Source: Azolla caroliniana (taxonomy: Eukaryota > Plantae > Polypodiophyta). Taken from it: a DNA stretch of 64,000 bases. Below, in pieces: positions 1 to 64,000 of the stretch. The position numbers were made by a program, and so were the translations under genes. The stretch spans positions 20,708,001 to 20,772,000 of the forward strand of contig JBHGNT010000003.1 of assembly GCA_043228905.1 (NCBI GenBank), written 5' to 3'. How positions within the stretch are numbered: position 1 is the stretch's first letter; each line of letters begins with the position of its first letter. The notes below the pieces were generated by a model. The model had not been told where the DNA came from and made no database searches. It was given only the letters and a program-made list of their open reading frames with translations.

Positions 1-189
1 ATGAAGAACTGGGTTGATCTATCTAAACATAAATATACTGCAAAAACAGAGAGAGAGAGAAGCCTTAGGGCATAAGTTAACACAAATCATAACAAACATT
101 TGTGTATAAATATTTCAAAGGTTTTGATACCATGCTTTCTTTGCCTTGCAAATACATCTGTATGTATGTGAATGAGTGAGTGAGTGATA

Positions 190-1560
190 CCTAGTAACAA
201 GAGAGGTCCCGGCAAACAACACCTCACAAAAGTGCCAAAAGCCCGAATTAAGGAGAAACAAAAGCTAATGAATTTGTTGAGCCTCGATTTGTATCAGGCT
301 CACCGAGGAGAGCTTTTAATTAAGTGATAGTAGAAATCGACACTCGATTATAGTGAGAGATGTTATAGTTACGAGTCAAAGAATGCACAATGTGACCACC
401 TGATCCAAGGTTAACTGGATAATGTGACCACGCCACGTAGGCATTTGATGTGCAATACATCGCGTGATTGCTATAATAAGAGTTTGAATTGACACAAACA
501 CTCAAGGCCTAACTAATTGCCACCATATTACACTTTGAGGAAAGTGATCCAAGGGAAGTGAAATCACTTATGTGTTACATGCTATACTCACATTGACTCG
601 AGCAATGCCCAATGATCCATCCTGCAGTGCCTCGTTGGCCATTCAAAACCAAGACCAAGTATGGGAGCATTCCAACAACTAAGCTGCCAAATCACCACCT
701 ACATGTGCAATTACATCATGACTAGATGGTCTCATTGGGCAATTCAAAGATATAGATCTTCACATGTTGAAGGTGGACATTAAGGCAGAAGCACATAGTT
801 GAGTGAACTTGTCCCACATCAAAAGAGTTGTGTGTTGTGCCACCCCATGTTAACAAGTCAAGTAGCCAAGCCACTTTCAGGTCCACTTTGAACCACCATT
901 TGGTCATTAGGACATTGAGCCCACTTGCATACTTGCGCACGGGCTAGCAATGTGGATTTTCTCTTTGTCAAATAACTACTCCAATCAATTGTTTCTAGTG
1001 ATTTTTGGTGGCCTTGGAGTGAGGTGAGTCATTGCTTTTCTCAATATGACCTACTACAATGTGCTAGGCCTTTTCAAAGTGATTGGACACCATCAAGTAG
1101 ACAAATCACGTGTCGTTGGACCCACTAATGCTAGCATTAGTGGTGACAATTTAATGGATCATTAACAACATTTTTTGCTATAAGGATCATTGTGGTGTTA
1201 ACAGTGTAGTTGGCCACATCGCTCCTCTTTTAATAGAAATTGCCTTGATGTGGCCATATTTGTTGAGGTACCAACACTCTAGATTGTTTTGGTAGTTTTA
1301 TTCGCCATGGAAACCCCATATCCGCCTTCTTTTAGAGCTCCATAAACTGATAGCTACCATAAGCTTTACGATTGATAAACTGATTGCAGCATTTCAAGAC
1401 GAGTCTTAACATTGAACTTTGGCAAAGCTTAAGGCTTCTCCTCCATGCCTTTTGCATCCCAATGTATATGCCAACAACATAAAAAGCCTTTCGTCTTACC
1501 TCACGATATAAGCTCGTGCCCGTTCCTCGATGTTTTCTTCATCCCAAGGCACGTTAACAA
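190..1560. mobile_element. Highly decayed LTR-retrotransposon (Gypsy-like pol) remnant
   Basis: Only scattered motifs, e.g. + strand FKTKTKYG-like text near 640-670 resembling RT 'AFKTKYG'. No intact ORF; boundaries approximate. Confidence 0.3.
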
Positions 1561-1659
1561 CATGAAGAAAGCCTCTTTCACACTCCTAATACCTTGCAAA
1601 CAACCCCCCACCCCCACAACTCAAAAGAGTTTACTAGTGTGAAAGCGGACAGAGAAAGG

Positions 1660-1960
1660 ATGACGTGGAAAGGCCCGCCATCATCGTCCACACGTGGCTA
1701 AAGAGTTTGGGCTGATCGCAGCCGTCGGATGCCCATCGGACGGCCGACGTCGCTCCGAGGCCTGTGCCCGACCGGCGAAAACACGTGGACTCCACACGAC
1801 TGGTCCATGCCACGTAAGGTATGACGTGGCGCCTCCCTTCCCTCCCTTCCTCCTTGTGGAGAAGCCAAAAAGAGGCCGCCACGTAGGCCGGGCCTGCCAC
1901 GTGTTCGAGGCGAGAGGGGCGACGTGGCGCCACGTCGTCGGCCACGTCGTTCCGACCATA
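1660..1960 (+). promoter_or_regulatory. GC-rich DGAT3 promoter with dense ABRE/G-box cluster
   Basis: ACGTGG/CCACGT cores near 1661, 1691, 1781, 1809, 1822, 1878, 1896, 1921, 1929, 1941; CCGAC (DRE-like) near 1744, 1768, 1952; perfect 18-bp palindrome CGACGTGGCGCCACGTCG at 1920-1937. Confidence 0.8.
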
Positions 1961-2444
1961 AGCCCTCCTCCTCCTCCAGCTCCTCCTCCTTGTGTAAGCT
2001 TCTGCAGGGAAGAAAAGCAGAATCGCCATAGCTCCTGCTGCTTGCCTGCCGTTTTGCTTTTCCTTCTCAAGAAAAGCAGCCTCCATCTCTTGCTTCTACA
2101 CTCGACCTCGCGCTGCAGAGATAAGTGAAATCTTGCCATATATCTAGAAGAGCTTTGGGTAAGCAGAAATCTCCATATCTGTTTTCTTTTTCTTTTTCTC
2201 TGAAAGAGCTTCTGGTATAGAGGAATCACGAACTCTTCAAGACGCTTCCTGGTTGAGGAGACTGTCTCTGATCCTTCCATCGTAACTCCTTATTTTTCTT
2301 CGCCGCAGAGAATTCCTGGTTTCTAGCTCTGCAAGTTTATTTATTTTTCTCAATTCTTCATTCTCTCGCAGTAAAACCAATCGTACTAATTACAATAAGA
2401 TTTTCCATATCTCGCCATATCCGTACTCAGAGCCATACCCCTTT

Positions 2445-4073
2445 ATGGCATCGCTGCAGTTTCCTGCTACTTCTTGTCTCTCTGGCCGTTCTTCTTCTTT
2501 CTCTGATCAGAGCCATATCCTTTTCTACTCCAAATCTTCATCGTCTTCTTTCTTTCCTTACCAATCCAGCGTTCCTCGGTTTCTTAAATCATCATCATCT
2601 GCTTCTTTGCGCCATGGACAACCTCACTTATCCTCGTTTTCTCCAGTCAGAGCTTCTTCTTGTCTGATCTCTGATCCATGTCCTATCAACAATGATCAAG
2701 AAAGTATTCTGCAGGAACTTGCAGAGTTGAAGAACCAGATGAAACAGAAAAAGAAGGAGCTCAAGGCATTAGCGAAGAAGGAAGAGAAGAATAAGAAATC
2801 AGAGAAGAAACTACTGAACAAGAAAGCGAAAGCTAGAGATTGTGAATCATCCTCTTCATCATTGAGCGATGCAGAGTGTTGTGATCAGTCGGTGGATATG
2901 AAGGAGCTAAAGAAAGGATTAGGTTTTGCGGAATCCATGGCAGAAACAGAAGTTCTTTCAGTAGAGGATCCAGAAGGAAGAGATGTTGTAGAAAGGATGG
3001 AAGAGAAAGCTTGCAAAGCAGAGGTAAAAATGATGAAAGAGAAAAGTAAATCAGAGAATAAGAAACTGATGAAAGAGAAGGCTAAGTCAGACAAGAAGAA
3101 ACTAGCGATGCAGAAAATGGAATGTACAAACGATTGTGAATCTTCATCATCAAGCTCATCTTCAGAGTCTAGCGATGATGAAGAGGATTGCCGTGATCAA
3201 ATTCTGGATATGAAGGACTTAAAGTTAGGATTGGTGTTCGCAGAAACCATGACAGAAGCAGAAGAAGTTATTGTTTCTGTAGAATCAATGGAAACTACAA
3301 TTAAAGCTGGGGCAGAACCCTTGCCTTTCTCTATTGAATCTATGGAAATAAGAAAAGCTTTATCTTCCTGTATAACCGAACCCATGGAACCAACAAAAGC
3401 TTCTACCGAATTCATTGAAACAGCTAAAAGTTCCCCTTTCTCCCAAGAAACCATAGGAACGGCAAAACATTCGCTTTCTTGCACAGAATCCATGGAAATG
3501 AAAAATGAGTTCTCTTCCTCCGTCAAATCCATTGATAAAACATTCTCTTCCTGTGTGAATGAATCCATCGGAGCTTCAAAAGCTTCTCTTTCCTGTACTA
3601 CTGCCCAAGAATTCATGGAACATCCAAAAGCTTTCCTTTCCTCTGTGATAGCTGATGAATCCGTGAAGAATTCTTTCCCTTCGTGTAAATCCGTGGGATC
3701 TTCAAAAGCTTCCATCTCCTGTATTGCTGCTGAAGAATCCATGGAATCAGCTAGGTTAACAGGGAAAATCCAAGTTTGTGTTGGAGGTAAGTGTAAGAAA
3801 GCAGGTTCAGAGAAGCTGATGGCTTCTTTGAGAAGCCGTATCCCTGGTGATAGTGGAGTAGAAGCAGTCCCTTGCAAGTGCATGGGGAAATGCGCCATGG
3901 CCATCAACGTCAAGGTTCAGAAATTAGATGAAGAAACGAGGAATCTTACTCAACGCCATAGCTACGTGGGAGTAGATGATGCAGACCTTATTCTCCGTCA
4001 TCATTTCGGTGGTGTTAATGAAATTCCTCCTCCTCGTTTACTTTCTCTGTCATCACCATCACCATCACCATAA
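2445..4073 (+). CDS. DGAT3: DGAT3-like soluble diacylglycerol acyltransferase with C-terminal thioredoxin-like [2Fe-2S] ferredoxin domain and probable plastid transit peptide
   Basis: 542-aa ORF: Ser-rich N-terminus; Lys-rich coil + 'DCESSSSS..ESSD..C..DMK' modules; C-terminal IQVCVGGKCKKAG...CKCMGKC...NVKV typical of DGAT3. No ATG seen in 1981-2444, consistent with a long leader. Confidence 0.88.
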   Translation: MASLQFPATSCLSGRSSSFSDQSHILFYSKSSSSSFFPYQSSVPRFLKSSSSASLRHGQPHLSSFSPVRASSCLISDPCPINNDQESILQELAELKNQMKQKKKELKALAKKEEKNKKSEKKLLNKKAKARDCESSSSSLSDAECCDQSVDMKELKKGLGFAESMAETEVLSVEDPEGRDVVERMEEKACKAEVKMMKEKSKSENKKLMKEKAKSDKKKLAMQKMECTNDCESSSSSSSSESSDDEEDCRDQILDMKDLKLGLVFAETMTEAEEVIVSVESMETTIKAGAEPLPFSIESMEIRKALSSCITEPMEPTKASTEFIETAKSSPFSQETIGTAKHSLSCTESMEMKNEFSSSVKSIDKTFSSCVNESIGASKASLSCTTAQEFMEHPKAFLSSVIADESVKNSFPSCKSVGSSKASISCIAAEESMESARLTGKIQVCVGGKCKKAGSEKLMASLRSRIPGDSGVEAVPCKCMGKCAMAINVKVQKLDEETRNLTQRHSYVGVDDADLILRHHFGGVNEIPPPRLLSLSSPSPSP

Positions 4074-5602
4074 TCCCTGGTTCAGATGACTTGAATTCAA
4101 ACTTGCCGATCAGCTTCGTCACAGAAAAAAGAAACACAGGAGATTAATTTGGTCTTGCTTTCTTCTTCAACCTTCAACAATCCTTTTTTTGCTCTTTAAT
4201 CGTATTCCATCCTTTTTCTTTCTTTCATCCTTTCTGTAGGTTTGCCATGTCCTGTCTCCTTCTCTTTCTTTGTGATATACACTCTTGGCTACCAACATAA
4301 TTTCTGGTCTTCTACTTTATCTTTCTTTCAGATTTGCCATATCCACCATATGTTTTTCATAGTAGAACAGCGTCATAGCTCTTCCTATATAAACTCCCAA
4401 GTATATAATGTATAAGCTCACCGTTCCAATGTAATGCTACTACCTACATCTTTTCTGATCTTGCTTCGCATATAGTTTTCTCTAACGAGTGATTGTGGTA
4501 AGATCATCCTTCTTTAGCTCTCTCTTCTGCCAGTGAATCCTAACTGCAGAAAAATGTTGTGCAGTGATTAATTATTAGACAAATAACATTAGTTTTAAGG
4601 ATGTCTTCTATATAGCTGCAATCTATGCTGCACCTCAAGACAGGACGACTGCATTGTTAACTCTTCTACCAACCATTTACTTGATCATTGCCATTGCTCA
4701 CAATCGAAGATTGCTTCTTTGTTCACAATCGAGGATACACATTGGTGCTTCTTTGTTCGCAATCAATTGTATGATCAAAGAATGATTAGGGTCTCCATGA
4801 GCCAAGTTTGATGGTCTACCAGCAATCACATTGCATTTTGGAACTCTATTAATGAATGTCTCAATTGAGAACATAGATGTAACAAGTTTGTGCCAGTATT
4901 GGGTGGGGTGGGTCGTAGATGTCAGGTAAGCATAGAATGTAATCAAAGGCAAAAAAGCAGTGGAGTTACCTCTCATGCTTAAGGACTCTTGGAGGGTGGA
5001 GATGTCCGGAAAGCATGTTTGAATGTGATCAAAGGCAAAGCACTGCATGGAAGGCATGGTTATATGTGATCAAATGCAAAGCACTGCATTTACCGCCAAT
5101 GCTTCTTATGCGTAAGGACTTGGCAACTTCTTTAGGGTAAAATATGCCTAGTCCACTAGTCTCATTTCTTATACCCCCTACCTCTTGTCTCATGTCAATA
5201 TTAGTGTGAACTAAGCCAAATGGAAGCAATGATTGAGAGGGGCAGACAATGGGATAGGCTCAAATGTGTATTAGTGTGTGTTGCTTCACTATTCAATCCA
5301 AGAATATGGTCTTATTAGTAGGTACAATGTATGTACATAGTATAATATGTGAATAGAGCATCGTGGTATATATGGCGTGTGAAGTGTGAGCCTCCACATT
5401 TCCTTTTTGTCATTATGCATTGGCATTGTGAAAAGGACTCAGATCAAGTGTGTTGCATCCCATCTTTCATACCATTTTTTTCATATCTTGTCTTTTGGAT
5501 ATCTTTGCTTGCTTTCCATGTGCTTCTACGAAGTTGATCCAAGGGGCTTTTCCAAACCTTAAGCATGTGCTCAACAACCCTTCCCATGGCATTGATCTCA
5601 AT

Positions 5603-5747
5603 GGGAAGTGATCCTCTCTCAAGAAGTTGGTAAAAGGGTATATAGCATTTGTTTCTAACTTTGGATAAATTTTATGGGAAGTGTGATCCTCTCTCAAGAA
5701 ATTGGTAAAAGGGTATATAGCATTTGTTTCTAACTTTGGATAAATTT
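5603..5747. repeat. ~70-bp tandem duplication
   Basis: GATCCTCTCTCAAGAA(G/A)TTGGTAAAAGGGTATATAGCATTTGTTTCTAACTTTGGATAAATTT occurs twice. Confidence 0.9.
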
Positions 5748-5799
5748 GATCAGGAAACACATTTAAACATTTTCAAACCCTTTCTAAGTGGATTTAGGG

Positions 5800-7900
5800 A
5801 TGCAATATCCCCAATTGTTCCACTCTACAAAGAAGCATTGGTATCATCAAAGTGTTGAAAAGTTATTCCTTGAGAACTTAGTACTTCAATTCTAGACCAT
5901 TGCATATGTTCTCAAATGTATATTGCGCCCTCAATCCCGGTTCTAAGCATCTATGATTAGAGGGAACCTTAAGCCTAAGGTTTTTAATGCTTTCTATGGT
6001 TTTATGTGTCTCATTATTGTGTAGGATGTACTTTATCCCTACTTTGAGACCTAACAAGCATAACTTTTATTTTAGAGGCGTTCACAGTTATTGTGTAAAT
6101 AAAAGTTTTCTTATATACCCGTAAGCTTTTGTGTATCTTCTAAAGTATTTGCAGAAAGTACCATATTATCTTCATATAACAAAGGAATTATAACAACATT
6201 CCCAATGTTAACTTCTTCGATGCCTTATTGCTTTACGAGCTTGTCAACCATTTCTTCTAATGCATCAATGCATAGACCAAAGACAATGGGCATCCTTGCT
6301 TAACACAAATGGTGCAAGTGAAAAAAAGCTTACATTCCCTCTCCCATATACAATTGGCATATTGCCTCTCATAGATTTAATCATGCATGCATATGTTCAC
6401 TTGGTATTTTGCGTTCTTCCATCAATCTCCAAGGATTCTGACAAGGTTCTTGAAGTTTGTGAAGCAACAAAATAGAGATTTACCTTTAAGACGGCTTTCT
6501 TCCATTAACACTTGAAGTATAACACAATGATTGGTAACATAAATGTGGAGCAATAATTGAAGCCCGAGAGCTTTTTGATGATTTATTGCTTGTTGGAGAT
6601 GTGGTACAATGGCTTGTTGTGTTATTGGGCTATATTGAGCATGATAAGAATGAGGATGATATACAACTCTATCCTCGAATGCTTGTGCAAGGTTTCTTAC
6701 CTAATATGATGATATTTTCTATTGAAAGCATGTGACAACATGGGAGAATTGGTAGTACATACTGAAATGAAATTAGATTTTGAGATGGATCTCAGTTAAA
6801 CGAAGGATCCATGGCTAGCCATTGTCTTACGCAAGACGGGCTTGGGAAGGATAGTCGTTTCTTTTCCATCTATTTTGTAGGTTGTAGTTGATATGCCTTT
6901 TTTAAAACTAATGGAAGGATATTTTGTTATAAAAAAAAACATGATGGTTGGTGATGACATGGTATTTACGAAAACTTGAGCATTTTTAAGCCCTCTTGCA
7001 ATTCTTTTTTGCCGATGGACTTAACTTACCACTTCCTCGCCTTCAGGCAGGTTTTTGAGCCAGACAGTATTTGCAAGTAGTGCCATCCCACTTCCATTAT
7101 ACATCCAAATATTTACGTCTCCCCTTTTATGCAAAGGTTTGATATGATGAATACTCCAATAATGGGGCATGCCATGTTACAATGCACAATTATACATATC
7201 ACTTATCCAAACATGTGTGTCTTGTCCATTTGAGAATTTTGATCTTGATGACATGAAGACCTCTTGACCAATTTCGTAAGCCCAATCCATACATCCTCAA
7301 CAATAAAGACAACATTTAACTCATGATATAAGTTCTTACACTGGACATAAACTTGTACGAGTTAGGTTACCATTGTACTCATGGTATTTCCCCTTCAAAT
7401 TTCTCTAAAATTTTCCATATTGTTTGCTTTCTCTTCGGTGTGGAGAAATTGTGGTTTAACTTCCCATATTCTTCTTTTCTTTGAATAAGTATTTTGTATG
7501 CAGGCACATAACTTTGATGGTTTCCCTTTATCTTTGATCGCATCTAAAGTTATTAGGTAAATTCAAACATCACGGCATTCCTCATCAAACCATTTTTTCC
7601 TTGAGCTACAATTATTGGTACCATTTTAATGTTAGCGTTACATCATTTTGAAACTTTGACTTTTGCAATATATCCTCAAGCATCTTGGCATACATATGTG
7701 CTCCTTTATGCACAATTATAGTTGTATTGCACTCTGATTTAACTTCATGTACTCAAATCCTTTCAAACATTTATAATCAATATGTAAAGTCTTGTGATTA
7801 GATTCTTGAGTCCATTGTCCAAGAGTATTTATGAATGTGGTCCACAATGCCTTCTAAGAACAACATTTAGTCAATAAGTCTATTTCCACTGTTTTCTACA
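5800..7900 (-). mobile_element. Decayed non-LTR retrotransposon (RTE/RTE-X-like) remnant
   Basis: Minus-strand WFDEECR at ~7571-7593 and KYLDV near 7100-7115; many stops and frameshifts; boundaries approximate. Confidence 0.5.
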
Positions 7901-7930
7901 CTTACAATAATTGGTATCAACGCGTAAAGG

Positions 7931-7933
<3 letters not shown>

Positions 7934-8002
<69 letters not shown>
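7934..8002. repeat. (GA)n microsatellite
   Basis: Uninterrupted GA run of about 69 nt. Confidence 0.98.
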
Positions 8003-8005
<3 letters not shown>

Positions 8006-8159
8006 TATACATTGTAAGGTAAGGTATTCATCTGGATTTGGAGGATTATGATTGAAATTTTGCCTTTGGGAGATGCCTTAAGCCAAAGACTAATTTATAA
8101 TGGTAAGTGTTTCTTTTGCTCAATCAAATGGGAGACTAATAGGCATCAATTTGTTTCTT

Positions 8160-8530
8160 GTCGAGTTCTTGCATACATAGAGATGAGCGGAGTGATGCCC
8201 CACTTCTATGTTATTATGGAGTACTAATTGTATTTGGGGGCTATACGAGAAATTACTTTACTTTTGATTCACAAGCTGGCGTGAAGAAATATGTTATAGA
8301 GTTAAAAGAAATATGGTAAGATCTCTAGTCAATGAGGTTTTTACTTTTGAAAAGAAATATGGTAAGATTTGCATTCAATTAGGTTTTTGCATATATAGAG
8401 AGAAGAGTGTAGTGATGCCCCATTTCTATGTTAGTTTGGAGTACTTACAATATTTGGGGGTTATACGAGAAATGACTTTACTTTTGATTCACAAGTTGGG
8501 GTGAAGAACCATGTAATAGGGTTAAAAAGG
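8160..8530. repeat. Diverged ~145-bp direct repeat pair
   Basis: 8160-8310 and 8385-8530 share GTGATGCCCCA.TTCTATGTTA...ATACGAGAAAT.ACTTTACTTTTGATTCACAAG. Confidence 0.8.
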
Positions 8531-8567
8531 ATTTCTTGAGGCAATTCTCATTATTGGAAAAGATGAG

Positions 8568-8809
8568 GAATCTATCACATGAAGAGTGACAATGATGTAA
8601 GGTGATGAGTCATCATGCTCATCTTCTAACTTGGTTTGTAGATTGGAAGTGAATTCTTCGTATTTGGAACCCAAATTCTAACTTGGTTTGTAGATTGGAA
8701 GTGAATTCTTCGTATTTGGAATCTATCACATGAAGAGTGACAATGATGTAAGGTGATGAGTCATCATGCTCATCTTCTAACTTGGTTTGTAGATTGGAAG
8801 TGAATTCTT
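8568..8809. repeat. Recent tandem duplication (~90-bp unit x2 with partial middle copy)
   Basis: GAATCTATCACATGAAGAGTGACAATGATG...GATTGGAAGTGAATTCTT at 8568-8658 and 8719-8809; partial copy ~8677-8718. Confidence 0.9.
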
Positions 8810-9994
8810 TCATAACAAATGATTTATGCAATGGATAGCTTTGCTAAATAATCATTGTTTGTGCCTTCAAATGGGCTTATATGCACGAGGGGACATCGAT
8901 GAAAATGGCCAAGATTCTTTTCTTCCATTTGCCTACATATTGCTGTGCAAAGTTATGGATTCGTTGTTATTGGTGTTAGGAAAGGAGATTGAACTTTTGG
9001 GCGTCACTCTCCAATGAAAGGCTGTTTTCAAGCATAAAGAGAAAGGCCATTTCTTATGAGAGTCCACTTTACTTGGCTGCATTTACGGATAAGCCATAAA
9101 CCACCTTTCATTCCAAGGTTGGGAGTTAGGATACAAATCACAAAACAAAAGACATTGAATGCAAGATCAATAGTCCTAGTTGGGATGCTAACTGCAAAAC
9201 AAAAGATACTATTGCTTTAAGAGATGAATGTCACAACGTCACAACTTGAGTTACTTTCTATTGACATGATCACAAGGAAATGCCTAGAATGATATCATGG
9301 GAAATATCCAACCACATTTTCCCACTCCCATGGCATTTAACACAGAAAATGCAATCACCCTCTACACTTGTAGTCAAGGATTTTCTGACAAACAATGTAG
9401 CTCTGAGAGGAGATTCCGGATAACAATGCCGAAATTCCAATCTCCCTGAACCTTCCCCAAGCCCAACCTTAGGCCCCACCTCGTAAGCTATGAATTTCTG
9501 AGATTGATTACTAGGAATGAACATTAAAGAGAAAAACATCTCAGCATTTGCTTTCATGACATATGCACGGTAATGTTATTAAGATTTTTGTTTTGAATTA
9601 TGCACGCTTCAGAATACAAATCCATGCATACATCTATCTTCTTTCATAGTGAATTGCCCTAAGATTGTATGTGTAAATGAGTAACATATAGTTTAAATGA
9701 TTATATGTGCATTGCAGGTGTCCCGTCCTCACACTAGTATGTATGCTTATACACAAACTTCATTCTTCGAGTAGAAAATGAGACGGTGCTTATTCTCAAT
9801 AAGAATACATGATACAAAATCCAAACAATAATGCTCTTCTTCTGGCTAGAATTTCTTTTGTAAGAAAGGGTCCATTTTGAAAGGCAACCTTCACACACTT
9901 GTGAATTGTCCATGTAAAGACTCCAATGTGGAGGGTGTGTCAATTCTTTCTATGGACATAAATCTCTTAGAGACTTGTGCATACAACGATGATT

Positions 9995-12900
9995 CTATGC
10001 TGTATTAGGCATCATTTTGCTCAATGGCTCGATCACTTTTATCTTTTCTTCACTCTCATCAAATGCAACGTAATTCTTTTCTTTGTCGTACACGTGACAA
10101 ACTGTCATGATCGACTTCATCAACCTCCAATTCCATTTCGCTTCATTTAAGTACTAAAAATCACCAAACAAAATAAAATTATTTGCAATGCAAAAGATGA
10201 GCAAAAATAAGACTAGTTCTAGACAGTTCTAGAATATGAGCGCAAACCTTCAAAATTACAAACATGCACAAAAGTAGACCATTAATACCTTGCCCCAATT
10301 CTGGCGTAAAGATTCATTTGCCATTCGTAAATTGTAGCTCGGAATCTTCTGCGAGATGTGATGTGGGATATGAACGCTAATATCATGGCAAAGAACCTCC
10401 ACCCTATCAACATTTTGGTTTGTAGTTTAGCCAAACTTCAAACCCCAGACCAAAACCTTAAAATAGATACATTTAGCTTATGCTAGTAAACCTAATTCAT
10501 AAACAGCAAGTACTTACGTTAACACGCTCCAATAAATCTAGAAACTAGCACCTTTATTTTGCAGTGATAATGAAACGATGATGTATGAGAAAAGAGAGTA
10601 TGAATCCTAATAACAAGGCAAAAAACCTCCACCTTATTCATCAGATTTTCTTATAGACCCCTAATATCTAACCCCTAAGTTCAAAATCCCTACGCCCAAC
10701 TACTTATTTTATCATGTCAACATATTTAGATGACCCTAAACCTTAATTCAGACATTCTAGACCTAAACCCGTACGCTAGCATGGCCCATTTACTACATCA
10801 AAATGCTGAACCATAAACTTTAAATCCCTGAATGGCCACTATGTGAGCATATCACCATATTTAGATTATTGGTACCAAACCCTAAACTTTAAACCCAAAG
10901 TCCAATGTGCTAAAGCCTAAGCACATTTGTTAGCCTTGGTCTGTTCGTTACATCTATCAGTGCTATCTATAAATGTACCATAAAACTAGTATAGAAACAG
11001 CACTAGATGAGAAACAAAAGAATAAGCTCACCATCTGGGGTATTCACAATGTACTGTCCCGCCTAATTGGGCTTGTGCACTGTTCCATTGATCGGCATTT
11101 TTGAAAGGAATATGAGGAGCTGTGTGGTGGACCATCGTGAATGTGCTCATCTATTGGCATTGCAAAGTTCATATAATGTAATAAAGCTCAAATCATTTTC
11201 ATAAATAATAAAAATAGATAATAAAAAGTCTAATCAATTTTCTGAAATGAAAACTAGATAAAGCTCAATCATTGCTTACCCAAAAATGGTATCCAAGCCA
11301 TGGCATAAGCCAAAACTTGAACCATCCAATAATTCCTGTCTTGTATATAATCAATGGCCACGCAATTGCCATGAAAGCATAGACGCATGCTATACTGATC
11401 TTGACCCGTGGTCTTTCAGTTGGACGGTAGAGGTCAAGGTTAAAATGCCATACAGCCCTACACAAAAAATTTATAATTGATATATATATATATATCTTAG
11501 ATTTTAGCACATTTAAGATAAAGTTCAGTTTTTATCCAACAAGATACTATGTTGATATGTTTAGACCATTGTACAGAACTCTTTTTTGAGGTAACTTTCT
11601 ATTTTTGCTTTTGGACTCAATCAAAGAATTTATACTGTTGCATGGAACACTTTGTTGTTACAAGAACTATTGGCTATTAAGAGATATTAATATATCTTTC
11701 TTCATTTCTTGCTCTTTCTCTCTCTTCTCTTTCAAGCAGAGTCCAAATTTGAGAAATGAGATACATCTTTCTTTCTTTGAATGACATTAATACACATCTC
11801 TCTCTTTCTCTCTTTAAAGACTAACCAATGACCAATGGATGCCCATGTGCGAAGAGGACCCATGGCTGCTCTAAGAAACACCTTCAACCAGTTCGGAAAA
11901 GTCTCATACTCCTCTTTCATAACTGGATGCCATGCTGTATCTTCCTCAAGCCTATTCATTCACATGAACACATTTGCCACCATTGGTCAAATCAACCATT
12001 TTCATGTATGCATCTTTCATCTTGTACACAATTAAGTAAAAATAATGTCCCATTCATCTTGAACAATTTAGCGTAAAAAAAAACTCAATTAACCATTGAT
12101 ACTACGGTCGACTTACATGTTTGTTTTCATAGAACATGTAAGCTTATTCAATCATATATACACATTCATCAATAGAATTGGTAATGAAACCACAAAAATG
12201 AGAACAGAATTTCTAAACATGAATTTCATGGACCAAAATGTCATGATCCTTAACTTTAATGTTCACATATATGCTATGTTTTTCTATCAAGAGCTGAATT
12301 AATCATATATACACAATTCATCTCGGAAAATTCCAGTGTGATAAAGAAACATTTTGCCATCACTGGACAAATCAATCACATTAATAAATTTCATCTTTGA
12401 ATCTTTCAGTATGAAAAGAATCATTATGTAATTGCTGAACTTACATGTTCGTTTTTGCATGATGCCTATCATGCTTGAAACGCCATGGCTCATATGGGTA
12501 GATAAGGGGCAAGAATGCCAAGGTTCCCACAATATCTTCAAGCAATTTGTTGTTGGAGAAGGATTTGTGCGCACAATCGTGGCCAATAACAAAGAACTAC
12601 ACATTAAACACACAAAATTAAAAAGATAATCAAGAAGCTCAATCCTAAACTTGGGGTAGTATTTCATGTATAGTTGAAAAGTCCTAGTATCTAGAATATG
12701 CCAAAAATGTACTTACGCCTGTAATAGCTGTTCCCGTCCAAGCCCAAGCTAAAGGAAGAAGATACCATGGAGATTTTGCTATCATAAAGATGCCAGCTGC
12801 ATATGTGGCGACTGAAATAGCTATGGTCTTCCATGCTTTCAAATCATTGATCACAAAAACCTATACAAGTACATAGCAAGTTGGGATTAGACTATGCCAG

Positions 12901-14667
12901 AGTAAAAAAAAGCGGGAACATCAAGGACTCACTCAGTATAGATGATTAAGCAAATTTATATCCTATGAATCTACAAATCAAGATCCTTGTAATGATACAT
13001 ATTTAATACATCTTAACTACTCGAATACTAAATTAGATTGTTACTGGAGAGAATTAGAACATTCCAAAGTTATTCCATATGAACTTCACTACACCCTAAA
13101 AACTTTTCCCAGAAAGCCACCCAAATACCCCTCTGTAGTAGTAGAGTTTATAAAGATATAGGGGTATTTTATCTCACAGAATGGCCCATATTTGTTTTTT
13201 GCATAGGGTAAAAAATCAAGTTGGTGACGAACGCTACATTGTAGAGTTGTTCAATGATGTTTTTGACAATGTAGAGGGGTACTCCTGCAATCCAGAAAGT
13301 TACAGGTATTCTGCCCAAAAAGACCATGACCATTTACCTCAGAAGGCAACGAATCGATGACATTCTTCAATGTGATTCCTTCGGGAACAGGCTCTCCTAT
13401 TTGAGTAAATCCATATTCTTCAGCAAGCTTCGCCCGATATGCCGAGTCACTGAGAGAGTCGTCAAGGGCAGGAGAAAGTGGCACAGAAACTGCCTCTATC
13501 CTTCTTCGTGTTACACTACGAAGGTTGTTACCACCATTTTGGCTTCCCTTAGACTGCATAAGCAATCAACAATGTCAAAAATAGAGATTTTTCCATGGTA
13601 AATAAAAAACAAAAAAATACGAGCAATTTTCTCCTTATAATTAAAAGGATTTTCCATCATTAATTATAAATATTTTCACTCATAATAGAAGACAAATAAT
13701 TTCCTTCAAGATAAATAAAAACGGAATTTCTCCATTATAAAAATAAAGGATTTCCATCCATAATTACTTGCCTTCAATCTGATCTTGTCCAATCTTCCCA
13801 ACCCTGCAAACAGAACCCTATTGTATCAGATAAAGATCCACGAATAGAACCCATAACCCCAAATTCATCATATAAAAAATCTAGATTCTTTTCAGAATCC
13901 TAATGCATCAGAAACTCAAGAGGCTTTTTCAACCACTAGTAAAACTAGAACTTTTATAAACCCTAATACATCAATGATAAGATAAAACCAAAATCTTCTT
14001 TCCAACCCTAATGTATATGTACATAAACTCCAAACCCAAGCATCAGAAAAAAAAATCTAGATGCATGTAGAAAAAAGTTAGAATCTTTTGGAATCCTAGT
14101 GCATACGGGTTGAATTCAGAACTTTGTAAAACTATAATTTATGTAACTAGCATCTAAAACACGTTTCAAAGCCCTGGTTCATGATAGAAAACTCTTCAAA
14201 CCTTGATACATCCATATAGAATATCAGAATCTGTTCAAAATTTTAATGCACACATATAAACCTCAGTAATTTTTTATGCCTTATTGTATACCTTTTTCAA
14301 ACAATACAGTAGAGAAGCCAAAACCTAAGTGAATACCAAATCTGAACTTTGGTTCAGGCAATAAAACAATCGAACTTTTATAATACAGAAACCAAAAACC
14401 TAATTCATCAGATAAAGGATACAGAATCCAACAAATTATAATTACCCGTAAAGGATATATAATTCTAATTAACAGAAAGTAGACCATAATTCATTGTAAA
14501 TAAAAGCTTTCCAGTAGCCCAACCAAACTCTAATTCATCCCTGAGATAGTATACACACCAGATATCCTTTGGTTATTCAAGCTGAGGAGCCCAGAGCCAT
14601 GAATCTGCAAAGAGCAAGAAGAAACCCTAGAAGACGAAGAAGAAGCCATTATGCACCGCTCCGCCAT
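9995..14667 (-). CDS. FAD6: Plastid omega-6 fatty acid desaturase, 10 coding exons (~449 aa)
   Basis: Exons: 14667-14559, 13803-13772, 13553-13338, 12860-12717, 12596-12445, 11951-11826, 11457-11280, 11150-11032, 10403-10289, 10153-9995; phases consistent, total 1350 nt. His boxes GHDCAH, HDRHH, HIPHH and motifs [23 protein letters not shown]. Intron 2 needs a GC donor; exons 1-2 are less certain than 3-10. Confidence 0.93.
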
Positions 14668-15039
14668 AGATTTTATTACCTTTCTATTCTTCTGATGAGG
14701 AAGAAAAACAAACAAAAAAAAATAAAAAATTTATGAGGAAAAGAGGGGGAGAATTCATATCACAGAAGTACACCGTCTTCTTTCTGGTAGAAGAGAAACG
14801 TGTCAAAAAGGAAAACAGGACAAGCAGACGAACTTGCCTCTAAAATATATAGCCGCGAGGGAGCGTTTATTGGCGACACGGAGAAACAGAAAGAAAGAAA
14901 GAGAAAGGAACAGATACAGATTTAGGGTTTCTCTTGGCTCTGCTCTGTCTCTGTCTTTTCTCTGTCTCTCCGTGTCTGAGGGGAGGCTGGGTGCGCAGCA
15001 GCAGCAGCTAAAGAAGAAAAAACGAAGAAGGGAAGGAGT

Positions 15040-15097
15040 GAGAGAGAGAGAGAGAGAGATGAAATAGAGAGAGAGAGAGAGAGAGAGAGAGAAGTGA

Positions 15098-15128
<31 letters not shown>

Positions 15129-15268
15129 GATGAAGCTTGGTTGGCTTAGAGTTAGCACACAATCCAATTCGGTTTGGTTCGATTTGGATCGGTTCGGTTC
15201 GGTTCTAGCTTGTTGCATTCGGCTCGATTATGCTCTCTCTCTCTCTCTCTCTTCTACCGACATGCTAA

Positions 15269-15304
<36 letters not shown>

Positions 15305-15319
15305 ACCGACATGCTAACA

Positions 15320-15375
<56 letters not shown>
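15040..15375. repeat. GA/GT/CT microsatellite cluster at FAD6 5' end/promoter
   Basis: (GA)n 15040-15091, (GT)n ~15102-15128, (CT)n blocks 15233-15375 with duplicated TTCTACCGACATGCTAACAT spacers, GGTTC-like pentamers 15165-15205. Confidence 0.9.
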
Positions 15376-15380
<5 letters not shown>

Positions 15381-16052
15381 GATGACTGGATAAATACTCA
15401 TTTGTTGTAAACCAATTGTCTCATGGGCCAAATTTGGCCTTAGAAGACGTTAATATTTCTTTCTTTCTTTCTCTCGTCCGGCCTATGCAACTAGCTATGC
15501 AGCACATAAGCTACGTTCCGTTCGACCTTTTATGGTATACCATCTTTGTGTTCGCACCACCATATTGTGTGGAAAAAATTTCAGTTCCTTGCCGCACGTT
15601 ATTGTTGTAGATAGCCCGCAATTGTTTTAGAAGCATGACCTACAGGGACTAGGACAAATGTTTACTCTGATTGTTGGTTGTACGGTAAGGAGAGGGGTGG
15701 CAAACCACTATGTTTGATGCCTATGGACAAACAATTGGAAAACGAATGAGCGAGCGAGCTTTGGATTTAATGCCTGCATACATCCAAACAAGCTTAGGTG
15801 CACTTAATCGTTCTTTTTATCACTCCACCTAACACTTAATGTAAGACATGACAAGGGAAGAGACAAAGCACATATGTTAGTATTAAGGAAGTCTCCTCTT
15901 GCAAGTTACAATCAACCTCAACCGTTAAGATGGAATCTAAAGTTTTGAGTCCTTTATGCACACGAAACCTATCTACCAAACTCTTTTTCATCTATTGTTA
16001 CCTTAGAACTACGAGCATCCATCACATACTTCTCCAGAGTCAAACATTCTTC

Positions 16053-19000
16053 TTTTTTTGAAAAGGGATAGGCCTTGGTATTATAAAATCACAAGAAATA
16101 CAAAAGTTGTGTTGGATAAAGGAGTATGCCAACCGACTCCATTGTGCTCACATCATAGCTGATTTGTTGTGTCTATACAAGAACTACACATATTTGTACA
16201 CCATATCTCCAAGATTTTTATGTCTACTCTTGCCAAACTACAACTGAGCGTGCAATGTAACCTATACCACATAATTTGTAGCAAGAGAGTGTCCATAAAC
16301 AAAGTTAGTAGACATTGTTTCCCAAAATGATGGGAACATTATACATCCATATCATGTGATCTCCATCTTCCCTAAAAATGACCATTGAATCCCACAACCT
16401 TTTAAAGTGCATTTGCTTCATGAAAATGGCATCAACATTGCCTGTAAAACTTTCATACTGACCACATAATGTATGAATAAGTAACAACAAGAATTCAACA
16501 ATTATAATAGAAACATCCTGAGTGGTGTTGTCAAATACTGATGTACGCACGCCTTCCAAATTACCCACATCAGAATAGATGAAATTGTCTTCCAAATAAT
16601 ATCATCCCTAAATTGCAAACTATCACTTATAAAAGGTTGAGCCATTTGTATATGAGGAGGAACTATGTGAAAGGCTTCCACTATATCTCCTCCTTTTCAT
16701 ATAACAACAATTGTCCCTCTAGAATGCCCCACCTAACCACACCCCAAGTAATAACACAATTAGCATGTATCAATATCAACAACCTTAATTCTCTCTGCCA
16801 AACTTGCACAATTTTAGGACAAGACCACAATACATGCTTAATTGATTCCATCATACATCCACAACCAAATCCACACGACGTACTATTTAGTTGTCGTAAC
16901 CAAGCCTGAACCGGTAGTGTATAATGGATCAATAACCAACAAAAAAGGACAATCTTCTTAGGATTCTGCATACTCCATAACCACTTCCAATATTTAGATG
17001 CATCCATTAAAGAGGCCCCATTCGCCAACCACACTTTCATAGCAGATGGAAGATGCAATTTCCTACTTAAGAGCAACTTTCGTCCCAACTTCACAAAAGA
17101 TTGAAAAAATTGAAAAATTTTAGTATGAGACGAAGGATTTGTATGTTTCCAAAGATAATCTGATGAATCCCAATGCAAGTCCAACAACGATTTAAAAAAA
17201 AAAAACCATAGTTGGCAAAATAAGATACTATCATAAGGAGAAGGATCTAAAATCCACTTTTTATCAAATTTACCAATCACTCTCACTAGATGTTGCAATG
17301 TTGTTTGCCAAATTGACGATTCCACATCAGTTTGCCATAATCTTCCTTCCTCAGATACATCAAAATAGTAACGTTCTCCTTGAGACATTCCTTTTGCTCC
17401 TATCATAACACCAACCGGAGCAAAATATCTAAACCAAACATGCACAGAAGAAGGTGACCAATTAGAACGAAAATTCCCTAAAGATAATTGAATTGCATCA
17501 AACATAGGTCTAAAACCCCTACACATGGTAGCATCTAGCTGTGAATTATTAAGATGACAAACATAATTTCCCCAAGAGGCTATCATGGCAACTATACCAT
17601 TATCCAAGTCAACCCACTATAATCACGGTCTACTTCCAAGCAATACACCCCTCTCATTAGAAAAAATAAAATTCCAAATCAAAGGTTGTTGCAATAGTTC
17701 TTCATTCAAAGATGGGCATCTACAAATAAAACAAAACTTAACAACATCCGATGCTTTACAAATGTCAACCATAAAACCATCTATCGGAACATGTATCTGT
17801 CTTGTTTTAAAAATTGACAACAATGCCCATCTTAGAGATGGTTTTCAAAAGCCCCCCGTAGACGGTTTAATATCAACCAATCTGTTTAAAAGAAACTCTG
17901 ACCATATACCTTGAGTTGGCAAGATAGCCCTAACAATTTTTTTTGCCAAAAGAGCCTTACATTGGATGTCTGGGTCTATCGTACGTAAAATTCGTGTTCG
18001 TTTGGCATAATATTCGTTTTCCTACATTGGAAAACGAATGTGAATGTTATTCAAACATTCTTGTGTTTTTTTTTTGTTTTTTTCCCATTTATTTATTTTT
18101 TTCCATTTTTACCTCATAACAAATAGTTAATCCAAAAGTATGGTAATTATCATTCTTTGAGTGTGTTTTTCTTAGGTGAATGATTGAACCATTCACGAAT
18201 GCGAATGCACGTATGGTTCATACTATGTCTGGGTCTACCAACCCTAGACCACCATAAGAAATTTGCGTCGTAAGTGTTGACTAAGCTACCTTCGCACAAG
18301 CATCACTATTACTTCTTCCTATCCAAATAAAGTTTTGAACCAGTCATTGAATTTGCAACAAACAGGATCTAGAGAACAAACATGTAGGTGCAATATACCA
18401 CATAGATGAAAGGAGAACTTGATTAGCTATCATTACTCTGCTTGCTAAAGACAACTCCGTAGTGTCCTAAATCAACAATTTTTTGCTTAGTAATAACATT
18501 AATGGAGCTAACAATCACTCCTTATGCATATTTATACCAACTTGATAGCCCAAGTAATGAACTAAAACTCCTTCTTGAATCCAATGAAAAGACTCGGATG
18601 GTATCCATGATAGCAATGGCCACGTAGAAACCCAAAAACCCACTGATTTACACCAATTAAGTCCCAATTAACTTTTGCACTAGAGGCAACGCAAAATGTT
18701 TCCAATGCAACCAGTGTTTTACAGAAATTACCTTCTTCAGTGTGCATGTATGGTGCAGTATCATCTGCAAACTCCACATCTAAAATCATATTGTTAGAGA
18801 TCGGTGTGACTAGCCCTTGGATCCCAACACCTGCTGAATTAAAATATGCGGAGAATACCTCCGTAACAATAAGAAATAAAAAAGGGGCTAACATACACCC
18901 TTGGCGAACTACTCGTGACATTTGAAATGTTCGTCCTCTACCTCCTACTACTAAGATAGAACTATAAGTTAATTTGTACAAAGCTGCCACTGCAATAATC

Positions 19001-20830
19001 CAAGCTTTTGGAAACCCTAATCTTCTCATTGCCTCTTCTACAAAAGTTCCAATTCACTCTATCATAGGCCATTTCAAAATCTAACAATAAAATTACTAAG
19101 TCCTCTTTCTTGGCCATACCCGAGGAGGATAACTCCCAAAACAAAGCAAAAATATCATAGATACTCCTATCTTGCATGCAACCTGTTTGAGAAGTATGAA
19201 TAATATCAGGCAATAAAGGTTGCAAACGCAACACCAATACCTTAGCATAAAATTTGTAAATTGTATTGAGTAATGTGATTGGCCACCATGCCCTAATGTC
19301 CTCTGAAGCTCCATCACCTTTAGGGATAAAACAAATCAACCCCTCCTTCCATTCCTCTAGCATAGCTCCAAAATAAAATTTTATTTGAAAAGCACTAGTT
19401 AAATCATCAGCTATAATGTCCCAATATTGTAAGAAAACGTCCCTTATTAGTCCATCCTCTCCTGGGTAGACCTCGGAACCCAAAGATTTTAATGCTTGTT
19501 GAACCTTAGAAGAAGAAAAATGGCATAAAAGAGTTTGAACCATTTGATATGTAACACATGGCTTTGTTGCACCAAAAACTATACCCCTCATTGCCAATAC
19601 ATTTTGACTCACCTCATTAGCAGACAACAATTGTTCATAATACCGAGATGTTAACTCTCGCATTTCATCCGGATCCATTGAGAGAGTACCGTCATCCCTC
19701 TTTAATGCACCCATCTGAAACTTACGCGGTCTTGGAGTAACTACATCAAAAAATAATTTGGACATTTTGTCCCCTTTTTGAGACCATTTTGTTGCAAATG
19801 CAAAGTATTTAAAATAAGCAATTTTAGATTGCATAAGAAAAATTGCATCTCTTAACTTCCGTAAGTTGTTTTCAAGATAAATTGAGTTGATATCTCTTTC
19901 TTGCAAGCATTGAATCGAGGCCAACCCTCTTCTTGTATTTGCCAACCGAGAGACAAGAAAATGTTTCTTATCTTTAGCCTGACCTAAAAGTAGTTGCTTA
20001 AGTTGAAATAAAGCCACAAAAACCTTAGATAACTTATCAGGAGCAAAGACACTAGACCAAAGGGAAGCAACACTCTCCATAATGGAATCATCCTTTTGAA
20101 TCCATTTTGGAATCTTTACATGATCATGAAATACAACAAATCGCAATTTCAAAGTCAGTGTGATCTGAAAAGTTTGTACCCAGCACTATCCCTAGAGATC
20201 CACGTAAATCCCAAAATTATTGATTCGCGTGAAACTTGTCAATCCTAGAGATATTGGCATTTGCTACCCGCCTGTTCGACTGAGAAAATTGTAATGACTC
20301 TACCCTTCTTGCAAAATACTGCATAAACCATAAGTCCTACAAGCTAACTTTAAAGCATAAATTTTCCCACTCAGCCAATTCAACATCTGAGATTGTAATT
20401 GTGCCCCCACCCATACAATTAGAAGGGTCTTCAAGCATATTAAAGTCCCCAACAATGCACCAATGATCAATTACAGGGAGATCAGTCCACAATTAGCACC
20501 AAAATTGTGCCCTTCCCCTTGCTGAATTCGGTGCATAAACATTCAAGAAACCAACTTTTTTCTCTAATAGATTTAATACTATAAATTGGGCACAACCGCC
20601 CTGTAAAAAACCCTTGTCTACAATCAAAGAAGCCCATTTTTCAGAACATGCAATAGCAAGCCCCCCTTGCATTCTAGATGGCCCATAAGCCGAAATCCAA
20701 TCATAAAACCACCATCCCTTCTCTAGAGTCAACTTGATTGTGTGCATACCCAAAACAATTGCTTGGTGAACCAAAAAGTGTACAAGTCCAATCACTACGA
20801 CTAATGATTGTTATTGATAATGTCCAACCA
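16053..20830 (-). mobile_element. Decayed, 5'-truncated L1-clade LINE (ORF2: APE endonuclease, RT, zf-RVT)
   Basis: NVYAPN (20493-20795); WPITLLNTIYK and LLLDFEMAYDRVNW (18962-20152); RQGCMLAPFLF and EFADDT (18562-19029); CGFGCGC..ESIKHVLWSCP (16681-17607); short poly(A) at ~16053-16059. Several frameshifts/stops; no TSD found. Confidence 0.9.
17979..18224. mobile_element. 246-bp insertion in the LINE with 13-bp flanking direct repeat
   Basis: ATGTCTGGGTCTA at 17966-17978 and 18225-18237; removal restores GGLGLVDPDIQCKALLAK; degenerate terminal inverted repeats and an internal 11-bp hairpin. Confidence 0.8.
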
Positions 20831-21027
20831 ATCGGATAATCATAAACTCTGACTATCATTGATCTAGATCTCATTAACCTATATCTCTCTTCCTTTATCT
20901 CATTTCCTAGAGCCAAAGGTGTCCCTTGTACTCTAACCAATGTTTTATTGTCATGAGTTTTTGTTGGTCCCCCCTAATTGCTTCTTGTCTGACCTAGAGT
21001 TGTATTGGGTTCAAGTCATTTTGACCT

Positions 21028-21482
21028 TGTTACAGGCATGACCATATAATATCCCGTGGTGAGAATTTACCGTAATATTCTATACACGTGGATAAGTGCG
21101 AGGGTTAAACGAGAGTGTAAAGAAGGGGAGGATTACTTTTAATCCTCGGGATTGAGACAACCCATTAGCCCAAGTGAGAACTTGTCTGGGGGCCTTGGGT
21201 ATCACTATAAATAAGAGGCCTAGCTACCCTCATTTCATCATCTGGTTGACTACGTCGAGACTCTGTCTTGTGGTGGGTCAACTCTTGTAGCGAGTGCGCC
21301 AGCACCAGGTACGACTCGACGCCACGATGGTGGTATGAGACGCCGATCGAGGCTCGAGTCCGTCTCGATCCCTTCGCTCGGGGGTGGTCGGGTGGATCAA
21401 CACCCTTCTTTCTCTCTCTCCTTTCTATCTAGATCTATCTTTTATTCTTATTTTATGCTTACATTAGTTCATGTCTCTAATA
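21028..21482 (+). repeat. Chromovirus 5' LTR
   Basis: Starts TGTTAC, ends CTAATA; TATAAATA near 21207; matches 40911-41365. Confidence 0.95.
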
Positions 21483-21827
21483 GTTGGTATTAGAGCCTAT
21501 GTTCTAATGTTTCTTTTGTTTTCTTTTCTTTTGTTGATTGATGGTGATCGATCAATGTGCAGTCGGCCTTGATCCAGACAACAATCAACAAAGGAACTTC
21601 GGTAACTCTTTCCTTCTTCTTCTTTTCTATTTTTTCTTCTCCCATCTAATCATGTGTATAGTCTATATGTAATTGTTTTCATTAATTTAATGATGTTGTA
21701 GTGGTAATTAATTGGTTGTATAAAACGTTTACATATATGTATGAGGTCAATACCTCATTTGACATATATTGAATATGTGATTAGTGTCATATGCGCACAA
21801 GGTTAATACCTCAATTGCGTATTACGC

Positions 21828-22477
21828 TGTCGAGGTATTCCTCGCGGATGCGTGGAATGAGGCGGGACCTCGGGGGTCTTGTACCGAAGAGCAAGAGAGA
21901 AAGGAGAAGGGAAGGGACCCACTACGTGCGAGCGTAGATCCACAGGGACACGGCCCTTCGATACGAAGACGCGAGCGGGGAAACCAACACAGAGAGGCAC
22001 GAAGGTATGTATGTATATATATTAACAGAGACAAACAACAAGAAGCGCGAAGTCGGTTACAACCGAACAGGCCGGCGAACAGATGCCGATGCCTGTTCGC
22101 AAACGCTCAGAAAGAAAAGGGGTAGGTTGGAGGTGCTGCCGGAAGCACTCGGGCATTCCTCAGAGCAACGCGAGCCTCCCGAAAACCTGCACAGAAAGAA
22201 GCTACGGAGTCTTGGAAGAGAGCGAAGCCTTCGGCCGAAAACCCAACAACACTTCGTCCTCTCTATCGTCGATCCCCTTCCTCCTTCTCGTCTCCCTCCT
22301 TTTATAGGCAAGAAAGGAGCCGTTTCCCATTAACTTCCTGCCTACCGAATCTACCTACCTAGGATCTTCTATGTACCTAATTCTCTCTTACGTACAACAT
22401 AAGGCGTACATGCATGAAGAGCCGGTTCCTACGCTACGGTGCACCGATTCCGCTTGTGGACGGTTTTCTTCACGACA
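21828..22477 (-). repeat. 3' LTR of inner Gypsy
   Basis: TGTCG...TTCACGACA on +; adjacent minus-strand PPT GGTTAGGTGGGGGCGGA. Confidence 0.95.
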
Positions 22478-22550
22478 TCCGCCCCCACCTAACCGCGCAT
22501 CCACCGGCATGCACCAAATTGAGTTGGGACGGAGAAAACCGGTCCAACCT

Positions 22551-25500
22551 TCATTCCCCGCCCGTCGGTTCTTCCTCGGTTTCAGATCGTTCGTCGTCGC
22601 GGTCCAGGTTAACCGGATCCGGCTCGTCGTCGTGACGCTTCTTGAACGCTTTGATCCGCTTCCCAGCTACCGGTATCGCCATTCTCGTGCCGTCGAGTTC
22701 CGCCAGATGGTACGTCCCATTGTCGTTGGCGCTTTGGACCACGTAAGGCCCGAACCACCTTCTTGCAAACTTCCGTGTCGCTCGGTGCTGGTTGTCGAGG
22801 CTGCTGTCGTAGACTAGCACCCAGTCGCCTTCCTCGATCTTCTTTGGTCGGAGCCGGTGCGTCCGGTCGAACTGGGCTTTGTTCCTCGTCCTTGCCGCAC
22901 GAAGCTTTCCCGCAGCCTGCTCCACGTCTTCCGGTCTTCTCTCGAGCTGTCGTATGCGCGCCGCCAACAGTTCCTCCCGGCTCATCTCGTTTTTCCAGTC
23001 CATGGTTGCCCATGAGGAGATTGTACGTTCCATCGGCATGATCGGCTTCTACCCAAACATGAGCTTTGCCGGCATGAATCCGGTTACCGAACTGTGCGTG
23101 GTTCGGTCCGCCCACAACGCGTAAGGCAACAGCCGCGGCCAGTTCCCGACTTGACCTCCGCATGCCTGAACTAACGCCTTGACGATCGGTCCGTGTCTGC
23201 GCTCCACCTTCCCATTCGCCTCCGGATTGTACGCAGTGGTAAGCGAGAGCTTGACTCCTAGCCGGTCGAACAACTCCTCAGCCTCTTCGGCGTCCAACTC
23301 CTCGCGGTCAGCCACGATCTTCCCGACGCACCCGTACTGGCATATCACGTCCTCGATCAGGAACCGACATACGGCCGCGGTCGTTTTGTTCTGAAGGGCT
23401 CGGCCTTCCACCTGGTTCGTCAGATCTTCCCGAGCCAGGACCAGATACCGCATCTGTCCTACTCCCATCGGCATCGTCACCAGGTCTACCATCCATTTGA
23501 AGTGGATGGTCGGAGGGTACGTAGGGTGAAGCTCGTCCCAATGTCGGACTATGGAGTGCATCTGACCGCTCTCACAAGTTGTCACGAACCGATGCACGTC
23601 CCGGTACAGTCCCAGCCACCAGTACTTCCCCTTTATCTTCTCGAACGTGGCCCACTTCCCACGGTGTCCAACCCAAGGGCTGTCGTGGTAGGCCGTCAAC
23701 AGCTCCTCCTGTTCTTCCTTCATCGTCACCACCCGGAGCGGGACGTCGTTCCTCTTCTTCGGGTGCTTCCATAAGTATCCGTCCCGGAGAAAGAATCAGT
23801 ATGCTTTCTTCCGGATCCGGTTGGCCTCGTCCCTCGTCCATGACGCATCCGGCGTCATTGTCCTCAAAAACCCACCGATCTGTAGCCACTCGCCGTCGTA
23901 CTTGCTCTCGTCGAAGCTGTTAAGTGCCGGAGTGCTCGTCCCATCGGTTGTCACGTACGCCGCCTCGAAGAAGTCCACGCCGACTTCTTCGTCCTCCAAA
24001 ACCATGCCGCCCTCGTCATCAAACCTCGCCCTCGAAAGCATGTCGGCCATGGCGTTGTCCTTTCCGAAAATGTGTCGTATTTCCGGGTCCAGGGACTTGA
24101 TGTACGCTATCCACCTGAGCATCGCCAGGTCCGGTGTCGCGCATCCGGAAACCATGCCGAGAATGGGCAGGCAATCCGTCTCGATAATCACTTCTGTCCC
24201 GATCAGGTAGTCTTTGTCGACCTTTACTGCCGAAACGATACCCCAGAGTTCGCGTTTAACCTGGGCGTACCCTCGCTGTCGCTCACTGAGGACCTTCCCG
24301 CCGAATCCGATCGGGAACCGAATGCCGTCCTCGTCTTCTTGGTTGACGACCCATCCGATCCCGGTCGGACTCGTATCCACCGTTATGTAAACCGGGGTAC
24401 CCTTCTCGTAGACAGCCTTCCGGAGCGCCGGTGCTGCCGCAAGAGCTTCCTTCAGCTTCCGGACCGACTCCGTGTGCTCGTCTCGCCACCCGAATTTTCG
24501 CCCCTTCTTCAGCAACCCGTATAGCGGTTCCGCAACGTGGGTGTAATGCGGGATCCATATGTGGTAGAATGCGCATGCCCCTAGGAACCTCCGAACTTCC
24601 GTAACCGAGCTACAGTTGGTCTTCATCGCGGAGATGGCTTCTACCTTTGCCGGAGACGGCTTCCAGCCATATGGTCCACATAGGTGTCCGACCACCAGGA
24701 TTTCTGATTGCCCGAAGGCCGATTTCTCCCCGGAGAAGGTGAGCCTCGCATCCTCTAGCCTTTGTAGCACCTTCTCGCAGTCGTCGATGTGTGTTGCCAC
24801 GAATCGCCGGCATCCGTCCGGCCCGAGTGTCGCGTCCTTCTCTTCCACCGGGCACCCCTTGATCGGGATGTCATCTAGAAATGGCATGGTGATGTCCGGG
24901 ATGCAGTCCCTCAGTACCTTGTTCATTGCATTCACCATGTGGGCCACCGAGTTGGTCCCTCCTTGCGGCAGGGTACACATTCGCACTAGGCCGAGGGGAG
25001 TTCGCATCGTCGTAATGTCTCTACTCTCCACGGCTAGCTGGAACTGGTCGTACCCCGAGTACAGATCACCGACCGAGTAAATCGACCTTCCGGCAAAGGC
25101 CTCCGCGAACTCGTCTATGGTCGGTCCGATTCCTGCGTTCCGAATGGTCACTCTGTTGACCGGCTGCAGGTCTTGAATGAAGCGCAATGTTCCGTTTTTC
25201 TTTGGTACGGTAAACCATCAGTTCGAGTATGGGGCACTCGACGGTTCGAGAATGCCCATATCGACTTTTTGCCTCAATAGCTCCATCAACTTCGAGATGT
25301 GAGCTCTCGGTACTAGAATCGGCTTGAGATTCCACGACACATGCAGTACCGTGAATATCACCATCGGCTCCACGATTGTCGGGTCTACGCACATGATCTC
25401 TTCCGGTGAGAATGCGAAGGCTTTCCCGTGCCTTCCGAGCATTCTCCGAAACCGGTCTTCCTCCGCCGGCAGTAAGAACCCGCCCCCACCGATTTTGAGC

Positions 25501-26054
25501 TCCCAGAGCGTCTCGTCGGTGAAGGTGTGTCCTATGCAGACCGGATCTCGTAAGCTGGGGTCCGACGCAACCCCTCTGATTCGGGACTCGCTGCCCTCCG
25601 GTAAGTGTGCCGCGACTGGCCTTACCTTCCGGTCCACAGTCTTGTACTTCGTGCTAACTCAGGCCGTCCGACCCGACCGGAGCCCCTGACTGAAGTTCGC
25701 GATGACTTCGTACATCTCTTCGGAACATACCGGTATCGTCCGGTCTTCATTACGGTTTTCTCCGGCTACCTTCCTCAGCATCCCCAAGGTGTCGTCGAAG
25801 GAGACCGCCTCCACAGCTCCGCTGATTTCCTCGTCCGGGCCGAGAACTCCGCACGCTCGAAGTCGTACTTCCGCCCTTGCTTTTTCTCGGCCAACGATGC
25901 CGACTATCATACACCCTCCGTTGTCGGAGAAGCAAAAATTTCCACCTACCGTACAGGGTTTCTTCGGTTTCGGTTCTATCGTACAGTTGTGGGGTCTTTC
26001 CTGAGTGTTCGAACTGTCTCGGCCCCACGCCTTGGCAGCCCTCTCTAAAAATCC
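22551..26054 (-). pseudogene. pol (RT-RNaseH-integrase) of inner Gypsy, one frame with four premature stops
   Basis: ORFs 25659-25910, 25218-25637, 23796-25187, 23049-23732, 22551-23039 are all in one frame, separated by TGA/TAG explainable as C>T changes; integrase YNPEANGKVER and WFGPY. Confidence 0.92.
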
Positions 26055-27573
26055 TCCCGGTTCTCGCCACCGAGGGATTCGCGGTTTCGCTCGTGGTTCA
26101 GTCGCACCGTCAGAAATTGGACCGAATGGCGCCCGTCCTGGCTTTTGACCCTCGCGTAGGCCGAACCGTTGTCCAGCACCTTGGTCTCCATTCGCGCCGC
26201 CGTGATGTATGGTTCCCCTAATATGACCGGGTGCGAGGACGTCTCCTGTACGAAGAAGTGCTGGTCAATCTCGACGTCGCCGATCTTGACTCGCACGTTC
26301 GGGCAGGCCCCATGCAGTTCCTCGGTGGCGCGCGTCGCCGCCCGTATCTTCCACCCGTGCTTGGTGTTGATCGGCCACTTTCCCTTCTTATAGAAGTCCA
26401 TGGACATCAGGTTTATTTCCGAACCGTGGTCCACCAGTGCCACCACCGGTTCCTGAACATCTCCGATCTTTACCGGGGTCTCCGTGGTCGCTCGGGCCCA
26501 GTGCGGCCTTGAATAGTGGCTCTCCGCCCACTCATCTTCCAGCGCCATGTCGTCGATGTGCGTCGTCCGCACCTCCACCGGTCTTTCCGGTTCCGTCTCC
26601 GTCGACAGCCTCTTCTGTTTCACCAGGTCCACAATGGAGTCGTGGAACTCCTTCTGGGCGATCCCTAGCACCTCCCGCAACGACAGCTCCACTTTGCTGT
26701 CGAGGATCCGTTCTTCTAGGACCTTTCGTAGGTCTGTGGTCCTTTCTATTTTTGTCCCCAGTCGGTATCCACCCTTCCTGGGGTTATCTTGCGCGCTGGA
26801 CCCACCGGCTTCGTTCCGTCGTTGCCCGAATCGGGTCTCGTATCGCTGTGAGGGCTCGGCCGCTCCGGCTTTCCCCACTCGTTTGTCTTCTACCAGAGCC
26901 TCATAGTTCCGGCAGGCGGCTTCTACGAAGCCCGTCTTCTCCTTGACCGGGTCGCTCCACCCGGTTATTTCCCGGACCCGTCTCTCAGCGCGGTTCACTT
27001 CATCTTTCCTCAGTCGTGCGCCGGCGAGGCCTTCCAGCATTGCCGACCAGGATCCGGCTTTGCTCTCCTTTCGGGCCTCGCTGCCCCCGACCCGAATACC
27101 AGCCGATGCCGAGTAGTGGACGGTCTCCACGTGTTGGGCCGCTGCCTCTTCCATCAGTCTCTTCATACCTCCTTGCTCGTCGTTTCGGTTTAGGGCCCTT
27201 CTGGTGTCACTGGCGTGCACCCGGCCTTCCCACAGGTACACCACCCGGTTCCTCAATGCCTCTTCGAAATTGCCGTAGTCCTTTCGAATGTGGCCGACCT
27301 CGTCGCACCACATGCACCTGTTACCTGCTGCCGGCCGTCGGTCACGAGCCGGTTCGCCGCCTTCCCTTCGAGTCTGGGCGATCTGGAGATCCTTTATCGC
27401 CCGCGTCAACTCCTCCAGCGCTGGTCCTCCGGACGAGTCATTGACCATGCCGGTCGAAGCCGAACCGGTTTCGAGCCACTCCCGGGTCTCTACCCTTCGC
27501 CCTTGCGGTGCCGGTTCAAGCCTCCTTGCAGTGACAGAGCCCGCACCGGCCGCTCCATTGTCAGCCCATTCTC

Positions 27574-30500
27574 TGTTGGGATTACGGTCCCTCCGGATGG
27601 GATGGTCAGATGTCCGGGAATTGGGAATGAAGACCCGAATGAGTAGTACCCGGTATCAGAGCCGGATGATGAAGACCCGGTTTCGGATCCGGATGATGAA
27701 GACCCCGACTACGGAGCCGGATGACGAATGTACCCGGAGAGAGATCCGGATGCGGGGACATATTTGTGAATATGTTTGCCAAGGGCCCTCTAGGCTATAC
27801 TTGTAAATAGCCCGAAAGTCATATGTGTATAAATATGACTTAGGGCAAACAGTTTTGTTGTTGTTGCTCATTTTTCTGTTTTCCACTTAGAGGGAGCGAA
27901 GTGAGAGCAGCCGAGAGAGAGAGTGAGAGAGAGAGAGAAAGGAAGAGGTCGACGCCTCTGTGTAATACCGCCGCCTGTGGCGAGGACAGCGAGCTCAAGG
28001 TCGTCGCCTTGCAGCTCGCCATTGTACATTCACTGCGTATAGTGATAGTTGGAGTCTTGCACTCCCGTGGTTTTTCCCGTCTAGGGTTTTCCACGCTAAA
28101 CCCTGTGCATTCGAGTCTCTCTCTGTGTTTTCGATTTACTACTGCATTGATTCGCGTTTCCTCGGTTGTGGCCGAGAGGTGAAAGTTTTTTTGAAAGCGT
28201 AAATCTCTAACAATCTGGTATCAGAGCGACTGCAGTGCAGAAAATGGAAGGCGGCAGCAGCGGGCAGCCGGGGATGATAGTGCTGAATGCGCAGAACTAC
28301 GCCGACTGGAAGATAAAGATGGAGGATTTGCTCATTGTTCGGGACCTGTATGAACCGATCGACAGGTCGGAAATACCCAAGGGGGTACTTGAGACGGAAT
28401 GGAGGCTTCTGAACCGGAAAGCCGTTGCAACCATTCGGCAATACGTCGACGTGAGCGTTCTACAACATGTGGCGAACGACACCAACGCATATGAGATGTG
28501 GCAGAAGCTGTCGGGCCTCTACGAGAGGAAGAATGCGTTGAACAGGACCTCCCTGATGAGGAAGATAGTGAACCTCAAGTACCGGGACGGCGAGAGTATG
28601 GTGGAACACGTAAGCACGTTCATGGGATTCGTGAACCAGCTTGCGGCGATCAAGTTCCCGTTGGAGGATGCAATGCAAGCCATCATCCTGATGTGTACAT
28701 TGCCGGCAAGTTGGGAGAACTTGGTGGTGACTCTCAGCACCTCCTGCACCGAAGATAACTTGTCCCTACAAACGGTAAAGACAAGCATTTTGAACGAAGA
28801 AGCGCGTCGGAGAGATAAAGAACCGGCCTCCGATCCGAAGATGCTGCTTGCCGAATCGGATCGGGGAAGACAACGGAACCGGAGTCCGCAAAGACGGGAG
28901 AAGTCGGGGACCCGGTCGCAGTCAAGAGGAAGGCCCACATGCTTCCACTGTGGGAAGCCGGGGCACTTCCGAAAGAATTGTCGGCATTACCGAAAAGACA
29001 ACGGAGCCGACGACACCGATTCGAAGAAGTCTTCGGAACGGAACGGAGCTTACCGGGGAGCCACGGACCGGAATGGTTCGGATCGGCGAGGGCAGGACCG
29101 GAAAGGAACGACGGCACTCGCGGCAAGTGAAGAGGAGATCATGCTCATCACCGAAGAAGGTGAACTAAACATTGCCGGCGATGAGACTACCTGGGTGGTT
29201 GATTCCGGAGCGTCGTTCCACCTGACCCCGGAAAGAAGATACTTCTCATCCTACACAGCCGGTGAGCATGGCTGTGTTCGGATGGGAAATGAAGGTATGT
29301 GCCGGATTGCCGGCATAGGAGACGTGTGGTTGACAACCTCGACCGGATGCAAAATGTTGCTGAAGGATGTCTGACACGTTCCGGAGGTTCGATTGAACCT
29401 GATTTCGGCCGGGAGGCTAGATGATGAAGGCTACACAGGTAGCATCCGGAACTGCGTAATGAAGTTCAGCAAGGGGAGCCTGATAGTGGCTCGGGCCCGG
29501 AAAGTCAACACACTGTACCTTATGAATGCCTGGTTGTGTCCGGAGGAGTTGAACGTGGCAGCCGACACTGCCGGTGAGCTGTGGCACAAGAGACTGTGCC
29601 ACATGAGTGAGAAGGGGATGAAGAGGCTTGCAGAAGACAACCTTATTCCAGTGAAGCATGTGCACCTGGAGAAGTGCACCGATTGCCTGGCCGGTAAGCA
29701 GAACCGAACCTCCTTCCACTCAAGGCCACCGACGAGACGTAGCGCACCATTGGAGTTGGTGCACACTGACGTGTGTCAAGTAGAAACGAAGTCACGTGGC
29801 GGAGCCCAGTACTTCGTGACATTCATTGATGACCACAGCCGGAAGCTGTGGACGGCACCACTGAAGACAAAGGACCAAGTGTTGTACGTCTTCAAAGAAC
29901 TCCACGCGAGAGTGGAAAGGGAATCCGGCAAGAAGTTGAAAGCGATACGAGCGGATAACGGAGGGGAATACCGGGGGCAGTTCGAGGAGTACTGTCGCTC
30001 GAAGGGAATCCGGCTCGAGTTTACTGTGCCGAAGACGCCGGAACTAAACGGACTGGCCGAGAGGATGAACCGGACCATAATGGAGAGGGTCCGGAGTATG
30101 CTGGCGCATGCGAAATTACCCAAGGGGTTTTGGGCTGAGGCAATGTCGACGGCGACATACGTGATAAACAGATCACCCTCAGTACCTTTGGACGGAGACA
30201 CGCCGCAGAGACTGTGGACCGGTAGGGAAGTATCCTACCGGCATCTGAAGGTGTTCGGGTGTCTCGCATATGTGCATGTGGCAAAGGACCGGAGAGGAAA
30301 GCTAGATCCAAAGACCCGGCCATGCATATTCCTCGGTTACGGCGATGACGAGTTCGGCTACCGAGTATGGGACCCGGTCGACAAAAAGATATTCCGGAGT
30401 CGTGATATCATCTTCATGGAGGACAAGACACTCGCCGACTGGGAGTCGGAGAAGAAGATAAAGAGCTCCAAGTCGACCGGTGAGGATCAACTCTACGAGG

Positions 30501-32966
30501 AGCAGTCCCGACCGGCAAGGGACCGGTTAGCACTCGAGGATCCGGCCGAAGACGGTGAAGAAACAGAACCGGCCGAGGAAGATGAAACTGATACCGGAAC
30601 CGGCCCCGATCCCGAAATGGATTCGGATGAAGAGGAAACGGAGGAGCCGGTTACCGAAGCTCCGGAACAGAGATATCCTCTAAGAGAGAGAAGGCCCCCC
30701 CGGAGATTTCCGGAACCAGAGCACGTGCTGCTAACCGACGAGGGGGAGCCGGAGAGTTTTGAAGAAGCAAAGCTTGACACCCATAGCCACAGGTGGTTAA
30801 GTGCCATGCAGGAGGAGATGGATTCCCTGCATGAGAACCACACATATGAACTTGTGGAGTTGCCGAAAGGAAAGCGGGCACTTCGAAACAAGTGGGTGTT
30901 CAAGCTGAAACCGGGAGATGCCGGAAACCCCCCGAGATACAAAGCCAGGATCGTGGTGAAGGGGTTCCAGCAGAAGAAGGGCGTTGACTTCGACGAGATA
31001 TTTGCCCCGGTAGTGAAGATGACCTCCATCCGGACGGTGCTGAGCATAGCGGCAAGCATGGACCTCGAGGTAGAACAGATGGACGTGAAGACGACATTCC
31101 TTCACGGTGACCTCGAAGAAGAGATCTACATGCAGCAACCGGAAGGATTCGAGAAGAAAGGGAAGGAGCACCTGGTATGCCGGTTGAAGAAGAGCCTTTA
31201 CGGATTGAAGCAGGCTCCCCGGCAATGGTACCGGAAGTTCGACTCTTTCATGACCAACGAAGGGTACCACAAAACGCAGTCCGATCACTGCGTGTTTGTG
31301 AAGAAGTTCGAAGGAGGAGACTTTCTAATACTCCTCCTGTACATGGACGACATGTTGATCGTCGGACGGGACCAGGTCAAGATACGGATGCTGAAGAAAG
31401 CGCTTCACCGAACCTTCTCAATGAAGGACCTGGGTCCGGCGAGGCAAATACTAGGGATGCACATCATCCGGGACCAGAAGAAGAAGCAGTTGTGGCTGTC
31501 ACAGGAGAAGTACGTGACAAAGGTGCTTCACCGGTTCAACATGTCGGAAGCAAGACCGGTCGGGTCAACCCTCCCGGCAAACTGCAAACTGTCCAGCAAG
31601 CAAAGCCCCAAGACAAAGGCTGAGAAGGAGGACATGATGAAAGTACCATATGCCTCTGCCATCGGAAGCTTGATGTACGCAATGGTGTGTACAAGACCGG
31701 ACATAGGATATGCAGTCGGAGTGGTGAGCCGGTACATGAGCAATCCCGGCAAAGAGCACTGGAACGCGGCCAAGTGGATACTCCGATACTTGAAGGGCAC
31801 GGCAAACGTGTGCCTCCGATTCGGCTCCGGTAAGCCCGAACTCGACGACTTTACCGATTCGGATATGTCGGCTGACGCAGATACCAGCCGGTCCACATCA
31901 GGGTATGTGATGACGTATGCAGGGGGAGCTGTTTCGTGGCAGTCGAGGCTGCAGAAGACGGTTGCGTTGTCAACCACGGAGGCGGAGTACATGGCGGCTG
32001 TTGAAGCCGGCAAGGAAATAATATGGATGAAGGACTTCATTAGAGAGCTCGGTATCCGGCAGGAGGAGTACCGACTCTACTGCGACAGTCAGAGTGCCAT
32101 CCACCTTGCGAAGAATGCGGCCTATCACTCCCGGACGAAGCACATCCAGAGAAGATATCACTGGATCCGGGAAAGGATAGAAGACCAGGAGTTCGTGCTG
32201 ACGAAGATCCACACGGACGAGAACGGGTCAGATATGCTGACCAAAGTGCTCACACCCGACAAGCTGGAAGCGTGCCGGAAGAGGGTCGGACTGGAAAGAC
32301 ATCCCATGCCGAAGTGAAGGGGGAGCTTGTTGGGATTACGGTCCCTCCGGATGGGATGGTCAGATGTCCGGGAATCGGGAATGAAGACCCGAATGAGGAG
32401 TACCCGGTATCAGAGCCGGATGATGAAGACCCGGTTTCGGATCCGGATGATGAAGACCCCGGCTACGGAGCCGGATGACGAATGTACCCGGAGAGAGATC
32501 CGGATGCGGGGACATATTTGTGAATATGTTTGCCAAGGGCCCTCTAGGCTATACTTGTAAATAGCCCGAAAGTCATATGTGTATAAATATGACTTAGGGC
32601 AAACAGTTTTGTTGTTGTTGCTCATTTTTCTGTTTTCCACTTAGAGGGAGCGAAGTGAGAGCAGCCGAGAGAGAGAGTGAGAGAGAGAGAGAAAGGAAGA
32701 GGTCGACGCCTCTGTGTAATACCGCCGCCTGTGGCGAGGACAGCGAGCTCAAGGTCGTCGCCTTGCAGCTCGCCATTGTACATTCACTGCGTATAGTGAT
32801 AGTTGGAGTCTTGCACTCCCGTGGTTTTTCCCGTCTAGGGTTTTCCACGCTAAACCCTGTGCATTCGAGTCTCTCTCTGTGTTTTCGATTTACTACTGCA
32901 TTGATTCGCGTTTCCTCGGTTGTGGCCGAGAGGTGAAAGTTTTTTTGAAAGCGTAAATCTCTAACA
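27574..32966 (+). mobile_element. Young Ty1/Copia retrotransposon (Tto1/Tnt1-like) nested in inner Gypsy gag
   Basis: 639-bp LTRs 27574-28212 and 32328-32966 (3 mismatches seen), TG...CA ends; TSD TTCTC at 27569-27573 and 32967-32971; PBS TGGTATCAGAGC 28216-28227; PPT GAAGGGGGAG before 3' LTR. Confidence 0.97.
28244..32317 (+). pseudogene. Copia gag-pol with a single in-frame nonsense codon
   Basis: CFHCGKPGHFRKNC, WVVDSGAS, WHKRLCH..CTDC, integrase core, RT LKKSLYGLKQAPRQW / YMDDML, RNase H. TGA at 29372-29374 replaces the conserved Arg of KDVRHVP; both ORFs share a frame. Confidence 0.95.
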
Positions 32967-33591
32967 TTCTCGCCGTTTGTCGAAACGGCCACAGACTCTC
33001 TTAACCGCAACCCAGTCGGTCGTCAGTCCGTCTTCGGTTTCCAGCAAGGAGCCGACTTGATCCCGGTCCCGCTCGTCCACCGACTTGACGAACAGTAGGA
33101 CCCGGCTCGTATCCAGAACGGTTCGGTCAAGCGCCGAAAGGCGCGCAAAGCGTTCCTCAAACTCCCGGAGGAGTGCCGACGCGTTTCTTCCCTTGCCGGG
33201 GGACTCCACCCATCCCATGAAGTCCCGTTTCGAAAGCCGGAGCGCGTCGTCCAGCCCGTATTTTTCTAGGAGTCGGCCTTCGAACTCCTCCCAGGTACGG
33301 CTCTCCTCCCGTACCTCGAGCACCTCCACATGGATGCTCGGCATCGCCACTCGAGGGAACCCGACAAGACGCCTCTCTTCCGGAATGTCCCGCATCAGCA
33401 TTTCTGCCCCGTAGGACGCCAAATACTTCGTAGCATCCTTTCCGCTGAACCGGCCGATCGTACCGACGACCACCTCAATGGCTCTGTCGAGGGCGCCGGT
33501 GCCCTCGCGTGCGCTCAATATCTGATCCACGGCCGAAGCCATGGCCTCCGCCAGATCCGACCCCTTCATCTTCTGCTCTTCTGCCGCCTCC

Positions 33592-33609
33592 TTCACGTCG
33601 GGTTCACCA
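33592..33609 (-). other. Primer-binding site complementary to tRNA-Trp
   Basis: + strand TTCACGTCGGGTTCACCA equals the 3' 18 nt of plant cytosolic tRNA-Trp(CCA) as I recall it; 3 nt from the 5' LTR. Confidence 0.88.
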
Positions 33610-33612
33610 AGA

Positions 33613-34262
33613 TGTCGAGGTACTCCTCGCGGATGTGTGGAATGAGGCGGGACCTCGGGGGTCTTGTACCGAAGAGCAAGAGAGAAAGGAGAAGGGAAGG
33701 GACCCACTACGTGCGAGCGTAGATCCACAGGGACACGGCCCTTCGATACGAAGACGCGAGCGGGGAAACCAACACAGAGAGGCACGAAGGTATGTATGTA
33801 TATATATTAACAGAGACAAACAACAAGAAGCGCGAAGTCGGTTACAACCGAACAGGCCGGCGAACAGATGCCGATGCCTGTTCGCAAACGCTCAGAAAGA
33901 AAAGGGGTAGGTTGGAGGTGCTGCCGGAAGCACTCGGGCATTCCTCAGAGCAGCGCGAGCCTCCCGAAAACCTGCACAGAAAGAAGCTACGGAGTCTTGG
34001 AAGAGAGCGAAGCCTTCGGCCGAAAACCCGACAACACTTCGTCCTCTCTATCGTTGATCCCCTTCCTCCTTCTCGTCTCCCTCCTTTTATAGGCAAGAAA
34101 GGAGTCGTTTCCCATTAACTTCCTGCCTACCGAATCTACCTACGTAGGATCTTCTATGTACCTAATTCTCTCTTACGTACAACATAAGGCGTACGTGCAT
34201 GAAGAGCCGGTTCCTACGCTCCGGTGCACCGATTCCGCTTGTGGACGGTTTTCTTCACGACA
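33613..34262 (-). repeat. 5' LTR of inner Gypsy
   Basis: Matches 21828-22477. Confidence 0.95.
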
Positions 34263-35587
34263 ACGCTCACATACATATGTTACGTATGCGTATGAGGTGA
34301 ATACCTCGATTTCGTTGTAAATGATGTGTTTGGTCTCGTATGCGTAAGAGGTCAATACCTCAATTGCATATTACGATGAACCCTTATTTTTGGATGTTTC
34401 GTTTGCGTTCAGTTATATACCTCGATTACGTATCTCGATTATATCATTTATGGCTATTTGATGTAACGATTTGTTTAATATACGCATATGTGGTCACGTG
34501 TATACGTATTTGATCGTATATATGTGATAATATACATATGTGTATATAAGTTATTACATGATTTTAATATGGAATGTTTTCCTTTTCGGGGAAAGGATCT
34601 TGGTGGCCGCCCTCACATTTTTGTGAGAATGGCATTTTCACCATCCCTTTTGCAACAAGTTTTTGTTGACATCCCCGTTGGTCACTTTGATATTTCGTTA
34701 CGTAATGAAACAATCATAGCCACAATAGTGTTGAGTACGTAGGGCTTGACCCACTTCATGTGAGGTCGCTCCTATGACACACATATCCAACATCCCTCCC
34801 TCATTACATGGATACGATGCCACCATGAGATCATAAGAGGCATTCGCAATGACGTAACCATGTGATGGGCCACGTGGGCCTACTACAAAAAGAGGGCTCA
34901 TTTGGCTTGACCATTAGGTTGCACTTTGGCGTATGCCATCGTAATTACGAGACTTGAGGTTAGGTAACGTACCAACATATTTTGTAGTAAACGAGGGGGA
35001 AATAAGGATTCTTGACATATATGTTTCTTTTAAAAAAACATATATGGGCAAATGCCTTGCATATCTCTTATACGCATGAAACATTAACCATTCAAGAAGA
35101 GCAACCTACTTGGTTGGCTCCATTGTTTAATGCATTTGTTCTCGAGGTCTCGAGTTCAAATATAATCAAGACCATACAACATCATTGATACATTTGACTA
35201 TAACACATGTTTAGACTTGAGGTCTAAGTGCACTTCGGGTTCTCGTAATAAGACTTAAAGAGCCGAAACCACATATGTGGGCACAGAAACATAATTTATT
35301 GTTAACATTTTTTTCGTGTATAAACCACTCATGACGCGAACATACATGGTTGAGCCTTGGGAAGCTATCATGAAAAAATCAATATAGAGATCAGGGAGAG
35401 ACATTAATTTGTCACCCCCATGGTTTTTAAAACACCTTTGTGTTACCAGAGTAACTTGATCTTGAACCTCATCTCATATGTCTAGAGGGGTATTGATGTG
35501 AGATCATGATAACGATTAATGTTTGCCCATGATATGTTTACATCATGACATGATGTTATGACTATTTGTCTGACCTTATCCTATTTC

Positions 35588-38500
35588 TTTGCCAGAAATA
35601 ATCATTCAATGACTCAAAATAACGACCTGATGCCATCTGCTCAAGTGGAAGGAACTCAAGGAAATCCTCATGGACAAATGTCCATTGAGATGTATTTTTC
35701 ACAAATAACCCAATACCTTAGTTTCACCGCTCAACAGATGACCGAACTTCGACAATCTCAAAGTGCTCTCGAGGCACATGTCATTAGTTTACAACGTGAG
35801 ACTAATAGACCTAATGAGCGACAGGGTGAACCATCATTTGTCGTTAAGCCATTTACCAAAGAAAGAAAGGAAAGAACCGAATAAGCAATCTGCACGTGGC
35901 TGGGCCGATGGGAGTCTCATTTTGAGCTCTATCCCACGCCAGATAGTACGAAGATTGCATATGTCGGCCGAGAACTAGGGGGTAAGGCCGCCGCCTGGTG
36001 GCGTTGTCGGGGTAGTTGTGGTTCGTGCGGCGAAATCGCAGGGACTAAGGTTAAAGGGAGTTGACGAAACTTTTATAAGGCTTTGCGCACAAATGTTAGG
36101 AAGATTAAGGATAAGAAGAATAAAGTTTAAAGTAATGTGTGAGAGAGAGATGAGCATAGATACCCAAATGGATGTAGCTCAGTTGGTAAGGTTGCCCAAT
36201 GGAGACCAAGTGGTCATGGGTTCAACCCCTACATTCCACAGTGGCATCTAGTGAAATTGAGATGAAGTATATAATAGAGAGGTGAGGAAATTGGGTTTCG
36301 AACCCAAGACACAGTGTTTGTAGTGTTATCGACTTACCATTAGGGTAAGCTAATTACAATAAAAAAAGAGAGATGAGCATAGATAAAAGATAGAGAAAAT
36401 TTATGATTTAAGAAGAAAGAGTATAAGATATGAACATGATTATATTAAGAAAACAAGTTTTTACCAACATTACAATGCTTTATGACAAGGTGAACCCTTT
36501 CTCTACCGACTCTTGATTTGAACCCTCGACTCGAACTTGGAAACATGAGCCTCTTCACCAACAAGCTAACTTGTTTATTTCATTAATTATGTTCTAACTT
36601 TCTCTTGATTGATTGATTACCCTATTTTCCCTTGATTCATCCCTTAATTCCTTGCCTCTCTTTATAGATTCTGTCATGCATATGATGATATGGGGGTGCA
36701 TGTAATGCATGTGATGCATGATCGCCATTTGGCGTACATGCTTTACATGTGATGCATGATAGCCATCATGCTCATCTAATAGAAATGTATGAAGATACAC
36801 ATGTCATAAGTATGGTGATAAAAACATAACTATAGAAAATAACTTATCCTAATGGTATATGCTTCGTCCTTGGTGTGTGAGGTTACGGGTTCAAGTCTCT
36901 CAAATGTTACTTAATACAATATTCAAGTTTCTTTTTATATCGTGAAGCAAATCCTTCACGACAGCGTGGGCTCCGAACTTTGGGGAAATTGCCCGATACA
37001 TGGACAAATTTTGTCACAGTTTTTAAGGGCCAATTTTTGCAACCTCCCTCTCGAATCGAGGCAGCTCAAGTTTTAATGAACCTCTCTAGCAGGAAATTTT
37101 CTTCGCTAGAAGACTATGTCCACCATGCTAGAACCCAAATCCCAAAATCGGGTCTAGAAGGGGACAATTGGTTAATAGCTTGTTTTGTTAATGGCATCCC
37201 CAATTTGGACTATCACTAGATAGTGCACGATAAGGATCCAAAATCCTTCGAAGAGGCCGTTGAAATAGTTCTTCACTATCAACGCACTTCGAAGAAGGAC
37301 CACAACAAACCCAACGAAGCATCTGGGGACTAAGCAGTCGCAATTCGCTGGGAAATGCAAGACACCCAACGAATTCATGGATCACGATTGTAAGCGACAA
37401 CATCCTTTTTGCGTATTCTGCAAAAAGAAGGGTCATACAAAAGAGCAATGTCGAAAGCTCCAACGGAAAGAGCACGACAACAAAGCTAAAGTTACAGACC
37501 ATAAAGGTCAGAATCCTAATGTCCTTCAGGTCTATATACATCATTTAAGTAATTGTCAATGTTCTTTCCCTCACTATGTATTGGGTCCCAATGATTTACT
37601 ACGTGCAAACAGGTATATCAATGGATCTCTCGTACAATTTTTATTTGATTCGGGAAGCTCACACCCAGCTCACACAACTTTGTGAAAGATTGTTTGGTTC
37701 AGATATGGGGAATCCAACCCACCGTAAGTGATCACACCTATACGGTGCACTTGGTTGATGGAAGAGTACAATACATCAACGGGGCGATTCATTCATTAGG
37801 AATTTCTATTGATACTTATATAGAGGAAGTAGACTTCCATGTAATGAATCTTTGTACCACTGATGTAATACTGGGTTATCCCTAGTTTTATAATAAAAAC
37901 TCTTCTTTATCTATTGATTGGGTTCATCATTCAATAACTTTTGTATTGAATGATTGTACTCATTTTATTCAATGTGTAAAAAAAACAATCCCTCTCGATT
38001 GTTTCCTCTCCATCAATATCCGAGTTATTGTGTACTTGATCCAGACATTCACGTTTACAATATCGATAATGTCTCGGTTCAGTTAACATATTTTGAACAA
38101 CAACAACTTGATGAAATCTTAAATGATTTTCATGATGTTTTTCTGAGTGAACTACCATATGGGTTACCTCCTAAACGTAATATAGACCATCGCATAGATA
38201 TTGTACCTGGCGTTGCACCTATAAGTATACCTCATCGCGTAAGTTGATCTGAAGAGGATGAGGTATTTAAGCAACTCAAGGACTATTTACGAATGGGTTA
38301 TATACGTTATAGTAAATCTCCATGGGGTGCACCAATTCTCTTGGTTACAAAGAAAGAGGGCACATGGCGTATGTGTATTAATTACCGACGCTTGAATAAA
38401 GTGACGATCAAGAATTCGTATCCATTGCCCCGGGCTGACGATCTAATTGACCGTCTCCAGGGAGCTCAGTATTTTACGAAACTTGATCTCCGTACTGGCT

Positions 38501-40910
38501 ACCATCAAATACGTATAAGTGAGGGCGATGTTCCTAAAACGGCATTTCGTATGCGCTATGGCCATTATGAGTTTTTGGTTATGCCTTTTGGTTTGACCAA
38601 TGCTCCGGTTACATTTCAACAAGAAATGAATGACATTTTCCGAGAACAACTTGGAAAATTTGTCGTTATTTTCTTGGATGATATTTTAGTTTATAGTCGT
38701 ACATTACAAGAACATGTTAAACATGTTCGCTTTGTTTTACAAACATTGCGTGACAAACAATTTTATGCGAAGATTTCAAAATGTGAGTTCTTCAAGAAAT
38801 CAATTACTTATCTTGGACATCTCATAATCGAACGAGGAGTTGAAATTGATTCTTCTCGCATCGAGAAAATTAAGCTTTGGCCTACACTTCGGAATATTCG
38901 AGAAGTTCGATCATTCCTTGGGTTTGTCGGGTTTTTGCGAAAATCCCTTCGTAATTACTCCCAATTGACAACGTCGTTTACTGATCTTCTAAAAGGTCAA
39001 ATGCGTAAGTCTACAAAACCTATTGTCTGGAATGCTACACTAGACCTCGCCTTTAAGGAACTCAAGGACCTGGTGTGCAGGGCTCCTTCACTTCTTTTAC
39101 CTGATCCTTCAAAACCTTTTGAGGTTGAAACTGATGCAAGCAATTATGCTATAGGTGTTGTCTTATATCAAGATGGTAAACCAATAACATTCGAGAGTAA
39201 GAAACTTGATTCTGCTCAATGTCGGTATACCGTTCAAGAAAAGGAATTATTTCCAGTTATACATGCGCTCAAAACATGGTGCCATTATCTTTATGGAAAT
39301 CGCTTTGTGGTAACTACGGACCGCGAGTCCTTGAAATATTTTTGTGACCAACAAGACCTGAAAGGTCGTAAGGCACGATGGGTTGGTCTCATCCAGGACT
39401 TTGATTTTTCCATACGATATCGTAAAGGTTCCATGAACACTGTCGTTGATGCACTAAGTCGCATCCGTGAAGTTAACATGCTTAGCTTCACTGAAATAAC
39501 ATTAGATCTTTATGATCACCTTCGAGGAAAGTATCCTGATGACAGTTATTTTGCAAAATATTGGGCAAGAGTTGAGTCTGGAACAGACACCATCACATCC
39601 TCGAAGGAATACTTCCACATTGCTAACGGTCTACTCTACCGTAATGGGAATGTTTGTGTTCCAGAGTTACGCGAGGTCAAAAAGAGGATTCTTTTTTAAT
39701 GCCATGATGCACCCTCAGTAGGGCACCCTAGAATACATCGTACACTCGTTCTCATCTCCACTCAATTCTATTGGCCTAAGATGCGTCCTGACATACATAG
39801 TTATGTGACTAAATGTCACCAATGTCAGGTTAACAAAGCCGAGCGACTTAAATCTGCAAGACTTTTACATCCCTTGGACATTCCCAATAATAAGTGGGAA
39901 AGTATATCCATGGATTTTATTGTTAGCCTTCCTCGCACCCAAAAAGGCCACGATGCCATATGGGTTGTGGTTGATAGACTAACTAAAATGGCTAGATTTA
40001 TTGCTACTAAAACCACGGTAACAGCTCCTGAATTGGCTTACCAATTCGTTGACGAGTTATTTTGTTTTATGGGTTATCGATGGATATCGTGAGTGATCGA
40101 GATCCAAAGTTTACTAGTGACTTCTGGACGCAAGTCTTTAAGAAGTTAGAAACTACATTGAGCATGAGCTCCACGGATCATCCTCAATCCGATGGACAAA
40201 TAGAACGAGTAAATCAAATTATTGAGGACATGCTTCGAGCATACGTTGGTGCAAAACCAACAAAATGGGAACGTTATCTCCCAATTTTGGAGTTTGCTTA
40301 TAATAGCTCCAAGCATACGTCGACGGGATATAGTCCTTTTATGTTGATGTATGGTTTTCAGCCACGAGCCCTGATTGATGTTAATATACATCATGATGAG
40401 TTGCGAAGTACGCAAAACTTTCTTCGGGATATGCAAGATATGTTGCATATTGCACGAGATAATATAAAAACAACTCAAGATAGAGCACGTTTTTATGCCG
40501 ATCATCATAGGCAACCTCGTGTATTCAACCCTGGATAGAAGGTATTTTTACGTGTACCTCACAATTCTAAGACATTATCTAAGGGTAAGTGCGCTAAGTT
40601 AGCCCCACGGTTTTGTGGACCTTTTACAGTCCTCAAACGCATTGGGTCATCAGCATATCGTCTCGCTCTTCCTGATGGTGTTGAAATTCATCCAGTTTTT
40701 CATGTGAGTCATCTAAAAGAACTTCTAGGTTCTGGTGACAATACAATTATAACTGAAACTCTGGTTACTTCTGAAGAATTATCTTCTAAACCACATGTAC
40801 CAGAAAGAATTCTTGATGTTAAAACAAAAAAATTGCGTACTAAAGAAATCCAAGAATTTAAAATAAAATGGATGGATAAATTAATAAAAGATGCCACATG
40901 GGAACGCGTA
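35588..40910 (+). pseudogene. Chromovirus gag-pol (gag, PR, RT, RNaseH, IN, chromodomain), disrupted
   Basis: Gag GKAAAWWR|GLRTLGKLPDTW (split by 36005-36963); CVFCKKKGHTKEQC; LFDSGSSH; [29 protein letters not shown]; IN WESISMDFI, HPQSDGQ; chromodomain PERILD..FKIKW..DATWE. Several stops/frameshifts. Confidence 0.92.
36005..36963 (-). mobile_element. Solo-LTR-like insertion (959 bp) in chromovirus gag
   Basis: Termini TGTCG...TTCACGACA as in inner Gypsy LTRs; 4-bp TSD GCGT at 36001-36004 and 36964-36967; removal restores gag frame. Orientation inferred from termini. Confidence 0.85.
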
Positions 40911-41365
40911 TGTTACTGGCATGACCATATAATATCCTATGGTGAGAATTTACCGTAGTATTCTATACACGTGGATAAGTGTGAGGGTTAAACGAGAGTG
41001 TAAAGACGGGGAGGATTACTTTTAATCCTCAGGATTGAGACAACCCATTAGCCCAAGTGTGAACTTGCCTGAGGGCCTTGGGTATCGCTATAAATAAGAG
41101 GCCTAACTACCCTCATTTCATCATCTGGTTGACTACGTCGAGACTCTATCTTGTGGTGGGTCAACTCTTGTAGCGAGTGCGCCAACACCATGTATGACTC
41201 GACGCCACGACGGTGGTATGGGACGCCGATCGAGGCTCGAGTCCGTCTCGATCCCTTTGCTCGGGGGTGGTCGGGTGGATCGACACCCTTCTTTCTCTCT
41301 CTCCTTTCTATCTAGATCTATCTTTTATCCTTATTTTATGCTTACATTAGTTCATGTCTCTAATA
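40911..41365 (+). repeat. Chromovirus 3' LTR
   Basis: Matches 21028-21482; followed by TSD GACCT. Confidence 0.95.
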
Positions 41366-41399
41366 GACCTCATAGATTTTTTCATGTGCGCAAGCCCTT

Positions 41400-44150
41400 C
41401 ATCATGATATGACTTAGTTTGAGCTATTGGAGGTTTGAGCTCAATGTTGTTAAAATCCACCAAATATGTATGTGTGTGATCTCATATGATGTCTTCTTGT
41501 ATGCATGTGTGATTGCTATAGATTTCAATTGATATGGTTTGTTTGATGTCATCTTATATATTCATGTGTATAAGTACGAACATTGTGGGTTTATGAATAT
41601 GTGAATTAACCCACCGCCACATGAACTACACAAACATAAAAAAATGTGTCTAGGTCCATTCATATTAGAGGATAGGTACATATATTTTTTAAGATCCATA
41701 TGAGAATGTTTGTGATCGATGGGATGGGTTGAACACATAGAAAGAAGCAAACTTGGGTTTTCTAAAATTTGTGACTTAAAATGCTTTGGTCTGAACCATC
41801 AAATGGTGTTGAGAGCATATATGTGTGCAACTTCAAGTGAAGGAGCCGTGGACACAACAATTGTACAAAAAATAACAATAAAAGAAAAGTTCTAGAGATC
41901 AAATGAGTAGTCATTCACTTTGCAATGTTGATGACTCTCAACAAGAGGGTTGTATGAGATGGAACAAATGTATGGCCCACTAGTAATTTTAGAGTTGACT
42001 ATATTCACCTCCGTTTACCATCCTAACCCTACATAAACCAAAGTGTAAAGGAGCATTACATCAATACCAATTGTCAAGGGAATTAATCTCATATTCTTTG
42101 GTTTTGATAACTTTACAAGGCTTAAGATTTCCAATCCTAGAATATTAGTTATAGGCCATATTGTCGTATGTGGGGAACCAACCTTTTATTAGGTAGCAAT
42201 GTCTAATGCCCAATGGGCTTGTGATTTGAAAATGAGACTTTAGGTTTCCAAATTGTGTAGGATGGCTAGAGTTCTCGTGTAAAAAGGGCCTTTGTGTGCC
42301 CCAATGTGAGGGTTACCCTTTGGTCCTCATCCTCTCCCATTTACATCCACTAGAAGTCACTTTACCCCATGTCTCTTTCCAATGTTAATTGATTGGGATA
42401 TAAATATTCCTTATTTGGCAATTATCTATTTAACTAAGATGAACATGCATATTATTAATAGTGTTGTATTTAGGTGTTTGTGTGTGTTAAGGTGCGTTTA
42501 ACTTAAGAAGCCCTCAAGTCTTCCACAATTACATGTAGTGGAGAGGTGAGTGTTTATATGTGTTAAAGTTTAACTTAAGAGGTCATTAGCATTGGGGAAC
42601 AACACCACGAATTAGTGACCCTCGGAACCTTAACACTCCAAGAGATGAGTTGTGTTGGCCCCTTTGAGGAAACTTAGTTCAACAATCACCAAAGAAGTGA
42701 GCTATTGGTCATGCCAAGAATGCAAGGGACCTTCGACACACTCATCAAACTAGGTGGTTGTAATGAAGTAGTGAGTAACTGTCATGAAAGAAAATATGAC
42801 CCCACCTTATGAGATTGAGCATGCACCCAAACATAGAAAAGTTGGTGTGCTTGAGGTAATGGCCAAGAAAGTGTTGCACAAACAAAATACCATCAATCCC
42901 ATATGTTGTCCCAAACTTAAGTAGCCTAGAGAAGAAATGATGGGAAATGGCTTTCATGGGATCCTTAACCTCCCACTATCGTGGATAAAATGTCTCAATG
43001 GATGAGTTGAATTGGATAAATATTAAGTTGTAAAACCTAGAACCTAAACCCTAATACCATTGCCACTGCAAAAGTAAAGAACATGATAAACAATCATCAC
43101 AATCTACATCCATAACCACTTGAGCAATGATATCAACAAGACAAGAAGAGAAAGTTAAGAAACATTAGGAATATTGAAATGACTCTCCTCAAAGCTCGAG
43201 AGGGCTCTAAAACTAACATCGATAATAAGCTATAAACATTCGGGATAGAATTGGCCATCCAATTAGAACAATTGCAACAAGAGGTCGAATATATATTGAC
43301 AACTATGCAAGAATAGCAAGAGAAAATGTAGGAACTCCCATATAAACAAACAATTTTAAATCACCCAACTATAAAGGAGAAGGCAAAGGATTTGAAGATT
43401 GTAGTAAGGATGAAAAATGTGACATGGCTTGGCCTTGAAGGAGGTTCATAATGAAAATGCAAAGAGAAGGAAAGTGGATCAAAAGCCATATGTTCAATCT
43501 TTGATAATAGGATAACCAATTGTTGCTATCAAAGCACCAATATGAAACGCTCCACAAAATGACTAACATAACTTGAAGCCCAAGCCAAGCTCTTCATGTA
43601 CAAAGGCTAAGGATCGAGATAAAATATGGTCTTAGATGCTCTAGACATGTTGAAACCAAGGGACTCTAAACTAGTAGAGAGCAGAAGGTTGAGGTTGGAT
43701 AATGTTATTCTTTGTGAGAGGAGGACATCTATATTAAAATCCTCGTGAAGGTAGCCTCATATGTGTCAATTGTCCAATCAACATAATGGGCATTGACCTA
43801 GGAGGATCTACAAGCCCTCCTACCCAAGAAGGTTTGCAAAACCAACTATGGAGAAACCCGAAGAAAGCTAGTAATTTTCACGCACGAAGGAAAACACGCA
43901 CCACACCTTTGGGGCAAGAGTATAAAGCATTAGAAGAAGATTAATCTTTGTGGGAACGAGTGACATGGGAACGAGGAAAATGATAGAACAAGAAGGATGG
44001 TGACGAAGAAAACATTGGTTTACATCTAGGTGGAGGTTGCCGATAGCTATGGCTCTTCGTGGAAGGGAGCTAGCAAGAATAGGTCATTGATCAAGTGCGG
44101 TTATGGTTAATGCATTTGGTTTGGTAGTTGCTCTTCTGCAAACATAACAA
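41400..44150. mobile_element. Probable old, decayed retroelement-derived sequence
   Basis: Purine-rich, gag-like composition on + (43000-44050) without intact ORF; weak support. Confidence 0.25.
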
Positions 44151-44479
44151 ATGAGACTTAGACCAACTCCCATATCAAGCTACCGACACACACACACACA
44201 CGCACACACACACATGCACAAACACAAGGTCTAACAACAACGCTCACGATTATCATTTGGGTTAGGGTGGGTTACAACCAAGGTCTCTTCGAGACAATTC
44301 CAAACGAATGCATCTGGTCAGGTGCTCAGTTCTACCAAGTAGCTTCTCGCCTAAGTTAAACTAGTATAGTTGTATGTATAGGTAGAGTAGAGGCTCTCGA
44401 CGAGCACAAGCAATACTCTCCTCCTCTCGATTCTAATTTCTACACTCCAAGCTCATAGCCTCATCCTGAGAAGGGGAAA

Positions 44480-44850
44480 ATTCAAAATAAAAATAAAAAG
44501 ATGAATAAATAAACAAACAAACAAACAAATAGATAAATAAGCATACAAGCAAGCAAGCAAATAAATATATTAAAAATAAAAATAAAAAGATGAATAAACA
44601 AACAAACAAACAAATAGATAAATAAGCATACAAGCAAGCAAGCAAATAAATATATTAAAAATAAAAATAAAAAGATGAATAAATAAATAAATAAACAAAC
44701 AAACAAACAAATAGATAAATAAGCATATATGTATATGTACATGATACAAACAAACAAACAAGTAAATATATTAAAAATAAAAATAAAAAGTTGAATAAAT
44801 AAATAAATAAATAAATAAATAAGTAATATATATATATATATATATATGAA
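44480..44850. repeat. A-rich compound tandem repeat (~72-80-bp units of AAAT/AAAC/AAGC) ending in (TA)n
   Basis: AAAATAAAAATAAAAAGATGAATAAA...AAACAAACAAATAGATAAATAAGCATA repeated about 4 times directly upstream of the ATG at 44899. Confidence 0.92.
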
Positions 44851-44898
44851 GGGTGTGTGCTTTTGGGCGAAGAGAAACAGAGACAGTCAGAGACAGAG

Positions 44899-44917
44899 AT
44901 GGCGTCTCGCGACGATG

Positions 44918-44949
<32 letters not shown>

Positions 44950-47900
44950 GTTGAGGAGACGACAGCGAGAGAAAAGAATAATGATAAGAAGAAAAGCATA
45001 TCGATACAGAGAGAAAAGCCGACGCACGCCCCCATGATTTTCATGGGTGGCTATGAAGAGATCTCTATGGCTATGGCGGAAGAAAATTCGAAGGCGCTAT
45101 TTGCAGAAACGGACATCCCTAAGCCTAAAATGCCCATCTGCAAAATGTGCAATGGTTTTCTTGTCTCTCTACCCTGTGGCCATGATGGTTGCCTCCGTTG
45201 CTTGCAGAAGGCAAGTTCACAGCTTTTTAATTTTATTCTGTCTCCATTGTCTGAAATGACGGCGTGCCCCTTCTGATATTTGTTTTTAGAAATGAAAGGA
45301 AAGAACATTTGTTTAAAAAAAACAGATTTATTTCTCTTAGGAGGGGGTCTCTTTGTCACGATTATATATATACACGTACTTTGAATCAGAACCATATAAC
45401 TACAAATCAGAAGCACAAAATTGAAGAGATGATATTGGTTCTGATTATATTTAGAACAGGGATGTTTTTCCTCATCAAAACTGGTTTTTATTATTTATTT
45501 AACCACTGAAGAAAAATTAGTATAGAGGAGATGATATTGGTTCTGATTATATTTAGAGCAGGGGATGTTTTTCCTCATCAAAACTGGTTTTTATTATTTA
45601 TTTAACTACTGAAGAAAAAATAGTATAGAGGCTATGGATCCTGATTCCATCAATTCCCCTTCACATGAAAGGCTATGGATCCTGATTTCATCAGTTCCCC
45701 TTCATATGAAAGGCTATGAATCTGCAATTATTGCTTCAATGGGAAGGAGGTTCAATCCCATTGATCCCTATTTCTTCTGTTGAAAATTTATTTAATCTTT
45801 TTTGCGGAAGAAACCATAAAAAAAAAGGAACAGGTGATACGGATCCTCATTGTACTTTGCAAATTGTAGTTGAAGTCTCAATTTCTCATTTTCGCTCATT
45901 CATGTATATTTAATGCATCTATGGGGTGTCTTATTTGCTGTGTAGGTGCAATGGCGGTCTTCTTCTCTATTCTGCCCTTCGTGCCGAACAAACTTCCATA
46001 CAGATACCTCACTCTGGTTAGATTCAAATCTCAGAGAAACACTCGCTCGGGCTTCCATACTGGAGAGCGATGCAAATTATGCACAAAATGAAGCAGAAGT
46101 CTATTCGTCCCATAAGCAATTGAAGGATGGAAATGCTTTATACTCGGAGAGGGGTGCAGATGGCGTACACAATGCAATGGATGTCTATTCATCTCAAAAA
46201 GAAATGAAAAACGGAAGTGATGGTAGAAAATACTTTGTATATGACCATCCATTACCAGAGGAAACAGGTTCTTGGATTCCGGTATCAGTTCCACCCACAT
46301 GGCATTCAGGGAAATCTGAGGGTGAAAATTACTGTGAGGGTCATTTCTTTCCAGAAAGATGCAACTGGCGAGATTCTCCACTTGATAAGAGCACTTTAGC
46401 CCCTGATCTGACTACGTGGAGGGTTCTAATTGAGGTGATAGCTTTTCTATGCGGAGCTCACAAGTCAAAGGGAAGACATAAGAAGAGCTCACAATACGAT
46501 GCCTTATTGTGTGCTGAGGATCTTGATTATCTAGCCTTCTCTTTGTCCGGTCAAATGGAAGAGGATATCAAAACAATGTCATATGTATTGGCGTCGGAAC
46601 CGCCCCAATGGCTTCCAGATAGTATGCAACAAGCATGTATGCAATGTGAATCTCAATTCTATCCAATCACATGTTCACGTCACCATTGCCGTTACTGTGG
46701 AGGGATTTTCTGTGGGTATTGCACATCTCAAAGGGCCTTATTGCCAGTTAAATTTCAAGAGAAGAGTCCACAACGTGTGTGTGATTGTTGTTACGAGAGA
46801 TTGGCACCGGTTCAGGGGATATTGATTGAGCAAGTTAGCAATGCTGCTCAATTGGCTACTCATGATGTGACTGATTTAAGTTGTATCCGATCTTGGCTCA
46901 ATAACCCGCTCGGCTTAACGTTGGAGCATGAGATCTACAAAGCAACAAACACTCTTCAAGCTTTTTCACAGGTGGGTGTAATCATAGATAAGGAAAATTA
47001 GTGAAGCTAAATGTGTCTTTGGTTTGAGTTATTGGGCGGCTATTGTCATCTTAGCATATAGGAGTGAGGGCCATCTTTGGAGACTGGTTTTTATTGTGAA
47101 GATGTGATTATAGCTTTGGAAGGCAATGCAAAAATAGCCTTAGTGGAAATTTGGACTTTCAGTTAATTGGCAATGGCCTACGTGGTTGGTATAGTATTAT
47201 TAGTCAATGGAACCTGAAATCTGCTTTTAGGCCACTACTTATCCAAAAGAAACTATAAACCTAAGGTTGTTGTATCGGTTAATGAAGTTTAATCCCTTGG
47301 TAATCACATAGTCTTTACTCTAATGCAGGTTGGAAAGCTGAAGGCAGAAGTTGGGATTCCTGATGCTATCTTGAGGAGCTCGAAAGGCCTTGCTATCTTT
47401 ACAGTTCTAAAAGTGGGAGCAATGGTCACATATAAGATGGGCACTGGATTGGTTCTCGCCAGACGTCCAGATGGCTCATGGTCACCTCCTTCAGCTATAA
47501 TTTCATGTGGTGTTGGATGGGGCCCCCAAGTAATCATAGGATGAACGAGAAGAACACCAAAATACTCCTAGGGATCTTATTTTTGGATATTTACTAGAAT
47601 ACCTATATGTTTCCAAAAATCCCAGGATTTACCCCTGAAACTACAAACATTTACCAGAATATCCCAAGTTTTTAAAACGATTTTACCAGAGTATTCTTTT
47701 ATAGGAAAGATTACATACTCTAGAGGGGTAGGTATACTGGTAAGTTTTAAAACCTCAGAGGTTTTGTGGTTAATATTGGAAACTTGGTTTCTTCTGGTAA
47801 ATTTTGAAAACTTATGGGAATTACTGGTAATTTTTGAAAAATGTAGGTTATTGTGGTAAATACCCAAGTTAGGGGTATTTTGGTGTGTCTGCCTCGGTTA

Positions 47901-48699
47901 AAAACACTTTATCAAATTTTTTTTTCTGGCTTTTCTCGATCACCTGTGATGAGCTGGATCACTGTGAATCTTTGAAATAGGTAGGTGGAGAAGTCACTGA
48001 CTTCATAGTTATTCTTCGCAATGAAGCTGCGGTGAGGGCGTTTGGTGGAAGGGTTCATGTTTCACTGGGTGCTGGTGTAAGCGTTGCAGTTGGTCCAGTT
48101 GGGAGGAGTCTGGAAGCCGATTTACGAGCTGGAGATGGTGGCACTGCAGCCTGCTACACTTATAGCATGAGTAAAGGTGCATCCTGTGAAGAGAGAAGGG
48201 CATTAATTTGGAATTTTGAAATTATGAGTGATACTTTGGGGATTCCACAGAAGAGTTGGAGATTTAAACTCCCTCGTATATATGTTTTTCTTTAATGGGC
48301 AAGGGCGAGTAATTTCTGTAGCATTTTTGCTCGATTTGTTTATATTGGATTTTTTTTTCTTGTGGCTCCTTTTTTGTTAATTTTTCTTGTTGTGGATGAT
48401 GGTGTTGCCTCTCCAAGGGCAAGAACCCACATAATTCATTAGCTTGGTCAATTGACCCTTGAATGATGAAACGTGGCTGGAAATGTTTCACTTATCTTTT
48501 GTATTTTGTATCAGGTGTGTTCGCTGGATGCTCTCTCGAAGGTGATATCGTAATGACGCGTGCCAGTGCAAATGTACAATTTTACGGGGATCCTTCTATC
48601 GATGCTGCAGAAATTCTTCTAGGTTCCATAAAACAACCCAAAGCCGCAGTCCCTCTATATGTGGCATTGTCCGATCTTTTTCGGAAATCCCGTGCTTGA
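44899..48699 (+). CDS. RING-FYVE-SYLF (Ysc84/SH3YL1-like) protein, CFS1/FYVE2 family, 5 exons (~639 aa)
   Basis: Exons 44899-45210, 45946-46971, 47329-47529, 47981-48176, 48515-48699 (1920 nt, phases consistent). FYVE WLPDS..CMQC..RHHCRYCGGIFC..RVCDCC; SYLF KGLAIFTV..GTGLVLARRPDGSWSPPSAI..GGEVTDF..YSMSKGVFAGCSLEG. Intron 1 needs a GC donor. Confidence 0.88.
45421..45720. repeat. Intronic tandem duplications (~102 bp x2; ~40 bp x2.5)
   Basis: GAGATGATATTGGTTCTGATTATATTTAGA...TAGTATAGAGG twice, then GGCTATGGATCCTGATT.CATCA.TTCCCCTTCA.ATGAAA repeats. Confidence 0.9.
47554..47886. mobile_element. MITE/foldback element in intron 3 of the FYVE-SYLF gene
   Basis: ACACCAAAATACTCCTA (47554-47570) is inverted to TAGGGGTATTTTGGTGT (47870-47886), 16/17; internal TTACCAG repeats mirrored by CTGGTAA. 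Confidence 0.75.
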
Positions 48700-50234
48700 G
48701 AGAGGTCGACTTGTGTGCCTGTCAATATGTACATTATTGTTGATAATTGCTCATACTGTACCTTAGGTTAGCTGCTAATATATTGCCACAATTGTTGATA
48801 ACTGCTCATAAAAAACTGTGATAAAATATATCCCACCATTATTGCTCATTGCTCTAGGTGGATGTGATAATATATATCGCCAATTGCTCATAGCTTGGAA
48901 AGCGTATGAAAATGATAATTGTTGCTCCAAATGACAAAATGGAGATGGTTAAAAACAATATGATGTACATGTATGCAATTGAAAACCAAAATAAAATGTC
49001 TTTGCTGGTGTATTATTTGTGTACTTGAAGATGAAGTCAGATGTCTGAGAGGTATTGGATCTCTTTTCTTTGGCCAGTATTTTAAATCTTGATTAACGTA
49101 ACACATGACACCTCAGTATTTAACAAAGAGAGGTGTTGGTCATGCCTATACTCCAATAGTAACACTTTGGGTGCCTCATCAATTGAGGATTGAGTTGTAT
49201 CTCACGTGCTTGGGCCAAGTGTAGAATATGTAAATGGTTTTAGATGGCTTTTGAAATTCCCTTTGGCATAGTTGGGCACAGTTCTATGGTTATCTCATCA
49301 AAATTGAGAATCAATGGCTTCTTTCTTATAAGTGATTCATGTTTCCTTGATGTTGCATCAACTATTTGCTATGTCTCACTTACCTAGTGTGCTTGTTGCT
49401 TTCCACCAATGTTGCTAAATATGAGTACTCAGAGAGAGAATAGAAGAGTGATATTGAGTTCTTCGGACCATCATGATACAATTTAGCATCCTCATGTCGC
49501 AAAATTGATGTGAGGTTATTTATAATACCTTATTGGTCTTCTTATCATGTTTTATTGACTTAGCACGCACAGGTATAAACGCATAATATGCAACAACCGT
49601 TCCATCACAATATGCAACTTCTCACTAATCTAATTTGGTGTCATCTCATCCTTTTCCTTTTTAAATATTGCATTGGTTTAAGACCTACAGATGAATCTGA
49701 AATTGTCGTAATGTGCGCACATGCAATTGAGTCTTAAAATTGTTGTAATGGGCATGCGTGCACGTGCTCACACACACACACACACACACAAATAGGGGTG
49801 AAAGTTGATTAGAGATGCCAAATGGAAGGGCCTTCACTCAATGAATGAAATTAGTTTGGGGATGAGCAAACTAGTTGTCATTTCCCAAGAGTTTATTTTG
49901 AATTAGAAAGTCTACAACATGAATGTCAGCTCTTGGCCATTTGTCTCCAAAATCTAGAAAGTGTGCTTCTCATGTCTCACATCATGGAAGTCATGGTCTT
50001 TGTTGATATTTCACCATGATCATTTCTCAAATCATGGCAATGCTTTTTAATAGGTGCAAACTTTAAAATACCTTTAACTTTTCTTTATTTCTACAAATTC
50101 CTTTTTAAGTTTCACTCAATTCCCCAAATGTGATTTATCAACCCCAAAATGGCATATTCTGTTGTAATAATTATGCCATTCTCTATGGTATAACTTGTTA
50201 CACTTCAAAGACATTAGCATCTGATAGTTACTAG

Positions 50235-50433
50235 TACAATGAAAGATACACAGTAAAGGTATGTGATTAAACAAATTGTTATTAGAAAAACCACTTAATG
50301 GTTTGATCTTTTTGACATACAGCACATACAGTTACAGGTACAATGAAAGATACACAGTAAAGGGTATGTGATTAAACAAATTGTTATTAGAAAAACCACT
50401 TAATGGTTTGATCTTTTTGACATATGGCACATA
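50235..50433. repeat. ~104-bp tandem duplication
   Basis: TACAATGAAAGATACACAGTAAAGG...CTTTTTGACATA twice. Confidence 0.92.
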
Positions 50434-51319
50434 CTTTTGCATTCACTGGTCATATGTCCTGGTTCTTTCCTTTATTGCTGCCTACTTAGTACAATACAAA
50501 TCGAAGAGATTGCACACAATAAGGGTGCAATGCCTCAAATGTTTCTTGTAAGCAAGACAGCTCAAATGCTTAGATTTAGTTTATCCCAATAAGACATGCA
50601 TTTATTTTCAAATGTTTCTCATAAACAAGATAAGTCCAACCGGCAGATTTACTTTTTTATCACAGTAAGACATGCAATCATTTTAATTAACAAAGGCGAC
50701 CATTTAAAGAAAAAATATAGTTTCATGCAAAGAAAAAACATTTTGTATGCACTTCCCCGAAAAACGCAATTCTCAAAACAATATATTGCTTTAGTGCTAA
50801 ACAATGAGCATGTGTGATGATCTTAGAACAAAACTCTATTTATATCAATAGAGTATCATGTCAAGTTTGTTTTCTCAAGTTGGCTGAACCTCAGTTCTAT
50901 ACACATACCTGATACAAAGGAAAAGAGCAAATGGGTTACCTTTCAAGGTCTGGAAGACTGGCCAACTTCTTGCAAGTATTTAAGACAGAATGAGGGGATA
51001 ACTTCCAGAAAATGGCTATATTTACTACAATCAAGGTTTTCGTCAGATTCCTAAGATTTTACAGAAAAATCTTACAGGTTTTCCAAGAAAATTTGTAAAC
51101 TAAAATTTCTGGAAATTCTGAAAGATTAGCCCAATATTTCTCTACATTTTCACTGTAAAAAGATACAAGCTCGCAATACGTTTGTTCTTTGGAGTTCTCT
51201 ATGGATTCCTTGTTTTTTATTACCTTGTTAATGCAAGCCAATCAATTAATACCCATGCAACGAAGCAATGATCTTGCCATATCTTTGTGCAAAGCCATTC
51301 ACCTCATATGGCTAAAATT

Positions 51320-54300
51320 TTATTCACTAAGAGAGCATATCATTGCAACACCCCGTTGAATCCAATGGCTTTCAGGCTTGTTGGATGGCATGCGTATTTT
51401 CATGAGAAAGTTTGTGGAATGCCCAGTGGTGGCTAAAACCCCCCGCCTTTCTGCTGTCCTATACACAGGACAATTATAATGTGGATATGGTTGGAGGGTA
51501 GAGATAGGACAAGGCCTTAACCATATTATTGGAGCAGGTACATGTATAACTTTAGGCTTCGATTCACAGAGACATTTCTCAACAGGATCCCATGCACATC
51601 CTTCTAAGAACAAACCTTGTATGTAGACACCCTCCTCTGGTGGCAGAGTAGGTTCTTTCTGGAGGATTTTGAAGTCAAACGCTAGTGTGTCAATGGCTAG
51701 CTTGTTTTTCCTAGCATAGTTTTGCAGCGAGGCAGTCATAAAAGATTGGGCAAAGAAGAAGCCACTTATCCAATGTACCACGGGTGGCCCGTTCTCGTAC
51801 CAATCTTGTAGCATATTGATCCTTTCTAGCAGATCTTTGAAATATCCCGAGAGTGGTTTTAGAGATGGATATGACACTTTCTTCCATAACTCCGGTACCT
51901 GCACATATGCACACATGATCTCTTCATAGAAACTCAAAGAATGGATTTATCAGCCTCTGTACCAACAAAGGATTGAGCTATTACATAGGAAAAACAATCA
52001 GTTTTAATATCCAATTATGTATAAAGATGTAAATTTTATGTAGTTGAAAATCACAAGTTTAAAGGATCACATAAAAGTTAGGGGACCCCGAACAAATTTA
52101 GCCTTACTAATACTGTCTCAGGAATGATCTGTTTCTGAAACCTATATAAACATGCACAAGCCATGCTGGTAGTAATTTGAATTGAGCATTGATATATAAG
52201 AGGTTCTTACTCATATTCATTGTGCAAGGGTGGTGAGATTGAGGTCCATGAGGCTGGGTCCTATGTGCACGGAAAATTGCCATTGCCTGATCTATTTAAC
52301 CCCTTTGCTATGTCCTGGTCAGGAGCCCATTTGAGTATCCCTTGTTTGACTTGTAGCATGAGTAGGAGTGATGGGGCAAAAGAAACCTGTGATTGTTCGT
52401 TGTGGATGGGCTGTTGTGGTTATATTGTTGTCTCTTGAGTTCTAGCAAGAACAATCCCAATCATCATTCATCTTTGTATTCCTTTACCTTGCGTAGTGAG
52501 CCAAAGCTAATTTGAAGAGGCAGTGGTATCTCTCTTTTATTTTATTAAATACAGAACAATCGCAGACATATTATTCATTCAATTCCACCGCTTGATAGCA
52601 CAATTGAAAGACATGTTATCGAATCGATTTGTAAGTAAGCATAACTGTCTATCTCAATTTCAAGCTAATGTGAAGAGATCTTCAGGTGCCTTATACATTG
52701 TGAAGCACATAAGATAGAGGTATATCTATATAAGAGCGCCCGATGATAAAACCATCCTGCAAAGGGTGTAAAAAAAGGTGCCTTATGGATGCCCTTTTCC
52801 TACCAAGAGATGTCGTGGAGCTTTTTCAAGTTCTTTAATTATCCAATTTAATGGTATCTTTCCTTTCCACTTTTAGTCACATTAAAGTGTGGACAATTCA
52901 AGCTATATTGTAATGGAAGGTAGACTATCCACGCAGCTGAAACCATTCTTGTAATTCAGCATACCCATAATTATTATCTCCATGTTCAACAAACAGTTTT
53001 GAAGATATAAATGCCAATCTTGACTACCTTTGTTTACAGCCTCCCAAATCCATTGGATACTTGTCAATGATCGGATTTGGAATATACATGCTGATTGATG
53101 CTCATGATTTTGATAGTGACACCAATGATTCAGAAGATATATCCCTTCAATTATTTAGCATTCACTTCAGTTGACTAGGTATTATTTTCATCTGGCATAG
53201 TGGCTTGTATTTTCATGGAGCTTGCTTGTTCAATTATCTTATTAGAAGTTCATTCTATGCAATTCCTTACTGCAAGCTTACTAGCCTGGGGAATCACTAA
53301 TTATTTTGAAAACCAAAGATTATTGTAACCACAACTCTAGAAAGATTACAGCTTGGGGTTGTTTCTGCGACTGGATCACCATCTTAGAAAATGATGGTTT
53401 GCTTTTGTCGGAAACCGGCCTGAACCGGATGTGAGGTCAGTCATGAGTTAGCTTGCCTCTCATCAAACATTTTCCATGCCCTTTTATTTTCATATCCTAG
53501 GAACAACTGGTACACTTCAAATTTAGCCAAATATAATCTCTTATTCCTCGCAAGGCGTTTGGAATGTTCTCTTGATTGTTTATGTCTATAAATCCCCTGG
53601 GACACTTACCATTGCAAATGTCTCATGATATTCCTCATCATACCAACTATTTTGTGTGGCTCTTGCTGACTGTGTTGTGGAGAATGCAATGACTTCAACC
53701 ACCCTACTGCGATTTCCTCTAGGGAAAAGGATCCAAATCAAGTATGCAATTGTATATTCCACAACTATACACACCAGCTGTATCCCCCAAAAAGTGATAG
53801 TTAGCATGCTTCGTCCTGCTATTAGCATATACATTATTTTGCATCCATCCTTTGCATTAAAGAGTAGATGCACATGATTTTCTGCCAGCCAATAGGTCTA
53901 TCAGAGATAGTGAAATCTATTCTCTCGGGTAGAAGGGATGGAAATTCTCCTTGAGTGACATACCTGGTTAATGGCAACGCTGTGATATGCCTTTTCTAAT
54001 TCTGCAGACATGACAACAACTCCTCTTATAGCCTTCTCCATGCTTTTCAATGTTACCCTGATCCTGAAATCCATACCTTCTATGTTATTAAGTTATAAAC
54101 AACACTCTTTGAAACAAATCTGAAAAAGCACCCACTAATGTATGCAGACCAATCAATCCACACATACCGCTCCAAGAGTTTGTTGAAACGTGCCATTTCT
54201 TGGCTAAGGACCGAATGCATACTTTCTTCATACAAGATTGGGTACTTTCTCTCACACGCTTCTATATCAAAGTTAGGTGGTAAAGTCTTGATAAGGTTTC

Positions 54301-57300
54301 GAATGAGTTCAGCGATTGTTTCCGATGCTTTCTGGTCACTCGATCCACCTCCTGCTGTTGCCATTGATGCTTGAAGCATAGATTTCAGTATAAGACTTGT
54401 TTCATTCAAGTCCTTGGTGATATCTGCATTAGCATGTAAACCAAAAGCTTCTGGCATTGGGATCAAAGGGAATTTTTCAATATGAGATAGATAGGATCTC
54501 AAATCATGAGGTGGTGGTGTCACATATTGTCCTGATTCTGTGATCGTATAGCCAACTTGAAGCATGTCTTTACAATAGAATCTCATCAACAGGGCATTTA
54601 GCAAGAGTCTATCCTTGTCATCTATACAAACAAAAGGAATATTCCATATATAATAACATGACAATATCAAATAGAAATAGTAAGTGAAGAATTATTGAGA
54701 TAGATACCTGTAACTCTTCCACCATAATTGCATTCTCCAGTAACATAGTTTAGAGCTTGCAGTGGAAGGTCAGTTGGAGTGCTTTCAGTTATGAACATAT
54801 GTAGCTGCCGCACACTGAAAGAAATGGAAAGTTGAATGTAAACATGAAAAAATAGGGAAAAGGAAATTATAAACAATGTGTTTCGCGGGTTTTGATAAAT
54901 TAGTTTAGCAGAGTATTCTATGCAAAAACCTGATTCTTAAATCTCCATCATCAAATCCATATGGTATATTCCAACCTAACGGTCCAAAATTCCTTCGTTC
55001 TTGAACCACAGCATGAAAGAAACATAACCCAAAAAGAAGAGATTTAAACACATCAGGCTGGCTACAGTTCTCAAAGAATTCCTCATTGCATATTGGGTCC
55101 AGTCCATATGATCTCTTCATGTTTGCTCTCAATCCCTTTGGTGGTTCATTTGTCATCTTCACTCCATTCTGTTTGTTTGAATTTTAATCTCAGTAAGGTC
55201 TATTTCTTCTTATCAAATACCAAGTTACAATGCATTCTGTAAAACATTATGAAATTTTTTCAAACAAATCTTTACCTGTAAGACAGTTATTGGAAATTTT
55301 GGGCTTGGATATGATGTCATCCACAAGCGGAAACTAGGGTTAACTTCTGCAGGAACATTTTCACAAATTCTCTCAAGCTCAGGCATCCAAGATGGTGCAA
55401 GGTGACAATTCTGCAGTAAAACCCATGAACCTGTCCCGGTACAAAAATAAAGGGTATTCTTAAAAAATGGTTTGTCATCTTGCTTTTCATGGAAACAGTC
55501 TTTATATTAACTGTTTTAAGCTTTGTTCTGAAGAAAGTACCAAATTACAAAAATATCCATGGCCATAATAAAGAACGATATATTAACATAATTTAGAAGG
55601 CTAAAATGACCCCCGAAATCAAATGCGAGATTACATTTTAAAATGTTATCTCATTTTAGAGACACAATGAATCAAATGAAATATAATTAGAGAAAGTAAA
55701 GCGTAACAAAGCGTCATAGTGAAGTCTTGATTTACCTGTGGCCATAGCATCCGTAATAAGTAAACTTGCCTTGGGTCCTTGGCCTTGGCCAAGAGAGACG
55801 GGTGCAATTTTATCTGCCATTTCCTTCTCAGCTATATAGAAAACAGAACACACACAGAACATCATTCAGTATCATAAACAAGTTCCTTATAGAATACCAA
55901 ACTTCAAAATTTATTAGATTGAGTTCTGATTATTAAATGAAAGGAATGTTGATTTCTGAATCCAAGACAACACCTGCAAATGTCAGCAATGCTGCTGTGG
56001 GATCACTTCCTGCTGATAGAACAAAAATTAGTGGGCAACTAGCACTCGATTCTCGGTAACATGCTTCAAGGTTGAATTGTGGAGGTTGGACAAAATCAGA
56101 TCCCAATTGATCAGCAACAAATTCATGAATGGCCGGAACCACCTTGTCGGGACGGATGCATCTCAAAACAAGCAATCTTTGAAAAGAATTCAGTTTTGCT
56201 AACTTCCCAGGAAACTTCTGTTTCTGAGGCTCCATTGAATCATAAATAGCTTTCCAATCAGATGGATAGGTTGAGATGTACAGATCAAGGCGGTCAAACG
56301 CTGGTAGCTTACTAAGCCTCATTATTTCTCCCCATGATTTCTCTGAAAGCCATTCTGAAGCAGGATTTGGCTTTGTTCCTAATGCATCCAGTCCACCAGT
56401 CAAGAAGAAATTCCATTCTTCTGGAGATATCTTCTTCTCTACTTCTAACACACGGTATGCCAAAAGGCAAGAGAACAGTAGTTTGTCCTTTTCAAATAAG
56501 GATCTGCAAATGTTTTTGTAGAGTGCCAAAAGGAAGTACTTGTGGATAATTTCCAAGCGTTTCTTCAAGTCTGATGATTTCTCACTTGACATGATTGATG
56601 TTACAAAGAGTGAAGAAAACCAAGGAAGGCTGTACTGATACATGGGGTCAATATTTGCTAGATCAGAGATGCAGAAAAACAGAACAGCAGCATTGTCACC
56701 AGATGATGCATATGTTTTTCGAGCTTCATCGATATTCTTTTCTGTTTCATCGGCCAAAGCCTGCGAATAGAAAAAGGTCAGTAAATGCAAAATCTTGGAG
56801 CTGATATAGCTGGACATGTGATGTAACTATAAAAAAATGAAGTAAAGATATTTAAATTACCAACACTACACAACCTGAATAAAAAGAAAACCATAATGCA
56901 AGCATCATTATGACAGATTACATGTTGATAGAATCAAATTTGTTACTTATTTACCTGTTTAATACTGATGTCATTGCCAACAACTTTAGCCTCAGAAATG
57001 ATCTTTACCGCAGTTTCATCCTCCAATATATTACCCTCACTGGTTGATAGCACTTGCAAAATCTGATCTTCAAGCTCCTTGAGTCTCCTCTTGTTTTCGG
57101 CACTCTGATTTAGAATTTCAACAAGAAGATGATAAGAAATTACAGAATTTCATCTCTTTCTTCCCCAACATATAAAAACTAAATTATATATAAACCCATT
57201 GATCCACCTTCCTAACAAAATTTGTATATATATATAGAAAATCAGGATTCCATTGACTTTAGATAACATTGAGAAAACAAGATTCAGTATTACCTGAACT

Positions 57301-60300
57301 ACAAGTTCATTCTTTTGTTGCTCTAGATCTGGTCGTTCTCCTGCTACAACTATACCTAGAAGCTGATCAGACAATCCCTCCTTCGTAATCATGAAGTTTA
57401 ATAGCGTAACTTTAACAGATGTTTCTGGAAGATAATGAGGATTTCTCAATTTTGTGGTTATATAGAATCGAAAATCATTGTTGTACTCAATGGTTGCATC
57501 TCCAAGTCTTATGCACATCATACCCGCTGACTTAAATACCTGATTGCATAATACAGGTCTAGTTTCTATAATCAGTATAAAACATTTTTATTCTGGAGTA
57601 TAAACAGATAAAGTATTACTTTAGATAGCATGTAGTGCACATCAGACAGGACCTACAGGATCTAGGGACCAACATGTGATTGCAAGCATAAGAAAACTAT
57701 ATTAATGTCTTCTACGACTCCAAAATGGCCTATAAGACCAAACAAGAGATTACATATTATAATGTTTCCTCATCTTTGAGAACAACAAACCAAAGAGGCA
57801 GTGGAAGAATCATCAAATTTCATAGTATTTTAATTGTGCAGCTTTATAGGCAATGCTGTATGTAATAATGGGCATATCCTCTGCCTCAGGAGGTATACCC
57901 TTATACTCCTATCTATATCTCCAACTAATGTGATGAGATGTGGATTTGCCAAATGGTGCGTCTAAATCCAGGAGAATGAGTGATTTTCATATTTCCATGT
58001 AGTATAAATCCATTCTCAGTGCTGTGAAGAAAATGGTCTAAATAGAAGACCAGCATCATCCCTAACTCTTGCATATGTTTGAGCCAAGCACACCTACTCT
58101 TTAGCTGAGTGAGACCTAGCCCAATGATTTTACTAATCTCTGGGAGAGTTAGTGTAACAGATGGTGCATCCTAGGAGTGTTGGGATGGAGGAAATTTGTC
58201 TAAGCTGAAACCATGGACGTCAAATGAAGAGCCATTTGGGCTTACCACCATCAAGTACTAACTTCTATGGCTGTATCATTTAAAGGAATCCCAAACCAAT
58301 TAGGCATATCTATGTCGAGGAACCTCTAACATACTATGAGGAAAGGACATTGACCAGAGCAGAGCTTCAAAGTGCAGCCATCTCAGTTTAACAGATCTTT
58401 TCCTTAAATCATTCTTGAGATCTTTCCATCGACCTCCACCCATTAGAGATGCCTCCAATCTGCAATGATAGACCAGACCAGGCCCCCAATTCTGCACTTA
58501 TATGTGACGTGAGTATCAAATAGCCACACTTTAATACTTCACTTTTGTAACCAAGCCTGTGGATACATCCTTTTTAGTCCCGTTGCTGCATACCCCCTAG
58601 TAAATTGATCTGGTGCAGCCGTTCTCATGGAGAAGATAGGTCCTGTGAACACTACACCAAGGTACATGTATGGATCTATACAATCCACCATCTTGTCCAT
58701 ACATGATATCAGGTGGGCATTCTCATCCACTGAAATATAGTATTAAACACCAAGGCTTCAGTTTTTCCCCAAGGTTCACTGAGAGCCTACTATCTTATGA
58801 AAAGGAATCTGCTATATGCACAAGGGTCTTGATAAGCCCTTTGGAGAATCTGTTATAGGCATAAAATGTAGAGTATCCAAGTTTCTCCATAAGCCCTCTG
58901 GACAATCTGCCATAAGCACAAAATCATCTGCTTATAACACAATAAGTGTCTCAGAAAGAAGAAAGAAAGAAAGATATATTAACGTCTTTTAAGAGGCCAA
59001 AATGGCCTATAAGACCAAATAAGAGATTACATCTTAAGTGTTGTCTCATCTTGAGAACAAATCAAAATAAAATAAATATTACACAGTAAATATAAAAGTA
59101 AATAACATGAAAGGAAAATTAATGAGGGAATCTGATTTTTGGCACATGTGAGATCCTCAAATTAGGTATATTGTAGCTTTTGTCTTCGAAAGATCTCTAG
59201 CATAGGTCGATCCAGAATGGAAATGTCTCCGAAGCGAGGGAAGCACCTACGATTGCGGGAGATAATGGCTTTTATCTGTCAGAGAGAACCACCTCCTGCT
59301 TTCTGCCTGTTCCTCATATCTAAGATCCACATGCTCTGTCCATCTTCTCAATTCATACTCAAGTATAGATCCAGACAACTTGGCCAATGAATGGCCAATC
59401 ATGATACTGCAATAGTTAGTTGTAGACAGCATCTCTTAATTTAAGGAAATGGGCCACAATCATATGCAAGTTGCAAGAAGACCCTCACTTATTGCTCTAT
59501 TCAACATGAGGGACAGTAGGTTTGCAATAATGTCTTGGGAGCATAAAAATCTTCTACAACGTACATCATCATGATCTAGTGCCCTTTCTATCTGCAGTTG
59601 GATAGAGGTGGGTGCCCATTGCCAGGATTGTTTTTGGGGAGGAAAGTTGGCAGACACAATCTTACACATATCTAGGAGAAACATTCACAAATCCTCGGTT
59701 CTCCCTATGGGGAAGTGCCTGAGCTCAACTTTCACGTGCCTATGGAATCCTTGGTGTTATTGGAAGACAATGTGCACATACACAATTGCAAGAACCAAAA
59801 ACTAATTTGTGGTTGTTTGATACACTCTCACATAAGGAGCTAGACATTGGTTTCCCATGATATAATCCAGCAGATATGGCCCTACAGTGACCAAGAATTT
59901 TCTGATCAATAGCTGGTATCCAATGGATTTGGGAACTCCCAACCCAAAGGTAGTCAAGGTTGGCACTGATGACATCAAAACAGCTGACTAACCATGGAGA
60001 TAATTGTTGTTGGTATCTGAAATGCAAGAATGGTCACATGACATTGATATAAATGAGACACCATTTTAAAGCTGCAATCTCCTGCTTGGTCTTATAGGTC
60101 AATTTGGCCTATTAACAGACATTAATATAGCTTTCTTTCTCTTTCCATCTTCTTTTTCACATGCTTCATGTTGTATTATAATTGATTTGCTAGATTTCAT
60201 TACAAAAAATAGCAGCTTTATCAAACCTGCCGCAAGAGTAAAGGCTCGAGGGATGGGTCGAGCTCTTCTCCAACATTTTCTAATAGAACAGGCAATCCAA

Positions 60301-63300
60301 ATTGAATAGCATTTTCTAAGGTTCGCATGTATTCGCTTCCTCCAGAAAGCTTGATTATTTGCAAATTTCTTGAACGTTCCATATTTCGAATCCACTTGTT
60401 TGCCTGGCCCTGTTTAAAGATGCATAGGATACATCAGAAAGTGAATGAAAGTTCAATTTTAGTCAATATACAGCATCTCTGCAAAATAAATATGAATCGC
60501 AACTGAGGTAGAATAAATATAAATTGTAAAAGAGGTATTAATGTTATGTGGTACCTCAGGGTCTATCAATAATGGCCACCTACGGGAATTAGCCACAATA
60601 ATTGCATTATCGGTTGAGAAGGAATCATTGGGAAGACCTGAAATAATCCAATCTCGAATCTGAACAGGATTGCCCAAAAGACCCTTCAATGAAAAGGTTG
60701 GAGAACGTGGTAGGTTTTCAGATCTACAGAATCCCATCCATATTTCAATTATCTCCTGCCGGAAACTGCCAAATAATGGCTAAGATAAGATTTTCATTCA
60801 GTAATTTAGAAGATGTTACAACACAGGATATTGAAACAAAATATTCCCTCACGTTTTGGAGAACATTTAATCTATGGCCATTATATTCTTCTATTAGTTC
60901 TTCCTATATAACACTTTATTTAAATTCAAGGAGTCGTGATGCTTGAGGCAGATATCCACTGAATCTCCCTTGAAAGCATTTGCCCACAATTAGGATTTCA
61001 ACTTGGTTTTCACATAAGCACTCATCTTTCTTAAGGACTTTTGTGAGATTTATCATTACACCATGGCTAAAAGGATCTATTACTGTTCCATGTGCAAAAA
61101 CATAAACAAACTATCAACCATACTTAACAGAACAGGATGGGTCATTCATACATCTTGTACCTTAAGCAGGTCTATTAATTTACTCATACATATTCAATTT
61201 GGTTAGCTATCCTCCAAGATGATGCAAGATTTTCAAATGTGATCTTTTGCTCAGTCTAAGAGAACAGGATTGCTGAATGGTATAGGTGATACTACACTGC
61301 CTTGCTCTAAATATGTTCATAATTGGAGATGTAAAAAATCAGTATAATCGCTGATCAGCGGAACATGTAATATGGACATGATATTGTGATCTATTGCACT
61401 GTAATGTTGCTTCTATCTGAGAGAAAAAAGGACCAAACGCACATTGAAACCAAAGGCGGAGCCAATAAGTTTTTTCATGTAATAGATACATTTATTCTCA
61501 GGGAAGGAAGTTTTCTGCAAAGGCCTAAAACATCACAATTGCATAATCAATCGAGAACAGAAACCTTGCTGGAAATGCTCCAAGGTACGCTATAATTCCA
61601 GACGCAATGAGCACATCGCCTATGAGATTTCCATATTGGTTTCCTAAATCTACTGCTGCAGCCATCCATCGCGTTCTCTCTCCACCAAGGCCTCCAATAA
61701 GCTGCTCAGCTCTCTCCAGCTTTATAGTGCACATTTTCACATCATGCTGAGACCCACATCAAACCCAGATTTCATGTTAGTGTAAGATTGACAAGCCCTT
61801 TGTGGTTTTTGCATGCCACTGATTTGGATTATATATATACCTGAAGATTCTCCTTTTTCAACATTATTGACTCAAGCTCCTCTTCCAATGTTGCCAGTTT
61901 GTCAAGAATAATTTTTAAGTCTGCCTGCTTTGCTCTCAGACCTTCCATGACTTCCTGATACTTGTTCTCTGCAGCTTTGAGTTTCTGTCGTTTTGGAGCA
62001 ACAAATTTAGCAACAACATCATATTTATCCATGGCAATAATCCACTTGCATAAACCTTCGGCAGCAGCAGATGCATTTGCTGCTCTTTCTGGGGTAAAAT
62101 CAGCATTACTGATGTAGTGCTGTCGTATTTTTGCCATGACCTTTGTATCGATATTATCTTTATCAAAATCTTTTAAGTTTTGAAGGAAGTCTCGATTATT
62201 CAGTAATGTGACTGAGGGTTTCCAGTAGTCTAGCATGAAACCACCTTTACCATCAGGTTGTTTTGCTGGCTTTACATCAAGAACAACACAGACTGCCTCC
62301 ATTACTAGTTTTACTGCTGCAGGAGGGTTTGACAGCTTCTTTACGTAGTTAATATCATTTGCTGAAAGCGTATCTAGGGCTGCTAATGCTTCTTCAAGGA
62401 CCGGCATAGCACTTGCTAGTGCAGCTTCACATTCATCTCTGATAACTTTTGCTTCAGCTGCCTGTTTAGATGCTTCTGCCTCATCTCGCTGTACAATGGC
62501 CTTTTTGGGTTCGACTACCTCCTTCTTTTCCCTTTCTACTTTGATCATAAGTTTTTCTACTTCTTCAACCTAGACATTATATTTGATGAGAGGTTACTAA
62601 TAATAATGAAATCCAATGCATGAGGTACACATTAGACAAACAATAAGCAAGAAGAGAATGTAAAACCTGGCATCACTTATGCATTGCACCACAGGTAAGA
62701 AGCCTCAATGAGAGGTTAAAACCTCCCAAAATCTGATAGCAAGAAAATCCTATGCAGATCACAATATCTGTCTTATTCTTAGAAGAATGTTTAGAGAAGA
62801 AAGCATGTATATGCTCATACGGATCTTTTGAGACATCTTTCTATTGATTTTCACCAGAATAATCACAACTATATTTGGTGTTTATTGTGGGCCACGCCTT
62901 GTGCATAGAGGTGGAGGTATCTCCCCCATACTCAGAGTGGCTGCCTGATGCTCAACTCACACCCTGACACCCATGCACAAGAAGGTGAATTATGCCATCT
63001 CACGGGAAAAAAATGATGTTACTTTGGCATCCCATATATCTTCATAATCATAAAGAATAATACATAATATTTCCTTGACTCGTCTCCCATTAGAACGTAA
63101 GTAATAAATGCTCATTGAGAACCCAAGATATTAAATTTATTTGACACAAAACTGAAAGATCAAAGCAAGATACATCTATAAAATAGAATGTAAAAGCAAT
63201 GATAAAAAATAAGTTATATTTTCCTAGCATTGCAATTGTTTCCTCATCAGCATGTGAATTTTTTAAACTTTTTTGTTTAAGGCCTACCTTGTCCTCAGCA

Positions 63301-64000
63301 GCATGTGCATTAAGGCTTTTGTTTAAGATGGTAAAAGTAAAAGAAATCCACACCTTGGTTATATAAAAAGAACATAAAAAATGTCTTATGTTAAATTTCC
63401 TCACAACTCTTTATCTAGGATGCATAGTATACCGTAATGAGCAGTTTTGGTTTGAGCTCAGTCAGTTCTTGTTGCATCACAGCCACCTGCTCAGCACTAG
63501 AGCTTAGTTTTTCCAAGCCAACTTCATATCCCCGCTTTTGTTTGAGTTTTTCCTCTTGTTTAGCAATTAAAAGTGCCTGAAATCAAGTAGTGTCAGCAAG
63601 AAAACTTGGTATAATCTCTCACATACGAGATGCTCCTAAAGCATAACATATAGACAGTATAATATAACCTGAAAAGTCGATAAAAGCTCAAGATAAGAAG
63701 TTGGCGTCACATAATTGAACCGTCCCATCTTAACTTTCAGCTCATTGGAATAAAAATGCACTCTTTCATGAAAGGCCTGTAATAAAAAAGTAAAAACCAA
63801 AATTTAATAAAAAGTACTAGGAGAATCTACAATTATAGTAACTACTGATTCAATATTGAATCCATTCTGTCAAAGGTGTCACCACTTGATGATTGAGATA
63901 TTCTTTTACCTTGCATATGCGCACAATGCTCATTCTTATGCTGTCTTCCAAGGAAATCTCCTTCAAAAATTTGTACGCAACTGCCTCTAAAGCATCCTCT
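51320..64000 (-). CDS. Axonemal inner-arm dynein heavy chain (DNAH3/7/12-like), 3' portion; runs off the window
   Basis: Exons: >64000-63910, 63776-63669, 63576-63433, 62569-61841, 61746-61565, 60765-60555, 60409-60227, 57539-57294, 57104-56955, 56760-55974, 55831-55736, 55430-55276, 55168-54930, 54814-54708, 54621-54168, 54063-53964, 51898-51320. Stalk/MTBD, AAA5 [18 protein letters not shown]6 [21 protein letters not shown]-terminus [21 protein letters not shown]. Confidence 0.95.
57690..60140. mobile_element. Cluster of decayed RTE-like LINE fragments in a dynein intron
   Basis: [11 protein letters not shown] (58539-58730) and LNRAISEGL (59460-59684); three copies of a shared end AAAATGGCCTATAAGACCAAA.AAGAGATTACA at ~57720, ~59000 and inverted at ~60075-60105, next to TTTC-rich tails. 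Confidence 0.7.

What the first reader, a model, noticed from the sequence alone, without database searches (positions are those of the whole stretch)
1950..4352. Sense-strand (G)CCATA motif clustered after AG dinucleotides in both DGAT3 UTRs
Seen: CCATA at 1956, 2026, 2136, 2173, 2405, 2415, 2433, 2513 (8 in ~570 nt, under 1 expected for a random 5-mer), plus GCCATGTCC 4244, GCCATATCC 4336 and CCATA 4346. Many follow an AG closely: CAG-AGCCATACCC (2430), CAG-AGCCATATCC (2510), polyY-TAG-GTTTGCCATGTCC (4239), polyY-CAG-ATTTGCCATATCC (4331). The leader also has GTAAGC donors (1994, 2159), a TACTAAT branch site (2384) and acceptors at 2308/2371/2430. Inference: an RNA cis-element (YCAY-type, as read by Nova-like KH proteins) controlling splicing/stability of an Fe-S protein mRNA, or a YY1-like CCAT DNA element acting with the ABREs.
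Basis: partly seen in the sequence, partly recalled or inferred. Interest (0 to 1): 0.7.

Follow-up and report, generated by a model that had tools for sequence, protein, structure and literature searches.

The report
Repeated UTR word in fern DGAT3
A short word (GCCATA) really is repeated in the untranslated ends of a fern's iron-sulfur lipid-enzyme gene and is kept in one close relative, but assembled transcripts show no splicing there and other plants' copies lack it; it is likely a lineage-limited protein-binding signal on the mRNA, with neutral build-up nearly as likely.

Summary
The motif cluster is real; the splicing story is not supported. All coordinates check out, but one of the eight 5' sites lies in the coding sequence (Ser-His-Ile of a conserved protein motif) and one lies upstream of the assembled transcripts, leaving six in a 437-nt leader (0.22 expected; 0 of 1,022 repeat-free genomic windows hold any 5-mer that enriched). 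The gene is a single-copy, intronless fern DGAT3. Contigs from seven runs cross the proposed donors and acceptors unspliced. A close relative keeps 6 of 6 G-preceded UTR sites (45% of background 6-mers survive); a second copy alters 2 of 6. Twenty other DGAT3 loci, 8 iron genes and 25 AP2/ERF genes lack the cluster. No site fits plant YY1's CCATnTT, and other YCAY words are not enriched. New: the last leader copy is the exact complement of the start codon context and is predicted to form a hairpin over it in both species; the leader has no ATG, which alone can explain the strand bias. Best reading: binding-site cluster read on the mRNA (0.4); neutral build-up 0.35. No earlier scan note covered this.

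The parts
1690..1950 (.). Promoter with ten ACGT (G-box/ABRE-like) cores; no GCCATA on either strand
   Evidence: 9 of 10 cores intact in relative L086 against 48% of background 4-mers; one GCCAT at 1677, no ATGGC or TATGG in 1600-2007
1956..1960 (+). CCATA upstream of the transcript contigs; not kept in the relative (TGATA there)
2008..2444 (+). Long pyrimidine-rich 5' leader without any ATG, unspliced in assembled contigs; start near 2008 is a weak hint
   Evidence: contigs start at 2008 (X2) and 2014 (X13) while DNA contig L086 goes on; ATG 0 against 3.8 expected, 5 of 600 shuffles
2025..2030 (+). GCCATA copy 1, inside a 43-nt block identical in L086
2135..2140 (+). GCCATA copy 2; kept in L086, changed to GCCGTA in the second copy of run X2 and in X5
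2159..2308 (+). Intron-like stretch (GTAAGC donor, branch-like CGTAAC, pyrimidine tract, CAG), signals kept in L086, not spliced in any contig seen
2173..2177 (+). CCATA copy 3 (T before it); kept in L086
2405..2409 (+). CCATA copy 4; CTATA in L086, X13, X5 and the second copy of X2, so probably a recent gain here
2414..2419 (+). GCCATA copy 5; kept in L086
2430..2453 (+). GCCATA copy 6 (2432-2437) and the start context TATGGC (2444-2449): exact complements, predicted hairpin over the AUG
   Evidence: -8.1 kcal/mol, pairing probability 0.99; L086 -7.5 and 0.92 despite a 4-nt deletion in the loop; such a 6-nt anti-start within 25 nt is in 0 of 33 control genes and 0 of 14 orthologues
2445..4073 (+). 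Intronless DGAT3 ORF, 542 aa, with N-terminal FSDQSHILFY motif, poly-Lys and poly-Ser tracts, internal ESM-type repeats and the C-terminal four-cysteine motif
   Evidence: single copy in the genome
2512..2520 (+). Coding copy: AGC CAT ATC = Ser-His-Ile of the conserved F-x-D-x-[GS]-H-x-x-[YF]-Y motif
   Evidence: motif in 105 of 134 proteins; codons vary freely in other plants
4220..4252 (+). 3' trailer: pyrimidine tract, TAG, then GCCATG; GCCATG kept in L086
4312..4350 (+). 3' trailer: pyrimidine tract, CAG, GCCATATCC, then CCATA 4346; GCCATA kept in L086, G changed to A in the second copy; 4346 absent from both relatives
   Evidence: 72% like the 4224-4252 unit over 29 nt

Best explanation
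The six leader and two trailer copies of (G)CCAUA(UC) lie in a fern DGAT3 transcript that is unspliced in every contig seen, and they likely form a lineage-limited cluster of binding sites for one RNA-binding protein that would tune the output of this mRNA. Shown: the cluster, its longer consensus (about AGAUYUGCCAUAUCY), its partial retention in one relative, the lack of splice joints, the ATG-free leader. Predicted by folding: the copy 7 nt before the AUG pairs with the start codon, while three other leader copies are mostly unpaired. Inferred: a protein that loads on the unpaired copies would also compete with that hairpin, changing translation or stability, and may shield the strong unused splice acceptors that three copies follow. 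The binding protein and the stimulus are not identified.
For: Outlier status against real genome sequence (0 of 1,022 repeat-free windows; no cluster of 5 or more GCCATATC-like sites in 800 kb). Flanks share more than the 5-mer: G before in 7 of 11, T then C after in 8 of 11 each, pyrimidine next in 11 of 11. 6 of 6 G-preceded UTR sites intact in L086 against 45% of 6-mers (about p 0.008); L086 also has 6 CCATA in its leader through one new copy. Copies sit in both transcribed ends and not in the G-box promoter. Leader sites 2173, 2405, 2415 and coding site 2513 are 70-86% unpaired against 50% overall. Start-codon hairpin kept in both species and absent from 47 comparison starts. 3 of 6 strong pyrimidine-tract acceptors are followed by CCAT within 10 nt. 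Rodriguez-Celma 2013 (PMC3719017, table passage) and Grillet 2023 (PMC12807408, passages) list Arabidopsis DGAT3 as iron-deficiency induced, so the gene is a regulated one.
Against: Absent from 20 other distinct DGAT3 loci (7 CCATA in 3,739 nt upstream of 14 located starts, at most 2 per locus; 4 in 7,058 nt downstream); none of these appears to be a fern. Not in 8 iron-related genes (one GCCAT[AG] in 4 kb; ferritin L090 has four CCATA 246-448 nt upstream, none after G) or 25 AP2/ERF genes (13 sense against 12 antisense in 12.5 kb). A second gene copy changes 2 of the 6 G-preceded sites, no better than its roughly 90% background (both difference lists were cut). Counting all 9 non-coding CCATA, 6 survive in L086 against 51% expected. 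The hairpin is weak (-8 kcal/mol) and a paired AUG is also predicted for 4 of 33 controls and 4 of 14 orthologues. No Rfam match. No binding or expression data.
Confidence: 0.4

Rival explanations
1. Neutral build-up: short local duplications in a slippage-prone gene, one codon-fixed copy, selection against upstream AUG (which removes CCATG and every reverse-strand copy) and a few recent point gains produced the cluster, and the scan picked it because it is a tail event.
For: Three of the counted sites (1956, 2405, 4346) are missing from relatives; 2513 is codon-fixed; copies come in look-alike pairs (4224-4252 and 4316-4344, 72%; 2491-2520 and 4315-4344, 70%); the ORF itself is expanded by internal repeats; 5-mer clusters are common in this genome and 1 of 30 control upstream regions has one as extreme; no other gene found with it; second copy loses 2 of 6.
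Against: 0 of 1,022 repeat-free windows match it; 6 of 6 G-preceded sites intact in L086; copies are dispersed over 430 nt with unrelated spacers; leader is unique in the genome, with no transposon source found.
Confidence: 0.35
2. A DNA element: a zinc-finger factor of the YY1 type binds the copies downstream of the transcription start and works with the upstream G-boxes; the start codon context is a reverse-strand copy, and the hairpin is a by-product of that inverted pair.
For: Human YY1 sites prefer positions downstream of the start site (PMC11269187, passages); AtYY1 binds a CCAT core and acts in ABA signalling (PMC10146089, PMC5346550, passages); the promoter has ten ACGT cores; the 12-15 nt consensus suits a multi-finger protein (inference); strand bias in the leader follows from AUG avoidance; an LTR family in this genome also carries 5-8 CCATA on one strand downstream of a TATA-like word.
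Against: 0 of 11 sites fit CCATnTT; 6 UTR sites read CCATnTC; copies reach 430 nt past the start and into the 3' trailer; none in the promoter on either strand; no general enrichment in other leaders; the LTR copies were selected by a pattern search and are partly tandem subrepeats.
Confidence: 0.18
3. Conditional splicing control: a leader intron (2159-2308 or -2371), or an intron from the coding donor at 3787 to the trailer acceptors (4239, 4331) that would drop three of the four cluster cysteines, is normally retained and spliced only under a stimulus, with CCAU copies as the switch.
For: Donor 2159, acceptors 2308, 2371, 4239, 4331 and donor 3787 look canonical and are kept in L086; contigs drop rare isoforms.
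Against: No such joint in 7 runs; the two strongest leader acceptors are not followed by the motif; TACTAAT not conserved; the reading frame after the trailer acceptors is not kept in L086 (8-nt deletion); 16 of 21 other codon strings at the 3787 position lack GTAAG; an ATG-free leader fits retention.
Confidence: 0.07

Closest known systems
Plant DGAT3 (Arabidopsis At1g48300; PMC6250708, passages read)
   Same: Four-cysteine thioredoxin-like ferredoxin motif, poly-Lys and poly-Ser tracts, N-terminal His motif; G-box-rich upstream region as in several angiosperm loci.
   Different: 542 aa through internal repeats, long 437-nt ATG-free leader with the GCCATA cluster; other plants' loci lack the cluster.
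Nova-type YCAY clusters read by KH proteins (PMC11261784, passages read)
   Same: Several short CCAU words in pyrimidine-rich, partly unpaired RNA, some next to splice acceptors.
   Different: Only CCAU is enriched, not UCAU, UCAC or CCAC; the consensus is longer; no alternative exon seen.
YY1 / AtYY1 sites (CCATnTT; PMC10146089 and PMC11269187, passages read)
   Same: CCAT core with G before it; position downstream of the transcription start; ABA-type promoter context.
   Different: No site has the final TT (most read CCATATC); many copies over 430 nt and in the 3' trailer.
Animal iron-responsive elements bound by IRP1/2 (described in PMC12807408, passage)
   Same: Only by analogy: repeated UTR elements at both ends of an iron-related mRNA and a hairpin near the start codon.
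   Different: No Rfam IRE or other family match; no IRE-type loop (consensus recalled); not found in the two ferritin genes of this genome.

Membership tests
DGAT3 | C-X4-C-X27-34-C-X3-C motif | tested here: met
   C445-X4-C450-X28-C479-X3-C483; definition from PMC6250708
DGAT3 | Homology to named DGAT3 proteins and N-terminal His motif | tested here: met
   38% over 91 aa to Escallonia DGAT3; FSDQSHILFY motif shared with 105 of 134 proteins
DGAT3 | Binds a [2Fe-2S] cluster and makes triacylglycerol | not testable with these tools
   Only weak hits to NuoE-type Fe-S proteins (E 0.12-0.17); no Pfam match over cut-off
Nova-type YCAY cluster | Enrichment of YCAY words as a class | tested here: not met
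   Leader CCAT 8, TCAT 1, TCAC 1, CCAC 0; L086 8, 2, 0, 2
Nova-type YCAY cluster | Flanks a regulated exon or intron | tested here: not met
   No joints at the proposed sites in contigs of 7 runs; rare isoforms cannot be excluded
Nova-type YCAY cluster | Bound by a KH protein | not testable with these tools
   Needs pull-down or CLIP
YY1 binding site | CCATnTT core | tested here: not met
   0 of 11 sites; motif from PMC10146089
YY1 binding site | Position just downstream of the transcription start | tested here: inconclusive
   First copy about 18 nt after the first contig base, others up to 430 nt on; true start not mapped
YY1 binding site | YY1 homologue present and binding | not tested
   The genome was not searched for YY1; binding needs an experiment
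Iron-responsive element (IRE) | Match to a curated RNA family | tested here: not met
   0 Rfam matches at E up to 1 in 1800-4700
Iron-regulon cis-element | Shared by other iron genes | tested here: not met
   0 of 8 genes (2 ferritin, CGLD27, NAS, 4 VIT1-like) have a GCCATA cluster; NEET not located; OPT3, BTS, NRAMP, IRT not searched
Spliceosomal 5' UTR intron | GT donor, branch point, pyrimidine tract, AG | tested here: met
   2159-2308, kept in L086
Spliceosomal 5' UTR intron | Removed from transcripts | tested here: not met
   Contigs bridge both ends unspliced (X1 2058-3395, X2 2008-2226 and 2198-2436, X13 2121-2800)

The most novel reading that the evidence does not exclude
The mRNA carries a set of anti-start elements: each GCCAUA is the complement of the gene's own UAUGGC start context, the nearest one clamps the AUG in a hairpin, and an iron- or stress-controlled protein that binds single-stranded CCAUA opens it. 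That would be an IRE-like translational switch on a plant Fe-S protein mRNA, invented in a fern lineage.
Probability: 0.06. Interest if true: 0.75.

Novelty: new member of a known kind. Interest (0 to 1): 0.3.

Why it matters
If functional, it is an undescribed UTR motif controlling a poorly understood Fe-S protein that is iron-regulated in Arabidopsis, and it gives a cheap reporter test for post-transcriptional iron or stress control in a seed-free plant. I found no description: searches for GCCATA with motif and plants (0 papers), Azolla with DGAT3 (0 papers), and GCCAT with iron, UTR and plant (32 papers, 25 listed, none on this by title or abstract start). Its reach is limited: one gene, two close species, no shared regulon found.

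Tried and rejected
Genome pattern searches for co-enriched genes returned mainly repeats: triple CCATA 550 matches against 1,014 for the reversed control; the trailer 14-mer 101 against 43, with 18 of the 30 loci read belonging to one repeat family and one a cysteine-protease coding match; paired 8-mers 839 against 656. Transposon origin of the leader: no other genomic copy; local alignments to four LTR copies that also carry CCATA beat shuffles on one strand only (0-4 of 100) but are short, low-complexity and not collinear, so rejected. Nucleotide-level constraint on the coding copy: rejected, codons vary. A U12-type donor (ATATCCTT, consensus recalled) at 2515: rejected, the codons are specific to this lineage. 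A small ORF from the trailer GCCATG and the 71-aa trailer frame: not kept in L086. Antisense ORFs over the leader: no support sought or found. NEET could not be located and the start of a second CGLD27-like locus and of one VIT1-like gene was not found. Five of 53 fetched DGAT3 loci were dropped for lack of the cysteine motif and near-duplicates were merged. Earlier scan notes held nothing on this gene or motif. Whether start-codon hairpins in plant iron mRNAs are in print was not searched. No supplements were read.
Full report
Setting. The window lies in a 523-Mb plant genome. The ORF 2445-4073 (542 aa) has as best named hits proteins of Adiantum and Ceratopteris, matches Escallonia DGAT3 at 38% over 91 aa and carries C445-X4-C450-X28-C479-X3-C483, the DGAT3 motif given by Ayme et al. 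(PMC6250708, passages). It is single-copy. Arabidopsis DGAT3 is induced by iron deficiency (PMC3719017, table passage; PMC12807408, passages).

Observation. All coordinates are right. Eight CCATA lie on the + strand in 1950-2520 against a shuffle mean of 0.33 (0 of 5,000). Two do not belong to a UTR. Site 2513 is AGC CAT ATC, the Ser-His-Ile of a motif found in 105 of 134 proteins, whose codons vary in other plants (GGG CAT, GGT CAC, AGT CAC, AGC CAC). Site 1956 lies upstream of the contigs. Six remain in the leader 2008-2444 (0.22 expected, 0 of 600 shuffles); the trailer has two (0.31 expected, 19 of 600). Shuffles flatter the result: in 800 kb of the same genome there are 7 one-strand clusters of six or more CCATA, and control 5-mers behave alike. 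With a local-composition model, 11 of 1,757 windows hold some 5-mer as enriched, all overlapping tandem repeats, and 0 of 1,022 repeat-free windows do. The leader is therefore a true outlier, though a genome holds several hundred thousand such windows. The shared word is longer than five letters, roughly AGATYTGCCATATCY (consensus drawn from these same sites).

Transcript. Contigs of seven runs were laid (X1, X2, X3, X19; X2, X4, X5, X13). Their RNA status is the tool's guess, and contigs cannot show starts or rare forms. They cover 2008 to about 4425 deeply, nothing in 1500-1995, and bridge the proposed donors (2159, 3787) and acceptors (2308, 2371, 2430, 2510, 4239, 4331) without a joint. 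The only joints listed are one at 4999-5104, a replaced segment in X13 that matches insertions in the relative, and a go-back in X4. The leader has no ATG in either species (5 and 7 of 600 shuffles), as expected if it is translated unspliced. This also weakens the strand argument: the reverse orientation of the motif would create ATGG.

Relatives. L086, the locus of P0001 (86% identical protein), aligns at 84-85% in both UTRs. It keeps all six G-preceded UTR sites against 45% of background 6-mers, keeps 2173, lacks 1956, 2405 and 4346, and has one extra CCATA. Of all nine non-coding CCATA, six survive, close to the 51% background. A second, roughly 90% identical copy in runs X2, X3 and X19 (a homeolog or allele, inferred) changes 2138, 2406, 4336 and 4346 and breaks TACTAAT (27 and 55 rows were not shown). 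Of 53 DGAT3 loci from metagenome contigs, 5 were dropped and the rest merged into 21 distinct ones; the 20 besides L086, apparently seed plants and two moss-like types (inferred), show 7 CCATA in 3,739 nt upstream of 14 located starts and 4 in 7,058 nt downstream (9 of the 14 upstream stretches are under 300 nt). No more distant fern DNA was available, which is the main gap.

Other genes of this genome. No cluster upstream of two ferritins, CGLD27, NAS or four VIT1-like genes (ferritin L090 has four CCATA without G, 246-448 nt upstream, in a duplicated segment), nor of 25 AP2/ERF genes (13 sense, 12 antisense, at most 2 per gene). In 800 kb there is no cluster of five or more GCCATATC-like sites and one of four. 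Pattern searches returned repeats. A small regulon could be missed by samples of this size.

Named readings. Nova/KH proteins bind YCAY (PMC11261784, passage), but only CCAT is enriched here. AtYY1 binds CCATnTT (PMC10146089, passage); none of 11 sites fits, although human YY1 favours positions downstream of the start (PMC11269187, passages) and the promoter holds ten ACGT cores, nine kept in L086. Rfam has no match.

New anatomy. GCCATA at 2432-2437 is the exact complement of TATGGC at 2444-2449. Folding gives a hairpin over the AUG (-8.1 kcal/mol, pairing 0.99), kept in L086 although four loop bases are deleted (-7.5, 0.92). A perfect 6-nt anti-start within 25 nt occurs in 0 of 33 control genes and 0 of 14 orthologues, but a paired AUG of some kind is predicted in 4 of 33 and 4 of 14. 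Three other leader copies are mostly unpaired; 2026 and 2136 are not. Three of six strong acceptors are followed by CCAT, but not the two best ones in the leader.

Verdict. Shown: a real, lineage-limited cluster in a transcript that is unspliced in all contigs seen. Inferred: a cluster of sites for one RNA-binding protein that sets translation or stability, perhaps through the start hairpin (0.4). Rivals: neutral build-up (0.35), a YY1-type DNA element (0.18), conditional splicing (0.07). A homotypic UTR cluster is a known kind of element; this motif was not found in print. Interest 0.3: testable, but one gene, two close species and no identified reader.

Noticed in passing
L030:620-1862, L176, L179, L186 (G000 C1 and C2): An LTR family (L030 is a roughly 1.24-kb solo LTR with TG...CA ends and a 4-bp duplication) carries 5-8 CCATA on one strand, downstream of a TATA-like word where one was found, partly as tandem GCCATATC plus telo-box (AAACCCTAA) units.
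   Followed up: partly
L038, L043, L048, L052, L055, L064 upstream regions: Angiosperm DGAT3 promoters (Populus-like and legume-like loci) share a block like AACGGTCACG(C/A)GCCCGCCA next to G-boxes; a possible conserved promoter element, not seen intact in the fern.
   Followed up: no
window 2728-3750: The DGAT3 ORF is expanded to 542 aa (298-416 aa in named fern hits) by a duplicated Lys/Ser block and about eleven ESM-type repeats.
   Followed up: partly
window 3784-3792: A perfect splice donor (GAG|GTAAGT) lies inside the first cysteine pair of the Fe-S motif; unused in the contigs seen; GTAAG also occurs there in L086, L036 and L048.
   Followed up: partly
window 2499-2528 and homologues: The motif F-x-D-x-[GS]-H-x-x-[YF]-Y is kept from moss-like loci to angiosperms within an otherwise variable transit-peptide-like N-terminus; its role is unsettled.
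   Followed up: partly
proteins P0006, P0008-P0013, P0015: Ceratopteris has a run of at least eight DGAT3-like genes with neighbouring locus tags, whereas this genome has one copy.
   Followed up: no
window 21900-34120: GC-rich Ty3/gypsy-type element on the minus strand with a copia-type element nested in it (long ORFs 28211-32317).
   Followed up: no
window 16680-20190 and 37270-40960: LINE-type reverse transcriptase remnants (minus strand) and a broken gypsy-type element (plus strand).
   Followed up: no
window 44830-47000 and 51300-62570: Exons of a FYVE-type zinc-finger gene (plus) and of a dynein heavy chain (minus), both named from recalled sequence features.
   Followed up: no
window 4999-5104: One low-depth contig of run X2 skips 104 nt with AG..CT ends, possibly a tandem-repeat artefact downstream of the gene.
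   Followed up: no

What the first reader, a model, noticed from the sequence alone, without database searches (positions are those of the whole stretch)
21824..36967. Two related insertions share termini, 4-bp TSDs and a CpG-centred target (ACGC/GCGT)
Seen: the inner Gypsy (TSD ACGC) and the solo LTR (TSD GCGT) have reverse-complement TSDs and share TGTCG...CTTCACGACA ends, although their LTR bodies differ (650 vs 959 bp). Both landed in the same chromovirus. Known: most plant LTR elements make 5-bp TSDs without strong sequence preference; 4-bp TSDs with target preference occur in insect errantiviruses. Inference: an integrase family preferring RCGY, possibly methylated CpG in older TEs. The sample is only two sites.
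Basis: partly seen in the sequence, partly recalled or inferred. Interest (0 to 1): 0.72.

Follow-up and report, generated by a model that had tools for sequence, protein, structure and literature searches.

The report
Moss jumping genes that target CG
Two related retrotransposon insertions here both landed on a CG dinucleotide and duplicated four bases, as do most of some 1,500 copies of one of the two families in this genome; this matches a habit already published for the moss Phygy lineage, to which they likely belong, so it is real but largely known.

Summary
Observation confirmed: the inner Gypsy (21828-34262, TSD ACGC) and the solo LTR (36005-36963, TSD GCGT) have 4-bp, CG-centred TSDs and share 5 + 10 terminal bases. 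It holds family-wide: 1357 of 1520 outer junctions of family A have CG at TSD positions 2-3 (background 3.4%). Of 73 paired insertions, 46 have an exact 4-bp TSD (all NCGN) and none has an exact 5-bp TSD. It is also already published: Neumann et al. 2019 list the moss Phygy lineage as '4 bp (100%) (NCGN)' with a tRNA-Trp PBS. The elements meet these features (Trp PBS, no aRH, no chromodomain); tree placement against the REXdb references could not be run. Insertion sites are no more often in the TE families tested, or in the host chromovirus family, than random CpGs are, so methyl-CpG targeting has no support, though it is untested directly. The solo LTR belongs to a 3.6-4 kb gag-protease-only family derived from a third, autonomous family. 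Its 959 bp include a 204-bp SINE-like insert.

The parts
21028..41365 (+). Outer chromovirus (Ty3/gypsy with chromodomain), host of both insertions; LTRs 21028-21482 and 40911-41365 (21 differences in 455), 5-bp TSD GACCT; decayed
21824..21827 (+). TSD copy ACGC of family-A element
21828..22477 (-). Family A (Phygy-like) 3' LTR, 650 bp, preceded in element sense by a purine-rich tract at about 22478-22495
22551..26264 (-). Family A pol (RT, RNase H, integrase), broken by stops and frameshifts; no aRH or chromodomain match in full-length relatives
26045..27573 (-). Family A gag-protease, C-terminal part (DUF4100)
27574..32966 (+). Ty1/copia element nested in the family-A gag; LTRs differ at 3 of 639; 5-bp TSD TTCTC (27569-27573, 32967-32971)
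32967..33591 (-). Family A gag, N-terminal part
33592..33609 (-). Primer binding site, 18 nt complementary to the 3' end (with CCA) of the genome's tRNA-Trp(CCA)
33613..34262 (-). Family A 5' LTR (9 differences from the 3' LTR in 650)
34263..34266 (+). TSD copy ACGC of family-A element
36001..36004 (+). TSD copy GCGT of the solo LTR, inside the host's gag
36005..36963 (-). Solo LTR of family B (3.6-4 kb gag-protease-only elements derived from autonomous family C)
36163..36366 (+). 204-bp SINE-like dispersed repeat inside the solo LTR, flanked by a 19-bp direct repeat (36144-36162, 36367-36385)
36964..36967 (+). TSD copy GCGT of the solo LTR

Best explanation
Both insertions come from Ty3/gypsy retrotransposons, likely of the moss Phygy lineage, that insert with a 4-base duplication centred on CG (consensus VCGB), a choice likely made by the integrase reading the DNA sequence itself. 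The inner element is a decayed copy of autonomous family A. The solo LTR is the likely recombination remnant of family B, a pol-less gag-protease element derived from autonomous family C, whose integrase it likely borrows. Inferred mechanism: a 4-bp-stagger intasome bends the target sharply at a central pyrimidine-purine step, as in foamy virus, and base contacts would narrow the choice to CG and disfavour T/A at the edges. Because young TEs here are CpG-rich and gene regions CpG-poor, this rule alone would about double the share of insertions landing in TEs, without any methylation reader.
For: Shown: family A 1357 of 1520 outer junctions NCG; family B 115 of 170 non-PPT ends NCG, a lower bound since some of the rest are other internal junctions; paired sites 46 of 73 exact 4-bp TSD, all CG, 20 more differing only by transitions, 0 exact 5-bp; 38 of 65 after dropping CG-selected and window sites; family C 13 of 14 exact 4-bp, 14 of 14 CG, 0 5-bp. 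VCGB 96% against 43% background, RCGY 54% against 16%. Same Trp PBS in A, B and C. No aRH or chromodomain match in three full pol ORFs. B gag-pro 90% identical to C, with DNA jumping from C 3125 to C 6530; A and C pol 60% identical. 11 of 11 paired B elements are 3.56-4.0 kb with no pol-sized ORF. Integrase's best solved relatives are Ty3 and PFV IN. Random CpG flanks hit the TE library in 28% against 14.5% for random positions; real sites 23%. Literature: Phygy '4 bp (100%) (NCGN)', Trp PBS 81% (PMC6317226 Additional file 5); a central YR step scales with short TSD (PMC4422553).
Against: Phygy is defined phylogenetically and the REXdb reference sequences could not be read; the P. patens relatives found (34-60% identity) are unlabelled. 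A (6.6-7.3 kb without nested inserts) and C (7.3-7.6 kb) are shorter than the P. patens Phygy range 7656-9968 bp. 7 of 73 paired sites have non-matching flanks. Flanks are slightly more CpG-dense than random CpG flanks (0.057 vs 0.051, p=0.005), so a regional or chromatin component is not excluded. No biochemistry or methylome; base contacts are inferred.
Confidence: 0.85

Rival explanations
1. The integration complex recognises methylated CpG (or methylated chromatin), steering insertions into silenced TEs; the CG in the TSD is the footprint of that.
For: CG centre is nearly obligatory rather than any YR step (46 of 46 exact TSDs); flanks are GC- and CpG-rich and slightly more CpG-dense than random CpG flanks (p=0.005); Phygy-in-Tcn1 nesting is reported in P. 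patens (PMC6911290 passage); a methyl-CpG-binding Copia exists in arthropods (PMC6673714, abstract start in search listing).
Against: Sites are not enriched in the tested TE families relative to random CpGs (44 of 195 vs 568 of 2000); no MBD, SRA or chromodomain match in pol or gag-pro at E<=1; errantiviruses reach CGCG specificity in Drosophila (PMC5408687 passage), a fly with little CpG methylation (recalled). The TE library was small (10 sequences), so this proxy is weak.
Confidence: 0.1
2. The elements are TatI-like (also 4-bp TSD and Trp PBS) or an unnamed sister clade of Phygy with the same habit.
For: TatI: 4 bp (100%), Trp PBS 75%. A, B and C form their own clade apart from the P. patens proteins in an unrooted gag-pro tree. 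Size is below the Phygy range.
Against: TatI carries aRH in 100% and is about 9 kb; no separate aRH here (only a weak RVT_3 hit, E=0.27, over the native RNase H). NCGN is reported only for Phygy.
Confidence: 0.08
3. Two-site coincidence: the CG-centred 4-bp TSDs are chance or mis-called ends.
For: Only two sites in the window.
Against: Genome-wide counts; same-window controls (Copia, chromovirus) give 5-bp non-CG TSDs.
Confidence: 0.01

Closest known systems
Phygy (non-chromovirus Ty3/gypsy of Physcomitrium patens; Neumann et al. 2019, PMC6317226)
   Same: 4-bp TSD, NCGN preference, tRNA-Trp PBS, no aRH, no chromodomain, coding region filling the internal part; related gag-pro proteins in P. 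patens (34-60% identity).
   Different: Shorter (about 7-7.6 kb vs 7.7-10 kb); here the motif is resolved to VCGB from about 1,350 sites; a pol-less derivative family exists. Tree membership not tested against references.
TR-GAG non-autonomous LTR elements (as described in PMC8704663)
   Same: Two LTRs, PBS, PPT and one long gag-containing ORF; close to an autonomous partner family.
   Different: Family B keeps gag plus protease and derives from a Gypsy (Phygy-like) partner; the Arabidopsis example in the passages read is a Copia derivative.
Drosophila errantiviruses, ZAM subgroup (PMC5408687)
   Same: Palindromic, sequence-specific target with a CG-rich core (CGCG).
   Different: Different host kingdom; edges here are degenerate (VCGB); no env-like third ORF in A or C.
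TatI (REXdb)
   Same: 4-bp TSD, Trp PBS.
   Different: TatI has aRH and about 9 kb; no NCGN preference reported.

Membership tests
Phygy | Clusters with Phygy in RT/RH/INT phylogeny (the formal definition) | not testable with these tools
   REXdb FASTA and element table too large to read; only unlabelled P. patens gag-pro relatives available.
Phygy | 4-bp TSD | tested here: met
   46 of 73 exact 4-bp, 0 exact 5-bp; C 13 of 14.
Phygy | NCGN target preference | tested here: met
   1357 of 1520; 46 of 46 exact TSDs.
Phygy | tRNA-Trp PBS | tested here: met
   18-nt match; 6 of 6 loci checked are tRNA-Trp(CCA).
Phygy | No chromodomain, no aRH, no extra ORF; coding region fills the internal part | tested here: met
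   Pfam E<=1 on three full pol ORFs; ORF maps.
Phygy | Size 7656-9968 bp (descriptive; the paper calls size of little value for classification) | tested here: inconclusive
   A mostly 6.6-7.3 kb, C 7.3-7.6 kb: at or just below the P. patens range; a different species range is expected.
TatI | Extra archaeal-type RNase H (aRH) | tested here: not met
   No separate RVT_3/RNase_H hit; the PROT-RT spacer has no Pfam or PDB match.
TR-GAG-like non-autonomous element (family B) | LTRs + PBS + PPT + single gag ORF, no RT/INT | tested here: met
   11 of 11 paired B elements lack pol; ORF up to 726 aa is gag plus protease. The retained protease departs from gag-only TR-GAG.
Chromovirus (outer host) | C-terminal chromodomain on integrase | tested here: met
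   Chromo PF00385 E=1.2e-5. Clade (Tcn1 vs Galadriel) not tested.

The most novel reading that the evidence does not exclude
The Phygy-type integrase is a methyl-CpG-reading integrase: it needs 5mCG at the centre of its 4-bp target and so aims at silenced DNA by reading the DNA mark directly, with no chromodomain or MBD.
Probability: 0.1. Interest if true: 0.75.

Novelty: new member of a known kind. Interest (0 to 1): 0.2.

Why it matters
The main claim is published for P. patens, so it matters little as a discovery. What this genome adds is a sample about seven times the 186 elements of the original table, a sharper motif (VCGB), evidence that the rule is shared by integrases only about 60% identical, and a pol-less partner family. 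Neumann et al. name Phygy as the one plant LTR lineage with a sequence-specific target. This makes it a tractable plant model for how an integrase reads sequence, and for whether a CG rule works as a gene-avoidance strategy in a genome whose gene regions are CpG-poor. If methylation were required, it would be a new targeting mechanism.

Tried and rejected
Reverse-complement TSDs as a signal: rejected, p=0.156. RCGY as the consensus: rejected in favour of VCGB. Host-chromovirus targeting: 6 of 195 vs 58 of 2000. Solo LTR as a variant of family A: rejected, no blastn similarity beyond the termini and gag only 33-37% identical. TatI: rejected for lack of aRH. tRNA genes inside the solo LTR (A/B-box-like words seen by eye): ARAGORN found 0 and Rfam found nothing real. 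Two of seven rows in the alignment were given on the wrong strand and were ignored. Search for labelled Phygy sequences in supplements failed. Earlier scan findings were not available. Literature searches: 'NCGN'+'retrotransposon' gave 2 papers, only PMC6317226 relevant; 'Phygy' gave 18, of which I read passages of 3. No methylation-dependence study of Phygy integration showed in the 15 of 76 papers listed, and no moss gag-only family in the 20 of 697 listed; subscription journals are not covered.
Full report
Anatomy. Self-alignment shows three LTR pairs. The outer element (21028-41365) is a decayed Gypsy with RT, RNase H, integrase and a chromodomain and a 5-bp TSD GACCT. Inside its 5' region lies a minus-strand Gypsy ('family A', 21828-34262, TSD ACGC) with a DUF4100 gag-protease and RT-RH-INT. 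This is itself interrupted by a Copia (27574-32966, 5-bp TSD TTCTC). A solo LTR ('family B', 36005-36963, TSD GCGT) sits in the host's gag. LTR differences of 21/455, 9/650 and 3/639 fit the nesting order. The window also holds dynein heavy-chain exons, and the named relatives of the element proteins come from Physcomitrium, Riccia and Adiantum; a moss or other seed-free plant host is inferred.

Family-wide test. A 20-base family-A LTR end occurs 2701 times in G000; 1181 of these are internal junctions with the polypurine tract. Of the remaining 1520, 1357 (89%) are followed by NCG, against 3.4% CpG per base in 40 fixed-position 10-kb stretches. Among the 1357, 731 are RCGY (54%; background 16% of NCGN) and 1297 are VCGB (96%; background 43%). 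For family B the end occurs 221 times, 51 internal, and 115 of the other 170 are NCG; some of the remainder are other internal junction types. For TSD length I paired both ends of 73 insertions (39 A, 34 B), drawn from best BLAST hits and first-listed pattern hits; ends that could not be paired were left out. Of these, 46 have an exact 4-bp TSD, all with central CG; 20 differ only by transitions (14 of 22 changes at the CG); 7 do not match; none has an exact 3-, 5- or 6-bp repeat. Dropping six CG-selected loci and the two window sites leaves 38 exact of 65, all CG. The chance that two such TSDs are reverse complements is 0.156.

What the solo LTR is. Its best matches belong to 3.56-4.0-kb elements; 11 of 11 paired ones have no pol-sized ORF and carry at most one long gag-protease ORF. 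A protein search found a third family, C. Of 16 C copies fetched, 14 were resolved: about 7.3-7.6 kb (one 8.0 kb), LTRs 98-99.9% identical where aligned, 13 of 14 with an exact 4-bp TSD and 14 of 14 with CG. B gag-pro is 90% identical to C and B's DNA skips C's pol; B and C share LTR ends, PBS spacer and PPT. A and C are more distant (gag-pro 41%, pol 60%, integrase 62%). So the two insertions in the window were likely made by two different integrases of one lineage, B borrowing C's (inferred). The 959-bp length is inflated by a 204-bp SINE-like repeat with a 19-bp direct repeat; it has at least 40 near-full-length matches in the genome, and the 11 other copies examined lie in or next to GA-rich tracts.

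Comparison with what is known. Neumann et al. [quoted passage not shown] Here the PBS is an 18-nt match to tRNA-Trp(CCA), and three full pol ORFs show no aRH or chromodomain. Jedlicka et al. (PMC6911290, passages) also report 4-bp TSDs as most common in Phygy, and Phygy-in-Tcn1 as the commonest repeated nested pair in P. patens. Phygy is also reported in a liverwort (PMC12885004, passages). Passages of PMC7466625 and PMC6839031 added nothing on this target motif. The formal, phylogenetic definition could not be tested; P. patens gag-pro relatives are 34-60% identical but unlabelled, and the unrooted tree of 21 rows keeps A, B and C as their own clade. The elements are a little shorter than the P. 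patens range.

Mechanism. Shown: 4-bp stagger, central CG, T avoided at position 1 and A at position 4, and a weak flank bias (C rare two bases outside the TSD on the left). Inferred: the integrase, whose nearest solved relatives are Ty3 and PFV IN, bends the target at a central YR step as 4-bp-TSD retroviral integrases do (PMC4422553, passages). Other YR steps are absent from the exact TSDs, so base-specific contacts likely add the CG requirement. ZAM-group errantiviruses provide a CGCG precedent (PMC5408687, passages); TR-GAG elements provide the precedent for B (PMC8704663, passages).

Methylation and TE targeting. Flanks are CpG-rich (o/e 0.96 vs 0.41 in the non-nested window), but so is any DNA around a CpG: 0.057 CpG per base at real sites, 0.051 at random CpGs (p=0.005) and 0.033 at random positions. 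Against a ten-sequence TE library, 44 of 195 real flanks hit, 568 of 2000 random-CpG flanks and 291 of 2000 random positions; for the host chromovirus family 6 of 195 vs 58 of 2000. The CG rule therefore explains the nesting without a methylation reader. Limits: small library, left and right flanks of one insertion are not independent, the background includes TEs younger than some insertions, and there is no methylome. Methyl-CpG dependence stays possible but unsupported.

Verdict. Real, strong and family-wide, but a known property of a known lineage in what is likely another moss genome; the additions are a refined motif, a pol-less partner family and a negative proxy test of methyl targeting. 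Interest 0.2.

Noticed in passing
window 36163-36366; L198-L208: 204-bp SINE-like repeat (Pol III A/B-box-like words by eye, A-rich end, long direct repeats), at least 40 near-full-length matches at 92-100% (this copy included); copies examined lie in or next to GA-rich tracts, some in tandem. No ARAGORN or Rfam match.
   Followed up: partly
window 36005-36963 and family C LTRs (L183:825-1798): B and C LTRs contain several degenerate B-box-like words on both strands and vary in length (about 700-1000 bp); possible internal Pol III-type modules, not supported by Rfam.
   Followed up: partly
L003 (G000:C2:27633188-27633834): A family-A solo LTR inserted about 9 bp from the position homologous to the window's solo-B site, in another copy of the same chromovirus gag; single case, may be chance.
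   Followed up: partly
L004/L005, L009/L023, L057/L058: Pairs on a small contig and a chromosome-scale contig share a flank, suggesting unpurged haplotigs or duplications, so genome-wide counts may be slightly inflated.
   Followed up: no
G000:C8:17796786-17823370 and C16:4989496-5105657: Clusters of tRNA-Trp 3'-end matches, about 1.2-kb spacing on C8 (17 matches) and 20 matches on C16: likely tandem tRNA gene arrays.
   Followed up: no
G000:C18:6389933-6396698; C20:9726710-9739700: Tandem triplets of B-like and C-like gag-pro matches at fixed spacing (2981 and 6185 bp): tandem LTR-element structures.
   Followed up: no
window 51320-62569 (-); 45946-47001 (+); 16681-20185 (-): Dynein heavy-chain exons, a FYVE-domain ORF and a decayed LINE-like RT flank the nest.
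   Followed up: no

Follow-up and report, generated by a model that had tools for sequence, protein, structure and literature searches.

A Phygy-like family of Ty3/gypsy retrotransposons in the genome of Azolla caroliniana has Gag-protease in one reading frame and RT-RNase H-integrase in a second frame that overlaps it. Comparison of its members makes programmed -1 frameshifting on the heptamer G_GAU_UUU the probable route of access to pol (probability about 0.9), with a pseudoknot 6 nt downstream as the likely stimulator. Judged by conservation, the two-frame layout is a design of the family and not a product of decay. That the heptamer and pseudoknot after the protease form a real signal, and a new form of a known mechanism, is well supported. 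In the proposed mechanism, most ribosomes would terminate at the gag-pro stop, giving Gag-Pro; a minority would stall at the pseudoknot, where the Asp and Phe tRNAs would slip back one base in tandem on the heptamer, giving a Gag-Pro-Pol fusion. The outcome would be a protease equimolar with Gag, and scarce RT and integrase.

The window, i.e. the whole stretch of 64,000 nt that was analysed, contains a copy of this family with the following features:

21828..34262, minus strand: Phygy-like LTR retrotransposon of the Ty3/gypsy type (about 7.0 kb once the nested copia element is subtracted)
33613..34262, minus strand: 5' LTR (from the LTR pair match)
33594..33609, minus strand: primer-binding site TGGTGAACCCGACGTG (read from the sequence)
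32972..33806, minus strand: gag-pro ORF, 5' part (within ORF 32961-33806)
27574..32966, plus strand: nested Ty1/copia element interrupting gag (5-bp target site duplication TTCTC at 27569-27573 and 32967-32971)
26045..27573, minus strand: gag-pro, 3' part (DUF4100 and a protease of retropepsin fold; C-terminus ...EDF, then TAG)
26048..26054, minus strand: slippery heptamer G_GAU_UUU (58/59 own-genome copies)
26045..26047, minus strand: stop codon UAG of gag-pro, which makes up the first three bases of the 6-nt spacer (26047-26042)
26034..26041, minus strand: pseudoknot stem 1, 5' strand GGGCUGCC (from comparison of relatives, as for the next three)
26023..26028, minus strand: pseudoknot stem 2, 5' strand GUGGGG
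26011..26018, minus strand: pseudoknot stem 1, 3' strand GACAGUUC
25989..25994, minus strand: pseudoknot stem 2, 3' strand CCCCAC
22551..26047, minus strand: pol frame (-1), with a linker of about 127 codons, then RT, RNase H and integrase
21828..22477, minus strand: 3' LTR, with a purine-rich tract ahead of it (about 22478-22494)

The LTR pair of the gypsy element spans 650 nt with 9 differences and has TG..CA termini, and the element is flanked by the 4-bp target site duplication (TSD) ACGC (21824-21827 and 34263-34266), which has the NCGN form. Its primer-binding site (PBS) is presumably of the tRNA-Trp type. A Pfam scan of all pol pieces found RVT_1, RT_RNaseH, Integrase_H2C2 and rve in gypsy order, and no chromodomain or aRH; the 5' part of gag-pro (32972..33806) had no match in the Pfam scan. 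The preliminary description had placed all pol fragments in a single frame, -1 relative to gag-pro, and they do lie there, in four pieces (ends 25659, 25218, 23796/23049 and 22551). With four stops in pol (25659, 25218, 23796 and 23049) and the copia insertion in gag, the window's own copy is dead. In the nested copia element the LTRs match over 643 nt, with 4 differences, and the Pfam domains are Retrotran_gag_2, rve and RVT_2; it is young, and one in-frame stop (29372-29374) separates its two ORF pieces. On either side of the gypsy element, 19.9 kb apart, lies a direct repeat of 456 nt (21028-21483 and 40911-41366, 95% identical), which may be the LTR pair of an older element or else two solo copies. 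ORFs at 18562-20185 (minus strand) have, by eye, the look of a decayed LINE reverse transcriptase.

The usual active-site motif of such proteases is D-T/S-G. The element has D-H-G instead (26431-26423, minus strand, with the Asp at 26431-26429), and this form is invariant in 28/28 aligned proteins. Pfam aspartyl-protease hits were weak (9 of the 28 alignment members) and a PDB sequence search with the protease alignment gave no match; in a fold search the predicted model of the protease matched Ddi1 RVP and retroviral proteases, with a best E of 1.9e-06.

At the junction, GAG GAT TTT TAG had been read at 26056-26045, with the heptamer GGATTTT at 26054-26048, the spacer at 26047-26042, and pairing of GGGCTG (26041-26036) with CAGTTC (26016-26011) and of GTGGGG (26028-26023) with CCCCAC (25994-25989); all of these coordinates are correct. 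Stem 1 had been drawn with two G-U pairs, and the pairing is present, but one of the two is nearly private to the window copy. Among 59 own-genome copies, the 3' strand of stem 1 is GACAGTTC in 2, GACAGTCC in 31 and GACAGCCC in 14. The stem has 8-9 bp in relatives, with a C.A mismatch at pair 7 in the window's subfamily.

A search pattern combining heptamer, stop position, spacer and stem start had 3620 matches in the own genome and 2 in a reversed control. GGATTTT is kept in 58 of 59 distinct own-genome copies and TAG in all 59, and the offset is -1 in 27/27 measurable cases among 30 close copies. A metagenome set comprised 80 loci (76 from one accession series, whose contigs may be collapsed repeat families); 26 were dropped as having no protease motif, stop, heptamer or downstream pol, leaving 54 readable on both sides. 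The offset is -1 in 52 of these 54 and +1/-2 in the other two; pol is in frame with gag-pro in none, and stop readthrough was rejected on this count. Intact relatives with protease and RT in one frame, the case named in advance as speaking against recoding, are thus absent from all 54. GGATTTY occurs in 50/54 loci, and every one of the 52 with the -1 offset has G_GAU_UUU/C or G_GGU_UUU, correctly framed, where the ORFs overlap; the gag-pro stop codon is TAA in 26, TAG in 19 and TGA in 9 of the 54. Decay as the cause of the offset is ruled out by the family-wide conservation of offset, heptamer and stop.

Both G_GAU_UUU and G_GGU_UUU, which alternate among the metagenome relatives, are of a non-canonical type and have been tested in PEMV; the available text of that study gives G_GAU_UUU as a -1 shift site on wheat-germ ribosomes, interchangeable with G_GGU_UUU and aided by a nearby stop (PMC4737148). 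The preliminary description had recognized GGAUUUU as a plant-virus slippery site, which agrees with the PEMV tests and with the G_GA type given for dianthoviruses in the accessible part of a review (PMC5009743). A third signal type is found in three metagenome loci (L130, L131 and L136), in which the stop sits five codons beyond the heptamer, where the 5' strand of stem 1 ends; the heptamer is G_GAU_UUU or G_GGU_UUU and stem 1 still starts 6 nt downstream. The distance between heptamer and stem 1 is thus held more strictly than the stop position. The pattern of this third type had no match in the own genome. A search of a viral contig collection yielded 59 pattern matches and no confirmed relatives.

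Downstream of the heptamer, an H-type pseudoknot with two covarying stems (S1 and S2) is predicted. The window copy folded alone is no better than its shuffles (z 0.61, -0.01, -0.50 and 0.10 over four spans), so the pseudoknot rests on comparison, not on energy; the predicted fold contains S1 or S2 according to the span, the program being unable to fold pseudoknots. RNAalifold recovers S1 unprompted, with 8 pairs, 6 of which show compensatory changes. When both stems are specified, 83.8% of cells are paired (fixed columns; S1 91.9%, S2 71.7%), the lower value for S2 arising because its 3' strand changes register. Changes on both sides are seen in 7/9 pairs of S1, and S2 shows compensatory variants among relatives. 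Covariation of the whole structure is 0.363, compared with 0.231 in shuffled alignments (0/500 reach the observed value) and at most 0.179 in slid controls. An alignment-free scan, scored by a simple scheme of our own making, found a two-stem pseudoknot with both stems possible 4-7 nt past the heptamer in 30/30 sequences; the lowest score, 28, is reached by 6.1% of 1110 control positions and the median by 0.09%. On a tree of 24 tips (5 of 29 representatives, with pol too short, were left out), about 8 double changes fall on single branches in S1. Changes per column on this tree number 0.6 in the heptamer, 2.4-2.8 in the stems and 6.2-8.7 in spacer and loops, i.e. the stems change about one third as often as spacer and loops.

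The earlier -1 reading stands for the main family, but it overlooked a sister clade whose pol lies in the +1/-2 frame. The two metagenome loci with this offset (L113 and L121) have the site AG_GUU_UUU, a 5-nt spacer and the same two stems, and their gag-pro ends in QVFD or QVFY, where relatives end in QDF. They form one clade with support of 100/100, in a tree without a firm root or a firm placement of the clade. Pol dN/dS between the two is 0.08 at a dS of 1.18, which suggests that Pol has long been made in the +1/-2 frame. Sister-clade sites number 98 in the own genome and 0 in the control, and 13 of 15 own-genome loci examined have the +1/-2 offset, the other 2 carrying private downstream indels. 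The clade includes very young copies: among 20 longer stretches, LTR pairs with an identity of 99.1% or more occur in 8 (some 99.5-100%), and in 2 both frames are open throughout (738 and 1152 codons).

This clade probably reaches pol by -2 frameshifting on AG_GUU_UUU. The heptamer would have become AG_GUU_UUU with the loss of one spacer base and retention of the pseudoknot, and in a -2 slip the A-site Phe would re-pair fully on this site. In HIV cassettes, according to the available text, -2 shifting was best at spacers 1-2 nt shorter than for -1 (PMC3458567), and PRRSV is described as shifting -2 on GG_GUU_UUU, with an immediate -1-frame stop (available part of PMC4937337). The -2 reading is weakened because P-site re-pairing on AGG would be poor; for comparison, a first-base change in the HIV U6A context abolished -2 shifting (PMC3458567, available text), a point that also favours a +1 shift on GUU_UUU_N or at the stop. 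Such a +1 shift leads to the identical frame, and known access to the +1 frame is mostly by +1 shifts, as far as the accessible part of the review goes (PMC5009743); in L121 a U6 run permits +1 re-pairing. We nevertheless consider it doubtful, since the commoner form GUU_UUU_GAC would re-pair poorly at +1 and fully in the A site at -2. The A-to-U change (giving five U's) and the one-base-shorter spacer to an intact 3' pseudoknot are what the available HIV account (PMC3458567) predicts for -2. In addition, the PRRSV -2 site GG_GUU_UUU ends in the same seven bases (PMC4937337, available part), and the -1 frame closes at once in the sister clade, as in PRRSV. With -2 frameshifting, the clade would represent a natural switch from -1 to -2 within one family, in a clade still spreading, with a pseudoknot-driven -2 shift making essential RT and integrase, and we hold this to be reasonably likely.

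For the family as a whole, 29/29 divergent representatives, whose protease DNA is 58-90% identical, show no stop in the pol-frame linker (27/27 among those with the -1 offset), although its length varies between 347 and about 460 nt. Counted from the shift site, the open frame of relatives runs to about 1150 codons. In L081 and L122 the nearest upstream pol-frame stop lies just 13 nt before the heptamer end, which would confine the shift to the last codons. From codon 21 onward the dN/dS of the linker is 0.18-0.55 (10/11 pairs computable), and in 10/10 computable pairs the first 20 linker codons have a lower dS than the remainder; for pol, dN/dS is 0.05-0.17 (8/11 pairs computable). The alignment of family copies proposed in the preliminary description thus finds offset and heptamer conserved and the stems covarying across own-genome copies and metagenome relatives. 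Together with the conserved stop position and the open linker under purifying selection, this favours its claim of programmed recoding over decay.

Plant Ogre elements are split at the same place and, according to the available part of PMC6317226, have been shown to splice, and Physcomitrium and Riccia gene models join both ORFs. By analogy, removal of the gag-pro stop within an intron could join protease to RT in some transcripts. This is very improbable here, for the linker is open in 29/29 representatives and shows purifying selection from codon 21, so that an intron could occupy no more than about 60 nt, and these 60 nt are the covarying pseudoknot, with GT at the start of stem 1 in just 3/30 sequences. 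In Ogre it is a stop-bearing non-coding spacer that is removed as an intron; the linker here is open and selected. RNA reads of one relative speak in the same direction, at low depth: neither a joint nor an indel was present in 315 poly(A) reads across the region from three runs (depth at the site about 7-11 reads per run; relative mostly 85-95% alike; both strands covered). On the +1/-2 clade, the reads numbered 0, 4 and 2.

As to the gene models, named homologues come from Physcomitrium, Riccia and Adiantum, with high identity to Physcomitrium proteins. Among 120 listed of 253 homologues, the C-terminus is DF in 53, NF/GF in 2, (D/G)FxxxP(L/F) in 34 and VF(D/Y) in 2, i.e. 91/120 fit the junction endings and 29/120 have other C-termini. 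The (D/G)FxxxP(L/F) ending, that of the third signal type, is present in Physcomitrium and Adiantum proteins. There are also 21 database proteins of at least 939 aa (P0121-P0141), many of which join protease to RT; all 21 are gene models of Physcomitrium or Riccia in which the junction is, by eye, absent or replaced. The fusion of gag-pro to pol past the frameshift stretch in these models is probably an annotation artefact.

Separate synthesis of Pol from a linker AUG, by reinitiation, internal initiation or a subgenomic RNA, is likewise very improbable. A Met does stand about 20 codons ahead of the KYK motif in most representatives, but it is missing in L115 and L135, and the linker has no fixed AUG, the first Met lying anywhere from codon 1 to 109. 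Coding constraint and the open frame reach about 100 codons further upstream, to the heptamer, and separate initiation leaves the heptamer and its fixed spacing unexplained. That the offset arose by mutation in a non-autonomous lineage copied by trans-supplied Pol, as the broken window copy with its four pol stops and copia insertion might suggest, is hardly credible, as the offset is common to lineages with protease DNA just 58-90% identical and the pol dN/dS of 0.05-0.17 (8/11 pairs) includes the value of 0.08 at dS 1.18 inside the +1/-2 clade. Programmed -1 frameshifting is therefore the reading that we adopt for the main family.

Animal and fungal LTR elements are known to use -1 frameshifting. 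For plant LTR elements, the accessible part of a review gives only +1 offsets as of 2003 (PMC5009743). No earlier description of the junction signal was found in the literature searched, in which subscription journals are little covered, nor in the available portions of PMC7466625 and PMC12786077, and among the lineages of the REXdb table none is given with a GAG-PROT frame that overlaps the RT frame (PMC6317226). If our reading is true, seed-free plants possess a widespread pseudoknot-driven -1 frameshift positioned after the protease, which would also explain why gene predictors span these elements with apparent introns. About three features distinguish the -1 from the +1/-2 cassette, and this natural pair lends itself to testing, on plant ribosomes, the mRNA-tension model for the direction of the shift.

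In alpharetroviruses (RSV/ALV), the protease is made with Gag, and RT and integrase are made via a -1 shift. The heptamer and the stimulator there differ from those described here, and the element is an animal retrovirus, not a plant Ty3/gypsy element. The Dictyostelium element Skipper reportedly also has a frame change between pro and pol. An alpharetrovirus-like split had been named in the preliminary description, a comparison that is apt but incomplete, since plant Ogre and Retand elements are also split after the protease (PMC6317226, available part). In these elements of the Tat group the ORFs are parted by a spliced intron (Ogre) or a single in-frame stop (Retand), as given in the same source; here the frames overlap, with a heptamer and a predicted pseudoknot. 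More generally, the overlapping frames listed in REXdb are all those of GAG with PROT (Tcn1, Selgy and SIRE), and its splits after PROT are only via a spacer or stop (PMC6317226).

The family resembles Phygy in its 4-bp NCGN TSD, its PBS taken to be of the Trp type, its length of 7-8 kb, the absence of a chromodomain hit and its Physcomitrium homologues. REXdb gives for Phygy a 4-bp NCGN TSD, a Trp PBS in 81% and an ORF organisation "not determined" (PMC6317226); the elements described here, assigned by that description, have a GAG-PROT frame that overlaps the one for RT-RH-INT.

The closest counterparts of the signal are found in umbra-, diantho- and luteoviruses, which have the same two heptamers (PEMV2 G_GAU_UUU, BYDV G_GGU_UUU) and a spacer of 5-6 nt. 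As here, they have a stop at or near the site and use plant ribosomes (PMC4737148, available text). Their stimulator is described as a long bulged hairpin with long-range 3' pairing, whereas here a compact local H-type pseudoknot is predicted. For the sister clade the comparison is with the -2/-1 frameshift of PRRSV nsp2 (GG_GUU_UUU), which in the available account shares an immediate -1-frame stop with the commoner form of AG_GUU_UUU. In PRRSV an RNA structure is absent, and the shift requires nsp1beta/PCBP to be bound 11 nt downstream (PMC4937337, available part); the sister clade has a predicted pseudoknot 5 nt downstream, and its shift would be essential for RT. If true, the -1 to -2 switch would parallel in nature, without a viral trans-activator, the spacer-length rule established in engineered HIV cassettes.
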